In this document: in pieces, positions 1-64,000 of the stretch
Position numbering within the stretch: position 1 is the stretch's first letter
Layout: each line of letters opens with the position of its first letter
NCBI GenBank assembly: GCA_001643675.2
Contig: LSRY02000010.1
Coordinates: forward strand, 1,612,001-1,676,000
DNA from: Monocercomonoides exilis PA203
Lineage: Eukaryota > Protista > Preaxostyla
Direction: 5' to 3'
DNA: 64,000 nt
Program-made: the position numbers and the translations under genes
Notes under the pieces: model-generated
Seen by the model: only the letters and a program-made list of their open reading frames with translations
Told to the model about the DNA's origin: nothing
Database searches by the model: none

Positions 1-1700
1 TGACTGTTCTGACACTATTTTTGAACAAGTGATGCAGAGCGACCAGATGAAGGGATGTGTCCGGGATGACAAAACGAGCTGCGTTTAGCTTCCCAATCGC
101 TTACACCCAGTCCTTCACACGAACCTGTTTGGCTCTTATGCACGACTTCTCCCAACGTCTCAAGAGCTCTTGGAGAGAACAACGCCTTTCCACGCTCAAT
201 TGAACTGTAAATTCGTCCGTGTTCCAAAGTTACCCCAAGAACACAAACTTCTGTGTTGGTCTCAGCTGACATTTCTCTTAGTTGATGAGCAATCCTAGTC
301 TTTTGAAAAAACAGAATTTCTTCTTCTGAAATTTTCTTAAGAAAGCTGCAGTTTTGGTGCAACAGAATAAGTTCGTCCAAGTAAGAAACCACTCTGACTT
401 TTCATTTCTCCTTTTTCACCATTGTGAATTTCATCATTATTTTCGCGAAAAAACGAGGTGCATCTGTATAACCGAATGGCATTTCTTCAAAGCAGCAATC
501 TTTTCCCTCGAATCGAAAACTGAGGAATAGTTTCAACTCGTCTGCAGCTGGGATTAAGTTATTTGCCTGAGAAAATTCCAGCGTGACTGCAAAGTCTCTC
601 TTCTTTATCACACGCTCCACAGTTCGTTCGTCTTTCCACTTGAAATGTGATTTCTTCATCGCTGCAATCAGTTGGCAGCAATCAAGGATCTGGCTCCAAG
701 CTCCAGACTTCTTCTTGATTTAGAAAATCTTGTTCAGAAAACTTACCTAATTTGAAGGAATTGCACAGACAATTTTTGTTTCTATTTATTCTTTTAATAC
801 CCGTCTGAAAGCTTTTTGCTGTTTCAAACTCGTATGAGTTGCTCCGTCTTCCTCTGATCTCCTTCTCAGTGCTTCCTTTTCGTGCCTGTTAAACCATGAT
901 GCATTCGCGCCCAGCCTTATCAATCTTAATCCTATGATTTTGTCCCATTCCAATTAAAACAGCGCTTTCCTTTCTTCATTCCTCATCTGTGGGTCCATTT
1001 GTATTTTCTGTTTTCCTCGGAACGGTACGTGAATCCCTTCTTTCAAGTTTCTCCTGATTTTCTCGGGGAGCTTCTGAATCGAGACTGACTGCCAGACATC
1101 CGAGATCACCTTCGAAAAAACTTCCTTTCTCTGAAATCTCCTAACAACGCTGCTCGATTGGCTGCTCTGCATTATTCATCTGATCTTTTGAACATTCAAT
1201 AATCCAAAGCTGTTCTTTGCATATGTTTCTGTTCCAAACGCGTCTCTTCAAGTATATCCTGATGTCTCTTTGTTAGCTGTCCCCCAGTGACTTCGCCCTC
1301 CATTTTCTTTGATGCTGAATAACCAAATCTTCCCTGAATTCGTTTTCTTCTTGCCTCCTGCAATGCTTGTGCAACCAGAATCAACGCTTCTCTTGCAACT
1401 TCCTCAGCAGTGTCGGCTTTCCTCCTTATGTTTTGAATCGACTGTAGAATTGCTTTAAATTCTGGGAACAGGTACTTCTCAACTTGTTCACATGCTCTAT
1501 CCATGGCGTCGTGATACCTAAATTCCGTTCTTATTGCAGCTGGAGGACTGTGACAGATTACTGGATAAAAATCCATCTTATTGAAAAAATCTGCCATTTC
1601 TTCCATTTCTGATATTGGAAACTTTATATCGAAGAGAGAAGTTGTTGGCTCATATTTATAAATTGATGCAAAAATTTCGTTTGTATCTCTTCTTCTTCAT
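1..1700 (-). mobile_element. Decayed DIRS-like retrotransposon remnant (gag-like ORF 1196-1606 plus fragmented RT), continuing beyond the window start
   Basis: Minus-strand RT fragments KKKSGAWSQILDC, KSHFK, FRFEGK..MPFGYTDAPRFFAKIM (402-659) and SYLDELILLH (YLDD-like, 15-392) are collinear with the RT at 51.3-51.7 kb but broken by stops and frameshifts. Confidence 0.8.
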
Positions 1701-2181
1701 TTTCTATTTTTGTTTCCATCGATTAACTTCTTTCCGGGCCCTGTTCCAATGACTGACACGGTTGTTCAAATAATGTTGAAAAAGTCGAAGATGGTGGAAG
1801 CATATTGTTTGAGGATATTGCAGGTCCTCCTCCAAGCACAGCTTGATCAGAAGAAGGTGAAATTCCTGAAGCTATTGAACATTGAGAAGTGCGAAACATT
1901 TTTGATCACGAAAAGTGACATGACCAATGAAGTGGCATCTCTCAACTAGAAGAGAAGAACTTGAATGGCAGTTTTCTTGACAATTTAAATGTTATGCATT
2001 TCGATTGACATGAAACATCATTCATGATGTTAATAAACAAGAAAAAAACGAAATATTCAAGAATCAGAAAATGCTGTAAAGTGTGCATATTCCGAAACAG
2101 GTTCTGGAAAATGAAGTGTTTATAATTTATTCAAAAAAGAATGAGAAAAAATGTCATTTCTTTTTCAATTTATATATAGTA

Positions 2182-2568
2182 AGTGTTAATAATGGTGGAC
2201 ACTTTCAATAACTGCGGATAGTCGCATTATCTCAACAACTGTTGATAGTTGTGCTTCGATAATAAACACAATTATTCACTTATTGAAAGCGAACTTACCA
2301 GTCAAACAAAAATGAAACAATTTGCTTCTTTGAATAAATAAATAAATATTTTCTATTTTCGGAGATACTCGGAGAATCTTATTTCTCCGAAATGAAAAAA
2401 ATTTTTTTTATAAAATTTCATTAAATTTGTTTGGTGATATAAACTATTCACGTGAGTTCATATTCATTGAGGGAATTGTTGAGTTTATTATCGAAGTGCA
2501 ACTATCAATGGTTGTTGAGATAATGCGACTGTCCACAGTTATTGAAAGTGATTACCATTATCAACACT
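2182..2568. mobile_element. Putative MITE/foldback element with ~115-bp imperfect inverted repeats
   Basis: 2182-~2299 (agtgttaataatggt...gtcgcattatctcaacaac...cttcgataataaac) is the imperfect reverse complement of ~2452-2568. No clear TSD. Confidence 0.7.
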
Positions 2569-2672
2569 AGCAATAATTGAAAATAGCCGATCAAAAACAA
2601 ATCATCAAAAAATTAACAGGATAATTATTCGTGAAGAGAATTCGAATTAAAGAATTTCACATTGAAGTTATA

Positions 2673-3069
2673 CAGTTTGCGCAAAAAATACCGGACATCG
2701 CAAAAAATACCGGACAAGATCGATATCTCAATAACCGCAAGAAGAAAAATACTGATAATTTTCCTCAAAACACATCTCATTAATACAAACTCATTTAAAA
2801 AACGAGACTTTCAAAACGACTTCATTTGTGCTCAGAAAAAATAATAATTGAAATTTCGGAAAAATTAAAAATATTATTTTTCCTTGAATTCAATCACTAA
2901 TTATTTCTGAGCACAAACGAGGAAGTTTTGAAAGTCTCGTTTATCAATTGAGTTTGAAAAAATGAGATATATTTTGAGGAAAATTTTCAGAATTTTTCCT
3001 TTTGCGGTTATTGTGTAATCGATCTTGTCCGGTATTTTTTGCGATGTCGAGTATTTTTTGCGCAAACTG
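2673..3069. mobile_element. Tc1/mariner/pogo-type MITE, 397 bp, TA target duplication
   Basis: TA|CAGTTTGCGCAAAAAATAC...GTATTTTTTGCGCAAACTG|TA. The arms are inverted over ~180 bp, and the left arm has the direct repeat cgcaaaaaataccggaca x2. Confidence 0.9.
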
Positions 3070-3952
3070 TATTTGAAAAAGAATGGTTCACTTTTTCTAT
3101 TCTCCTTCGAATTGAATGAAGGAGTTATTTCTATTGGAAGACGATAAAAAATTTTTGATACATAATCAATTCTTGATCACACTTCTTTATCATCATTCTT
3201 GGCAAATGGAGAAGATCCTGGTACCTCATGATCAACTCCCTTAATTATTAACATTCTATTATTTATTCTTATTGTGCTTATTAGGTTTTAGGGTTTTGAA
3301 GAGTTAAACAATTTCATATTGGATAGTGTGATAGTTTAGGGTAAGCCTGGGTGACTTCAGACTTTTGACTTTGGAAAATTTGTTATTGACTGACTTTAAA
3401 AATGATTGAAGTCAAAAAACAGTTAAATTTTATTTAAATAATACATAAGTTTAACAGTTCATTTTTCATGCACTTTATAATTTCAAAATGAAAAAAAAAA
3501 TCAAGATTAAAAGAAAAAAAAAATTCTTATTGAATATATAATAATCTGAAAAAACTTTTTTAGAAAAAAAGCATCCGTTTATGGGTTTTGACCGGATCAG
3601 TTTTTTTTTGAAAATTGCCCAAGTCACAGACTGGTCGATCTTTTTTTGACTTTGAAAAATTTTCATGTCAAAACCCAACATGTTTGAATGTGAAAATCTT
3701 TTAAGTGAATTTCAGAATGCCTTGGTGGATAATCAAATAGTTCGTGCGTTTAATAACTAGCTTCGTTTGTTTTGATAATTGAAGCATGATTTTTTGTGTC
3801 GCTTAATCAGAAACTGGCTTTTGCAAGAAAAATGGAAGAATTGAACAATCACGGATGCTGTTTTCTAAAACTGGAGCAAGTGGGATCATATGAAAAAGGA
3901 GCAAGTGTGATGTTGCTAAATCTTTAATATTTTTTTGCTTTGATAATATTAG

Positions 3953-6711
3953 AAAAGTTTACAAGCACCCAAAGAAAAGTAATGAATATTTAACCAGAAT
4001 ATCTTTAGAGGTCATCAATAATCAAATATGGATTTCATTTTTTCCTTCTAACATTGATGGCTCTCCAACAAAAGAATATCATAAACAATATTTATGCCCA
4101 AATGTTCGTGGTAATCAAACATGTGGAACAAGTGGTCGTCGGAGTTACGTTGCAATAAGAAATCATCGTTGTTTTTTATTAGAAAATCGCATTATATTTT
4201 CTTTCAAAGAGAAGAAAGCTCTTCAAAAAATCGATCGCATAAGGGAGAGCAAAGAAAGAACACTGATTCAGAGCACATCCACCAATTTACAGACTTTATT
4301 TACGAAAATAATAAGCCATTGCAACATATCTTTCTTATCAGCGTCTTCAGAAGAATTTAATAATTTTATCACAGCCTTAATTCATTTATCTCAAATGAAT
4401 CCAGGACTGTCTCCGTCAAACATTTTCCCATTCCTTACAAGAAAGAAAATACGAAGAATGGTTATTGAGGACAGTGAATTTGCAAAACAGAAGCGTGATA
4501 CAGCACTGAGGGGAATGGGCGTATGCGTGATGATGGATTCAGGTGTTGTGGGAAATCAGAAGTGCACAGTTGTGACGATAGCTCCATTGGTACCAAATAC
4601 ATCATCAGTGTTTTGGAAAGCATATCCATGCTGCAATAATGCAAAGCAGTACAGAAAACTAGCTTGGACAGTAATTCGGGAACTGGCACTAATCAACGCG
4701 CATGTTCGATGTTTTTGTTCGGATGGCTTAAGTCCTCAAAAAAAAGCAATTGAAAATATTACAATTCCAATGGAAGATAATGAAAAATTACTAATAGAAA
4801 ATTTAAAGGCTGCTCCATTTTTCGTTTACTGTATGAATCATTTGTTGAATTTGGTTATTGTTCACGCGTTTTCTGAAATCCCTTTTCTGAAGAACCAGAA
4901 AACAATAATTACAGAATTTGCAAAAAATGCCCGCACTTCTTCTATGAAAAAATCCTTGAAACGGAAATGTCCGACATTTATTCAAACGAGATGGCTGTGC
5001 TTGTATTCTATTTGTTGCTTTATAAGAAAAAACAGAGAAAAGATATTTCACGAAAAATTATTACAATTCGATCAAATAAGAAACATTATAATCACAGAAC
5101 TTCTCCTTTTTCCAATTCAAAAATTACATTTGGAAATGGAAAATGAAAGAACAAAGATGGGAAATGTCTTTCCAAATGTGCTGAATGCATTCGGTTTGCT
5201 ATATGGAATCAAAAATCTTTCATTTATTAAAGAAACAGAATGGAAAAATGTTTTCGTTAATTTTATAATAATATTCCATAATTACATGTTAACCGGGAAC
5301 ACTGGTGAGTTAATATCATTATCGTATGTATTGTCTCCAACAGGACTTCAAAATTACATTCGAAATAAATTTTCAATTTCTTTTTTTGAAGCAGAAAAAT
5401 CTATTTCTTGTATGCCGTTGAATTCAGAGCCTAAGCAATTAATCTCATTACAACAATCCTCTTCAGCTTCGGAATATTCATCATTCACACGTTCACCTAT
5501 CATTTGCGCTTCAAATACTTCATCCAAACTTCCATCATCTTCGTCGTCAATTGAAACAAGCGTCAATCATCTAGATAAAGAAAAAAATATAACCATATCA
5601 AATTCAAGCAATGATTCAAAGCGACCGTTCAAGGATCAATTAAAAACAAATTCTTCCGATCATAATGAAAAAGATGTTTCAAATCATTCATCTCTAAGTC
5701 TTACGGAACAACAACATCAATCTGTTTGTTATTCTTTAACAAACGACTGTTTTTTGAAGCATTGAACCATGTGTCTGATGAACTTCATGAAATAAAGGAC
5801 AATTGCGTCCCGATGACAAAGTTGATAAGAAATGGAATCAAAGAAGATGAAAGTTATCAATCAATTGAAATTATCGAAGAAATTCACTGCATTATCAGCA
5901 CGGTGTCCAATTTCAAGCGTTCAGAATTTGAAACTATAGAAACTTCAAGAGAGGAAAGCAAAAGTGAAGAAAGCGAGACAGAGTCTAGTGAAGAGGACTT
6001 GTTTGGCTTATGCATGGCTGAAGATTGTTCAGAAGATGATGAATTTTTTATGTCCGAACCCTTCAAACAAAGCGAAAAGAAAAAAGATGAAACCATGAAT
6101 GAATCTTCTTCAATTCATTCAGCTGCTTCCTCCTGCTCTTCTTCTTCTGAAAGTTTTTCTTCAACATGCTTGACATCTTCTCAAACGCTTGTTTTCGAAG
6201 ATAATTCTCATGACTCACTTGAAGATTCAATGGAAGACGGAACAGATGAAATAGAATATGGGATAGATGATGTGGAGGTGCTGTTTTCAAACCAGAAGAT
6301 TAGTTTGATTTCCCGTCTGGAACCAGAAAAAGAGAAAGAAGTTTGTGATCAAGTGGTGTGTTCCATATCATCTTGCTGGGATACACGAATTAGACAAAGT
6401 TTTGAAAGATATATTACAACAGTTTTATCAAATCAATCGAAAGAAATCAGAGATATATGCTTCAAACTGTTTCTGGAATTTTTGAATGAAGCACCAAGCT
6501 TCATATATGAAGACGACATACAAAAGTTTTACGCAGAGATCACAAAGAAAGGACCTATTCAAACTATATACTCAAACATCTGTTTTTCATTAGTTTCGTC
6601 TCCATGCAGCGAAGCAAGCTGCGAACGTATTTTTCAAGAATGAAAAGGATCTCTGGTGACAGAAGGCATTCCCTATCATTAGAAGCTCTTAATGCTCTTT
6701 TAACTATTTAG
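3953..6711 (+). CDS. hAT transposase with two apparent 1-nt frameshifts; 5' exons possibly from ~3680
   Basis: Frame is open upstream of the 4395 ATG, with a BED-like W..C..C..H-x-C motif and NISFLSASSEEF. Catalytic motifs MMDSG (D1), FCSDG (D2), CMNH (CxxH), TRW, and SEASCERIF/SRMKRISGDRRHSLSLEAL (E plus hATC dimerization motif), ending at TAG 6709-6711. Confidence 0.88.
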
Positions 6712-8314
6712 CCTTTTGACAAAAGTGTTTTCATTTCACAATACTTTCAATAAATATAAAAAAAACAATAAATTATCTGTTTTCTTTTTTGATTTTCACA
6801 AAAATATCAATCAATATTTTCATGAATAAACAGCATATTTTAAGATCGTTCTTGTAAAGCGTTAATGTCAATGAGCAAATAAAAAGAAGAACATCTGAAT
6901 GAGGAAACTGAAAGCAATATTTGTGATGGAAGTAAACGATAAGGAGAATATGTGTTGCGTTTGTTGCTCTTTTCAATACAATCTCACTTCTTTTCTATGA
7001 ATATGTTCGAAGTCCTTTTATGGCTTTCAACATATCTTCTATGTCATGCATTCTGTCTTCCACACATCTTTGTGAATATCTTTTCACTTTCTGAATTCCG
7101 TTATTGTTTGTTGATTTTTCAATTTTATTTTAACTCTTCATTGATATTTCCAATTCTATAACAGCATCTTTTCCTTCTTCACCATCTTCTTCTTTTTAAC
7201 TTTCTTCTTCACCAACGGAGCTATTGTCCTTTCCCACACACATTCCACCGATTGTTGCTATGTTTCCCCTCATCCCACAGCCAGTCATCCATCTCGTTTC
7301 CTGCGATCAGCTGAGAGATTCCGTGCTGTTCACCATCGACGACTGCTTCTCTCTCAGCAAAGACGACCTGTCGCTTTTGAGGGCAGCACTCATCACGTCA
7401 GACATCATTCCCATTGGAATGAATGAAAGCACAACAACCGATGAAGAAGAAGATATTGAAGAAAAAGAAGAAATGAAACAACAGAATGACTCAAGTGAAA
7501 ATCGTCATCGCTATCATTATCATCGTCTTCTTCTTCATCTTTTTCCTCTTCCATTTTATTTCTTCTCAGTTAATCAGTCGAATTCCAAAGCGGTGCGTTT
7601 CAACTGCCTTTTGGATCGGTCGCGACACACTCGCTAAATGCAGCTCTGATCTGTCCAGCTGTGTCTCTTCTCTCTTCTTCAATGCTTCCACTCCAATTGA
7701 TGAGATTGTTCAAAACAGGAATTATAATGGATCTTCTCCTCTTTTCTTTTCCTCTTCGCCCTTTAGCATGTCTTCTTCTTTATCTTCTTCTGCTATTTCA
7801 AATCTGTCTCCTTCTATCTCCAATTATAATTCCAAATCTTCAGTCGCTTCTTCATCCTATTCGTCGGTAGTTGGCTCGCCTTGTGCTCATTCACATCTCT
7901 TTCCTGATGCTTTCCCACAAACATCCAGCTCTTCCACCTCCTCTTTCCATTCTTCTTCGTATTCCTCTTCGAATGTGTAATTTTCTCTGCCAAATTCTTT
8001 AGTTGCTCGCTTTCCTGTTGCTTTTTAACCTTTTTGCACTTGTCTTCTGTTGTGGTTTTAATCCGTTTGAGCACATTCAGCTGAGAGAGTGAATGAAGAA
8101 TGGAGAAATAGAGGCGAAGAAGGAGAAGCTGGAATGGACGATGCAGAGAGGGAAAGAGATAGAGAAAGAGAAGAAGAGGTCGAACATTCATTTGCCAATG
8201 AAAAGGATTGTGAAGATTGCACATGTTCCAATGAAGCAGACACAAACTCAAATAAGCATAAAAGTCATTCATTGTTCCATGTTGAAATAACAAGCTGCAG
8301 AACACCGAAGGTAG

Positions 8315-10985
8315 TTGAAAGAGATACAAAGCGGTTTTCAGAGTCATATGACAAGGACTAAGTTCCTCCTATCTCGTTTGAGTCTCCCTGGTAGCATTTC
8401 TCATTTTCTCGCTCTATTAAGCACATTCCGCATTTGGTGGCTAGCTCTCAACCAGCTTCATGTTCCTCTTCCTCCTCCTCCTCCTCCTCCTCTTTCTTCT
8501 TCTTCTTCTTCTTCTTCTTCTTCTTTGTCTTCTTCTTCTTCTTCTTTGTCTTCTTCTTCTTCTTCCTCTTCCTCTTCTTCTTTTGCTTCCACTGCAAAAC
8601 CTTCTTCTTCTCAAATCTCTTTGCGCACATCTCATTTCCAGGCAATCATCACCGCTGCCTCTGCCTCTCCCTATGCCGAGATCTGGGCCTTCCCCATCCT
8701 CCGCACTGTTTCCCTGTTGTGTGCCACTCTTCTCCAATCAGCCAACAGCCAGCAGCAGAACCTGCAGCTCCTCCACAGCAACACCCAAATCGTGCTGTCT
8801 TCTCTTTTGTCGTTCTTCGCCTCCTCTTCTCTCCCAACCTGCCGCGCTCCTTCTCTCTTTGCAGACTCCCTCCCTCTTTACACACTCGATTTCCCCCCTT
8901 CTCCTCTCTACCCTCCCTTCTCATCTGCCCAATGTGCTGTGCAGCTGACTAACATCATGTTCCTCTTCCCGACGGGAGTGCCTGTGCCGCCAATGCTCAA
9001 CCATCTGCGCAGCCGGCTTCTGCGCAGGTGTTGTGGAGAAGCAGAGATTGAGATGTTGCTGTGTGTTTTGCATCACAGCTTCACGAAAGCAGGCGAAGGG
9101 ATTGGAATTGCGAGATGTGTGGCTTCGTTGCTGTAGAATGGGAGGAGGAGGTTGGAAGGATGGGACGAGAGGTTTGATGGAGAAGAGGGGAGGAGAGTGA
9201 AGAAGGAGATGAGGAGGAGAAAGAGAAGGGAGGAAATGAAGGAAAAGAAAGAGAAGAAAGAAAAAGATGTTGATGGATGAATCAGATAGAAATTATGATG
9301 AAAAAGTTGAAGAAGCAAATGAGCAGACAAAAGAAGGAAGAAGAGAAGAAGGAGAAGAACAAAGAGAAGAAAACGAAGAAGATGATGAAACAGAATCAGA
9401 TTCTTATGCCTTCACCCAAATGAACCGCACACTTGTGTTCCAGTCAGATGCACAGATTGAGCGAGAGCGTCTGAAGATCAGCCAGCGGAAAGCGGAAGAA
9501 GAGGAGCAAGAAAGAGACAATCTGCTGTCTCTTCTGCAGGAAGAGGACAATGAGGCGATGTTAGACACACTCGAAGCATCGTTCCCTCATCTGCCGCGGC
9601 TGTACTGGCGAGCAGACATCTTCACGTTCCTCACAAACCGAATGGCGATGATACAGCCGTCTCAGCTGCAGTCGCTGGCGGCTTCGCTGGCAGAGGTTGA
9701 GTCCCTCACAGCTGCTCTTTCTGCGGCCTCTTCTTCTCTCCAATCGCTCGCCAGTGGAGCAGCAGGCAGAGGGAATGATGATGTGCAGAGAGAGGCGATC
9801 GAGCAGCTGAAGAGAGAGAGGGAGAAACTGGTGAAGGAGCAGCAGGCGCTGCAGACGAAGATGCAGAAGACGCCGCTGGAGAAGCTGATGAAGCCGCTTC
9901 CACTGCAGAACTGGCTTAGGTCTTCGCTCATTCTGAGGAAGCTGGCAGAGATTGTGAGGAAGCTGGCGATGCGGTTTGAGAAAGCTGGTTCGATGCAGAG
10001 CTTTGTTGACTCGCTGGTGAGGCATGTGGTGATGGAATTGCTGTCATCAGGGAAGTTTGTGGGGTGTTTGAAGGCGCATGCGAGGCAGACGAGGATGGGG
10101 TATTGGATGAAGAGGGAGATGAGCAAAGTGAATGGGAAGGACGAGGAAGGAGAGGAGTTTGGATGGGTTGATGATGAGGATGAAGAAGAGGTTGATAAAG
10201 AGGAGGAGGAGGAGGATGATGAAGAGAAAGCAGAGAAGGCGAGGAGAGAGAAAGAGAGGAAGGAAGAAGAGGAATGGGAAGAGGAAGAAATTGAGATTGA
10301 GGTGGAAGAAGAAGAAGCTACAGAAACAGAAGGAGGAGCAGAAGGAGCAGTGGAAGAAGTTAAAGATGAAAAGACAAAAGAAGGAGAAGGAGATGGAAAA
10401 GAAGGTGAAATAAAAGAAGGAGAAGCAAAAGAAAGAAAAGAAGGTGAAGAAGAAGAAAAAGAAAGCAAATTAGCATTGGACAAATCTCAGACAAATTCTG
10501 ATAAACCAAATGTGATGAAAGAAGGAGAAAAAGAAGGAGAAGCAGAAAAAGGAGAAGTCAAAGAGGGAGAAAAAGGAGAAAAAGAAGGAGAATCCACCGA
10601 TCACAATGCCTTAACAGTCAAGAGCTTAGCGCCAACAGATGCAGATGATGCAGATTTGTCAGTGATTTCGTCAGTTTCTGATCTTTCTGATGCAGAAAGT
10701 GAGATATCAGCTGAAGACAAGCAGCAGATGGAGATGCTGAAGGAGCTGGAGCAGCGATTGAGGGAGTTGAATGAGAAGAATGCGGCGATGCTGGAGGAGA
10801 AGAGGAAAGCGGAGGAAGAGATAGAGAAGGAGGTGGAGGTGGATGTGGATGGGGAGATGGAAGGAGAGAAAGAGAAAGAGGAAGAGGAAGAGGAAGGGAA
10901 GAAACAGAAAGAGAAAGAGAAGAAAGGGAAGAGCAAAAAGTTATCAAAAAGATTGTTCGGAGAAAGAAGAAGAATGCATCTTTGA
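8315..10985 (+). pseudogene. Cargo inside the hAT: host-like gene fragment(s) (ORFs 8315-9136 and 9267-10985), helical plus acidic
   Basis: Protein-like segments with poly-Ser and Glu-rich tracts like the host genes in this window. No clear start, no recognised domain. Confidence 0.5.
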
Positions 10986-11370
10986 GTGATAACATTGCAG
11001 AAGAAGGCAAAGAAAAAGAAGAAGAAGAGGAAGAAGAAGTTGATGGATGTGATGTTATTTTCACAGATGATTTCGATTTTGAGGGAGAATGTGAAAGAAG
11101 AGAAGTTTTATTTGAAAATTTCTTTGAAGAAGACAAGCCAGGAGAAGAAGAAGAAGAAGATGATGATGATGATATAGTTGTTGAGGATGAAGCCAATGAA
11201 GAAGAAGAAGACATAAGATTCAAACATAATGTTGAAGTTAGTGAAGTAGAAGAAGAAGTTGGCTCAACAGATGTTGCAAACGAAGCTGTTCTGTTTCTTG
11301 CTGTAGAGAAAGTGACAGCTTGTCCTTTGTGTCTGAAACGAGAAGAAGAAGAAGATAAAGAAGAGGGAGA

Positions 11371-11493
11371 GGAAGAAGAAGAAGAAGAAGAAGAAGAAGA
11401 AGAAGAAGAAGAAGAAGAAGAAGAAGAAGAAGAAGAAGAAGAAGAAGAAGGAGGAGGAGGAGGAGGAGGAGGAGGAGGAGGAGGAGGAGGAGA
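11371..11493. repeat. (GAA)n followed by (GGA)n trinucleotide microsatellite
   Basis: Direct reading. Confidence 0.9.
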
Positions 11494-13050
11494 ATAAGAA
11501 GAAGAAAATGAAAAAGAAGATAAAGAAGAGGGAGAGGAAGAAGAAGAAGAAGAAGAAGATTTAAATGAGAAGAAGAAGAAGAAGAAGAAGAAGATGATGA
11601 TGATGGTAAATGGATAGACCGAATTGATTAATTGTTGAAAATTGAGAAGATGAGTGTCAATTTATGTCAACGGAAAAATTCAATCGAATTTTCTTCTTCA
11701 GGTTTTTGTCTTTTGGAAAATAATAGCCTCTGAACCTTTTTCACTTTCAGCTCAATCCACTTTCTTTCTTTCCAACAAAAAATTGGAAATATAGAGCAAT
11801 TCCTTTTTCATTCCGTCTCTTTTTTTCGCTTCCCTTATTTCACAAAAAAATCATCTTTCCTCAAAAACTTATTCTTCTCCAAAGCACAATGCAAGCCATC
11901 TTCGATTTATCTTTAATTTCATCAATCCTCATTTCATTTTTCTTCCTTGCTTTTCTTCTTCATCTTCAAAGTCATCCTATCCTTCTCTCTTTCAGCATCC
12001 TGAATGAAAAATAAAAATCACTTCAAAAAAATAACCACAGTAAACCTTCTAAGCATTTTTTCAAGCAATTTTCTGTTTTTTATTCACTAGTCAATGCTTG
12101 TTTTCCTTTACAAAAAAATTCATTATGCCTTCGATTTTCAAGTGTTTCATCGTCTGATACTCAGTTTTCACTTCCAATCTTCTTTATCATGTGAACTTTC
12201 TTTATGAATTTGTAGAATAAACTCAATATTCTTGCAGATTAATAAGATATTCCACTTTTTGCTTATTTTCGAAAAGTTCCACAGGATTCCCCGAAAAAAG
12301 AGCATTTACAGATAATAGGCAAATACAACAATATGCAAACCAATTAGCTATCATTGACTGCAAGTTTGTAATTGCAAAAAGACATTCCTCAGAATAAGTA
12401 TTTCTTGAATTATGGTTCATAATATTTTCTTTCTTTTGTGAAAAAAAGAAATACATAATTAATTATTTCAAAAAACAGCCATACATTTTTATTCACTAAA
12501 AATTTGTGTTTATTGACTCAAAAATTTGAGAGAGATAAGAAAAAGCCAATTGACGTGAAAATATTCCACTGACTGACGTAACCATCAATTTTTCAATCCG
12601 TCAACCAGGCTTAGTTTAGGGTTTTACCGAGCAAATTTTTGGTTAGGGTTAGCCCTAGAAGAGATTTTCAAAATGAAAATGATATAAATAGTGGGTAGGA
12701 TCACCTTGGTACCATGATCTACTCCACTTGCCTCATTCTTCACAATTTCAACTTTTTTTTTAAAGTTCTTTTCTTTTCTTTTCTTATCATTTCTTTGTTA
12801 TCTTTTTTTCTTTTCATCTTTTTTTCAAGAATTAATAAATGGTTGGACAATGAGATGCAAAAGTTCCATATATCAAAAGGAATTGAAAAAAGATTGTCAT
12901 GAAAAATTAACAAAAGACATTAATCTTTTCTGAAAAAAGTTATATAATTATATTCTTAATAATTATCGAAAAACGAAAACTTGTGAAATTCAAGTTAAGC
13001 ATTGACTTAAATGCTTAATGATAGGTTCATTTTCTGTATTTGCTTCTCAG

Positions 13051-17542
<4,492 letters not shown>

Positions 17543-18376
17543 TTCATATTTTAAAGATTTAGATTTTTATTTTCAGTTTTTATTGTTTGCATACTTTCTT
17601 TAACATTTTTATGTGATATTTTGTCTTTGATGTTTTTCTCTTTCTTTTTTCGTTTCTTTTTAAAAATTTTTTTGTTTGGCACATTTTTTAAAATCAATTT
17701 TTAAAATATCAAGATCAAAGTTTTATTTTTGGTTTTGAACAGTCATGCGTAAGAATAAGAGAACTCTTCTTATTTTTTTCTCTCTTTTTTGAAATTATGA
17801 AAATAACGATAAGATGGCTTTTTAGAACCATAATCTAATATTTTTGAATTAGATTCGAATTTTCAGCAGTAATTCCTGAAAATCTGTCTTCAGAAAGATG
17901 AGTAAGGAAAACAAACTCGTGTACCCTCGGACTATAACAAAGCATTCGCTTTCTAGTGAAGTTTACAATATTTTTTTGAACAATTATTTTAATTAAACTT
18001 TTTTTCAAAACTGTTAAATACTTTTCACTTGAATAACACAAAATTGAAAAATAATAATTGTCATCAAGGGTATGAATTATTTTTGCATTTTATTTGCGTT
18101 AAAATTAATTTTCCTTTTTAGAATCGTCTTTGACTTTTCCAAAGCCTGGCGACAGAAAAAGAACACTCTCAGGCTTAAGACAAATAGCCAAAGATAGAGA
18201 CAAGCGTTTGAAATGAGTTCATTGCAATCTTTTCTCCAAAATTATTTTTTATTTTCAATTTTAAAGAGAATAAAGAAAAGGACGAAACAGTTATTGCAGA
18301 TGTAGCTTTTATTGCTGAAGAAACTGAGTATGACCATTCACAAAAAAAGAAAAAGCATCAGCACATTTCTGATCCT

Positions 18377-21300
18377 TTGTGCGAAAGCAGTACAATCATT
18401 CATACACAAAAAAAGATAAAAAGAAAGGAAATTTACGAAGATTTTTCAAAGAGTAAACCATCAAAGCACTTATCGAAAAAAAAATCAAGCATCAGCAAGA
18501 GCAGCTTTGTTTCCGAAAATAAAGAATATCCGCAGGATCCTGCATCTGAGATGGAATTAGTAATTGATAGAGCTCTTCAAGATGAGGAAATGAGACAGAG
18601 AAAAGGAATAAAGGCAAAGGAAATGAGCCAACCTCAAAAGGATATTGAGGCAAATGTGGAGTCAAACGAAAACATTGGAGGGATAAGATCAAGTCCATTT
18701 TTAACCAATGTTCCATATTTAACACACTCTCAATATGCAAATGGAAAGCAGCAGAATCCTGCAATTCCATTCACTTCTTCGTTTTCTCATATATCTCCTT
18801 CTTCTTCTTCTTCTTCTTCCGCTTCTCCTTCATCTTCATCATCATCATCATCAAAACAGCAAATGAATCCTAAAAACATCCACATTGCAAATTCTTCCAC
18901 TGTTCCCGCGTCTTTTGCACAGCACCTCGACATTTCCTTTTTGAATTCTTCATTCACTCAGCATCCAGACATGGTTCCTGTTGAATCGACTCCTCCAACA
19001 ACGCTAAAGGCAACACGAACAGAGCGAGGCAGATCGCTCCTCAGACATCTGCCTCCACCGCCTTTGGCTTTGGCAACGTCATCTTCTTCTTCCTCTTCTT
19101 CTTCTTCCTCTTCTTCTCATTCACCTTCTTCTTCTTCTTCTTCCTCTCCATCGTCCTCGCTAATCCAACTGAACGAGGCATCTTCGAATGTGTTTCTGCC
19201 TTCGACTCCTTCGCCTTCTCGCTCGAAGCGCCGAAAGAGCTCGCTTCCTTCCACAAAGCCACCTTATCTCTCACCTCGTTCTCAAAGCCCTTTCGACTTC
19301 CCAGCAACCCCTGCTTCCTTTGCTGAATCTTTCAGGCAAAGCTTTGAAAATGCTAATTTTCCTATTTCTTCTTCTTCTTCAACTTCTCCTTCTTCTCCTT
19401 CTCCTTCTCCTTTGGATTCATTCACTTCGCATTCTGCTCGTTCGTCATCTCTTCCAAGGCTGTCACAGAACTCACAACGAAGAAGGTCGCAATCACCTCT
19501 TGTCTCATCTCTTTTGAGATCCATTTCCAATTCACCTTCTTTTTCTCGCTCTTCTTCTCCTCGTTCTTCTTCTTCTTCTTCTTCTTCTCATTCATTCAGT
19601 TCTCAACCTCTCCGCACACCAATCACTTCACCTTCTCATTCACCTTCTCATTCACCTTCTCATTCGCATTCACTCACAACATCATTTCAGCAGCCTCCGC
19701 TTTGCGCTTCAATCGTCCCGTCTCCGCCACACCACGAAAACGCTCTTTCTTCTCCGCATTTCGCTTCCACCTCGCTTTTTGACCACGTTTCGCACACTTT
19801 GCCTCCATTTGCGCTGCCAACGACGAAAAGAAATGAGAATTCTTTGGCTTTTCCTTCAACTCCATTGCAGCCGTCTTCTATTTTGCATCGGTCGGGTAAT
19901 GTATCTTCGTATGTTTTGTCTCCTTCGCCTCAAAAACAAGAGAAGGAAAACGTGAAGTCATTGAAAGGAAGAGGGAAGCAAAGTCAAAAGCCATCTGATG
20001 AAGCAAAAGTTGATAAATCAGAAAAGCAGGAGCATCAGCAGCATCACAATCATCATCATCATCATCATCACAGTTCTCATAATCGGAATGAGCATCTCAA
20101 TGGCAAGAGAAGTTTACCGAATAAGGAAAAGAGCAAAACAAAGCCTTTGAATGAAAAAAGTTCTTTTTCAACTATTTTGCCAAAAGATGAGCAATATTCG
20201 AGTTTTGAAAAGTATTCTTCTTTTCAGACAGATCAACAACTGCCTTCTGATTTGTATCTGCCTTCCATTTCTGGTTCTTCATCAAGTTCATTTCTTTCTT
20301 CTTCGTCGTCATCATCTTCTTCTTCACCTTCTTCTTCTTCTACTTCTTCCTCTTTTTCTTCTTCCATCTTTCCCTCTTCTTCTGCTTCTTCTGCTTCTTC
20401 TGCTTCAGATGCCAGCTCTTCTTCCCCACCCCCTTCACAAACAGAGGATGAACAAAGCATTTTGGAAGAAGCACAAATAATAAAGTCGTCTTTGTCTTTA
20501 CTCACTTCACCACATCGTCTTTCGCATCATCATCTTCATCATCAACATAATCAACATCATCATCCTCACAAACAAAGCAATCATCATCGTTCTTCTTCAA
20601 AGAATTCTTCTGAAAGTTCATCTTCTTCGGAAAAACCTCCGTCTTCTTCTTCTTCTTCTTCTTCAATATCAGCAATTCCAAAAGAACATCATAAACACAA
20701 AAATCAAAAGAAAGAGAAGCAACAAGATGTTCATCATAGAAAACATCATCATTCAGAACACACTCAACAACCTTCTTCTGCTTCTTCCTCTTCCTCTTCC
20801 TCTTCTTTCCCTTCTCCTCCTTCTTCCTCTTCCTCTTCCTCTTCCTCCACCTCATTAGAAACACAGCCACTTCAGTCAATTTCATCCATCCTGCCTTCCA
20901 TTCACACACCTTCTATTCAACCATCACCACAACAATCCACTTCATCTTCTGCTCCGCTCTTATCACGTCAAACACCTCATCCTTCTTCTCCATCAAGTTC
21001 TGTACAAAATGAAAGGAATAGCAAAAAATCGACTTCTTCACAGCCAAATGACGATTCGGTTCCTGTTTCCTTTTCGCGTCCTTCGCTTTTTGGACGACTC
21101 CAACCTGTCAAACAGAATGAAATGAATGCAAACGATCCTTCAGTGAAAAAAGCAGGCTTAACTGCTTCAGCTTCAATTCCTTCGAATGAGGTCGAGATGA
21201 AAAAAAGTGAATTATTATTAGTTTCGAAGCAAATGAATTCAAATTCTGAGAAAGAAGATGTCAAAACGGAAGGTTCAGCATTGTCTTTAACAAAAATTGA

Positions 21301-24300
21301 AACTCCTTCAAAACAAAAACAAGAAACTCCATTGAATAATAAACCTGTCCAAGATGCTGATTCTTTGCCTTCTCAAAACAGACCTCAGCTTTTATTCAAC
21401 AAAACAGTTCATCCAACTTCTTCTTCATCTTCCTCTTCTTCTTCTTCGAAAAACAAGGAACAAAGAAAAGATTCAGATATTAAAGAGAATTCATCAAATG
21501 CACCTTCAATACAATCTTCATCATCGTCTTTATATGAACCTATTTCTCCTCTTCCTTCTCCGCCTTCTGCTCCAGAATTTTCTGAAGATAGCAAACAAAA
21601 AGATCTTCAGAATGAAGAACTTGGAGCTGATGATGAAAAGGATGAAGGAGAAAGAAACAAGAAAGAGAAAGAGAAACGAGAAAGCGAAGCAAAAGAAGAA
21701 GATGATGAAGAAGATGAAGGTGATTCTACAAATAACAAAGAAGACAACACGCTGCTAGATGAAGACGACAGCTTGCTTTCTTTACCATCGCTGTCATCAA
21801 CAGATTCAGATGCAACTGAATTGGAAACTCCGCCTCAGCCATTTGAAAGCGAAGAAAAGGAATTTGAAGCAAAAGATTCAGAGAAATTGAATGAAGAGAA
21901 GTTACAGATAAGCAATGAAACCGGAAAATTCATTTCTGAAGGTGTTAAAAAAGAAGAAGAGCCACAAACAAAGGACAATGAAACTTCTTCTGTTTCACCG
22001 CCATCGCAACCTTCTGCTTCTGCTTCTTCGAATTTCCTTCCTGTTTCACTTGCTTCCAAATCAGATGGGGAAAAAATAACACAACTTCCATTTTCGCTTC
22101 CACTTTCACTTCCACTGCCTCCACCTCCGCCTCCGCCTCTGCTTTCTCCTTTGTCTTATCATTATCATTCTTCAACAAATTCACCATTTTCGCCAAGTGT
22201 CACGAAGAATAATGTATTTATTTCTTCTTCTCCTCATCATTCGGAACAATTACTGTCTTCATCTAATTCACCAAAGATTTCTTCTCAAAACACAGAAATT
22301 GATCACTTAAGTGAACCTTTCATCGCAAAGTCTCCTTCATCAAGCTCTTTTCCTTTATTTCCAGTTCCCTCTCCTCCCTCTCCTCCCTCTCATCCGTCTT
22401 CTCCTTTTACTCCACATTCTCCACCCACTTCTTCTCCTTCTCCTTCTTCTCCACCTCCAATCCCACCATTGGATGATGATTATGACGATGATGATGAAAA
22501 TGACAATTTCGAAGAAAATAGCAAAGAACCAAAGCCAACAAAAGAAGAACCTTACCAAAAAGAAAGCCCAAACAAAACGCCAATTCAAAAATCTGATCAA
22601 AACGCAACAATTTCTGGATTAACGAAGCAACAATCACAAAAGACACAATCGTTATTACCTTCATCTCCACCTCCACCTCGTGTTCCTGTTCATCACTTAA
22701 AGGCACATACACATAATCCTTCACCTCTACGTTCATCTTCATCTTCTACTACAACTTCTCCTTCTCCTTCTTCTTCTTCTTCAAATGCTCTTCAATCTCC
22801 TGCAAAGCATAGCATTTCCAATGATATTCCGCCACTTCCTCGGCAGATTGTGCAGCAGAACCGCTACATGAATGAGCTGCGTTCTTTGGCATCTTCTTCT
22901 TCTTCTCCTTCTTCCTCTTTCTCTTCATCGCCTTCCTCATCTCCCTCTTCTTCTTCTTCACCTCAGCACAATCCTTCATTGTGTGCTATTCTTCTGAGCA
23001 GAATTCGTGAAAGACATGAAAAACTGGATGGAAACACAAAAGAAGTCGAAAATGAAGAGAAGCAAAAAAGAAAGAGTGACATCGAAGCAGTTGATTCAGA
23101 ACAGCACATTGGCATTCCAACAAATCAAGTAATAAGCAAAGGAGAAGACAAATCGAACAAAAAGGAAGAGAATGAAGATAAAAATGAAAAGAAAAGCAGA
23201 ATGGAAGAAGATTCATTGGATCTTGCTTCACCTCCTCCTTTGCCATTTGAAGAGAATTCTGAAAGCTCAATAGCACTTTTATCTGATTCTGAAGAACTTG
23301 AGGAGCCACCATTGCCTCCAACTTCATTTACTCCTCCTTTGTCTTCACCTCCCTCTTTACCTCTTTCTCCTTCTCCTTCTCCTCCTCCATCATCTCTTGT
23401 TGCATTGCCAGAATCGCCTTTATCTCCTATTTTGCTTTCTCCACCTTTTCCTTATTCCTCGCAGCCATCGCAAACGGATTCATTGCATCAACATGCAATT
23501 GATTCTCTTTCTCCTAATGCTTCTCTTTTAACCCCTCCTCCTCTCACTCCTCCTTCTCCTCCTTCTTCTCCTTCTTCTCCTTCTCTTTCTTCTCCTCCTC
23601 ATTCTCCTCTTCCTCTTCCTCTTCCTCTTCCTCTTCCTCCTCCAATTCAATCTCCAGTTGATTCTTCTTCGCTCTTATCCACTCCACCATCTGTTCCATC
23701 AACTCCTACAGAGAGCAAAAATGAAGCAGAATTGCCTTCTTCATCACATGATTTGGACACTGCATTTCTTCAGTCACCGCCTTCAACTCCTCCTCTTTCT
23801 CCTCCTCTTTCTCCTTCTCATCAACAGTCAAATTCTCCTTCAAAATTGATGGCTCCTTCTTCTTTTGTATCAACTCCTCAAAATATGCCTTCTTCTGCTT
23901 CGCAATCTGCATCTCAACCGCATTCAATAAGCACTTCATCACAATCAGTTCTTCAGCATTTGTCAGAAGAACCTGATGACACAACCGAATCTGATGAAAT
24001 GTTAACTTCTCCTCCTTTTCCTCCTTCTCCTCCTTCTCCTCCTTCTCCTCATTCTCCTCATTCTCCTCATTCTCCTCCTTCTCCTTCTCCTCCTTCTCCA
24101 CTTCCTTCATTGTCTCCGTTGATATCTCCCAACCGCTTCACTCACACAACAGCTGATAAATCTGATGATGAGGACATTTCTGCTTTATCTCCAAGTGATT
24201 CAATGAACAATGAAATATCACATACAACTTTACCAAAAGCGAAAAATCGTTATGAACTTGATGACGACGATGATGCAAATGATGAAGAAGATGAACAAGA

Positions 24301-27300
24301 AAAAGAAGAAAGTGATTTGTCTGTGAAAAAAATTGAAAAAGAAGGACATGTTGAAAGCGATTCTGTTTTGATAGAGAATTCTTCAATAGAGCAATTTCCA
24401 TTGGAAGAGAAACAGGACTCAAATGAAGGTGATTCCAATGAATCTGATTTGAATGAAAATGAAGTTCTTTTGTTACATCAGCCAGAAGATAACCTTTTCA
24501 ACGATCAGCCATCTGATTTTGTTTTGACTGAAAGTGATGTTTTGAAGGAGAACGAAAGAAGGGGATACAGCAGCAGAGACGAGGAAGGATCAATTCATTC
24601 AGAGGGAAATGAAGAAGAGGGAGTGTTGAATGAAAAGGCAAATGAGAGAAAAGGCATTGAAAATAATGATGCAACTGAAGAGTCAAGAAACAATGACTCA
24701 ATGGAAAAAGAAAAGACAGGAGAAAATGAGGAAGAGAATCTGAATAATAATAAAGAAGCATCAATCAAACATGATGGATCATTAGAAAAAGAAGAAGAAG
24801 AAGCTGACAAAAAGCCAGTGGAAGATGCATTTAACGGTGAAACCGAAGCAAAAGAAATGAAAAAAAGAAAGTTTACAGAAGAACCAATCTTTAACCGGGA
24901 AGAGGATGAACGTCAAATTAAGTCAGAGCCATCAGAAGAAGCAACAACTGACAAGAAAGAAGAAAAAGATGTTGAAGTTGATGAACAAGATAATAAACAG
25001 AAATGCAAATTGTCAAAAGAAGATTCAGATGAGAAGGAAGATGTTGCCAGTATGCATTCAGCCAGTGACAATGAAAAGAAAAGTGAAAAAGATGAAGCTC
25101 AAAGTGAATTGTCGAATGAAAAGAATGTTGAAATTGAAGATGAGCAAGAAAATGAAAACACTTCAACAGCAGAAGTTGAAAGTGGAATGGAAAAGGAAGA
25201 TGAACTGATCAAAGATGAAAGAAAAGAATGTGAAGAAGAGAAAAAAGGCAGTATCACTGAAACAAGCTCAATTCTATCTGAAAAGGAAGAAACTTCTGAT
25301 TCTCCGTCGATTGCGGTACAAAATGAAGCATCAAATGATGAATTCAATGAAAAAAGCCAAATGTCAGAAGGGAGTGAATCGGAAGAAAAAGATAATGAGG
25401 ATGTTAATTGTGGTAAAGAAGATGATGAAAAAGAAGACATCGCTGAAGATAATGAAACAAAAGATACAATTATCACAAAAGAAGAAGTTTCTGTTGAAGA
25501 AGGGAGCAATGAAAGCGAAAATCATTCAGAAGGACAACTAGAAAGAGAAAAGGAAGGCACAGAAATTAAGCAGAATGATGAAAATGAGAAGGAAATTAAA
25601 CAAGACATTGAAGAAACTGGAAAAGATAAACAGAACAATGAAAAAGAAGGTGATGAAAGTTTGAAGGAAACTGAAGAAAATTGTAAAGAAGGAGAAAAAG
25701 ATGAGAAAGAAGAAGAAGATCACAGAGCAACGGATGAAGATGAACAAAGAATGGAAGATGAAAAGCATTCAAAATGTGATCATGACGAACAAGAACGAGA
25801 AGAAAAGGGTGAAAGTGAAAAAGAAGAAGAGATTGAAAAAGATATTGTAAGCAATGAAGAAGAAGAAAATGCAGAAAAAGCTTGCCATGAAGAAAAAAAT
25901 GATCAAATCAAAGAATTTATTGAAGCTGCACATGATAGTGAAGATAATCAAAAAGAGCAAGAGGAAGAAGCGAAAAATGAAAAAGAAAATGAACAAAACA
26001 ACAAGCTTGAAGATGATTCGAAAGAAGGAGGAGGAGAAGAAGAAAAGAGCGATATAAATATTCAACAGAAGGAAGGTTCAAAAGAAGAACTGGATGAAAA
26101 ACGATCAGAGAATGGCAAAGTTGCAGAAAGCGAAGCACAAATTGAAAATGAAGAGAAAACAGAAAGCTCTGATGAAAGCGAAGAAGGAGCAAATAATGAA
26201 GATAGAAAAGAAAGAGCATTTGATAACAGTGAAGCATCAACCAATGGGTTTGTTGATATGAAAGAGAAAGAATCGCAAAAAGACAACAATATTGACATTC
26301 CTGTGAGCCAAAGTAAAACCAATCTTGAAAATGATGGTAAAGCATATAGTGAAGATGAAGACTCGATTGAAAAAGAAGACAAATGTTCTGAGGAAGCTGA
26401 AATGGATGAAAAAGATGAAAGAAAGGAAATATCAGTTTTAGAAGATTCTCAAAAAAGTGACTCGATGGTTGAAGAAGATTCGAAAGAGAAGAAATATCAA
26501 GAGAATGATAATGTTAGTTCACAGGAACCAGAAATGGATGAATATGTTAAAGAAAATGGATTAAATAATGAAAAGGATGAAAACAGTGAAATAACAGTAG
26601 ATGAAAAGAAAGATAAAAAGGAGGATGAGGGAGATGAGGAAAGAAGTGAAAGAGATGAAAAAGAGAAAGAAAAAGATGATACAGAAAAGAGAGAGATGGA
26701 GAAAGGGGAAGGAAATGATGAAGATGATTATCAAAACGATGAAGAAGCAGATAAAAGGAAAGATTCTGAACGAGAAGACGAATCAGAAATTGAAAGCGAT
26801 ATGAAGAAATCAGCTGAAATGGAACAAGATCCTCAACATTTTGAAGAAACGAACAAAAACACTGGAAAAGTTAAAGATGCTTCAAACGAATCAGAAAAAG
26901 AAGATATTGATAGCCAAAATGATGTTAATGATGAACAGTCTTTGAAAGAAAAAAACGATCAATGTGGAGTTGAGCAGGCAATGGACTATCCGCAGAATCA
27001 AAGTGTTTCTGTCATTGAATCAGAAGAAGAGGAAACTGATTTAACTTCAGAAACTAATAAGGAAACTGAGAATGTTAATAATAACCATGCGAATAAGAAT
27101 TATTCAAAGGAAGAAGATATTGTTGAAGAACAAGAAATCAAACAAAATGATAATCTGAATGAAAATGATGAAGAAGACAACGAAACAACGAGGTCAGAAA
27201 AGGATGAATCGAAAGAAAAAGATGTTGATGATTCAAAACAGAATTCAGAAAAGAATGAAACAGCATCAACTTCAGCTGATGAAATGAAAGATTTAGAAGA

Positions 27301-30300
27301 ATATCAAATTGATAATTCAATCGAAACTTCAATGAAAAATGAAGACTTTAAAGCAGATGAACCAAAAGAAATGGAAAAGGATTCTCAAAATGAAGAAGAT
27401 ATTGAAAAAGATCAAGATGATGAGAAAGAAAAAGAAAGAAAAGAAAAAGAAGAACAAAAAGAGTTTGAAGAACTAGTTTCGATAACTGAAGTGCTGGGTG
27501 ATGAAGTTCAAAATAATAAACTTTTGAATGAAGAAGAAGAACAATCTGAAAAAGGAAACTTGCCACTTGAAGAAGAATCGAAAGAAGAAGATAAATCGAA
27601 AGAAACGAAGGAAGATGAAAACATTGACGATATTCAACCAACAGATCAGAATCAAACGAACAATTCTCTTCTTCCAACATCCAGTGACATTGATGTTCAA
27701 AATGATAACAACACAACTGAATCAACCTTGTTTCCATCTCATTTGAAAAGTAGTGAGTCATCTCTTGCTGCAAAAGAGCCACAAGAAATCGAATCTTCAC
27801 TGGAAAATGGAATTCCTCTCAATTGCACTCACTCAATGACACCAGCTCCAGAAACATCAGCTCCTGGTTTAGTTTCAATTCCTTCACAGAGAAGCTTTTC
27901 AACACCTCTTTCCACTTCCACTTCTGCTTCTGCTTCTCATCTTCAGCCAGCTGTATCGGCTCCTTTGCAATCTGAATCTCAAAGTGAAATCCCTCCTGAA
28001 ATCAATAAAAAACCTAAATCTGCTTCTTCTTCTGCTGCTTCTTCTCAGCTCAGAGAAAGTGCATCGAATTATCAATCTCCATTCCATTCTCCAGTTGCGT
28101 TGCATCCAGCACAGCTTGCTGATAAACCAGAGCAATATGAAGAAGAAGAAGAAAAAGAAAAAGAAAAAGAAAAAGAAAATACGCATGTGAATGATGAAGC
28201 AAGCAAAGATGAGAAAAGACAAAAGGAAAATTCTTCGGATAATGTCAATATCAATTTCGAACATAATTCGCCATTTGAGAAAGGTACTTTTCCAATTACT
28301 GAGAATGAAAGCAATAATTGTTCAAAAGAAGAACAAGAAGAACCAAAAAGCTTTTCAAACGCAAAAAAGCAAGATTTCAACGAAATTGATCAATGGCAAA
28401 AACAAGACACAGAAAATGACATTCAACAGCCTTCGAAAATAAATGCAGGCGATTTGCTGCTTTCTCATCATTCGAACTCTGCTTTTTCTCCGATTCAAAA
28501 AACTTTCAGTCAAGAACAAGAAGAGAAAGATAAAGAAGCTGAGGAGAAAAGTGATAATCTCAGCTCTGACAACAAAAGTGCAGGAAATTCAACGACAAAG
28601 AATGAAATAAAGCCAACAAAGAGCAACAAAGTGAAAATTGATTTGCATCCAAAGAATTCAAACGAAAAAGTTGTTTGGGGGAAAGGAGAAAAAGAGGCAG
28701 AGAAAGAAGATACGAACAAATTGCGAGGCGTGAAAAATGTGACAGATGAAAATATTCAAACAGAAAGAGATGAAGACGAAACAAAAAGCAGAAGTGAGAT
28801 TGTTCATACTCCTTTCAGTTATCAAAGTAATTTGGACGAAGAGGAAAAGGAAGAAGGAGAAAGAGAAGGAGTTTATGATGATGGCAATGACGATGCAGAG
28901 GAAGATTTTGATGAAGCCATTGAAGGAGAATTAAAGAACAAGCACAGCAGCGATGACGATCTTGAAGACGATGAAGACGATTCGCTGCTGATGCAGCTTG
29001 TTTTGACGCACACGCCATCGCTGAGTCGAACGCAGAAGATTAAACAGCAGAAGCTCCGTCGATCAGTCACACTGCCATCGCCGGGCGAGTGGTTCACAGA
29101 CAGCATCGCGAAGGAGATTGCAAAGGCAGCGCCGAAGAAAGGGGCAGAATGGGCGAATGAAGAGACACATTCACTGAAGGAGAGCGAAACAGATAGGAAT
29201 GGAAATCAGACTGGGGATGAAGAATATGAGCTGATGGAGGCGTGGGAAGATGTGTTTTCACAGCGATCGCATGAGTCTAACAAGGAAAAGGAAAATAAAG
29301 TGACAGAAATGGAAAGCGAAAAGGAGCCTGAAAAGAAGGAAGAGGAGGAAATGAAAGAGGATGTCAAAGAAGAGGATGAAATTTTACAACCTGAAGTTTA
29401 TTCAACAGAAGTTATTGAACAACAACAACAACAGCAGCAACAGCAGCAACAGCAGCAACAGCAACCACAACAACAGCCAATAGCTGAAGAAGTGAGTGAA
29501 GTTAAAGAAGAAACAGAAGAAGTTTCTTCTTCATCATCCAGAAAAAGCGAAAAGGACGAAGAAATTGAGGATGAACAATTCCATTTTGATGATGAACATA
29601 AAGAGCAACCTCAGGACGAAAAGCTACAGGATGACAAAAATGATAGTAATGCTTCTATTCATTGTTCAAATGAGGAGAATTCGATGGACGTTTGGGGATT
29701 GCTTCGCGATCAGACAGGCAGTCCTTTGATTGACATTCACAAATTTGATAGCAGCAATCAAATTGAAGATGAGAAACAGGATGATTGTATTTTGAGTGAC
29801 GATATTATTGATCTTGTTGAGGAAAGAGCAAATAACAATAAAGAAAGTGAAAATTTCAATGAATCAAATGAGTCTGATTTTGAGAAAGAGGATGGAGAAA
29901 TTGATGAGTGCAAGAATGAAAAGGATCCAAAGGAAGTCGAAAATGAAATCGAAGACGATAAAAAAGAAAAAGAAAAAGAAAAAAAAGAGGAAGAGGAAGA
30001 AGAAGACGATGATTATGAAGAAGAAACAAGTGCGAGTCAATCAACCAAAGATAGTTCTGATGAAAGCGATGTCGTGATGGACAACATGGAAAGCTATGCC
30101 ACTGCTGGAGTTATGAGACTGCTCGAAGGAACAATCAACGTTTCGCAGTTTGAAGAGGATTCTCTTATGTTAAATGAAGATAAAAGAGATTCAACAAAAA
30201 CAGAGAAAGAAATAACATCAACGGAAGCAAAAGATGGAAACGAAGCGAAAAACTTATCTTCTGTTTCATTTGAAGGAGAACCCAGTTTAATACTCAGCAA

Positions 30301-31726
30301 TTCAAACATCAAAGACGATAACAATCAAAACTCCAAGTCAAACTCCAATCCATCTCCTTCAAAACCAGTTCTGTTTTCGCTGACGCCTTCTCGTTCTCCT
30401 TCCTCTTCTGCTGCAATTAACAGACTGCGCCAAGTGGAATACGAACTGCACGCATCTCCTTCTCTTCACTCGCTCCATTCTCCTCATTCTCCTCACTCTC
30501 CTCATTCTTTTCATTCAATCCGAACATCCGACGATTTGCCTTCTCTCCACTCGCCAAGCTCTGTTGCATCGGTGCACACTTCCACGCCTCTCCGACGCCT
30601 TGCTGGCCATTCCTCGTTCTGCTCGCCTTCAACTGATCATTTCTTCGGTGCATCAAACATTTCTCAGCACAGCCTTTCCTCGTATGCTTCTCAACCGTCT
30701 TTGGCTACCCCCATTTTCCCACATTCGCTTCATTCCTCGTCATCGCCTTCTCCTCCTCCTCCGCTTGTACCTCCTCTTCGTCTTCCCCAAAAGAATTCAG
30801 TTTCAAACTCACAAGAATTACTGGCTTCTTCTCAAAATGAAACAGCTTCATCATCTTCTCCATCACCCGATGCTTTTTCTTCACCAATTCCCAGAAAGCT
30901 GTCAACAACCAAGTCAAACAGATTCACGCCCATCCAATCAACTCCTCTGTTTTCTCGGCATCTCTCTTCTTCTCTCTCTCTTTCTCCTCTTCCGGCTGCT
31001 GACACTCCTTCCTCTTCCTCCAACGAGCATTCGCCAAATGATATTTCTCAAACAGCTGACAATGCATTCACAGACCGATCTTCAACTTCTTTGAGCTCTT
31101 CTGCCTCAGCAATATCAGCATCGCAAGTGAATCAGCTGTTTGAGACGTTTTCGCCGCATCCATCTCCCCCTCTTCCTTCTCCTTCGACGCCTTCGACGCC
31201 TTTCTCTGTTGCTACAACAGCAACAACAGCAGCTTCTTCTTCATCGCCTTCTCCACTTCGCTCTCTTTCTGTGCGTGTGATGATGTCACTTTCGTCGTCG
31301 TCATCATCATCATCTTCTTCTTCTTCTTCTTCTCTTTCAAAACCTTCAACGGATCTTCCTTCTCCTTCACAAGCTTCGGATTCTTTGTTGGGCGATGCGA
31401 ATACTCATTCGAAATTGAATGAAGCAAGCAACGAGATGATTGAATCAGTTGAAGAAGAAGGAAAAGCTAAAGAAGAAGAAGAAATGGAAGGAGAAGAAAA
31501 AAGAGAAGAAGAAGAAGCAGAAGCAAAGAGCAGAGAAGGCAGCCACCCGACAATCACAAGAACGCTGTGTATAGCTGAATCGGAGACAACAGAAACGATT
31601 GAGCCAACAAAAGATGAAGCAATGGATGCATTTTTCCAGACTATTGATGATATAACGGCAACTGCCGCTCAAATAGAATTAAATGCAATATCTCAGACAA
31701 TTCAGCAAAACACTTCTTTTAGTTGA
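18377..31726 (+). CDS. Giant low-complexity, probably disordered protein (>=4449 aa; S/P/H-rich and E/D/K-rich blocks); likely the terminal exon of a gene starting further upstream (~17.8-18.3 kb)
   Basis: 13.35-kb stop-free frame in AT-rich DNA with consistent codon usage. No globular domain recognised. Confidence 0.8.
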   Translation: MCESSTIIHTQKKIKRKEIYEDFSKSKPSKHLSKKKSSISKSSFVSENKEYPQDPASEMELVIDRALQDEEMRQRKGIKAKEMSQPQKDIEANVESNENIGGIRSSPFLTNVPYLTHSQYANGKQQNPAIPFTSSFSHISPSSSSSSSASPSSSSSSSSKQQMNPKNIHIANSSTVPASFAQHLDISFLNSSFTQHPDMVPVESTPPTTLKATRTERGRSLLRHLPPPPLALATSSSSSSSSSSSSSHSPSSSSSSSPSSSLIQLNEASSNVFLPSTPSPSRSKRRKSSLPSTKPPYLSPRSQSPFDFPATPASFAESFRQSFENANFPISSSSSTSPSSPSPSPLDSFTSHSARSSSLPRLSQNSQRRRSQSPLVSSLLRSISNSPSFSRSSSPRSSSSSSSSHSFSSQPLRTPITSPSHSPSHSPSHSHSLTTSFQQPPLCASIVPSPPHHENALSSPHFASTSLFDHVSHTLPPFALPTTKRNENSLAFPSTPLQPSSILHRSGNVSSYVLSPSPQKQEKENVKSLKGRGKQSQKPSDEAKVDKSEKQEHQQHHNHHHHHHHSSHNRNEHLNGKRSLPNKEKSKTKPLNEKSSFSTILPKDEQYSSFEKYSSFQTDQQLPSDLYLPSISGSSSSSFLSSSSSSSSSSPSSSSTSSSFSSSIFPSSSASSASSASDASSSSPPPSQTEDEQSILEEAQIIKSSLSLLTSPHRLSHHHLHHQHNQHHHPHKQSNHHRSSSKNSSESSSSSEKPPSSSSSSSSISAIPKEHHKHKNQKKEKQQDVHHRKHHHSEHTQQPSSASSSSSSSSFPSPPSSSSSSSSSTSLETQPLQSISSILPSIHTPSIQPSPQQSTSSSAPLLSRQTPHPSSPSSSVQNERNSKKSTSSQPNDDSVPVSFSRPSLFGRLQPVKQNEMNANDPSVKKAGLTASASIPSNEVEMKKSELLLVSKQMNSNSEKEDVKTEGSALSLTKIETPSKQKQETPLNNKPVQDADSLPSQNRPQLLFNKTVHPTSSSSSSSSSSKNKEQRKDSDIKENSSNAPSIQSSSSSLYEPISPLPSPPSAPEFSEDSKQKDLQNEELGADDEKDEGERNKKEKEKRESEAKEEDDEEDEGDSTNNKEDNTLLDEDDSLLSLPSLSSTDSDATELETPPQPFESEEKEFEAKDSEKLNEEKLQISNETGKFISEGVKKEEEPQTKDNETSSVSPPSQPSASASSNFLPVSLASKSDGEKITQLPFSLPLSLPLPPPPPPPLLSPLSYHYHSSTNSPFSPSVTKNNVFISSSPHHSEQLLSSSNSPKISSQNTEIDHLSEPFIAKSPSSSSFPLFPVPSPPSPPSHPSSPFTPHSPPTSSPSPSSPPPIPPLDDDYDDDDENDNFEENSKEPKPTKEEPYQKESPNKTPIQKSDQNATISGLTKQQSQKTQSLLPSSPPPPRVPVHHLKAHTHNPSPLRSSSSSTTTSPSPSSSSSNALQSPAKHSISNDIPPLPRQIVQQNRYMNELRSLASSSSSPSSSFSSSPSSSPSSSSSPQHNPSLCAILLSRIRERHEKLDGNTKEVENEEKQKRKSDIEAVDSEQHIGIPTNQVISKGEDKSNKKEENEDKNEKKSRMEEDSLDLASPPPLPFEENSESSIALLSDSEELEEPPLPPTSFTPPLSSPPSLPLSPSPSPPPSSLVALPESPLSPILLSPPFPYSSQPSQTDSLHQHAIDSLSPNASLLTPPPLTPPSPPSSPSSPSLSSPPHSPLPLPLPLPLPPPIQSPVDSSSLLSTPPSVPSTPTESKNEAELPSSSHDLDTAFLQSPPSTPPLSPPLSPSHQQSNSPSKLMAPSSFVSTPQNMPSSASQSASQPHSISTSSQSVLQHLSEEPDDTTESDEMLTSPPFPPSPPSPPSPHSPHSPHSPPSPSPPSPLPSLSPLISPNRFTHTTADKSDDEDISALSPSDSMNNEISHTTLPKAKNRYELDDDDDANDEEDEQEKEESDLSVKKIEKEGHVESDSVLIENSSIEQFPLEEKQDSNEGDSNESDLNENEVLLLHQPEDNLFNDQPSDFVLTESDVLKENERRGYSSRDEEGSIHSEGNEEEGVLNEKANERKGIENNDATEESRNNDSMEKEKTGENEEENLNNNKEASIKHDGSLEKEEEEADKKPVEDAFNGETEAKEMKKRKFTEEPIFNREEDERQIKSEPSEEATTDKKEEKDVEVDEQDNKQKCKLSKEDSDEKEDVASMHSASDNEKKSEKDEAQSELSNEKNVEIEDEQENENTSTAEVESGMEKEDELIKDERKECEEEKKGSITETSSILSEKEETSDSPSIAVQNEASNDEFNEKSQMSEGSESEEKDNEDVNCGKEDDEKEDIAEDNETKDTIITKEEVSVEEGSNESENHSEGQLEREKEGTEIKQNDENEKEIKQDIEETGKDKQNNEKEGDESLKETEENCKEGEKDEKEEEDHRATDEDEQRMEDEKHSKCDHDEQEREEKGESEKEEEIEKDIVSNEEEENAEKACHEEKNDQIKEFIEAAHDSEDNQKEQEEEAKNEKENEQNNKLEDDSKEGGGEEEKSDINIQQKEGSKEELDEKRSENGKVAESEAQIENEEKTESSDESEEGANNEDRKERAFDNSEASTNGFVDMKEKESQKDNNIDIPVSQSKTNLENDGKAYSEDEDSIEKEDKCSEEAEMDEKDERKEISVLEDSQKSDSMVEEDSKEKKYQENDNVSSQEPEMDEYVKENGLNNEKDENSEITVDEKKDKKEDEGDEERSERDEKEKEKDDTEKREMEKGEGNDEDDYQNDEEADKRKDSEREDESEIESDMKKSAEMEQDPQHFEETNKNTGKVKDASNESEKEDIDSQNDVNDEQSLKEKNDQCGVEQAMDYPQNQSVSVIESEEEETDLTSETNKETENVNNNHANKNYSKEEDIVEEQEIKQNDNLNENDEEDNETTRSEKDESKEKDVDDSKQNSEKNETASTSADEMKDLEEYQIDNSIETSMKNEDFKADEPKEMEKDSQNEEDIEKDQDDEKEKERKEKEEQKEFEELVSITEVLGDEVQNNKLLNEEEEQSEKGNLPLEEESKEEDKSKETKEDENIDDIQPTDQNQTNNSLLPTSSDIDVQNDNNTTESTLFPSHLKSSESSLAAKEPQEIESSLENGIPLNCTHSMTPAPETSAPGLVSIPSQRSFSTPLSTSTSASASHLQPAVSAPLQSESQSEIPPEINKKPKSASSSAASSQLRESASNYQSPFHSPVALHPAQLADKPEQYEEEEEKEKEKEKENTHVNDEASKDEKRQKENSSDNVNINFEHNSPFEKGTFPITENESNNCSKEEQEEPKSFSNAKKQDFNEIDQWQKQDTENDIQQPSKINAGDLLLSHHSNSAFSPIQKTFSQEQEEKDKEAEEKSDNLSSDNKSAGNSTTKNEIKPTKSNKVKIDLHPKNSNEKVVWGKGEKEAEKEDTNKLRGVKNVTDENIQTERDEDETKSRSEIVHTPFSYQSNLDEEEKEEGEREGVYDDGNDDAEEDFDEAIEGELKNKHSSDDDLEDDEDDSLLMQLVLTHTPSLSRTQKIKQQKLRRSVTLPSPGEWFTDSIAKEIAKAAPKKGAEWANEETHSLKESETDRNGNQTGDEEYELMEAWEDVFSQRSHESNKEKENKVTEMESEKEPEKKEEEEMKEDVKEEDEILQPEVYSTEVIEQQQQQQQQQQQQQQQPQQQPIAEEVSEVKEETEEVSSSSSRKSEKDEEIEDEQFHFDDEHKEQPQDEKLQDDKNDSNASIHCSNEENSMDVWGLLRDQTGSPLIDIHKFDSSNQIEDEKQDDCILSDDIIDLVEERANNNKESENFNESNESDFEKEDGEIDECKNEKDPKEVENEIEDDKKEKEKEKKEEEEEEDDDYEEETSASQSTKDSSDESDVVMDNMESYATAGVMRLLEGTINVSQFEEDSLMLNEDKRDSTKTEKEITSTEAKDGNEAKNLSSVSFEGEPSLILSNSNIKDDNNQNSKSNSNPSPSKPVLFSLTPSRSPSSSAAINRLRQVEYELHASPSLHSLHSPHSPHSPHSFHSIRTSDDLPSLHSPSSVASVHTSTPLRRLAGHSSFCSPSTDHFFGASNISQHSLSSYASQPSLATPIFPHSLHSSSSPSPPPPLVPPLRLPQKNSVSNSQELLASSQNETASSSSPSPDAFSSPIPRKLSTTKSNRFTPIQSTPLFSRHLSSSLSLSPLPAADTPSSSSNEHSPNDISQTADNAFTDRSSTSLSSSASAISASQVNQLFETFSPHPSPPLPSPSTPSTPFSVATTATTAASSSSPSPLRSLSVRVMMSLSSSSSSSSSSSSSSLSKPSTDLPSPSQASDSLLGDANTHSKLNEASNEMIESVEEEGKAKEEEEMEGEEKREEEEAEAKSREGSHPTITRTLCIAESETTETIEPTKDEAMDAFFQTIDDITATAAQIELNAISQTIQQNTSFS

Positions 31727-31992
31727 ACGGATTTTCTGAAACTTAAAAAACCTAATTATGTTGTTATTGATTTTTTTGAAAAATGTTTATGTTATGTTTA
31801 TATTTAGTTTTATTTTTCCAAATTTTTGCGCAATTTTACAAAATACGAATAAATCTTATTTTATATGTTATTTTTATCGTATGTTTTAAATTTAAAAAGA
31901 CATTTTGTTGTTTTATTGCGAAATGAAAAATGAAATATTTATTTATAGGAGCGAAATATGGTCTCTGATCATACTCATACAAAAATATACAA

Positions 31993-34289
31993 ATGTCATC
32001 TCTGTCATTAAGTTTGAAACATTATTTTATGACTGTGATTTATAAACTGTGTTTTTGTTAAAAGATTCGGTTTATGCACCTGGTCCAAACACAGAACGAG
32101 GAAAGCCAACTCGTTTGACACATAGCCCAAAAGGTGATGAAATCGTCTATGCCTCTGGAAATGTTATAGTCATTCGGAATGTTGCTGATCCAATGATTGC
32201 GGACATTTTCACAGGACATCGTGCAAAAACTACCGTGGGAAGAATCGCACCAAGTGGTTATTACTGTGCTTCAGCTGGTATAAAAATTATTTTCTTGATA
32301 TCTTTTATATTTTATAACTTTAATAAAATTTTACGTTTGTAGATTCTCAGGGAAATGTTATGGTCTGGGATTTGGTCAATAAAGTCGAACATATTGTGAA
32401 ATATCAGAAAAAGAGTTTCTCAAATGGTGTACTTGATCTCGATTGGACAGAAGATAGCAAACGTATTTGCGTTGTTGGAGATGGAAAAGACACGTTTGTA
32501 ATTCCTTATTTTTCGATTTTTGTCTTTTTTATAGAAATAATTTTCATTTTCTTTTTTCATTGATTATTATTTCAACATTGTTGAACAGCAAAGCAGAAGT
32601 TTGGATGTGGGATTCTGGTTCAAGTACAGGTGAGATATCTGGACACACAAGCAGAGTTCAGGGATGCGCAATAAAGCAAACTCGTCCATATCGTCTTGCA
32701 ACTTGTGGTGAAGATATGCTCACGAATTTTTATAAAGGTCCTCCATTCAGATTTGATCACTCGAACAGAGATAACACAAGATTTGTCAACACTGTTGAAT
32801 ATGCTCCAGATGGGTCGATCTTTGCAACAGGAGGAGGAGACAAAAAAATCTGCATCTATGATGGTGTTGAGGGAACAAAGAAGTGCGAGATGAGCAACGA
32901 AGATGAGCACAAATTATCAATCTTTTCAATTGGCTTTTCGTTGGATGGGAAATCGCTGCTGTCGTGCTCTGCAGATAAGACAGTGAAGCTGTGGGATGTT
33001 GAGACACAGAAGTGTGTGTCAACAATGAAGGCGAGAGAAACACCAGAGCTCTGCGACACGCCAGTTGGCTGCACATTCACCACGCTCGGTGCTGTTGTTG
33101 CCACTCTCCGTGGAGACCTGTGTGTGTATGATCCTCGTGTAACTGACGTGTTCACCCCAGTGAAGGTTATTCGCGGGCACAACAAGCCCATTCAAGGTTT
33201 GGATGTTGTGCATCGCCCAGCTGGCTCAAGCGAAGCATCGTCCTCAGCAACACCATCAGGCGAGTCGCACGAGGATGAATCTTCACATCGTGTGAACTTT
33301 GTGTCTGCGTCAATCGACGGGCAAGCACTTCAGTTTAACGAGCGTGCTGGATCACTTGCGGGAGAAGCTGGATACAAGCACGAAGGGCAGCCTTTGTGTG
33401 CTGTTGTTGCTACACCAACGACGATGGTGACACTCGGAATGGAAGGAAACATCGTGTTTTCGCAGACTGAAGAGGCGAAAGCAGCTGCTGCTGCAGAAGT
33501 GAAGCCTGTCAAGAAGCCATTTGAGATGCCCCAGTCACTTGCGCTTCTGTCTGAAGGTGAGTTTGTTGTTGCCGCTGCCCAGAGGAAGATTACAGTGTGG
33601 AAGTGCAGCACAAACGAGGCTGATGTTGCCGCTCCAATCTGCGAAGCCCCGACTGATTACAATGTGACATGCATGGCCTCACAGCTGAGCAAGAACATTT
33701 TTGCTGTTGGAGGATCAGACCAATTTGTACACTTCTGGAAGTTTGAAGCCGAAGAGAAGAAGATTGTTGAATATGGTTTGTTTTTTTTTATTATTATTAT
33801 TAAATATTAAATATTCGAATCTGATCATTTTGTTCAAAAAAATTGATTACAAATTTGCTCTTTCTGATATTCTCTATTTTTTATCATTTATTTTCATTTC
33901 AAATTTCAACAGCCAAATCAAAGGGCAAATACGCAGGTGCAGTTTCAGCAGTTGCTCTATCATCAGACGGTGCAATGTTTGCAGCAGCGCGCGACAGGTT
34001 CATTTGCATTGGAAAATTATGTGACACAGATGTGTCTGATCTGAATGAGCAGTTCCTTCTGCACACATCACGTGTGGCTGCTGTTGCCTTCTCACCTGAC
34101 AACACGAGGCTTCTGTCGGCTGGCCTTGACTGCCAGATATTTGTGTGGGATGTGAACGATCAGGAGAAGTTCATCAAGCAAGTTGGATGCCATGCTCCCC
34201 AGGGCATTTCTGGTGCTAAGTGGCTGAATAACACCTCTATTATTACAAGCGGTGCAGATGGCGTTATTAGAAAGTGGGTTGTTGCGTAA
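31993..34289 (+). CDS. WDR1: WD-repeat actin-interacting protein 1 (WDR1/AIP1), about 6 exons
   Basis: YAPGPNTERGKP, IFTGH..TTVGRIAPSGYYCASA, DLDWTEDSKRICVVGDG, WDSGSSTGEISGH, KQTRPYRLATCGED, FYKGPPFRF are AIP1 signature sequences. Confidence 0.93.
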
Positions 34290-34926
34290 TTCTCTTTGAT
34301 GTTTTTCCCATGCTTTCCTCTATCAAGAAATCAAAGAAAATGATTCATGTTCATTTTCTTGAGAATTCTTGATGTTATTGTTTGTTTAGTGATTAATAAT
34401 GTGACGATAATGTAATTTTTAATACTGTGTTTTTTTAACCTGTCAGTTTTCTGTTCAAAGCTACTAAATAATCTTTCGTTGTTTATCCATTCCACATGAA
34501 TGAACACCAACTGAAAACTTTTTATGCATCAACGCAATGAGGTTTTTGACTTTGTTGGTCAGTTTATTTAATTTTCACATCTCCTTTTTAATATTTTAAT
34601 TTTTCACGATGTTTTGTCGACTTTCAAATAAAAAAAGATAAATCTTAAACATAATAATTCAAATCATATACATTGCTTTAACCTGAAACATTCGTTATTT
34701 CATTAGCATTTTGACAGAAATTTTTAAACAAATTAATTTCGCACTCTGATTTGTGATAAAGTATTTAAATCAAGTTTGTTACATGTGGATGAAGAAAAGA
34801 GAGAACAAAGTGTAAAATGAAAATAAAAAAACAATACAATTAATTAAAGAGGAGAGGTGAATTGGGTCTGGGGAAAAAATGTAGGAAGAATTGATTTTCG
34901 TTGAATTGAATCCCAGACTTAAATTC

Positions 34927-35796
34927 TTATGCCTCTGTTATCAAAAATAAAAACGAAAAAATAAATAAATAAATTTATAAATTGATGAAAAAATAAAGAT
35001 AGGTGCACACTTGTTGGAAGATAAAGTTTGAATTCAGCTGGAAGCTCTTCCTCGGAATACAGTCTGTCAGAAAAGTAGATTCTCCTCAGACGGCAGTTGC
35101 AATGAACTTGCACGCGAAGAGTTTCAAGATAATTTGTACCATATGCCCTTCTTGTGAAATCAGAAAGATTGAATTGAATTTGATTCCAGCCATCATCTAA
35201 ATTCATTGGAATTGTGCAAATAAATGGCTTTACACGAGTTGCACTCTATTTGATTCAAATATAATAAAAAAAAACACCACAATTTTATTAGAAAAAAGGA
35301 AAGGATAAATTCAGCAATACTTGATAATTGCTTGCTCTGAAACGACGCTTGATACTTTTATCATCAAGAACTTGAACTTCAAAAGAGAAATATTTCTTCA
35401 TCTGAAAATTATTTCAAGCTATGGTTAAGAATAATAAATAATTCATCAAATCAATACATTTTTAATAATCATCACCAAGAATGGAAGCTTGATTCCAAGA
35501 GTTTTTGCAGGATCGGCAGGACAAGTAATATAACATGTCGCCACGTTTGTGCCAATAATTTCGATAACAGAAGTTTGAATGTGTGGATCTGTTATACGCT
35601 TTATATGTCCATTTTCAACTATTTAGCAAACGAATCATCACAAATAAATAATTTTATAAGATATTGCAAATAGTTCGAATAAATTAAATGAAATTAAAAT
35701 CATTTTATTACCATGCTGTCCCCAGATTGCAAGTGGTTTGCTACCAATTGAGTACAATATTGAAAGAAAGCCTGATTGGAACGTAGTTTTGAACAT
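34927..35796 (-). CDS. CFAP20: Cilia- and flagella-associated protein 20 (BUG22), multi-exon
   Basis: [25 protein letters not shown] at 35796; [23 protein letters not shown]; [26 protein letters not shown]...[26 protein letters not shown]. Confidence 0.96.
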
Positions 35797-35879
35797 TTTC
35801 AAACGGTCTTACACCCTTTACCGTAAACAATTTTGATCAAAATGCGAACCACAAGTTATCTTTTATTTGGACTTTTTTT

Positions 35880-38116
35880 ATGTTTCGTCTTGCTGTTGGA
35901 GATTCAACAGGATTACTCAAGTGTTTGTTATTTATTTTGTTTTACTATAAAATATTTTTCAATTTTGTAATTTGATCTCCAAATTTGGACTGACATTTTT
36001 AAATTTTCTACTTTGCAATAGGCGTCGTTCCATCTTCTCCTACCGAAAATCATAAGTTCGGTTATCAATTGCAAAAATCTGTTATCTCTAACTTGGAACC
36101 GCTCACTTGTGGAAATAGAGTTTGCTTTAAAATTAGCCACATTTTTTTATATTTGATGCTATTTTCGATTCATCTTTGAATAAAATAAGATTTTATGCTC
36201 ACGAGGTCAAACAATAGTTCAAATGTACGAACTTCCAGAGAGAAAAACAAAAAGTGAAAGACGTATGAAAGCGAGTACAGAGGAATCAGAAGTTTCTGGA
36301 TATGGAGTTGGGGTATTTTCAAGAAAAGATGGAAGAATCACTTCTTTAACAGCTTTGCCGACTAAACTACTGAGAAAGTCATTGTCCTTTAGCGATGATT
36401 CATTGCCAGATTGTGCTTTTGGTGCAACAACTGAAGGGGTTTTGAGATTGTTTGAAATCAATCACACACACAAACTTTTAGATTACTATACTGGTGAAAA
36501 ATTAAAGTTTCCAACTTACAACGAACCATTGCTTTCATTTATGACAGAACGTTTGATGAGTTCATTTATGAAAAAGTGAAAATGAAACTGAATTTCAATA
36601 TATATATTCATTCTTTTTTTTAGCTCACATAAAAAGAGGAAGAGTGGATCTTGCATCTTTTTACAATTCCAGAGAACTTCGTGTGGTGACTGTCGGAAAG
36701 CGCACGTCGTTGAAAGTCTGGGATTTCAAGGAAGCCAACGGGAAGGACAAGTTGGAGCCTTCCAAAGGAACAATTCTGTTTGAGTCCAGGAATCTCCCGA
36801 ACGACTCGTACAATCTGCGCAGAAACCTTCCGTTTTCTGATGTCCGCTACAAGCCGCGAGAGGCGAGCATCATCGGCGCAGTCACAGAAGCGCGGCAGTT
36901 CACTCTGTATGACACGAGGGTGGACAGGCGGCCGGTTGTGCTTATGACAAAGATTGGCAGAGCAGCGCTGACAAGCCTGACTTTTCCGGCGGATCACATT
37001 GAGCAGTGGATTTGGACAGCAGACGATGCAGAGAAGAGAAGGTGCTCGAAAATGACGAAGGCGAAGAGAAGGAAGGAGAGGAAGATGAAGAAAGAGGGAA
37101 AGAAAAAGATGGATGATGATGAAAAGAAAAAGGGTGGAGATGATGAAGACAGCGATGATGATTCCAATGAAGATGAAGATGAAAAGGAAGGTAAAATCGA
37201 TGAAGACGAAGAAGAAGAAGCAGCGTCCTCCAGCGACAACTACCCTCTTTCACCGTACATCCACAACGAGCACCACGTCATGTTCAGCAATGCCGATGGT
37301 CACATCTACGTTGCTGACTTGAGACACACAAAGAAACCGGCTTATTCGCTTCCCTCTCCAAGTGCTTCTGTCACACAGATCATTGCGCACCCGACGCTTC
37401 CGCTGCTTGCTGCTGTGGGCTATTCAAGATACACTTATGTGTATGATCTGCGCAAGATGAAAGTGAGTCATAAGGTTTGTGTATTTTTCTATTATTTTGT
37501 GTGGATGTTATAAAAATTCATCTTTTTTGTTTATTTATTTATTTATTTCTAAATATGTTTGTATCTGACACAATAAACATCGTATTTTCTTTTCATTTGC
37601 TAAAAAATAAAGTTCTTTTTGGGGCAAAAGCAAACCAGTGTTGCCTTTTTGCCTTCTTCTTTGGATTTCCTTCCACAATTAGATTCAGATCCAATGAACG
37701 GGCGCTGGAAAAGCTCCAAGCAAATCCAAGAAGAGGAAATGAAGAAAAAGAAAGAAGAAGGAGGAAAGGGAAAAGAAGAGAAAAAAGAGGCAGATGAAGA
37801 AGAGGAAATGGCTCCAAAGAAGAGATATCGTTCTGAACACGACTTGGAAAAGGCAACGAAAAAAATGGGGATAAAAACACGCTCGTTGGACGAAGGGGAG
37901 CATGAAGAAGATGACAGTGAAGATTATGACAGTGGTGATAGTGATGATGATGATGATGATGATGATGATTCAGAAGGATCGGAAGGATCAGAAGGATCTG
38001 AGGGAATGTCAAGTGAAAGTTATGATAGTGGCGATGAAGATGATGAGAGCGATGGCGGATACAGCGATGAAGGAAGCTATTCAGAGGATGAAGGGAGCGA
38101 ATCTGATGATGAATGA
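35880..38116 (+). CDS. WDR74: Ribosome biogenesis WD40 protein WDR74/Nsa1 with acidic tail, multi-exon
   Basis: MFRLAVGDSTGLLK, VGKRTSLKVWD, FESRNLPNDSYNLR, LYDTRVDRRPV and SVTQIIAHPTLPLLAAVG resemble conserved WDR74/Nsa1 blocks. Confidence 0.8.
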
Positions 38117-38302
38117 AGCTATTTGAAATGAAAATAAATGATTTTAATTGTATTTTTATTATTTATTTGTTTGTTTGTCACTTCACTTCATTTCACAAAA
38201 AAATTTTAAAGATATTTCATAAAAAATATTCAAACTTAAACATAATTATCAAACAGGAGTTCATTTTATTTGAGAAAAAAATATTGCGTTGTATTTGATC
38301 AG

Positions 38303-38357
<55 letters not shown>

Positions 38358-38633
38358 CTGCAAAAATACTTAATTGAAATAAATCACATTTATCTTAAGC
38401 AATTGTTTTGTTCTTTTTTAATTATTAATTATCGTAAAAGCGAGGTTAATTTATTTTATTCCTTCGGAACAAAGCACAATCTTATTTTTGAAATGAATAA
38501 CAAACAAAAAAATAAAATAGTTCGTGAAATGAATTTACAAAAATAAAAAAGAGTAAATATTGATGTTTCAAAAGAGTTACAAGATTGAGATTAAAAAGAA
38601 AGGCAAAGCAAAGCAAAGCAAAGCAAAATGTTA

Positions 38634-40589
38634 TCATTGAGCTTTATTTGCATCTGGCTGGTAAACATGCACACGATAAATACAAGTGTAGTTGGGATGC
38701 CCATGATTCGACAAGAACCTAAAGCGAACAGAGTCGCACTTCAACTTCGATGCTGCTTCTGATGTGAATGTCTGAAACCCTCCTTTTCTCGCATCGTAGA
38801 TACCTCTAATGATTTCCTCCTCAAACACCCGTGTGATGCCTCTTTTGCCAAAGCTCTTCTTCTGCTGTTGTTGCAGCATCACTTCTTTGATATTCCCTCT
38901 GTCTTCTCCAACTCCACAGCTCCCCAGCCCTCTCGTGCTTTCGTGGCACAGACACGTTGCTGTGAAGTTTGCAGGAGCAGAACTCACATCAGATGCTGTT
39001 TGAGGGATGATATGCCCAATGGCGACGGATTGCACGTGAGAAGGCTGAGAAAGAGAAACTGTCAGCCCGCTCCTCTGCCCAGACAGCGCCAAGCAGCCAC
39101 CGATGGAAAGTGGAGATGGCTAATGTTTAAAAAATATTTAAAAAAAAGTTTTAAAAAATTAAAATAATTTTGTATTTATTTCATTGGAATAGAAAATAAA
39201 TGTCATACGCTTAATACTATATCAGGGATAAATCGGTTTTCGTTGTTGTTTTTCCTTGAAATAAAAGTGATTTCTTCATCTGCCTCGTTGCTTTGTTGAT
39301 GAACATTCGCATTTGATGATGTTTGTGTTTTTTCTTTTTCTTCTTTTCCTTCTTCGTACAACTTCGAGTGGCTTTCCACAAACGCATGCCACGTAAGCGC
39401 TGCAAGATTGACTTTCTTTTCTCCTTCCGATGCAACTGCAAGTTGAGCGTGCACTTCCTTTGCGATTTCACTAACCTGTTGCTTTTCTGTCTCTGATAAT
39501 GTTATTTCTTCGTCTTTAGTTTCATTCATCTTTCGAACTTGTTCATACAGTTCAGTAAAATTCTGCACAAGTGATTTAAACATCTCTTCTGTAACTTTCC
39601 CTTCTGGCTTTTGCCTTTTGAAAATACCTTTCAAATTCCAATTTCTTTTTATTTGTTCCATCTTTGGCTGTAATACTTGTGTTTGTAGCCATTCTTTGCT
39701 CTGATCTTTTCTCAACTCAGAAAACACCACAGGAAGAACGAAGAAAGAAGAAGCGAACGCGAAGATAGTAAAATAAAGAAGAATTTTCAAAAACATATTA
39801 CGCGATGCACATCGAACAGCAGGGCCAACACAATACTTATTCAAGAAGAAATCTTTCTCTGGAGTATTATCTCTCCTAACCAATTCTTTCTGAAGATGTT
39901 GCAACTTACCTGCTGACTGTTTATCATTGCGGTGCCACAGATTTCGAAGCTTAGCAAAAAATCCTTGTGATTGTTTCTGCTTCCTTTCTCCTTTAGAATC
40001 TTCTTCAATATCTGGGACAGCATATATTGGTCTTGGTGACGCAGTTGGATCAGAATCATCTGGAGAATAAGAAACCGGACGAAGAGGAGAAAGATATGGC
40101 GAAACAGAAATTGAAGTTTCAACTTCTGGAGTATTTGTTGATGATCTACTTCTTGCAGATGAAAAAGTTTCAGTAATTGGATCAAAACTTGGTGAATTTT
40201 CTGATTTTGTTGGATGTTCAAGCGGATACTCATCTATCATTTGTTCCTCTAACTGTAAATTCACATTTTGATCAGAATTATGTTGCAATTCTCTCATTCG
40301 TGTCTTAACAATTTTATAAGACATTATAACAATATATTGAAAGCAAAAAAACAAACTGGTGTTTTAGCTTCTGTTATCATATTTCCGCGTTTTTGAACAG
40401 CTAATCTTGTATCTTTTGAGTGCTTTGGTCTGTAGCTATATTTATTTAAATGTTTGAAATGCAATTATTTGAAAATATACGTATAAAATGTTCAGAAAAA
40501 CATGTAAAATGCAACATTGAAAAAACGCCTTTGGAAATATATTTAAACCTTTCTCTTGACTGTATTATTTCACCGTCTCCAGAAAACAT
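38634..40589 (-). CDS. SUN-domain (Sad1/UNC-84) nuclear envelope protein, multi-exon; start approximate
   Basis: C-terminal SUN motifs VAIGH, SSAPANF and VRFRFLSNHGHPNYTCIYRVHV. One TM segment (ILLYFTIFAFASSFFVLPVVF) followed by coiled coil. Confidence 0.88.
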
Positions 40590-40766
40590 AAAAAAATAAT
40601 TGCACAGTTTTGGGTTTGATCAAAATAGTTCAAAGAAAAAACAACAGTTTTATTGAAAAAACGTCATAAAATATTATTGTGCGCTTTAAATAAAAAAGAA
40701 TAATCAAAATGTGAATGAAGATAGAAATAAAATATGTTTATGAGTAATATTTGTGAAATGATTGAA

Positions 40767-41331
40767 CTATCCGTCAAGTTCCTCTTGAGCTTGTTGCATT
40801 TGCTGAAGACGATCAATTTCCATTGAAAGTTCTTCGACACGTTTTTTCAACTCTTCATTTTCTGCAACAAGAGCATCCACATCAATTCCACTTGGTGTTG
40901 TGAGAAATCGTCGAATAAATCTTTTTTGAGAAAAAAAGAGTGCATAAAAATAAATATATTTAAAACAGCAAGCATAATCAATTGTCAAAAAATGAAAATT
41001 TTAATGTATGAAATCATACTCAATTGCATTTGCAGGTTTTTCTGGCTCTTCATACAACGCAATTAAAACTAGCAATCATAATGAAAAATGAATAAATCAA
41101 AACGAACGCATTTGCATCCGATAATATTGATAAAAATAGAAGTCGTACATCAATTTACAAAAATCTTTATGAGCAAACCTTTCGTTAGATTATCAATTAC
41201 CCCAGATCGTTCAAGATACTTTCTAAACTCTTCCTTTTTGCTTTAAAAGTTAAATTTCACATATAATAGATTTTTAATTAGCAAAATAATAAATATTTTA
41301 TTGCATTGACTTACCTGTCGGATGATGACAT
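40767..41331 (-). CDS. MYCBP: c-Myc-binding protein (MYCBP/AMY-1 family), 4 exons
   Basis: Spliced product MSSSDSKKEEFRKYLERSGVIDNLTKVLIALYEEPEKPANAIEFIRRFL...ENEELKKRVEEL. Confidence 0.9.
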
Positions 41332-41567
41332 CAATATTTGATATTTTGACTTCGACAAATGGGTTCATTGATCAAAAATACTTTGAAAATGTGATCAATT
41401 CATTTTTATTTAAAAATATCAACTAAAATGAACTAACAATAAAAGAAATAAGTAAATTATTTTAACATTTATATTTCAATTTTAATTTTCCAACAATGAA
41501 TGAAAATTTTAATTATTTTGTTAAGAAAAAGTTATTTTTCTTTCATTTGTTTCCAATACTGATGAAG

Positions 41568-41779
41568 TTGCTGTATGTTTTGAGCTGTCCTCACAAGCTG
41601 CTGCAACATATGGTACACCGTTGGAAGGAAGCATTCCAACCATTCTCAAGAAAATCCTTTACCACAACTTCAACGACGAGAAGGCTGCACTCGAAATCTT
41701 CCGTTGCCTCCGCAAGCTGATGCCCTTCAAGCGCGCCCGCATCTAAGCCGAGCAGCAGAAGCTGGCAGCGTATTTGAGT

Positions 41780-41846
<67 letters not shown>

Positions 41847-41975
41847 GAGAGAAAGAGAGAAAGAGAGGAAAATTCAAAGCACACGGAAGGAAACCTGGCA
41901 ATTGTGGAGTTGGTGTTTGTGGTGCGGGAAGGGATGTTGAGATGAGCGGAGTGGAGATGGTGGCGAAATATTGTC
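41568..41975 (+). pseudogene. Degenerate coding fragments with in-frame stops, separated by a (GA)n tract
   Basis: ...LEGSIPTILKKILYHNFNDEKAALEIFRCLRKLMPFKRARI*AEQQ; GC-richer than the flanks. Confidence 0.4.
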
Positions 41976-42337
41976 GCTCTTTCATATATATTTTTATTTA
42001 AATTGTGAATATTCTTTCAGAACAGATGTTTTCATTGGACAAATTATGCACAATTAACATGCTTGTTGGTGATTGAATGAATTCGACTGACTCGAGTCCG
42101 TATTTTGAAGCACTGGCATCGCCTTCATAGAAGTCTGTTGATGAATTTCAAGAAGCTCATATAACCATAGAAACATCATAATGATTAATGGTTCCATTAA
42201 TTGATGTTAGGATTCGTAATAATATCGGTTATCCAACAATTACGTTTGGATCTCATTTTCTATGCATATTTTATTTCCTGTTGTAAAAAATAAACTTCCT
42301 CTTCCTGTCTCAATTATCTTAATTTTCACATTTTTCC

Positions 42338-45094
42338 TCAAACAAACATTGGAGCATCCACCTTTGCAATCCTTCTTGCCTCTCCTAATCGAATAGTGTT
42401 TTTGTGCTTGGGCCATTTTGGATGCAGAAGAAGACGAACCATGTTGATTATTCCTTTCTTTGCTCTTTTCTGCCTGTGAACTCGATATTTGCTTGTTTTA
42501 TCAGACAACAGAGGAGGAAGATGACAGGAAGCATCATAACACAATGGCAATAGCATATCGCAAATCGGAGTAATACGCGAATGTACACAATGAAACTGCT
42601 CATTATCATTGAAGCCATCACAACACTCTGAAATTTCCTTCCATTGCTTTGAGAATGCTTTCGCTTTGCAGCTTTTCAAACTCTTTCTTATTGTCATTTC
42701 TTCTGTGTCAGCTACAATTGTTCTTTCGAATTTTGAATATGGCTCATTTAATTGTGCTTGCTGTAATACAAAGTTTGGTGTTGCATCAAAATTCTCTGTG
42801 TTTATAGGCCGGCTATTTGAAATAAAAGAATTTGAAGAAATTGCAAAGGAAGACGTGGTGGAATGAGCTAATAAAGCGTCATTTTTGAATGAAAATGGCT
42901 TTTCTTCAGCTTTTGCAGTAAATGACTTATTTAATGAATGCATTTGAGGATAATTATTGTCTTTCTGCATTGTTAAAGAATAAACGAATTTTCCCTCTAA
43001 TTGACTAGACTTCTGTGAATTCTCTCTTTCTAACGGATAAAACCAAGATGTCATTTTGTTTCTGTCAGAAAATGAAGATGAAGATTGAATCATCCAATTT
43101 TCTGGTACTTCTGTAGGAGGATGTTTGTTTAATAATTGTGAGACACTTTCAGAATTTGTGTGAAGATGCGAAGGTGTGTCAAAAAATGAAGAGTCAGACG
43201 AAGAAAAATTACAAGCAAAATTCTTTTGCTGATCTGAAGAAGTTTGCAAACAAGGCTCAAACAAGGGAGGAGGTGTCAATGATAGTATTGAAGTTAATGA
43301 AGGACAGAATTCATTTTTATTGTCAATAGTCGATAGCTCAGCTTGCTCCAAACAAAAATCATTCTTTCTTTCTTCTTCTTCTTCATTTAATTCAAGCTTC
43401 GCTTCATTTATTTGCTTCTCACTGATCCATTTTTTCCTTTGCGCCTGTTTTTCTGTGCCAACTTGTATCAAAAACCGATCAAGTTCTGATATTTTTGTGA
43501 GTCTTTGGCGTTTTTCTTCTTTTTGCTCCCGTTTCTGAATCAGCTTTTTGATAGCCATTCGCTCTTTCTCTTTTGCTTCCCTTGCTTTCTTTCGTTCTTC
43601 TTTCTCCTTTGAATCCATTTCCTCTTCCAAATTCAATGCTTTCTTCTGATCCATCAGCTCTTCTACCATTTCTTCTGCTCCTTTTTCTGCTTCTTCTTCT
43701 GCTCCTGCTTCTGCTTCCTCTTCCATTTCTGACTTCCCTTCCATTTCAAGTTCCTTCAATCTGGTTTTCAGCTCCTCCAAAGTCATCAGACAAGTGGCAT
43801 CGCCGTCGTAACGCAAACACTCTTCATCGTTTTCATTCGTTTGAGCAAGCTTCCTCTCTGCTTCTTCCCACATTTCTCTCTCTTCCTCATCAACCACCCA
43901 ATCCTTAGCAACCCATTCGCCGAACAGTCTTTTGTGCTCTTTTGCTTCTCTAATTTGCCGGCGAACAACTTCTTTGCGATCTAATTCCTCTGCCCTTTTG
44001 AATTTGAAACCCCCAAAACTTCTAATTTTATTTGTAATCATACAATTTTCTTCTGTGTCTTCTTCAATGCATTCTTTTTTCTGTCCATGCAACTGATCAA
44101 AATTACCCTCAAGCCCTGTAAACTGGCCGCTTCTGCCCGCACTCGCTTTTCCGTAGTTTTCTGTCATTTTCAGCTGCCCTTGCACACTTTGCACATATTC
44201 CGTGTCTTCGCTCCTCCAACGCTCGAGAATTTCGTCTCTTCGAAAGGCCGCCACATTCGATTGCTTCGTTCCTTCCACTTCGTATTCCTGGTCGTGGCAA
44301 AACTGCTCTCTTTTAGTGGGATCCGGCTTCCATTTGAGGATGTTCTCTTCAAAGCAGTCTTCGCAGAAAGAAGAAGATAAAATATTGTCTGTGCTTTCGA
44401 ATGCAGATCGTTGGGATGATGGCGATTTTACTGAAAGAGTACGTGATTGATGCACTTGCGTATAATCATCGTTCACTGCTAAATTCACAACACTCTGCGA
44501 ATACAGCAAAGGGTCTGATGTCCTCAATTCCATATGAGCATCTTTGCTTTCTTTGGGGTGGTTATTCTTTAATTCTTCGAATGAAGCTCTTTCCATTTCT
44601 TTTATTTCTCTTAACTTCTTTCCCAAATCACTGATGAACTCATATTTTGTATAAAGGATCGTCTTTTCCTTCAACAATTGCTCGCTTTTATATGGAAGAT
44701 CATCGTCTTTTTGCAAATTGTCTCCTTTTGTTTGATCGCATGAAAGACTCGCTTTTTCGAAATTTTCTTTATTATTTTCAAATAAAAGCAATTTTAATTC
44801 TTTTGCATCAAAAAAAGTGCAGATTTTCGATTCATTATTTTCGACTTTATTCAAAGATAAATCGGACATAGTTTTATTTTGGTCATCATAAGTGTTCGTT
44901 GAAAAAGATGATTGCTGAAATAATAAATTTGATTGTGCTCCTGCTGCTCGATACGGAACGTAAATAGAAAATGGTCTATCTCCGGATATGGAACAGATTT
45001 TGAATGGAACAGAAGATGAAAAAGATGGAATGGAAGAAGATACAAAATGTTGAGAGTCAAATGAAATGTCATGGCTCACAATTAATGATGCCAT
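42338..45094 (-). CDS. Hypothetical protein, 918 aa, with central Glu-rich coiled coil
   Basis: 2.76-kb open frame from ATG to TGA. No recognised domain. Confidence 0.75.
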   Translation of the reverse strand: MASLIVSHDISFDSQHFVSSSIPSFSSSVPFKICSISGDRPFSIYVPYRAAGAQSNLLFQQSSFSTNTYDDQNKTMSDLSLNKVENNESKICTFFDAKELKLLLFENNKENFEKASLSCDQTKGDNLQKDDDLPYKSEQLLKEKTILYTKYEFISDLGKKLREIKEMERASFEELKNNHPKESKDAHMELRTSDPLLYSQSVVNLAVNDDYTQVHQSRTLSVKSPSSQRSAFESTDNILSSSFCEDCFEENILKWKPDPTKREQFCHDQEYEVEGTKQSNVAAFRRDEILERWRSEDTEYVQSVQGQLKMTENYGKASAGRSGQFTGLEGNFDQLHGQKKECIEEDTEENCMITNKIRSFGGFKFKRAEELDRKEVVRRQIREAKEHKRLFGEWVAKDWVVDEEEREMWEEAERKLAQTNENDEECLRYDGDATCLMTLEELKTRLKELEMEGKSEMEEEAEAGAEEEAEKGAEEMVEELMDQKKALNLEEEMDSKEKEERKKAREAKEKERMAIKKLIQKREQKEEKRQRLTKISELDRFLIQVGTEKQAQRKKWISEKQINEAKLELNEEEEERKNDFCLEQAELSTIDNKNEFCPSLTSILSLTPPPLFEPCLQTSSDQQKNFACNFSSSDSSFFDTPSHLHTNSESVSQLLNKHPPTEVPENWMIQSSSSFSDRNKMTSWFYPLERENSQKSSQLEGKFVYSLTMQKDNNYPQMHSLNKSFTAKAEEKPFSFKNDALLAHSTTSSFAISSNSFISNSRPINTENFDATPNFVLQQAQLNEPYSKFERTIVADTEEMTIRKSLKSCKAKAFSKQWKEISECCDGFNDNEQFHCVHSRITPICDMLLPLCYDASCHLPPLLSDKTSKYRVHRQKRAKKGIINMVRLLLHPKWPKHKNTIRLGEARRIAKVDAPMFV

Positions 45095-45529
45095 TCAACA
45101 ATAAATTTCTTTATAATTATGCAATCTCAAATCTTTAAATATAATTAGATTATTTCGAAACAAAAATGAATAAGAATGTAATCAACAAAAACAGTTATTG
45201 TTATGGTTATATAGTTTGATTTTTAGTGATAGAAAGTGTTAATAATAGATTGTTTTTTTCATAACTTATAATAACACTGAGTTTTGGAATAGTTGTAACC
45301 ATAATTGAATTAATAGTATGAAGAAATGATTAACTTGTTATGATTTTCAATTTTTAATTTTAAATAAATGTTTATTAATATTGAATTATTGTTTTGTTTA
45401 TAAAATGTCCATCGTTTATGGTTTTATATCAATTTCTTAACAAAAAATGTTCGTTAAAATTTTTAGTTACGTGATTAAGATACTACAGGATATTTTTCAT
45501 TTGCGCAAAACGAGCTTGTAGAAAATAAT

Positions 45530-46036
45530 ATGTATTTATCTATGGGCCCTGTTGAACTTGTATTTTCAGTTGCATTTACGAGCGTTCTTTACATGATTCT
45601 TTGCTTTCTTCAGCTATATATTTGGAGTTCATTGAATGATCTCGAGGGAGATATTGTTGTTCCTTCGGATGTTTGTCGCCAATTAAATCCGGCTTATATT
45701 ACAACCTTGATTTTGCATTTGCTGGCAATGGTTGTGTCAATTGTTAGTAAGCGCTGGCTTTCATTAGTTATTTCGCTTCCTGTAGCAGCACTTAATGTTT
45801 ATAAATTGTGGAAAAAATCCTTTTTCTTGAATGAAGAAACTGTTAGAAGAACGGCAACTTTACATGAACATACTGTTTACTGTGGGAAGAGATTGAAATA
45901 TTATATAATCCTTTTTGCTTTGTCAGCGAGCACGTTTGATTTGTAACTTTCTGAATTATTGTGACAAATATTAATTGTTTGAAATTTTAGATTTGTTTTT
46001 GATCTTGTTCGTCATTTTACAACGAAAACATCTTGA
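45530..46036 (+). CDS. Cornichon/Erv14-family ER cargo receptor, one 3' intron (~45933-45990)
   Basis: Three hydrophobic segments with LNDLEGD..PSDVCRQLNP...H...W...LP and a KRLKYY pattern typical of cornichon. Confidence 0.8.
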
Positions 46037-46346
46037 AAGAATTACACTGAAATAGCTCATTTCGTAATAGTATGCTCTTGTTTGAATTAAATTGTTTTTA
46101 CATTTATCTATATTTTTTTTTTCTTTTTTTTCATTAGAAGGAACGGATAAATGATACCTTTTCGAGACAGAAAAAATAAAAGATGATAAATCTTTCTGAG
46201 TTTCTTTTTTGAAAAATTTTTATGTTTAGTTTTATGTTTTAACGAAGCAAAATTTCTGATGATTGCATATTATCTTTTTACGATATTTTTTAAAAAAAAA
46301 AAAGATTGCAAAAAAATAAAAAGTCTTCATGATAAATGTATATTTT

Positions 46347-46740
46347 GGCAATATTTAAGAAAGGTGGGCAAAATTGATCTGACCCAGTATAATTATATTT
46401 TTAGGGTTAAAATTCAAAAATAATCTCAGTATTAATTGCTTGGTTTAGGTTGTAGGGTTAGCGTAACAGTTCTTGGGCTTAGGGTTTTGTTCCCGCTCTT
46501 CTTTTTAGGGTTTGCGCTCGAAAAAAGTGGTTTATTTTGTGATCAAATTTTAGGGTTAGGGTTTTATTATAAATATTTGTTTAAGAAAAGTATAGAAAAA
46601 TAGAGCACTCTAGCCGATCGGCACCAGCGACTTGCTAACAAACTTGCAAGTTGGTGAGTCGAAGGTTCGAACCCGGAGGGGTGCTCTTTTTTGCCATTTT
46701 TTAAATAAAAATTTTTTGCCCACCTTTCTTAAATCATGCC
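46347..46740. mobile_element. 394-bp GG-terminal MITE (Merlin/MULE-like) with TTAGGG motifs and a tRNA-like unit
   Basis: TIR ggcaatatttaagaaaggtgggcaaaa (46347-46373) matches the reverse complement of 46714-46740 at 25/27. 8-bp TSD tatatttt at 46339-46346 and 46741-46748. Confidence 0.9.
46603..46692 (+). ncRNA. tRNA-like RNA polymerase III unit (non-canonical or tRNA-derived)
   Basis: Terminal stem gagcactc/ggggtgctc, A-box tagccgatcgg (46611-46621), B-box ggttcgaacc (46664-46673), T6 terminator (46687-46692). The T-stem and anticodon arm are non-canonical. Confidence 0.65.
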
Positions 46741-47156
46741 TATATTTTTTGTAATTTTTCATTTTCGGTCAAAACAAACGGTTATAGAATGATAATTCTA
46801 ATTTGTTAGAATTTAAGGACTTTCAATTTTCATTGGATGATGTTGTTTTTTCAGATATTTTCATCCATTGATTGAACGATTGTTCAGCTATCTGATTTGA
46901 TTTATAAGATGAATTGCACAATTTTTGTGTTATTTTGAAATTTTTGTAAAATTTTGAAATTAGTATATGTTATTTTGAAATAACCCAATAATTTTGAAAT
47001 TTTTTTTTATTTCACAATTCATCTATTAATATTCTTATATTACCTAAAATGAATGAAGTTTTTAAAATTTTTGCTCTTCAGTCAATCTTGATTATCGAAA
47101 GAAAATTGTAAAGAATATGTGTTAAACTGAAATATGAACTTTTTTTAATTTTTTTA

Positions 47157-47193
<37 letters not shown>

Positions 47194-48432
47194 AAAGCAT
47201 TTTATCTTTTCGGAAAATGTATTTTAAATAGTGACCAATAATGAATTGCATTTTTTGCTAGAAAAATTTTTAAAATTTTGAAGAAATTGAGTATTTATCT
47301 GTCTGACATAATTTATTTGTTGTCCAAAACCACATTTAGTTGAGCACTTCATCAGCTTTCATATTTTTTGGTTATCAACGTTATTATTTAAAAATTTTTT
47401 TTGATTGCATTCCATTATAATTACACATAGGGCGAAATTTTTACATTTATGAAAAAAGACTCAAATTTGTTTCAATTTTTTTCTCCATCGAATCATAAAA
47501 AGTTCTACACTCCCACGCATTATAATTATGAAAATAATAAAAAATTGAGAAAAATGAAAGAAATCATTGAGTGGAACAAGATTCATAAAGCAAAAAATTT
47601 CTTCCCACATTTTCAGTTTTGAAAACAAACTCAGATTTGTGGAAATTACAGGTTAACACATGAAAAAGGTTTGACAAAAACCATTGTTTTTATTATTAAA
47701 TTCCACAATTAATGATAGAAGTTTGACAGAATTGTAATATCCACTGATGAAGATATTTCATTATTCGTAATGATTTGATAGAAACGCAGTGAGACAGGTT
47801 TGCTCCGAGATAATGAGTATTTATAAATAATGGGTGGTTTGAGTGAAAAACTTCGCCCTATCCCAAATGACGTGGAAAAAAGGGCGAGATAAAAATTCGA
47901 AACAATAACATTAAAAATTAACAATAATAGAATAATGCATTGTCCGCTTCACTTCACCACCCACTTCGCCTTTTCGCCTTGGTCACGAAGGCCAGATGGC
48001 AGGGGGTATACCCCTCGGAGCTCTCTCCTGCAGGTCGTGCACGGGTCCGGTGAGGCGAAAGCTCGACTGGAGCAGAAAGAAAAACCACTCTCGCTTTCGC
48101 GAGGCGTGGAAAAGAAAACTGCGTGTACTTTGCTCTGCCTCCCGCTCTTCTGTAGCATCAGCAGAGCAATCCTAATCATCACACGTTGCAGATTAAAGGT
48201 TCAATTCTTCTCTGTCAGAACACTGGTAATATTGGAAAGAGCAGGATTATTCTTGAAGTTATTGGTTCATTTACATGTTTCTTTGAACAGGTTCTTGGTG
48301 CACATTGATATGTTCGGCGGTTGTTCTTTCGGTCTCTGCTTCACTGTCTCGCCCTTTTTTCACGTCTTCTCTCCGCAAATTTCAGGTTCCCTTTCGCACC
48401 ACTCCACATATTGTCTCTCCATCCGCGTCCCT

Positions 48433-48530
48433 ATTATCTCGGAGCAAACCTGTCTCACTGCGTTTCTATCAATTCGCAATGGAGCGAATCTGCAAACGCA
48501 AGGAGCAGGTTTGCTCCTTCGATAATGAGT
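48433..48530. repeat. DIRS internal complementary region (ICR)
   Basis: 48433-48472 is the reverse complement of the left end (47775-47814). 48470-48530 is the reverse complement of the right end (54210-54270). The halves overlap at CAA. Confidence 0.93.
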
Positions 48531-48640
48531 CTCGAAATCCCTTCTTCTCTATGAATGTGTGATCTAAAACCCCTCTCCTAGCACTCACGAGTGCGGCGGA
48601 TGAGTTGAGAGCATGCGTGGATTGGTGCGGACCTCCTGCT

Positions 48641-50100
48641 CTATGCCCGCTCCTTCTTGGGATATCTCTGAGGGGACATTGGCCCGGTCGTTACCCCCTC
48701 AGTGTTATCCCCTATCTGTGCTATACTTCTTCCACTGTGCTTCCTCCGGTCTTTCCCTCTCTTCTTCAGCGGCGTTGGATCCTTCTCTCCTGTCAGCTCA
48801 CAAATATTACTGGGGATAATGGAGGGTGTCTTCTGAGGACTCGGTTGTCGAGGTGTTGAGCTTCGTGAATGAGTTGTTTCACTTCTCCTTTCTTCTCCAC
48901 TCTGCAGATTCATTCTTCCCCTTGATCGCTTTCTCGTGAGTTTCTTTCTGATTCCGAATCCCGCTTTGGGTAATTCATTAGCTCGATCTTTCATCTCCGT
49001 TTCTGATATCTCTAGCGTCCCTTCCTTCATATCTCCCATCTTATCTATCTTATAATCTTCTCCCCTCTGGGATACTGATCCACCGATCGTCTCCAGAATC
49101 CAATTTGTGTCTTGTACCGGTAACACGGTATAATATTCCTGGCCCACTCTCGAACCCGGAGCCCATCTCGCGTAAGCATTGATCGCCTTCCAGTCTGCTC
49201 CCTCTTGTCTTGCTAAGTGTGTGATCACTGCGTGTCTTATGGAGTATGCGGTGAAAGATTCGGGAATTTCGTTCTCTCTCAGAATAGCTGTTAGTTCTTC
49301 TTTAATCTTCTGCAAGCTTGCAGGTTGCATTTCCTTGATATCGAACCACACATGTTCGCTCTTAAAGGTCGTCTTCGTATAGTCCATCCAGTGTTGGAGA
49401 GCCTCAACTGCATCGATACGTGGGTTGGGGTGTTTCCGTATTATAACTTTGATAATCTCACCTCCCGACGTCTTGGTTCGTACCTGTGTTTGGATAGAGT
49501 TATCTTTAAATGTTGTTGTCTCTCTTCTCATTCTTTCCAGCTCTGCTGGCCTTAGGGCACCAAAGATCATAGTGAGAATGAGGGCTCTCCTCTGGAGAGT
49601 CCGAATATCTTTAGAGTCGTAGGTGCTCTCAGCCCATCTTGTGATAATTGTCAAGTCCCACATTGATTTGTATCGTTTTCCCCTTCTTGGCTTATCCCCC
49701 ACATAAGTCTTTAGAAATATTTCTATGTCCTTTCGATCGATCTTGGTCTCTCTAAAAAGATTGATGGACTCCAGTACTTTAAGGACTGTCTGATAAATCA
49801 CTCCACTTGAGAGGTTTGTATTCGAGAGTGTTTCGATGAACTCTGCCATAATCCACTTCGCATCTTTTGTTGTGAGGGGGTCAGTGTCGTCCATGCTCTC
49901 TCTATCAAGGAATTGTTTAAATCTTCGCAGCGCTCTCCACGTATCTCTTTCGCTCTTTTGACTTCTAAGTATTGCTGCTGCTATCTCCCTTGCTCCAACG
50001 TATTCTCCCCATGTTAAGAAGAGGTCTCTTCCTTGTATATTCTCTTGCCCAGTGTGACGGCTATCACCTCTCCTGGGGGTAGTTTCCAGCCTTCCCTTCT
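48641..50100 (-). CDS. DIRS tyrosine recombinase (distal part of ORF 48641-52312; true start uncertain)
   Basis: FGALRPAEL (R), VRTKT (K), YSIRH (HxxR variant), RWAPGSRVGQEYY (W and catalytic Y). Confidence 0.88.
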
Positions 50101-52312
50101 CATCTTCGCTCCCGGTATCATGCACTCCTGAAAGGTCCCCAGTGTCTCTATCGAATGCCCAGGCTGCAGTAACGGGGTCCAGGTCTGCCCCCGCCAGGCT
50201 GGCAGAATCAGAATCGTTAGTTCCCTCTGGGCTTCCTTCATCTTCTCTTTCAAGGTTCGTCCAATGTTTCTCAGGAACGGGTGGACTAGCACTATGTCGT
50301 CTTCTGGTGTTCCTCTCTCTCTCTTCCTTCTCCCGGAGGATAGTCTCCAAGTACTCCCGCAGGGCACCGGCGCAATCTGATCTAAAGTTGTATCTAGTAT
50401 TCTCGGTACGATTGTTTGTAATATCTCTGCGACTTTCTCCCCCCTCAGTGCATAGTCCGGCTTTCTCGCCATCCGGCTGAGTGCATCCGCTTCCGTGTTC
50501 TGTTCTCCCGGGAGGTGTTCCGTTTGAATTGTGATGTCCAGGCTGTTCAGTTTCTTCTCCAATGCTCTCAGTGTTGGAATGAGCGATGGCGCTCCTCTCT
50601 TCTTCTGGATTGTCCATCTCGCGGACATGTTGTCTGTCTTCAGACGAATATGGTCTATTTTCTGTTCTTTCAGCCATGCTCCTTTCCTTTCCAAAGTCCT
50701 CAACACTGCTCTGGACTCCTTCTCGTTTATCGCTAACGCGCTCTCCTGGAGGGTCCAACTCCCGTGAACATATATCTTCTCCTCTTTGTTCTCTGTTGAT
50801 ATTGTTAATACTGCACCCCATCCCAGCTCTGATGCGTCCGTTGTAAGTTCTGCTGGTCTGTTCCTTCTCCTCAGACTCCTTGGCCTGTTCTCTAGCAGGG
50901 TTTTTCTCCAATGTGTTAATTCTCCCAACATCATTGAGTTGACTATCACCGTTCCATTCCAGCCAACCACGGGCTATCTCCTGCCTCAGCATGTATTGCA
51001 TTCGCCTCATCTGCAAGCTTGCTGGTGGGTGTTGCAGTCTCACAAAATTCAGCCTCCCGAGGAGTGCTGCTAAGTCTCTTGTTCTGTGATTCCTCCCTTT
51101 CTTTGCATGTGCTATCCATTTTCGCACATCCTCCAGGAGCAGCACTCTCTTCCTTTCTTGGAGTGTCACTTCCATCTTCTCTGAGTTCCACAGCCATCCC
51201 AAAAACTCTACGCTCCTTGCGGGTTCTAGCTTCAGCTTCTCCTCCGACAGTATCCAGCCCAGATTTCTCAGGAACTGGGCTATCTCCTGTGAGATCGATC
51301 TCAAGGCATCCCTGTCTGGATGCATAAGGAGAATATCGTCCAGATATATCACCAGCTTTCCCTTCCACTGTTCTCTGATATGTGACGCTGCCCGTCTCAT
51401 TATCTTCGTGAATACTCTGGGCGCGTCCTTTGCTCCAAATGGCATCCCCACGTACGCGTAGCAGTGATCTTGAAAGCTGAAGCACAGATAGGGACTGAAT
51501 TGCTCGTCCACTTTGACATGTTGATAAGCACTCGATATGTCGAGGGTGGTCATCCAATCGTTCTCCTCCAGGAGTTCCACAACTGTCTCCTGGGAGTCCA
51601 TCTTGAAATGCTTTCCCTGCACTTCCTCGTTCAGAGCTCTGCAATCCAGTATCTTCCTCCACTTTCCGTTTTTCTTTCTCACCATGAATGTCGGATTGAA
51701 CCACTTCGCCTCTGACTCCTGTATAGGCTTCACAACTCCGTCCTTCAGTTCCCCCTCCAAGAGGGATAAATAATTGTTCGTCATCTCTATCATCCCCCGA
51801 AACTCTTGTCTGTGTTTTCTCTCCTTAAGTGAGATTGGGGAATGGGGACTTTTCCATCGAGCTCTTATACCACGGCTTACTAGTTTGTCTTCCCCAATCT
51901 TCTTCCACTCGCTCAGCCTGTTCACCAGTCTCCCCGGAAGTGGCTCCCTCGGTGGTCCAATCACTATACTCTCCCTCACTCCTGGCGTCTTGTGGCCAAG
52001 TTGCGTCTGTGTATTCCCTTCTTCTTCGAGAGTATCTAATATAGCTGTCCTCGAGCTCCCCTCCCGGGCGCTCACAATTGGGGGCTCTATAACAATCCCA
52101 AAAGTTTTCAAGACACTCTTCTCGTTCCTCCTCTCGCTCGTCTGTTCCTTCACTCGGGGATATGCGGAGTCTCCTTCTGTTTTCGTTGTATCGTGTAGCA
52201 CCTCTTCTCTCGCTCTCTCCCTCAAACGATCCCGTGCGGTTTCTCGTTCTCTCTCCTTCTCTTGGTCTAACCTGCTCACCACTTTTCCGATATTCACGTA
52301 TTGTTTCTGCAT
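50014..52312 (-). CDS. DIRS reverse transcriptase-RNase H plus degenerate methyltransferase-like tail; frameshift near 50972
   Basis: RT: KKNGKWRKILDCR, LDISSAY, MPFG..APRVFTK, YLDD, FLG. RNase H in ORF 50014-50970: TDASELGWG, INEKE, KTDN, NTEADALSR. Confidence 0.92.
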
Positions 52313-52384
52313 TTCCGTCCAAGATCGCGTCTCTCCCGGAGCTACGGTTACTCGTCGTGTATTCGTCTCGCTGTAATTTGCTTC

Positions 52385-52878
52385 TCTCTCTCCTCTCTCG
52401 GTCTCGCGGCAAAGCGCGGCTCTCTCTTCTCTCTCTGCTCTCTCTCCTCTCTCGGTCTCGCGGCAAAGCGCGGCTCTCTCTTCTCTCTCTGCTCTCTCTC
52501 CTCTCTCGGTCTCGCGGCAAAGCGCGGCTCTCTCTTCTCTCTCTACTCTCTCTCCTCTCTCGGTCTCGCGGCAAAGCGCGGCTCTCTCTTCTCTCTCTGC
52601 TCTCTCTCCTCTCTCGGTCTCGCGGCAAAGCGCGGCTCTCTCTTCTCTCTCTGCTCTCTCTCCTCTCTCGGTCTCGCGGCAAAGCGCGGCTCTCTTCTCT
52701 CTCTACTCTCTCTCCTCTCTCGGTCTCGCGGCAAAGCGCGGCTCTCTCTTCTCTCTCTGCTCTCTCTCCTCTCTCGGTCTCGCGGCAAAGCGCGGCTCTC
52801 TCTTCTCTCTCTACTCTCTCTCCTCTCTCGGTCTCGCGGCAAAGCGCGGCTCTCTCTTCTCTCTCTACTCTCTCTCCC
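52385..52878. repeat. 54-bp tandem repeat x9 inside the DIRS element; one unit is 52 bp
   Basis: ggtctcgcggcaaagcgcgg recurs at 52400, 52454, 52508, 52562, 52616, 52670, 52722, 52776 and 52830. Confidence 0.95.
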
Positions 52879-52888
52879 TTCCGCTTCT

Positions 52889-54130
52889 CTACTCCTGCGA
52901 CCACTTGTTGGCTCCCATTGGTGATTCCATCGCTGTCCCTCCTTGAGTCCTTGGGGGAGCTGGGGGCAATGGTCCGATGATAGGGGCTGGCCTCCCTGAG
53001 ATTGTTGGACCAAACTGTGCTTGGAACTGGGCTGTTCTTTTCTTTCCTTTGAAGTCTGCGAAGCTCCTGCCGTAACCTCTTCTCTGGAGCTGTCTGTATA
53101 CAAAACCCTGGGTGCTCCTTCCCGAACTGTATCTTCTCGGGGGTCCACCTCTGGCTGTTGTGGGACCGAATCCTGTTGTGGAGTCGGGAGATGCACCGTA
53201 TCCTGCTGCATCTCCCTCTGCTTGAAAAAAGCTGGTGCTCTCCACCAGTTTTCTGAGGTTCTCCGGCACTTCTTTCGACATTCCCCCTTCTAAAAAGCCT
53301 TTTGCGCTTTCCCAACCCGATTGAGGAATAACTTTCAATAAGTTTATTCTGCTGATGCAGTCGGCGATAAGCGCGTAGGCGCAAAACAATCCTCTCAGTC
53401 GTTCTTTCTCCTCTTCCATGAGGTGCGTTCTCTCCAATTCCTTCGCCGTGAGGGCTGCGATCGCTTTTGCTGCTTCAAAGCCCGATTCCAGAGCCGGCTG
53501 GAGAAGTTCAATTGCTCGGCTAGCTTCAGGCGAGTCTCTTCTCCCCTTCGTTGAAATAGCTGTCCTTGCTAGCGCGTTCCAGCTTGTGTCTGTGTGTCCC
53601 GTGAAAAATACCTTCTCGCTTTCCGGAATAAACGTATTCAGTATGTCCTCATTCATTCTTAACGAGCCAGCTTTGCAAAACTCAATGAACTTCCTCAACT
53701 CGCTCGCTTGTCTCCGGGGAGTCAGCCACTCCCTGGGAAAAATTCTTGTAAAGTCTTCTGTTCCTTCTTTATCTTCCAGCGCTCCCAGTACCTCCGAATC
53801 CCAGTCGCTATCCTCTTCATATTCCCGTCTCCTGGTGCGACTAACTGAACGACGCGATCTCTCATGCTTTCCCTGTTTCCGCTTCGCGATCAGATCACCA
53901 GAATCTACATCAGATTCCGACTCGCTTGATCTCGATCTGCTTCTTCTCCTAGCTCGTTCCCTCTTCACTTTCCTCGTTGGCAAAAACTCCGTAGCTCCCG
54001 ACTGCCTTGCAATTGTCTGGCTTCTAGAAATTTCTTCGATCATGTCTTCTACCCTTGAAAGCCTGTGCATAACATCAAAACTTCTGTCTTCGCCGTCGCT
54101 ATTGTGTACTCTAACAGTATCTTGTGTCAT
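52889..54130 (-). CDS. DIRS ORF1, gag-like, 413 aa
   Basis: First ORF after the 5' ITR, with an RS-rich N-terminus, helical core and R/G-rich tail. Assigned by position. Confidence 0.75.
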   Translation of the reverse strand: MTQDTVRVHNSDGEDRSFDVMHRLSRVEDMIEEISRSQTIARQSGATEFLPTRKVKRERARRRSRSRSSESESDVDSGDLIAKRKQGKHERSRRSVSRTRRREYEEDSDWDSEVLGALEDKEGTEDFTRIFPREWLTPRRQASELRKFIEFCKAGSLRMNEDILNTFIPESEKVFFTGHTDTSWNALARTAISTKGRRDSPEASRAIELLQPALESGFEAAKAIAALTAKELERTHLMEEEKERLRGLFCAYALIADCISRINLLKVIPQSGWESAKGFLEGGMSKEVPENLRKLVESTSFFQAEGDAAGYGASPDSTTGFGPTTARGGPPRRYSSGRSTQGFVYRQLQRRGYGRSFADFKGKKRTAQFQAQFGPTISGRPAPIIGPLPPAPPRTQGGTAMESPMGANKWSQE

Positions 54131-54779
54131 TTTAAAATGCGGACAATGGTGTGTAAAAGAGTTAACTTGTTGGCGAAGTTTGATCTAAAACCACCCATTA
54201 TTTATAAATACTCATTATCGAAGGAGCAAACCTGCTCCTTGCGTTTGCAGATTCGCTCCATTGCGAATTGCACATCATTATTCAAATTGCACAATGGAAA
54301 GAATCTCATTCAAATGGAAATAGAAAGAAGCTTCGAAAATTTGGAGATATTCGGAATTCAATTATTATTCTGGAAATAAGAAAAAGAAAAAGATACTTCA
54401 AAAGATTTTGAAGAAGAAAGATGAATTAATAATGAAAACAAAAGGAAAAAATGAAGAATAACTATTTGTGAGGTTATTATTTGTGTGCCTTTTTTGCTGT
54501 TTCATTGTTGATTTATTTTCTTCGCTTCTATCTCAAAAATCTCTTCTCATTCGCCTTTTTCCATCATCTCCTCTTTTCCTCTTTCCAATCCAACTTCTTC
54601 TCCTTCATCTCCTCTTTTAGCTTTTTTCTCTTCCAACATCTTCTCTTTCTTCTTCTTCTCCATCCATCCTATTTCTTTCTCCTTCTTCTCTTTCCTCAAA
54701 CACCTTTATCACATCCGAGAAGTCACGTTGTTTAGCCCCAATTTTTTGTTTCTATCTCGGAAGATGCAGCAAATGTGCT

Positions 54780-57300
54780 CCTTCAAATTCAAAACTACCT
54801 CCTAAACATGCAATTGATTCATCAATCACAGAAGCAACAACAACAGTTCCATCATGAAATACAAACCTCTTCCTGAAGCATTTTCCTTAAACAGCACCAC
54901 TCCCGGGACAAACATGCAATCACATCCTTCTGCAGTTTCTTCCACATAAACACTAATTCTATCAATGTCATCTGCATTCCATTCACAATATGCACAACAA
55001 ATTGCGAGCCCACCTATTTTCAGTCCATTGTCAAATCACAAAAAGTCTTTGCCAGTGAGCGAAACAAATTCGCAAGTGACAGAACAAAATTCATTCGTTT
55101 ATGATTCTCAGTTGCATCCGCAGAAAAACATTTGACAACAGCAGGAACAGCAACTGAAGTCAAATACCGAAGCAACACGACAATACACACAAATTTCTCC
55201 TCATATGACTTCCCCTAAAAACAGCAGTATTTTTGCATCCTCAGCTCCGTCAGTTTCTGCCTCTTCGCTTTCTCAAGCTTTATCGCACGTTACAACTATT
55301 TCAAATGTTGTAACGTCTTTCACTTCACATGATGTACTTATCACTTTGCAAACGTCTTCGATTTCACCTTCAGCTGCTCCAGTTAACTTCGATTCGAGGC
55401 ATCTTCGGATGAAGGACACAGTTGCCATTGGGTAGAAAGTGGTATCGAAGCGGCTGCGGGACCTGTGGCAGTGGGCGATTCAGAATGTGCTGAAAGTCGT
55501 GAGGAAGAACCGGGAGAGCTGGAACTTGCAGCACATCAACCAGAAGTGGAGGTGCGACAGACTGCGATATATGATGGAGAGGGTGCAGTATATGCGAGCG
55601 ATGGATCAGCAGACGCAGGGGTGAGTACATGAAAAGCAAAGTGAAAAAATCCTTTGCAGAGATCAAAGGTGTCGTGATGAACGAGCACTTCAGAAGGAAC
55701 AAGAGGACTTTAAAGAGAATGAGGAATAATTTTCCGGAGGAAGGTGCAAAAGATAATGCTTTGTTTTCAAGACTGATTGAAGAAGACGACAATAAGAAGA
55801 AAAAAGGAAAACAGAAGCGAAAGAAGCACAAATTGATGACTCAAAAGACTAATTGAAAGCAAAACAACAGGGAATAAAATCAGTTTGCAGAAAAGCGAGT
55901 GAATAAAAGAGTTCAGATGGCTGAGAGAGAAAGGGAGATTCAGATACAGCGAGATAAAGAATAGGAGAAGTGGAGAGAAGCAGCAATGGAAGCGAAGTGG
56001 AAGCTGCTGGAGATTGAAGAGCGATAGAGACAGAGAAGAATTGAGCTGGAAAATGAAGGGAAAGAAAAAAATTCCATTGAGAAGATTTTGAGGGACGAGC
56101 AGAAAAGAATTGCAGATCATGATAAGCAGAAGTTGAAAAAGGAGGAGAAGATGCTTGATGAGAAACGAAAACAATATCAGACTGAACAAAACAGAATCCT
56201 ATCTGAACAGAAAGAAGAAGAAGTGCAAAGGCTGCAAAACGAGAAGAAGTCTGCGGAGATTCGCTTCAAGTTGATGAAAGAGGCTGCAGCTGAATGAGGA
56301 GCAGCTGGAGGCGCTGGGGATAACAGCAGCGTTGCTGAAGATGATAGCAGAGATTGATGCAGAAAACAAGTTTGTGTTCGGGCAGTACTTTTGAGTGCTG
56401 GTGGATGTGCAGAAGGTAGTGGAAGGCGAAATGCGGAAGAAGAAGAAGGGAGAAGGAGATAGAAATTGAGAGAAAGGGGAAGAAAAAGAGAAAGCGAACT
56501 GATATAAACTGAGAAGAAAAACAAAAAATATTCTGAAAGTTCAATGAAACTTCTTCAAAGAGTGAATTTTCTGAAACTCCAACTTTGCTTCAATCTCATT
56601 TTGATTTTCATTCAACTCTTCATTGGATAGCAGTCCCTTCTGTCACACACGATGTTCCTATTCTTCATTTCATATCGAAAAATACAAAACGAATAAAAAT
56701 TTAAAAAATAATCGGCAAATAATGTACATCTCTCCATCACCAGCAACTGTGTTTCATCGCTTAACATTCATTCATCCTTCATATTTTCCTCCTCAATTTC
56801 CTGTGTCTATTTCCAGCTTCTAAGGTTTCGCTTCCAAAAAATTCTGCTGTCTTAGCACAAAACTATCTGCAATTGTCATTCCCGTCTTCCTCATTCGCTC
56901 TGTCTGCTTCTCTTTCGTCTTTTTCTTCTTTTTCAATTGCTCCTTAAATATTCCATAAAGCTCTTTCTGGAGCAACGTCTTCGAAAAGCACATCATCATC
57001 ATCAAATCCACTTTTGACTCAACAACAGCAACAACAGCATCTTCAACCAACGGCTGTGTTCCAATCCCTTCCTTTTGATTCTCAGCCTCTCCTTCTGCTG
57101 AAAGATATTCTGAGTTTGATAGAAGCCATATGATGGGGATGAATGCAGAAAAGTGCATCATGTTCCACTTTGAACGACTCATCCCGTCTATTTCTGTTGT
57201 TGCAAACGACAGCACTGACAAAGTTTGTGAGAAGGAGTGGATGAAGAACAACAGAAAGATGTTCAGTGCAGTTTCTGATCTTCTTCTTCTTCTTCTTCTT
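54780..57300. pseudogene. Pseudogene debris: coiled-coil gene fragments on + (~55.4-56.5 kb) and a fragment on - (~56.8-57.3 kb)
   Basis: Coding-like composition with repeated in-frame stops and frameshifts. Confidence 0.5.
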
Positions 57301-58924
57301 CACATTAAAGAAAGACTTTTTTTAATCAATTTTTGTTTCAGCTCATTAAAGTCCAATTGCATTTGTTACGCACAAATTCTATTTTGTTGAAGGCAAATGG
57401 CAACTGTCAATTGGCAGCGTCAATGGTGGTTCATGTAAAGACGCACAAATAATAAAGCATACAATTGAAAATGAAAACAAACAACAAAACTTCAATTTTC
57501 TTTATTTTTTATTTTTCTTCAATCAAAACTGAAGCTGGATATTTTCATAAATCAAACAATTGTTTGAGTATTTCATTTTTTATTTTAAAAGTGTTTGATT
57601 GCAACATTTGGTTGTGACAGTTTTATCTTCCAAAGTATTAAAATTAGTTTTGTTTTTAATAATTCTTGTTTTGGCTTTTTCCTTTCATAATTGAAGTTTC
57701 AAAAAACAGTATTCTCAAAACAGGTTCAATATATTTTTTTGTTCACACAAAAACGTATTTTTATCGAATTTTCAAGTCAGAATGAAATTTAGATGCAAGC
57801 AGAAAATTACTGGAAATATTATATTCATTTTGAATTCAAAATTCTCATTTAAAAAAAAAGTCCCTTTTGTTTTATTTTTGGGAGAAAATCAATATGGAAT
57901 ATTTTCATCATGTTTTCATTCCTACACACATAATTTCACCAGAATGGAAATAAATGCTTCAAAATATTTTTTTTCATCCCACTGAAATTATGCATGTTGG
58001 AATGAAATTTTGAAAAAGAATTTCAGTTATAATTTTTTCCTGAAAATTAAACAAAACGAACTAATTAATATGAATTAGACACATTTAAATCTTTGTTTCA
58101 TTTGTCGATCAATTATTCAGAATTCTTTTTCATTTTCAATTATGAAGGAACTTTTCTTTGTCTCATATTTTGTTGAAAATTTTTAATAAATCACCAAAAA
58201 TACTCATCTTTTTTTTTTTAAATCAAGATAAAAAATACATTTTCCAAAGTTTGTTTATGAAATTTAGTGGTAAAATTACAAACGGGATTAATGATTTTCA
58301 AAAAGAATTTTTGGATATCAGATTCATCACTAACAGCCGAACTTGCAAGTTTTTCCTTGTTGAGATTTCAAATTGAAAGCCATAAAGAAATAACAATTTT
58401 TGAATTCACTGTGAAATTCAATTGATTGGTTGAAAAAATACGTTTCAAACACCAAATAAAAATTTTTTAACTTTTTTAAAAAATAAACATTTTAGATTAT
58501 TCAATAAAAACTTTCAGTATTGAACATTCATTTCAAAATCAATAAGTGTAATTCTTTTTGAAAGGGAATTAATTTCAGAAAAATATTTTTACATCATCAG
58601 TTCAATTGATAATAAATTAATTGGGCAAAATATTTCTCTTCAGGCATTTTCATAAAAAAGTGATGCACTTTTTATTGACTTTTTGAAAACAAAAAACACA
58701 ATTATAATGGGTCCATTTATTGACATTCGTGAAATGTCACAACAGTTCATTTTTTTATTTCAACGATAACTGTTTTCGGTTGTGAAAATCAGATTTATTT
58801 CAAAATCTGATAAACTTTAATAATGTTATGAGTGAAGAAATCTTTCTCCGCCTTGTGCAAAAAATGCTTGAAAGACCGTCTTTCCCACCAAATGAAATTG
58901 TTTGCTTGTGGCTTGACAAATAGT

Positions 58925-58985
<61 letters not shown>

Positions 58986-59507
58986 ACTCCTTTCGTAAAT
59001 TTTTAAGCAAAATATTTTTTAGAAAATATTATTTTATGAACTACATAGACTTAATTGCTTTGTTTGTTTTAATTTGGTTGCATTCGCAAACAAACATTTC
59101 TTATATGAAATGATTGTTGAAAGATGATTGAAATCAAATGATCTATATTCAATAAATGAATTTGGATTCGTAGAATATAAATAACAAAAAGTTCTTTTAT
59201 TCATTTAAAGTCGTATCAATTTGAAATTTCATGAAGAAGAAAAGGTTGAAAAAGAAGTATCATTTTGAGGAAAATTTGATTATTTAATTTCATATTATCT
59301 ACCTTTATAACATTCCCTAACGTCTTTACAATCGCCATATCATCTCATCCACAAATAATGCATCCATTTCTTCATTTTCCTTCTACTCATTCATCAGACG
59401 TATCTCTATCCTTTCCATCCGTTTTGCTCGCTTCAGCTTTTCATCAATGCAACCAATTTCTATCTGTTACTGAATCCAAAGCATCTGATTCACTACCCAA
59501 TTTTCGT

Positions 59508-59543
<36 letters not shown>

Positions 59544-60721
59544 TCCGTTTTCTACTGGTATAGTAGTTGAAATGGTTAAACAAGAAGTAGTTTCGAAGTT
59601 GATCAACTGATTTGTTGGTAAGCATCATTTATTTTGCAACCTTTTTTTCACAGCATACTTTCAGCTTTCGATGTTGTAAATTGTTTTCTTTGTCAAATTT
59701 TTCTATTTTTTTTATCTTTCATTTATCTTTATGCTGTCAAAGCCAATAAATATTCCTCTGCACTCATCGCTTTCCATTCTTTTCGAATTAAACCACCAAA
59801 TCCTTCTTGAAATATGTTTCCATCTCCAATTCCAACAAATTCTGAGTATAATAATTAAATAGCTCTTACTCTAATAGTTGTTAATTGGAAAGCAAATTCA
59901 TACTTCTCGTATTTCAGCTCTACAAAGCAAAAATTGACCATGAAAATAATCTGTAAGATTCATAGATTTTGAAAAAGATATAAATAGAAATATCAATAAA
60001 TTGAAAAAAAAAATAAACAAAATTCAAACACTTTCTTATTCAAATTCTGGATTTCTTTAAATGTATTTCCTTCATAGATGATTTTGTAAAAATAACACCA
60101 CAAAATTCAAAAATAAAACCTCTACCGATCACATTTTGCGATGCTAAAGAAAATAATTTAAACATTTATGAAATAAATTATCACAAGCAATCTATCATTT
60201 CCCCATCAATCAATAAAAAAACCATTTCAAGTCTTTTAAAAATTTATTTTTCAATGATCAACGAACAAATCTTTGAAAAAATTATAGTACTTTGTACAAG
60301 ATATTCAGAATCATCGTAATCAACTCATTAGCAAATAAAATATTAATAACCACATTTTCAAACCTGAAAAACACATGGATCCATTGCTTCAAGTGAATTT
60401 TATAGAATAATAAGGAATTTATTGCATTATGACAGAGAAGATCGAATAAAAAAATATCACTCGAATGGATAATCACGTTTCATATTTCTTCTAAAAGAAA
60501 TCAAATAGATTATAAAAAAAAGATCTTTTATTAAAAAATGGGCTTTTATTAATGCTTCATCAAAAATAGATTCACTGATTAAAAATTAATTTCGTTTTCA
60601 CAAACTTTATCATTTCTCCTCGTTGGTTGTTTGGTCCATAATTAAGTCGTTTTTTTCTGTGATCAAACATTTTTGTTTCTGTAAATCCTCTTGAGCAACA
60701 ATTAGCAATTATATAAACCAT

Positions 60722-62377
60722 ATGTTTAGCAAAAAGGAAAATAAAATATTTGCAACGAATCCAAAGAACGACGACAATGGAATTACAGAGGCAATGCGTT
60801 GGATCTTGGAGAAAAAAACAGAGCCACCAGAATGGATGAGACATAATGTTTCATTTGCCGATAAGAATGGAAGAACAATGGCCATGTTGTGGATTCAGTT
60901 TGTTCAAACAGAACCACCAGTGTGGATGAGGCACGATGTTACACTTGCTGATAAAAAAGGAAACACAATGGCAATGATATGGATATTATCTGTCAAGACA
61001 GAACCACCAGAATGGATGAGGCACGACATTACGCTTGGTGATAAGGATGGAAACACAATGGCCATGTTATGGATTGAAAATGTGAAGACGGAACCACCAG
61101 AATGGATGAGGCATGATGTTTCTCTTACTGATGACAATGGAAGAACAATGGCTATGCATTGGATTAGAAATGTCAAGACTGAACCGCCAGAATGGATGAG
61201 GCACGAAAAAATAATTGAAGATAAGGAAGGAAATTCAATGGCAATGCTGTGGATTGAGCATGTGAAGACGGAACCACCAGAATGGATGAGGCATGATGTT
61301 TCTCTTACTGATGACAATGGAAGAACAATGGCTATGCACTGGATAAGAATTGTGAAGACAGAACCACCAGAATGGATGAGACACGATATAACACTTACAG
61401 ATAAAGAAGGAATGACAATGGCAATGCTGTGGATTGAGCATGTGAAGACAGAACCACCAATGTGGATGAGACACAATATAACACTTGCAGATAAAGAAGG
61501 AAGAACAATGGCCATGCATTGGATTGAACACGTTAAAAAAGACCCACCAGAATGGATGACTTCTGAAAGTGCAGCAGCTGATAGAGATGGAAGAACAATG
61601 GCCATGTTGTGGATTTTGTTTGTAAAGACAGAGCCTCCAGAACAGATGAGACATAATATCACGCTTGCCGATAGAAGAGGAATGACAATGGCCATGTGGT
61701 GGATAAGAATTGTGAAGACAGAACCACCAGAATGGATGAGACACGATATAACACTTACAGATAAAGAAGGAAGAACAATGGCAATGCTGTGGATTGAGCA
61801 TGTGAAGACGGAACCACCAGAATGGATGAGACACGGTGTTTCTCTTGCTGACAAGGACGGTAAAACAATGGCGATGCACTGGATACAGCATGTCCAGTCA
61901 GAACCTCCTCAGTGGATGAGACACGATATTAAGCTTAGAACCAATGACGGATGGACAATGGCCATGTTGTGGATAAGAAACATCAAAACAGAGCCACCAG
62001 AATGGATGAGGCATGATATTGAATTTGGCAACAGTTACGGATTGACCATGGCCATGCTTTGGATAGCGAATGTTGAGGCAGAACCACCAGAATTGATGAG
62101 ACATGACAGCATGATTGCTGACAAGGATGGAAATACGATGGCCATGTATTGGATTATTTGCAAGAAAACTGACCCACCAGAATGGATGAGACATGATATT
62201 GAATTTGCCGATAAGAATGGAAGAACGATGGCTATGCACTGGATAAGAATTGTGAAGACAGAACCACCAATGTGGATGAGACACGAAAAAATAATTAAAG
62301 ATAAGGAAGGAAATACAATGGCCGATTATTGGAGAAAGCACGTTGGAACTGAACCGCCAGAGTGGATGAAAAATTGA
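60722..62377 (+). CDS. Intronless tandem-repeat protein: ~18 x 30-aa Met/Trp-rich ankyrin-like repeats
   Basis: Consensus TEPPEWMRHDITLxDKxGxTMAMxWIxxVK in exact 90-nt units. DKxGxT resembles the ankyrin DxxGxTPLH turn. Confidence 0.88.
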   Translation: MFSKKENKIFATNPKNDDNGITEAMRWILEKKTEPPEWMRHNVSFADKNGRTMAMLWIQFVQTEPPVWMRHDVTLADKKGNTMAMIWILSVKTEPPEWMRHDITLGDKDGNTMAMLWIENVKTEPPEWMRHDVSLTDDNGRTMAMHWIRNVKTEPPEWMRHEKIIEDKEGNSMAMLWIEHVKTEPPEWMRHDVSLTDDNGRTMAMHWIRIVKTEPPEWMRHDITLTDKEGMTMAMLWIEHVKTEPPMWMRHNITLADKEGRTMAMHWIEHVKKDPPEWMTSESAAADRDGRTMAMLWILFVKTEPPEQMRHNITLADRRGMTMAMWWIRIVKTEPPEWMRHDITLTDKEGRTMAMLWIEHVKTEPPEWMRHGVSLADKDGKTMAMHWIQHVQSEPPQWMRHDIKLRTNDGWTMAMLWIRNIKTEPPEWMRHDIEFGNSYGLTMAMLWIANVEAEPPELMRHDSMIADKDGNTMAMYWIICKKTDPPEWMRHDIEFADKNGRTMAMHWIRIVKTEPPMWMRHEKIIKDKEGNTMADYWRKHVGTEPPEWMKN

Positions 62378-63213
62378 TTTTTTCATTCAAACATTTGTGA
62401 GAGGATGCAGAAAGCTTTATCTATATTTCATTTCAATAAGCAGGTATGCGATTAACAAGGTGACAACCACAAGATTAAACAAAAATCAAAACTTTTGGAA
62501 GACTTTCTTCTTTGTGGATATTTTTGCCCTTCGTTTTCAATTGTTTTTAATATCAAATTCAAATGAGATGATGCATTCCTTTCTATATTTTACAAAAATA
62601 AAATGAAATAAAAATGAAAACAAAAAAAAATTTTTTTTAATAATAATTTTCCATGGAAAAATAAGGAAAAACATGAGAATAATCCACATTCAAAAAAATT
62701 CATCATTTCATAATTAATTACTCATTTCATCATGAATCAAAAATATGGATCATATAATCTTTTACAAAAAGAATGGTGCCATTTTTGGTTGATTTGTTAT
62801 AAAGATTTATTTGATGAAAAAAAAAAGGTCTTCTTTCGCTTCTCCTTTAATTTCAAGTCCAATTGAAATTAGCGTTAAATACTCATAGAGTTTCAAATTT
62901 CTTAAGAATAATTTCGGTTTCTTTTTTAGCCAAGCAAAAATAAGCATAAACTTGAAACGAGAAGGTCATCACATAATAATTTGCATCACAATTTTTCTGA
63001 AAATTCAATTTTTTTTTTCAAAGTTTCTTTGACCTCATTTGTTATAAATTGTTTCTTTCATTTCAATTTCATCTAAAATTTAAAAATCATAGCAAGAGAA
63101 AACACCAGTTTTGTTTTATTGATTTACAAATAAAAGAAAAATTTATACATTTTGACAGTTTTTGCGAAAAATAAAAACATTTTTCTTTTTTCAGAAAAAG
63201 TGAAATAAATTTA

Positions 63214-64000
63214 TTAGAATAATTGATCCCCTTCGTCTGCTTCATCACTTTCAAAATTCACCATTTCAGCTTGAATATCATCGTCTTCCACCTCATAATT
63301 GTTTTGTTCATCCTCCGATATAAGCTCATGTTCTTCCATTTTTTCGTTATTTTCGATGAAATTCTGTTCACTTTTGTCTGCCTGGTCAGCTGCATTATCT
63401 TCCTTTTCATTATTATCATTTGCTTCTTCTCCATTCTCATCAAAAACAAGTTCGCCATAATCAGCTTCATAAGTATCGTCATTGTCAAAGTGCATTGCAT
63501 CGTCTTGGTTTTCAAACTGATTGCCATTTGCTTCGTCTGCTTCACCAACTTCTTCAGCTTCTCCAGTTTCTCCAGCAATTCCATACTCATCAGCTGTGTC
63601 TTTCATTTCAAAATTATCTTCTGCGGCTACATTTTCATCGACTTCAATTTTGAATTCTTGCGCTTCACCTGAAGTAGATTCCATTCCTAAATTTTCCTCT
63701 TTCTCAAACTTTGCATTTTCATCTTCGATTTCTGCGGATTGAGCTTCATTGCTTGTGCCCTCTTCATCTGCAACTTCATTTTCTGCTTCATGTTCAGAAT
63801 ATTGCTCATTTCCCTCTAATTTTTCATCGTCCTCTGCAACTTCCGCTTCTTTTTCAGATGGCTCTTCAAAAGGCTCAGAATATTCGTTATTCCCTTCGTC
63901 TTCTTCGTTTTCATTGTCAGCTTGAACTTTGTCGTCGGTTTCATCTTCTTTTTCTTCCTGATCAAATCCTTCTTCTTCGTATTCTTCTTCTTTTTCTTCT
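63214..64000 (-). CDS. 3' end of a very acidic low-complexity protein; the gene continues beyond the window
   Basis: The E/D/N-rich frame appears open to the window edge and ends at TAA 63214-63216. Confidence 0.7.
   Translation of the reverse strand, partial: EEKEEEYEEEGFDQEEKEDETDDKVQADNENEEDEGNNEYSEPFEEPSEKEAEVAEDDEKLEGNEQYSEHEAENEVADEEGTSNEAQSAEIEDENAKFEKEENLGMESTSGEAQEFKIEVDENVAAEDNFEMKDTADEYGIAGETGEAEEVGEADEANGNQFENQDDAMHFDNDDTYEADYGELVFDENGEEANDNNEKEDNAADQADKSEQNFIENNEKMEEHELISEDEQNNYEVEDDDIQAEMVNFESDEADEGDQLF

Follow-up and report, generated by a model that had tools for sequence, protein, structure and literature searches.

A 9.27-kb hAT transposon lies inside a telomere-like box of a 252-bp MITE in the window, a stretch of 64,000 nucleotides from the genome of Monocercomonoides exilis PA203. 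Did the transposon choose this sequence, and has the pair since become a single mobile unit? Taken as a whole, the locus is, we are confident, best explained by two successive cut-and-paste insertions, the second by a member of a young hAT lineage with a putative insertion hot spot at GTTTAGGGTTT.

Anatomy of the nested insertion

The sequence was re-read and both nested sets of TIRs and TSDs fall exactly at the coordinates first described (Table 1); a nested pair, each member with TIRs and an 8-bp TSD, was borne out at every one of them. The outer TIRs, about 25 bp in length, start with GGCAAATGGAG at 3201 and end with CTCCACTTGCC at 12732. The inner TIRs match at 13 of 14 positions, with TAAGCCTGGGTGAC at 3342 and a counterpart, ending at 12613, that carries T for G at position 10. 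Telomere-type motifs had been described as rare elsewhere in the window, and they are: GTTTAGGG is confined to the two copies of the TSD, and 12 TTAGGG/CCCTAA hexamers are present.

Table 1. Positions of the nested elements and their parts within the window
Feature	Position	Strand	Remarks
Outer TSD (tcattctt), left	3193-3200	.	Read directly
MITE, left part (141 bp)	3201-3341	+	Left TIR 3201-3225; telomere-like box near 3283-3298
Target box GTTTAGGG	3334-3341		Also left copy of inner TSD (gtttaggg)
hAT element (9,272 bp)	3342-12613	+	14-bp TIRs 3342-3355 and 12600-12613
Transposase piece 1 (623 codons)	3894-5762	+	Frame break at T6 run 5750-5755
Transposase piece 2 (other frame)	5669-6640	+	Frame break at T5 run 6630-6634
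Transposase piece 3 (third frame)	6511-6708	+	End of hAT C-terminal domain
Internal region	6750-8510	+	85-90% identical to 4-kb transposase-less relatives and contig-15 copy
Inverted simple repeat	8464-8612		Overlaps left end of segment 8537-11020
Segment	8537-11020	+	Besides four young copies, matched only at C25:398355-400817 (90%)
Glu-rich ORF (572 codons)	9267-10985		Within segment 8537-11020
Inverted simple repeat	11340-11488		About 320 bp past right end of segment
B-side region	11540-12450	+	Common to many family members, 73-86%
Inner TSD (GTTTAGGG), right	12614-12621	.	Followed by ttt
MITE, right part (111 bp)	12622-12732	+	Telomere-like box TTAGGGTTAGCCCTAG; right TIR 12708-12732
Outer TSD (tcattctt), right	12733-12740	.	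Read directly

The empty site, proposed beforehand as a check, is present in the genome as at least 25 uninterrupted copies of the 252-bp MITE, in which the junction shows GTTTAGGG once. Contiguous copies, 70-96% identical and mostly bounded by an 8-bp TSD of their own, occupy more than 20 other loci, and a genome search gave 27-34 matching loci at 69-97% identity; the exact 8-mer is kept at the junction in 11 of 23 copies. For the inner element, the genome contains 59 occurrences of the 14-nt terminus but two of a reversed control, and paired members of the family have perfect 8-bp TSDs in 13 cases out of 13. Together with the contiguous MITE loci, these counts show that the anatomy is not a product of chance.

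The outer element is multicopy, bounded by TIRs and TSDs and, at 252 bp, non-coding (too short for a transposase), as expected of a MITE. Merlin elements are recognized by an 8- or 9-bp TSD and TIRs beginning 5'-GG, and at least seven Merlin families with 8-bp TSDs have been published for Monocercomonoides sp. PA203 (PMC8101967). Among 24 copies of our MITE the 8-bp TSDs are mostly perfect or identical at seven of eight positions, and the TIR begins GGCAA. This TIR is common to five elements of about 1.34 kb. One of them, L085, has adjoining fragments of DDE_Tnp_IS1595 (PF12762) that score 26.2 and 24.2 bits and cover profile positions 41-86 and 90-131; each falls just below the 27-bit cut-off because the L085 gene is broken. 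The outer element is therefore Merlin-type both in its TSDs and GG ends and in sharing its TIR with IS1595-coding elements.

The MITE arrived first and the hAT second. A non-coding Merlin/IS1595-type derivative entered an AT-rich intergenic stretch, duplicating tcattctt, and the hAT later entered an internal telomere-like box of this MITE, duplicating GTTTAGGG. A staggered 8-bp cut of the target is what is expected of a hAT transposase. The preliminary description had raised the idea that the 9.5-kb composite could move as one unit. This we reject, since no second MITE-hAT junction was found in the genome outside the window and the junction is unique to this locus. The junctions, like both frame breaks in the transposase, are known from the assembly alone; the public read sets consist of four DNA runs from one sample, from which the assembly was probably made, and a search for an RNA run found none.

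The inner hAT and its transposase

The transposase is encoded in three pieces in different frames (Table 1). Piece 1 carries zinc-finger residues Cys68, Cys77 and His91, the catalytic Asp215 and Asp277, the CxxH motif (Cys313 and His316) and Arg366/Trp367, while piece 2 contributes an acidic, serine-rich insert and the beginning of the hAT C-terminal domain (SEASCERIF). Comparison of homologues shows Asp215, Asp277, Cys313, His316 and Arg366 to be invariant and Trp367 nearly so (90% or more). In the copies at C9:549752-559031 and C32:120112-129489 a single open frame of 939 codons runs across all three pieces, and the two breaks in the window copy, both in homopolymer runs, may be consensus errors.

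Pfam gave no match for any ORF or transposase piece, with no hAT model scoring directly, and the hAT models did not score on the closest transposase homologues either; a word-index protein search also returned no match. A large protein search identified 207 homologues, the distant members of which (E values of 1e-24 to 1e-9) carry Dimer_Tnp_hAT (PF05699) above threshold. A profile built from the transposase and its homologues (40 sequences) matches the Hermes transposase (2bw3, 4d1q, 8edg) with an E value of 1.6e-14, the alignment covering the CxxH, TRW and SE..CER motifs, and in a feature search of the ESM Atlas every top match bearing a family was assigned to hAT families. The 8-bp TSDs, short TIRs, DDE transposase with its RNase-H-like core and C-terminal dimerisation domain, and target consensus are likewise those of the superfamily. 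As judged from these sequence features the inner element is a true hAT, and the initial assignment, which the TSDs, TIRs and profile match to Hermes bear out, was correct.

At least 71 paralogous hAT loci were identified in the genome. TGAC/GTCA words are enriched about fourfold in the terminal 250 bp of the element. For 31 solo hAT termini no short MITE partner was found within 1.5 kb. Four copies are 98-100% identical, and the contig-9 copy is 99.5-100% identical to that in the window (contig 2). A third young copy, at CTGGTCAC, is equally identical to this pair, which indicates that the 99.5-100% identity reflects a recent burst. By this measure the window hAT belongs to a young, recently active lineage.

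The segment at 8537-11020 is absent from related 4-kb elements, and the cargo ORFs have no Pfam match. These approximately 2.5 kb are probably captured host DNA, although the direction of capture is one that we infer.

Target choice in the young lineage

The preliminary description suggested that this hAT may prefer telomeric-repeat motifs and proposed a tally of TSDs and flanks for TTAGGG enrichment. Tallied over 45 insertion sites, the family target is a generic hAT-like nTTTAAAn: 62-64% of the sites have T at position 2 and 53-57% have A at position 7, the background being about 31%, in keeping with the nTnnnnAn of the hAT superfamily. TTAGGG is scarce, with only eight hexamers in 82.6 kb of insertion flanks. 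Most family targets are thus generic and AT-rich, and for the family at large this is one of the outcomes that the preliminary description had itself named as refuting the suggestion. It retains some force in the young lineage, where a rare word recurs: GTTTAGGGTTT is the insertion site of two of the four young copies, which share one orientation and lie within unrelated MITEs. The contig-9 copy has the same TSD and the same three next bases (ttt) as the window copy. This 11-mer occurs 62 times in the 82.3-Mb genome.

Generic hAT targeting, with the shared GTTTAGGG(TTT) a coincidence arising from boxes that are common in MITEs and repeats where insertions survive, would account for the ordinary consensus and for the lack of a telomere-like motif in most TSDs; several further family insertions do lie in repeats. 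Some identical pair of TSDs among 45 sites is also expected with a chance of about 0.5 under the model. AT-rich words drive this value, however, whereas the shared word is neither AT-rich nor favoured by the model: the weight of GTTTAGGG is a neutral 0.6-0.7, and G at position 7 is found in 2% of the other sites. Under a null model that treats positions as independent and takes k-mer frequencies from a small local sample, the post-hoc chance that some pair among the 45 sites shares so improbable a TSD is about 3e-4, or about 1e-5 within the lineage, and these tail values take no account of the further three bases that are identical or of the shared orientation. Even within box-bearing MITEs an identical register would arise about once in 600 by a rough, uncomputed estimate. 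We regard generic targeting as an unlikely explanation of the recurrence.

The two insertions might instead not be independent: one of the contig-2 and contig-9 copies would have been derived from the other, target included, through gene conversion or a segmental duplication involving similar host repeats. Their near-identity, and their common position inside MITEs with telomere-like boxes, would fit such an origin, but the flanks are unrelated past 11 bases, and for this reason we rejected gene conversion as an origin of the shared TSD. The contig-9 host sequence, which contains 110-bp inverted repeats, is matched by window positions 46374-46525, not by the 252-bp MITE, and the third copy, at CTGGTCAC, is just as identical. 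Non-independence is accordingly very improbable.

We think it probable, then, that for the young lineage GTTTAGGGTTT is a hot spot of insertion over and above the weak nTTTAAAn consensus. The evidence comprises the two young insertions and one looser match, an older relative in ATTTAGTGTTT, a site already favoured by the generic target model (weight 2-3). Of the remaining young copies, one lies in CTGGTCAC and one in GGATGGAA, neither of them near any telomere-like box. Three older copies (C59:311916-312368, C22:1010893-1011345 and C47:420513-420966) were not among the matches to the motif-plus-terminus pattern, and a search with such patterns, one mismatch allowed, gave no elements beyond the three known. 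Strict target specificity is not what we observe: the word is used by two (three with the looser match) of eight lineage copies and by three of 45 family sites.

Selection of the site could also be indirect, with a host protein on the telomere-like boxes of Merlin MITEs tethering the hAT transposase and the MITEs serving as protein-marked landing pads. The MITE holds three such boxes, two of which are conserved to the level of the TIRs (0.93, compared with 0.85-0.88 in the surrounding sequence), and both GTTTAGGG insertions lie within arrays of boxes in MITEs. Yet, among the three boxes, conservation is lowest (0.85) in the one that was entered, and the remaining two young copies are away from any box. 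We know of no protein that binds these boxes. Direct readout accounts better for the identical register and orientation, which argue that the transposition complex reads the DNA itself rather than being held loosely near the boxes. Tethering seems to us distinctly improbable.

The telomere repeat of M. exilis is TTAGGG (PMC6759080). Both GTTTAGGG and GTTTAGGGTTT hold one such unit but cannot occur inside a (TTAGGG)n array, so that 'telomeric' denotes a resemblance only; among 59 flanks read, none placed an insertion within a telomere repeat array. A link between the hot spot and telomere biology is correspondingly unlikely. The companion proposal, that MITEs act as safe landing pads, gains little from the presence of some other family members in repeats, given that repeats make up 46% of the genome (PMC8767320). 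More tentatively than for the hot spot itself, we suggest that the recently active lineage may have gained its GTTTAGGGTTT preference, with the Merlin-MITE boxes partly supplying some 60 free sites at which landing would be safe.

Comparison with known systems and significance

The M. exilis element resembles Hermes, Ac and hobo in several respects: it is flanked by 8-bp TSDs, its short TIRs are accompanied by subterminal short repeats, its targets follow a weak consensus (T at position 2, A at position 7), and its transposase carries the D, D, CxxH, RW and C-terminal SE..ER..S motifs. It differs in a long (939 amino acids) and very diverged transposase, which has no Pfam score and contains the acidic, serine-rich insert, in about 5.7 kb of extra DNA, and in the reuse by two young copies of a G-rich 11-mer unlike the family consensus. 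The outer element resembles Merlin/IS1595 transposons in its 5'-GG end, ~25-bp TIRs, 8-bp TSDs and the TIR held in common with the 1.34-kb DDE_Tnp_IS1595 elements, but is a 252-bp non-coding derivative with three telomere-like boxes, and its 1.34-kb partner L085 is broken. Pack-type transposons offer a parallel for the cargo, about 2.5 kb matched at 90% identity by just one other locus and missing from the 4-kb relatives; in contrast to them, the M. exilis hAT retains its own transposase gene, and its direction of capture is deduced.

The TRAS and SART retrotransposons are target-specific and insert in insect telomere repeats. Dada DNA transposons are target-specific in small RNA genes (PMC3706591). 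As in these systems, one short sequence carried by multicopy, presumably dispensable DNA is reused here. Unlike them, the M. exilis hAT is not strictly specific (at most three of eight lineage copies), its word lies outside any true telomere array and its integration mechanism is that of an ordinary hAT.

Transposon nesting and cargo-carrying hATs are routine. None of the papers in our literature search describes oxymonad hAT elements at the level of families, and a transposase family as large as this one (at least 71 loci) goes unrecognised in Pfam. The profile match to Hermes therefore helps to annotate the 35% of the M. exilis genome still labelled 'unclassified repeats'. The sister copies, with their open frame of 939 codons, provide a concrete protein with which the GTTTAGGGTTT preference can be tested. 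If the hot spot is real, this hAT would be a rare case among the cut-and-paste transposons of eukaryotes in favouring a long and specific target, and might then be of interest for the engineering of targeted integration.

Boundaries and order of insertion

The boundary features claimed for the two elements in the preliminary description, that is both sets of TSDs and TIRs with their coordinates, were all borne out when the boundaries were read; the inner of the two elements measures 9,272 bp. These junctions, like the transposase frame breaks described below, are those of the assembly sequence alone. A sequencing-run search for the organism returned four DNA runs, all from one sample, and no RNA runs. 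For Monocercomonoides exilis PA203 an assembly from Oxford Nanopore reads has been published, of which repeats make up 46% and unclassified repeats 35% (PMC8767320); our genome searches covered 82,301,135 bases in 101 contigs.

Features of the nested elements and TSDs of related hAT copies (C, contig of the same genome)
Feature	Position	Details
Outer TSD	3193-3200 and 12733-12740	tcattctt; boundary reading
Outer TIRs, ~25 bp	from 3201; to 12732	start GGCAAATGGAG, end CTCCACTTGCC; boundary reading
Inner TSD	3334-3341 and 12614-12621	gtttaggg; boundary reading
Inner TIRs, 14 bp	3342-3355 and 12600-12613	13/14 match; boundary reading
Transposase, first open piece	3894-5762	623 codons
Transposase, continuation	5669-6640 and 6511-6708	two other frames
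Shared hAT segments	6750-8510 and 11540-12450	common to 4-kb relatives without transposase, 83-90%
Restricted hAT segment	8537-11020	confined to the four young copies and C25:398355-400817 (90% identity)
Window copy and second young copy	C9:549752-559031 (second copy)	TSD GTTTAGGG then ttt; same orientation relative to element
Remaining two young copies		TSDs CTGGTCAC and GGATGGAA
Older relative	contig 15	TSD ATTTAGTG then ttt; 92% and 74% identical at the two ends

The halves of the outer element gave 34 and 27 genome matches and adjoin exactly at more than 20 loci, forming 252-bp copies of 70-96% identity, most with their own 8-bp TSD (perfect or 7/8). The empty MITE that the preliminary description proposed to look for is thus present, and reads ..GATGGTTTAGGGTTTTACC.. 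with one 8-mer only. The 8-mer was therefore duplicated by insertion of the inner hAT, and its single occurrence in the empty site is proof that the elements are nested and that the MITE came first, the hAT second. The MITE has three telomere-like boxes, two of them conserved like the TIRs (0.93); the box struck by the hAT, with a conservation of 0.85, lies below the TIR level and is kept in 11 of 23 copies.

The MITE TIR pattern is shared by five elements of about 1.34 kb, C55:191665-193003 among them. In the part of this element that was read (C55:191707-193003), two adjoining fragments match DDE_Tnp_IS1595 at 26.2 and 24.2 bits, at consecutive profile positions, in a gene lying in several broken frames. 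This family, with its IS1595/Merlin-type transposase, is likely to be the parent of the 252-bp MITE. Merlin families published for this organism (PMC8101967) have TIRs of 23-29 bp that start with 5'-GG, and TSDs of 8 bp; the outer MITE agrees with them in terminus, TSD and TIR length. Because of the shared TIRs and this fit to published features, the outer element, for which the preliminary description named no superfamily, is assigned to the Merlin-type MITEs.

Outside the window the MITE copies found were all uninterrupted except one, at C16:1137765-1142799, which is broken twice by unrelated insertions: about 4.6 kb with its own terminal inverted repeats near MITE position 62-67, and about 180 bp near position 187. 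The hAT terminus studied here is absent from both. It had also been suggested that the 9.5-kb composite could move as one unit. With outer TIRs that are nearly intact (0 and 1 mismatches to the respective consensus) such movement is conceivable; nothing was found in its favour, the genome search placing the MITE-hAT junction in the window only.

The hAT element and its transposase

The genome holds 59 occurrences of the 14-nt hAT terminus but only 2 of its control, and 1.5 kb was examined on either side of all 59. Thirteen pairs were recognized among these ends, at spacings of 4-25 kb, each with a perfect 8-bp TSD. At C80:1563626-1570925 two B-type ends of the family face each other 7.3 kb apart; their outer flanks are identical in mirror orientation, a palindromic arrangement and not a normal element.

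In the window the transposase frame is broken once in a T6 run and once in a T5 run, so either the gene is broken or the homopolymers are mis-called. The same region is a single stop-free frame of 939 codons in the C9 copy and at C32:120112-129489, so copies with a potentially functional transposase remain in the lineage. Relatives of the transposase occupy at least 71 loci in the genome (from 314 first-look candidates) at 34-53% identity, many with open frames of at least 900 codons.

Neither Pfam, applied to each transposase piece, nor a word-index protein search gave a match, and a Pfam scan of the ten nearest library homologues was likewise blank. An exhaustive protein search returned 207 homologues; Dimer_Tnp_hAT scores above threshold in remoter ones, whose E-values to the query lie between 1e-24 and 1e-9. 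In a 40-sequence alignment the zinc-finger residues C68 and C77, together with D215, D277, C313, H316 and R366, are invariant, H91 and W367 are at least 90% conserved, and the C-terminus has the consensus SE..CER..S. The profile of this alignment matches Hermes transposase (E 1.6e-14) with the same conserved motifs aligned, and an ESM Atlas feature search gave hAT families for each family-bearing top match. Together with the TSDs, these results establish the inner element as a member of the hAT superfamily, as first proposed; the lineage is new, genuine and invisible to Pfam.

The restricted segment of the element has the appearance of captured host DNA. Pfam found no family in its Glu-rich ORF of 572 codons, and the segment is flanked by inverted GAA/CTT-type simple repeats (8464-8612 and 11340-11488).

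Two further open frames were seen in the window. One of 1,223 codons at 48641-52312 (-) carries RVT_1 and Phage_integrase (tyrosine recombinase) domains and on that account is a DIRS-like retrotransposon; the other, at 18377-31726 (+), spans 4,449 codons.

Choice of insertion site

From 45 independent insertion sites, all oriented by subterminal sequence, the family target consensus is nTTTAAAn, which is ordinary for a hAT; with the three tested sites left aside, T2 reaches 62%, A7 57% and G7 only 2%. The proposal that this hAT prefers telomeric motifs is not borne out for the family as a whole, but the young lineage stands out: two of its four copies (98-100% identical) share a TSD and the ttt that follows it. 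The 11-mer GTTTAGGGTTT is present at only 62 sites in the genome (118 for the reversed control), about ten of them in the 252-bp MITE family, and the weight of the shared TSD under the family target model is neutral (0.6-0.7). The probability that at least one pair of the 45 sites has in common a TSD as improbable as this is ~3e-4, and ~1e-5 within the eight-copy lineage, in both cases before the three further identical bases are taken into account. The flanks contain few TTAGGG hexamers (8 per 82.6 kb).

Gene conversion or duplication was considered as the source of the shared TSD and rejected, since the C9 host sequence, framed by 110-bp inverted repeats, has no similarity to the 252-bp MITE. 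That host is 81% similar to window 46374-46525, the telomere-box part of a second MITE (46339-46748), where the site corresponding to the C9 target has the sequence GCTTAGGGTTT and holds no insertion. The second MITE is GGCA-terminal and contains a tRNA-like stretch as well as several telomere-like boxes.

When the motif was searched together with the adjoining terminus, one mismatch allowed, the three known elements alone were found, so the lineage's three older copies, those of contigs 59, 22 and 47, probably lie outside the motif. We consider it reasonably probable that the rare telomere-like word is a real, non-exclusive insertion hot spot of the young lineage. Direct readout of the DNA is favoured over tethering, because register and orientation are exactly shared. 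The telomere repeat of M. exilis is TTAGGG (PMC6759080); the target word is impossible within (TTAGGG)n, and true telomeres are therefore not the target. The nested insertion is well documented and ordinary in kind; its one statistically striking feature, though thinly sampled, is that a rare telomere-like 11-mer was used more than once.

Follow-up and report, generated by a model that had tools for sequence, protein, structure and literature searches.

A tRNA-like Pol III-type unit inside a Merlin-type MITE of Monocercomonoides exilis

Internal Pol III promoters are a hallmark of SINEs, which are retroposons. What, then, is the role of a tRNA-like unit of this layout between the TIRs of a short cut-and-paste element in Monocercomonoides exilis PA203, and has it anything to do with the telomere-type TTAGGG motifs in another part of the same element? 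The element lies in a 64-kb stretch of DNA (hereafter the window, whose positions are given below), and is considered here through its copies, its transposase-coding kin and the transposons that have inserted into it.

The element occupies positions 46347-46740 (394 bp) and is flanked by a perfect 8-bp direct repeat, TATATTTT, at 46339-46346 and 46741-46748. Its left TIR, GGCAATATTTAAGAAAGGTGGGCAAAA, opens with 5'-GGCA (46347-46373, forward strand) and matches the reverse complement of 46714-46740, the right TIR, at 25 of 27 positions. The ends read GGCAATATT... and GGCATGATT..., both TIRs begin 5'-GG, and the inverted repeat is conserved in nine copies. A left module of ~190 bp (element positions 20-218; 46366-46564, forward strand) is rich in the octamer TTAGGGTT and carries the subterminal motif TTGATCTGACCCAGTAT at 46374-46390. 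It is followed by an A/T-rich linker (46565-46602) directly 5' of an 84-nt tRNA-like unit (46603-46686), also on the forward strand. No frame in the window's list of open reading frames of at least 200 aa overlaps the element, which is thus short, non-coding and, as described below, multi-copy, with TIRs and TSDs, as befits a MITE. An earlier note on this DNA had described the 394-bp length, the 27-bp TIRs and the 8-bp TSD, together with an ~85-nt unit and five same-strand TTAGGG hexamers; all of these were found again.

That note had also allowed for a single-copy locus, which is ruled out by the copies elsewhere in the genome. The element's own subfamily, A, comprises six intact copies (85-100% identity), three copies split by nested elements and three left halves. 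A larger sister subfamily, B (~409 bp), has the left module in common with A, the two consensus sequences being ~90% identical over it, but differs in its TIRs and right half, and carries a different tRNA-like unit at the equivalent position. Perfect or near-perfect 8-bp TSDs flank three of the six intact A copies and seven of the eight B copies; those found at copies elsewhere in the genome include the perfect GAAAAATC and TTTTATTT. A chance inverted repeat would not be multi-copy with clean 8-bp TSDs at other copies; the element is a real, recently mobile cut-and-paste DNA transposon. The motif TTGATCTGACCCAGTAT is common to A, B and module-only copies; it has 69 sites in the genome, as against 0-1 for the control, and its first 13 nt are found also in a transposase-coding B element.

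Merlin elements are recognized by TIRs that begin 5'-GG, a TSD of 8 or 9 bp and a DDE_Tnp_IS1595 transposase; hAT elements likewise duplicate 8 bp, and MULEs usually 9-11 bp. The coding relative that bears on the affiliation is a 1,508-bp B-type element at C10:32740-34247, known from match coordinates alone, in which the B left TIR, a transposase frame, the B unit and a perfect right TIR are found. The frame is open and intact over 359 aa and matches DDE_Tnp_IS1595 (PF12762) with 86.7 bits. A second Merlin copy, at C21:313025-316052, is broken and ~1.5 kb longer, and two of the TTGATCTGACCCAGTAT sites (C10:32767 and C21:316009) lie beside the Merlin transposase matches. In all, the genome has roughly 575 candidate loci for Merlin transposases. 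Because the sister subfamily thus has a Merlin frame between identical B TIRs, Merlin is supported as the right superfamily. Every site with A-type TIRs in the genome search is a MITE, and no transposase-coding copy with such TIRs was found, so that the membership of A rests on its termini, the length of its TSD and its kinship with B. The earlier note had left the choice between Merlin/IS1016 and MULE and had envisaged an autonomous partner with the same TIRs; Merlin can be kept and MULE dropped, and a probable partner was located for B, at C10, and none for A. Monocercomonoides sp. PA203 has at least seven published Merlin families with TIRs of 23-29 bp and 8-bp TSDs (PMC8101967). Merlin elements, related to IS1016/IS1595, resemble the present element in their 5'-GG termini, TIR length (~24-29 nt) and 8-bp TSDs; unlike the published families, subfamily A is without its own transposase copy, and their published description mentions neither MITE derivatives nor a tRNA-like or Pol III unit (PMC8101967). 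Three other affiliations were considered and rejected. The hAT TIR present in the window, TAAGCCTGGGTGAC, is unrelated to the GGCA... termini. Against a Mutator (MULE) MITE stand the element's constant TSD length of 8 bp and the Merlin transposase of the related coding copy. A Harbinger DDE_Tnp_4 gene inside two B copies (L082 and L083) was rejected as an autonomous partner because the 2.9-kb element that carries it is also found at six or more places lacking B termini; that element is bounded by AGAACTT... termini of its own and by a 3-bp duplication.

Type-2 Pol III transcription units have an A box (TRGCNNANNGG) and, 30-60 nt further downstream, a B box (GGTTCGANNCC), with an oligo-T run as terminator. 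This layout is present in the A unit. Its 7-bp closing stem (GAGCACT/GGTGCTC) encloses the A-box-like sequence TAGCCGATCGG (46611-46621), then a long hairpin in the center and, at 46664-46674, the B box GGTTCGAACCC; directly 3' of the stem a terminator-like T6 (46687-46692) is kept in 8 of 9 copies. The B unit has the acceptor pair GCTTTGG/CCAAAGC, the B box GGTTCGACTCC and T7. A perfect B box, closing stem and T-run are retained in A, B and the transposase-coding copy, while the A and B units otherwise cannot be aligned; homology of the two was not established beyond GTTGGT...GGTTCGA, and the full exchange of the acceptor stem is consequently not claimed as covariation. The T-arm region resembles tRNA-Lys of the same genome, at 15 of 17 positions in the A unit and 18 of 21 in the B unit, scores that lie ~3 SD and ~5 SD, respectively, above the shuffle mean, with one A-unit shuffle scoring higher; in a comparison with 15 tRNA species the likeness to real tRNAs was limited to this region. 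The unit is not an ordinary tRNA gene, nor an intron-containing one. Default ARAGORN, under bacterial settings or with introns allowed, made no tRNA call in the window and 27 loci, and the Rfam model RF00005 gave no tRNA match to the A or B unit at E up to 10. ARAGORN returned only contradictory calls of low stringency when introns were allowed and its thresholds relaxed. The minimum-energy fold is a rod-like hairpin and not a cloverleaf. Alignment of seven A units shows no compensatory pairs and that of ten B units two, amid many broken pairs. The stems of old copies are broken and uncompensated, which indicates that the unit drifts after insertion, and covariation thus lends no support to structural constraint at that stage. 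The B box itself is mutated in some copies, for instance those in C9, C34 and C38. All nine genomic matches to the A unit lie within subfamily-A copies. The unit is, in sum, a degenerate tRNA-like Pol III cassette that is an integral part of the element and no longer encodes a tRNA.

Evidence that this cassette may be more than a remnant comes from transposons that have inserted into other copies. There the linker corresponding to 46565-46602 holds pogo-like elements, elements of a Harbinger-type MITE designated X, and the end of a repeat designated Y. Among A and B copies taken together, seven nested insertions have both halves mapped, and six of these fall between -12 and +5 of the unit start; were insertions spread evenly over ~400 bp, clustering of this degree would have a probability of ~1e-6. 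The insertions mapped near the unit start are of X in C37, of pogo-like elements in C38 and C41, of Harbinger in C43/C19, of Y in C91 and of an X-like element in C13. Three further left halves also break off there, where pogo-like or Y sequence adjoins them. Immediately upstream of genuine tRNA genes the same families are found again: Y ends at a distance of 7-9 nt from tRNA-Lys(ctt) and from tRNA-Arg(acg), X at 7-12 nt from tRNA-Gln(ttg) and likewise from tRNA-Arg(acg), and the pogo-like elements at 4-7 nt from tRNA-Thr(cgt) and from tRNA-Gln(ctg). This common placement suggests, as indirect genetic evidence, that Pol III machinery recognizes the unit, which would then act as a Pol III or TFIIIC-TFIIIB site. 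For Ty1, Ty3 and TRE5-A, a target must have its B box intact and be loaded with Pol III factors (PMC5911963, PMC5006619), and ETC sites, which bind TFIIIC only, are not targeted by Ty3 (PMC5911963). By analogy with Ty3, the heavy targeting seen here would point to a full TFIIIB-type complex and not to a bare ETC site. The pogo-like elements match Pfam DDE_1 and appear to have a TA TSD, and the X/Harbinger-type elements (DDE_Tnp_4) short A/T triplets (AAT, TAA), the duplications having been read by eye from the junctions. Y, which is 5.3 kb long, and a further element, Z, are left unclassified, since eight reading frames of Y and the one of Z that was tested gave no credible Pfam match (one weak match between them, E 0.08).

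The explanation best suited to these observations, and one we hold to be probable, is that subfamily A is a recently active, non-autonomous Merlin MITE with a tRNA-derived cassette that most likely loads TFIIIC/TFIIIB and is probably transcribed. The loading and the probable transcription are proposed because transposons that insert upstream of tRNA genes hit the same distance upstream of the cassette. On this view the Merlin lineage carries a tRNA-derived type-2 Pol III cassette beside the right TIR in A, in B and in the 1.5-kb coding relative of B; the cassette has an A-box-like sequence, a perfect B box, a closing stem and a T-run and no longer encodes a tRNA, but most likely still loads TFIIIC/TFIIIB in vivo and probably gives rise to an RNA of ~85-90 nt. 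The TTAGGGTT-rich left part would be a filler module that replaces the transposase gene of the autonomous relative, and that appears to have been exchanged between MITE subfamilies. A bolder version can be put forward tentatively, as something we would not expect to hold in full: that the Pol III unit works and has been kept by the Merlin clade as a functional part of the transposon, maintained through divergence in autonomous and miniature members alike, while a telomere-repeat-binding factor may be drawn to the TTAGGGTT sites and landing pads are created along the way. The cassette might benefit the transposon by holding its right end in open, insulated chromatin, or by supplying a structured small RNA used in transposition or in evasion of silencing. 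As a side effect, dozens of new landing pads would be offered to tRNA-seeking DNA transposons, and those that become nested could ride along when the composite element moves, as may be the case for the C43 and C19 copies.

The telomere-like motifs pose a separate problem. Exact TTAGGG is found at 46401, 46479, 46505, 46550 and 46556, always on the forward strand and never on the reverse, and each hexamer sits within the octamer TTAGGGTT. The first three octamers span 46401-46408, 46479-46486 and 46505-46512; the last two form the tandem TTAGGGTTAGGGTT at 46550-46563, where the stretch common with subfamily B ends. Of the near-matches that the earlier note had also reported, GTAGGGTT at 46453-46460 reads TTAGGGTT in subfamily B. 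The window holds eight TTAGGGTT octamers against 1.1 expected, a number reached in none of 100 shuffles, and all eight lie inside two GGCA-ended MITEs, five in the 394-bp element and three in a 252-bp MITE; 92 kb of unrelated loci contain only five, scattered. The smaller MITE shows no significant homology to the A/B module beyond the motif itself. These motifs should be downgraded to an unexplained, though non-random, feature. They might be bound, as subterminal sites, by the Merlin transposase, or by a Myb-type host factor that it exploits, and thereby raise the mobility of the MITE; this would be additive to the cassette explanation, and we regard it as unlikely but deserving of consideration. 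It would account for the recurrence of the motif in two Merlin-type MITE families without other homology, and for a decay that sets in only after insertion (see below), as would be expected if selection acts on the element itself. Between the A and B consensus sequences, 1 of ~48 motif positions differs as against ~10% elsewhere, a retention that points the same way but is statistically not compelling. Typical subterminal repeats, however, are not confined to one side and one strand as these are, and the transposase-coding B copy is probably without the module: its likeness to the module ends 13 nt beyond the TIR, and the search listed no match to the module in it.

A simpler account of the cassette is that a tRNA gene was captured once by a Merlin ancestor and persists as an inert relic that binds no Pol III factors, the nested insertions having gathered in the linker for its TA or TAA/AAT sites. 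Such a relic would explain why all tRNA detectors fail on the unit and why its pairing is lost in old copies, and the by-eye duplications do suggest a preference for TA in the pogo-like elements and for AAT and TAA in the X/Harbinger type. It is also in keeping with the RNA contigs (two metatranscriptome runs of one study), which cover 46138-46267 only, outside the element, and none of which lies over the unit, although such libraries are poor at small Pol III RNAs. Against it, the A/T content is just as high in other parts of the element, which hold but one of the seven mapped insertions, whereas four unrelated types of element have entered the same 20-nt window. Three of these types lie equally far upstream of genuine tRNA genes of varied isotypes with unrelated flanks, X and Y in the same orientation, and a perfect B box, closing stem and T-run are kept in A, B and the coding copy despite the divergence of the units. 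We therefore think an inert relic improbable.

The earlier note had gone further and proposed a portable chromatin boundary, in which telomere-protein sites and a TFIIIC site are spread together and put to use by the host. TTAGGG is indeed the true telomere repeat of this genome, five same-strand TTAGGGTT octamers in 394 bp far exceed chance, the unrelated 252-bp MITE has them too, and motif positions are retained between the A and B consensus sequences; as with yeast tDNA and ETC boundary elements, a B box outside a functional tRNA gene could bind TFIIIC. Real telomeres, however, are long arrays, whereas the hexamers here are five dispersed units with one tandem pair and form no tandem array of the interstitial telomeric kind. 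In five older A copies the hexamers have accumulated 0.207 changes per site per copy, compared with 0.122 for the rest of the module, and only 0-2 of the five motifs are left; this faster decay indicates that there is no host-level constraint, and the coding relative, as noted, appears to do without the module. Of the two features whose joint retention the note had asked about, the unit is integral to every member, and the motifs are largely lost from these older copies; both the telomere-protein sites and the boundary are left unsupported, and the proposal as a whole is very unlikely. Two further readings of the unit, as a true (intron-containing) tRNA gene and as a SINE inserted separately into the MITE, are effectively refuted: its B box, closing stem and T-run, and an ARAGORN call of intron-containing tRNA-Val(aac) for the A unit at 80% stringency, are outweighed by the failure of the default searches, by the lack of any free-standing copy of the A unit in 82 Mb or of a TSD or tail of its own, and by a position that is constant across A copies and equivalent in B and the autonomous B element.

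The element resembles several known systems and differs from each. In the manner of tRNA-derived SINEs, the unit has an internal, tRNA-derived A-box/B-box promoter followed by a terminator, with its tRNA function decayed; SINEs differ in moving by retroposition, in lacking TIRs, in their TSDs of variable length and in a LINE-matched or A-rich tail, while the unit never occurs alone and lies within an element that has TIRs and a TSD fixed at 8 bp. Pack-MULEs and other Pack-type elements likewise amplify a host-derived segment between TIRs, but here it is a Pol III promoter unit and not gene fragments that is carried, the autonomous relative has one too, and distinct lineages have kept it. Dada elements are also DNA transposons tied to small Pol III or snRNA genes (PMC3706591, PMC8869645); they insert into tRNA or snRNA genes, so that gene halves flank Dada, whereas the whole unit is internal cargo here, in an element that is Merlin-type by TIR, TSD length and sister transposase. 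No description of a DNA-transposon lineage with such a cassette was found in the literature searched. A cut-and-paste lineage that retains a Pol III-type unit blurs the division between SINEs and DNA transposons, and, if the unit is active, each transposition would seed a new Pol III site, with possible effects on local chromatin and on where other transposons accumulate.

The nested elements are of interest in their own right. Like Ty1 and Ty3 of yeast and TRE5-A and DGLT-A of Dictyostelium, they enter a narrow interval just upstream of genes transcribed by Pol III (PMC5911963, PMC5006619, PMC6101501), but at least two of the families are DNA transposons (PIF/Harbinger with DDE_Tnp_4, and pogo-like with DDE_1), which land 4-12 nt upstream. 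PIF/Harbinger-type and pogo-like transposons are thereby revealed to target sites a few nucleotides upstream of tRNA genes, a behavior known in the literature searched from retrotransposons and, in another form, from Dada. Since they behave like tRNA-targeting retrotransposons, they may be used as reporters of Pol III complexes, and their insertions would show, as a natural genetic assay, where such complexes form in an organism for which hardly any molecular tools exist. The inserting transposons might, alternatively, recognize the DNA of the box sequences directly.

The MITE occupies window positions 46347-46740 (394 bp), by direct reading of 46200-46900 and a repeat scan, and ends in TIRs of 27 nt each that match at 25 of 27 positions and start with 5'-GGCA. 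The TSD, TATATTTT, is found as a direct repeat at 46339-46346 and 46741-46748. The element contains five exact TTAGGG hexamers, always on the + strand and each time as TTAGGGTT. The right part holds an 84-nt tRNA-like unit (46603-46686), comprised of a closing stem (GAGCACT/GGTGCTC), an A-box-like sequence, TAGCCGATCGG (46611-46621), that fits the A-box consensus TRGCNNANNGG, a perfect B box, GGTTCGAACCC (46664-46674), and a long hairpin between the two; T6 follows 3' of the unit at 46687-46692. This anatomy (394 bp, 25/27 TIRs, 8-bp TSD, five TTAGGG, unit and T6), first described in an earlier note from the sequence alone, is borne out by the reading and the scan, and the Pol III-type character given there to the unit (A-box-like sequence, B box, closing stem, T6) stands with it.

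Searches of the 82.3-Mb assembly (101 contigs) returned six full-length copies of this subfamily, termed A, at 85-100% identity. Three of the six have perfect 8-bp TSDs, all different in sequence, from which it follows that the element moved by cut-and-paste; four A copies are at least 97% alike, so the movement was recent. Nested elements interrupt three more A copies (L086, L087, L088), and three left halves end at the edge of the unit (L008, L010, L018). The genome search proposed in the earlier note thus finds a multi-copy family with TSDs of its own. Many additional matches are limited to element positions 20-218 and represent B, a sister subfamily whose members measure about 409 bp and carry the TIR GGCATATTCACAGAGAACGGGGCAG (17 left and 17 right matches in the whole genome); seven of the eight copies examined have an 8-bp TSD. 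Between position 28 and about 216, which is a TTAGGGTT-rich module, the A and B consensus sequences share approximately 90% identity; their TIRs agree at 14 of 24 positions, and their right halves cannot be aligned. By consensus comparison the family is a mosaic, with a common module and differing TIRs and right halves. In equivalent position and orientation B carries its own tRNA-like unit, with an acceptor stem (GCTTTGG/CCAAAGC), an A-box-like TAGCGCAAGCGG, a B box GGTTCGACTCC and T7. Module pieces (positions 27-185) without Merlin TIRs are also embedded in another short repeat of about 285 bp, bounded by AAATTTGAGATCATC inverted repeats (L062:1401-1683 and 3635-3917; L061, L064-L068); on contig C56 two copies of this repeat with identical flanks face each other across 2.1 kb. 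Two B copies on C30 (L012 and L013; G000:C30:603818-604224 and 610247-610653), inverted and 6 kb apart with identical flanks, represent a segmental inverted duplication and not two insertions.

By coordinates, a transposase-coding relative lies on contig C10. Four independent searches place five features there on one strand and in order: the B left TIR (C10:32740-32763), the subterminal motif TTGATCTGACCCA (C10:32767), an 86.7-bit match to DDE_Tnp_IS1595 (Merlin/IS1595; C10:33224-33604) inside a 359-aa frame without stops, the B unit (C10:34093-34207) and a perfect B right TIR (C10:34223-34247). From these coordinates we infer a compact 1,508-bp transposase-coding Merlin (C10:32740-34247) with a B-type unit beside its right TIR. 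A second, broken copy (C21:313025-316052; 3,028 bp) has, by coordinates only, about 1.5 kb extra between transposase and unit. Monocercomonoides has been described as having at least seven Merlin families, in which TIRs are 23-29 bp and TSDs 8 bp long (PMC8101967), and a coding copy with B TIRs and a B unit fits these; that report mentions neither MITEs nor tRNA-like units. The C10 copy diverges from the module 13 nt past the TIR and no module match is reported there, which suggests that in the MITEs the module most probably stands in place of the transposase region. The search for an autonomous partner proposed in the earlier note succeeded, by coordinates, for B; no coding copy with A-type TIRs appears among the TIR-frame matches genome-wide, and subfamily A must be cross-mobilised or else have lost its partner. 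Judged by termini, TSD and kinship with the coding B element, subfamily A is a member of Merlin, and by structure it is a MITE. A third TIR class, GGCACCGTGCAAGACAGTGGGGCA (G000:C1:2435702, C14:518350, C40:233324), shares its GGCA...GGGCA frame with A and B and presumably marks another Merlin lineage.

As identities for the 394-bp element or its unit, a Dada element, an interstitial telomeric array, a SINE and a tRNA gene were each rejected. A separately inserted SINE, raised as an alternative in the earlier note, is ruled out by the genomic matches of the units, which for A lie inside A copies in nine of nine cases and for B nearly all within B-type elements; the element rather works like a SINE head placed within a cut-and-paste element. 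An ordinary or intron-containing tRNA is ruled out as well, since ARAGORN at default stringency, with or without introns, makes no tRNA call for the unit and Rfam gives no match at E up to 10. The minimum-energy fold is a rod with a closing stem of about 10 bp, and so are the folds derived from the consensus of 7 A and of 10 B copies; covariation analysis gave no compensatory pairs in A and two in B, against many broken pairs. The variable-loop/T-arm region alone resembles real tRNAs (15 tRNA species of this genome compared), with matches to tRNA-Lys(ctt) at 15/17 and 18/21 positions in the two units, above the mean of shuffles, and "tRNA-derived" is a reasonable description. No account of a DNA transposon that contains a tRNA-derived Pol III unit turned up in an incomplete literature search.

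Insertions of other transposons cluster at the 5' edge of the unit. All interrupted copies were examined, and in seven insertions both host halves could be mapped; six of these fall in the interval from about -12 to +5 relative to the first base of the unit. X, a 970-bp TIR element with termini AGAACTTGATTG... and a 3-bp duplication (AAT), lies 4-5 nt upstream of the unit in an A copy on C37, and an X-like element on C13 interrupts B positions 245-247. Pogo-like elements (DDE_1) lie 7 nt upstream in an A copy on C38 and at +5 in a B copy on C41, and Y, an unclassified 5.3-kb element, 1 nt upstream in a B copy on C91. The B copies on C43 and C19 both contain a PIF/Harbinger element (DDE_Tnp_4) about 10 nt 5' of the unit; its site is identical in the two, so that the composite probably moved as a whole. 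The sole mapped insertion elsewhere is Z, a hAT-like element at A positions 143-149 on C34. If insertion were even along the approximately 400 bp, the chance of six of seven falling in a 28-nt window would be near 1e-6. On C45, C1 and C80, left halves break off at the same place and run into pogo-like or Y sequence; no right halves turned up for them, and they are therefore counted as junctions only. The outer elements retain their own 8-bp TSDs. One Harbinger copy itself contains a palindromic MITE of about 255 bp (L082:793-1048), which is self-matching on both strands and widespread, with about 40 further sites in the genome.

The same transposons recur at genuine tRNA genes among the 33 tRNA loci of this genome that were compared. 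The PIF/Harbinger family (L082:734-3895 = G000:C43:467533-470694; DDE_Tnp_4 ORF, termini AGAACTT..., at least eight copies) and its MITE-like relative X are inserted 4-12 nt 5' of both tRNA genes and tRNA-like units (the L088 insert; for tRNA genes, L050, L051, L057 and L058). At tRNA-Gln(ttg) and two tRNA-Arg(acg) genes, 7-12 nt separate the end of X from the gene, and AAT, which is duplicated at every X junction, is present here too. Pogo-like elements and a 690-bp derivative, with the TIR AGTCGGGGAGTTAACCC... or AGTGGGGGACTAAATCC... (L084:779-4077, L087:751-2379, L047:806-1496, L063 about 1390-2620), end 4 nt before tRNA-Thr(cgt) and 7 nt before tRNA-Gln(ctg); for the latter an uninterrupted paralogue provides the empty site (L062). 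Y (L085:651-5988; L025:1750-3192; for tRNA genes, L043, L044 and L056) has a core that is GC-rich and skewed towards C, and no Pfam match in the eight ORFs searched. Its end, ...GGGTATTTGACACGCT, is separated by 7-9 nt from the tRNA-Lys(ctt) and tRNA-Arg(acg) genes that follow. The flanks of the targeted tRNA genes have nothing in common except the downstream gene.

Among retroelements, Ty1 insertion falls upon B-box mutation, Ty3 requires loaded TFIIIC/TFIIIB and ignores TFIIIC-only sites, and TRE5-A requires an intact B box (PMC5911963, PMC5006619). By analogy with these, the clustering of nested insertions and the recurrence of the same ends at tRNA genes are most simply read to mean that the Merlin-borne unit would assemble a Pol III initiation complex in vivo. 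Literature searches found no DNA transposon targeting the tRNA-gene upstream region and, in an incomplete survey, no Harbinger- or pogo-type element aimed immediately upstream of tRNA genes. Uninterrupted tRNA genes (L031-L063, 25 nt upstream) have in common an A-run (about -25 to -18), a T-rich stretch (about -12 to -6) and, frequently, CAA or GAA (-3 to -1). This pattern may represent an upstream promoter element for Pol III, and the units carried by Merlin elements fit it only loosely.

The TTAGGG motifs are non-random. The 64-kb window holds 8 TTAGGGTT octamers against 1.1 expected (0 of 100 shuffles reach 8), all confined to two GGCA-ended MITEs; 92 kb of unrelated loci hold five, scattered. 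The second MITE (252 bp; window 3201-3341 and 12622-12732; TSD TCATTCTT) has three of the motifs, is otherwise unrelated to the 394-bp element, and is split by a hAT of about 9.3 kb (window 3342-12613; TIR TAAGCCTGGGTGAC, duplicated target GTTTAGGG). Long TTAGGG arrays are present at contig ends. The earlier note asked whether other members keep both features: A and B each have a tRNA-like unit of their own, and motif positions are kept between the two consensus sequences, but in the five older A copies 0-2 of the five motifs survive. There the hexamers change at 0.207 per site per copy, versus 0.122 in the rest of the module, and nothing therefore indicates preservation by the host. While the MITE, Merlin and Pol III-type parts of the earlier interpretation stand, its telomere-protein and chromatin-boundary reading is unsupported; speculatively, any role of the motifs would be at the level of the transposon, e.g., as binding sites favouring mobilisation.

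In two metatranscriptome runs from a single study, the RNA contigs are confined to 46138-46267, which lies outside the element, and have no bearing on small Pol III RNAs. They match perfectly and end at about 46263-46267, just ahead of an A-run; upstream of 46138 they continue into unrelated sequence, as at a splice junction. A + strand transcript probably has its 3' end here, some 80 bp away from the MITE. On the other side, 1.9 kb downstream, a 1,223-aa ORF on the - strand (window 48641-52312) with RVT_1 (reverse-transcriptase) and Phage_integrase (tyrosine-recombinase) domains is a DIRS-like retroelement.
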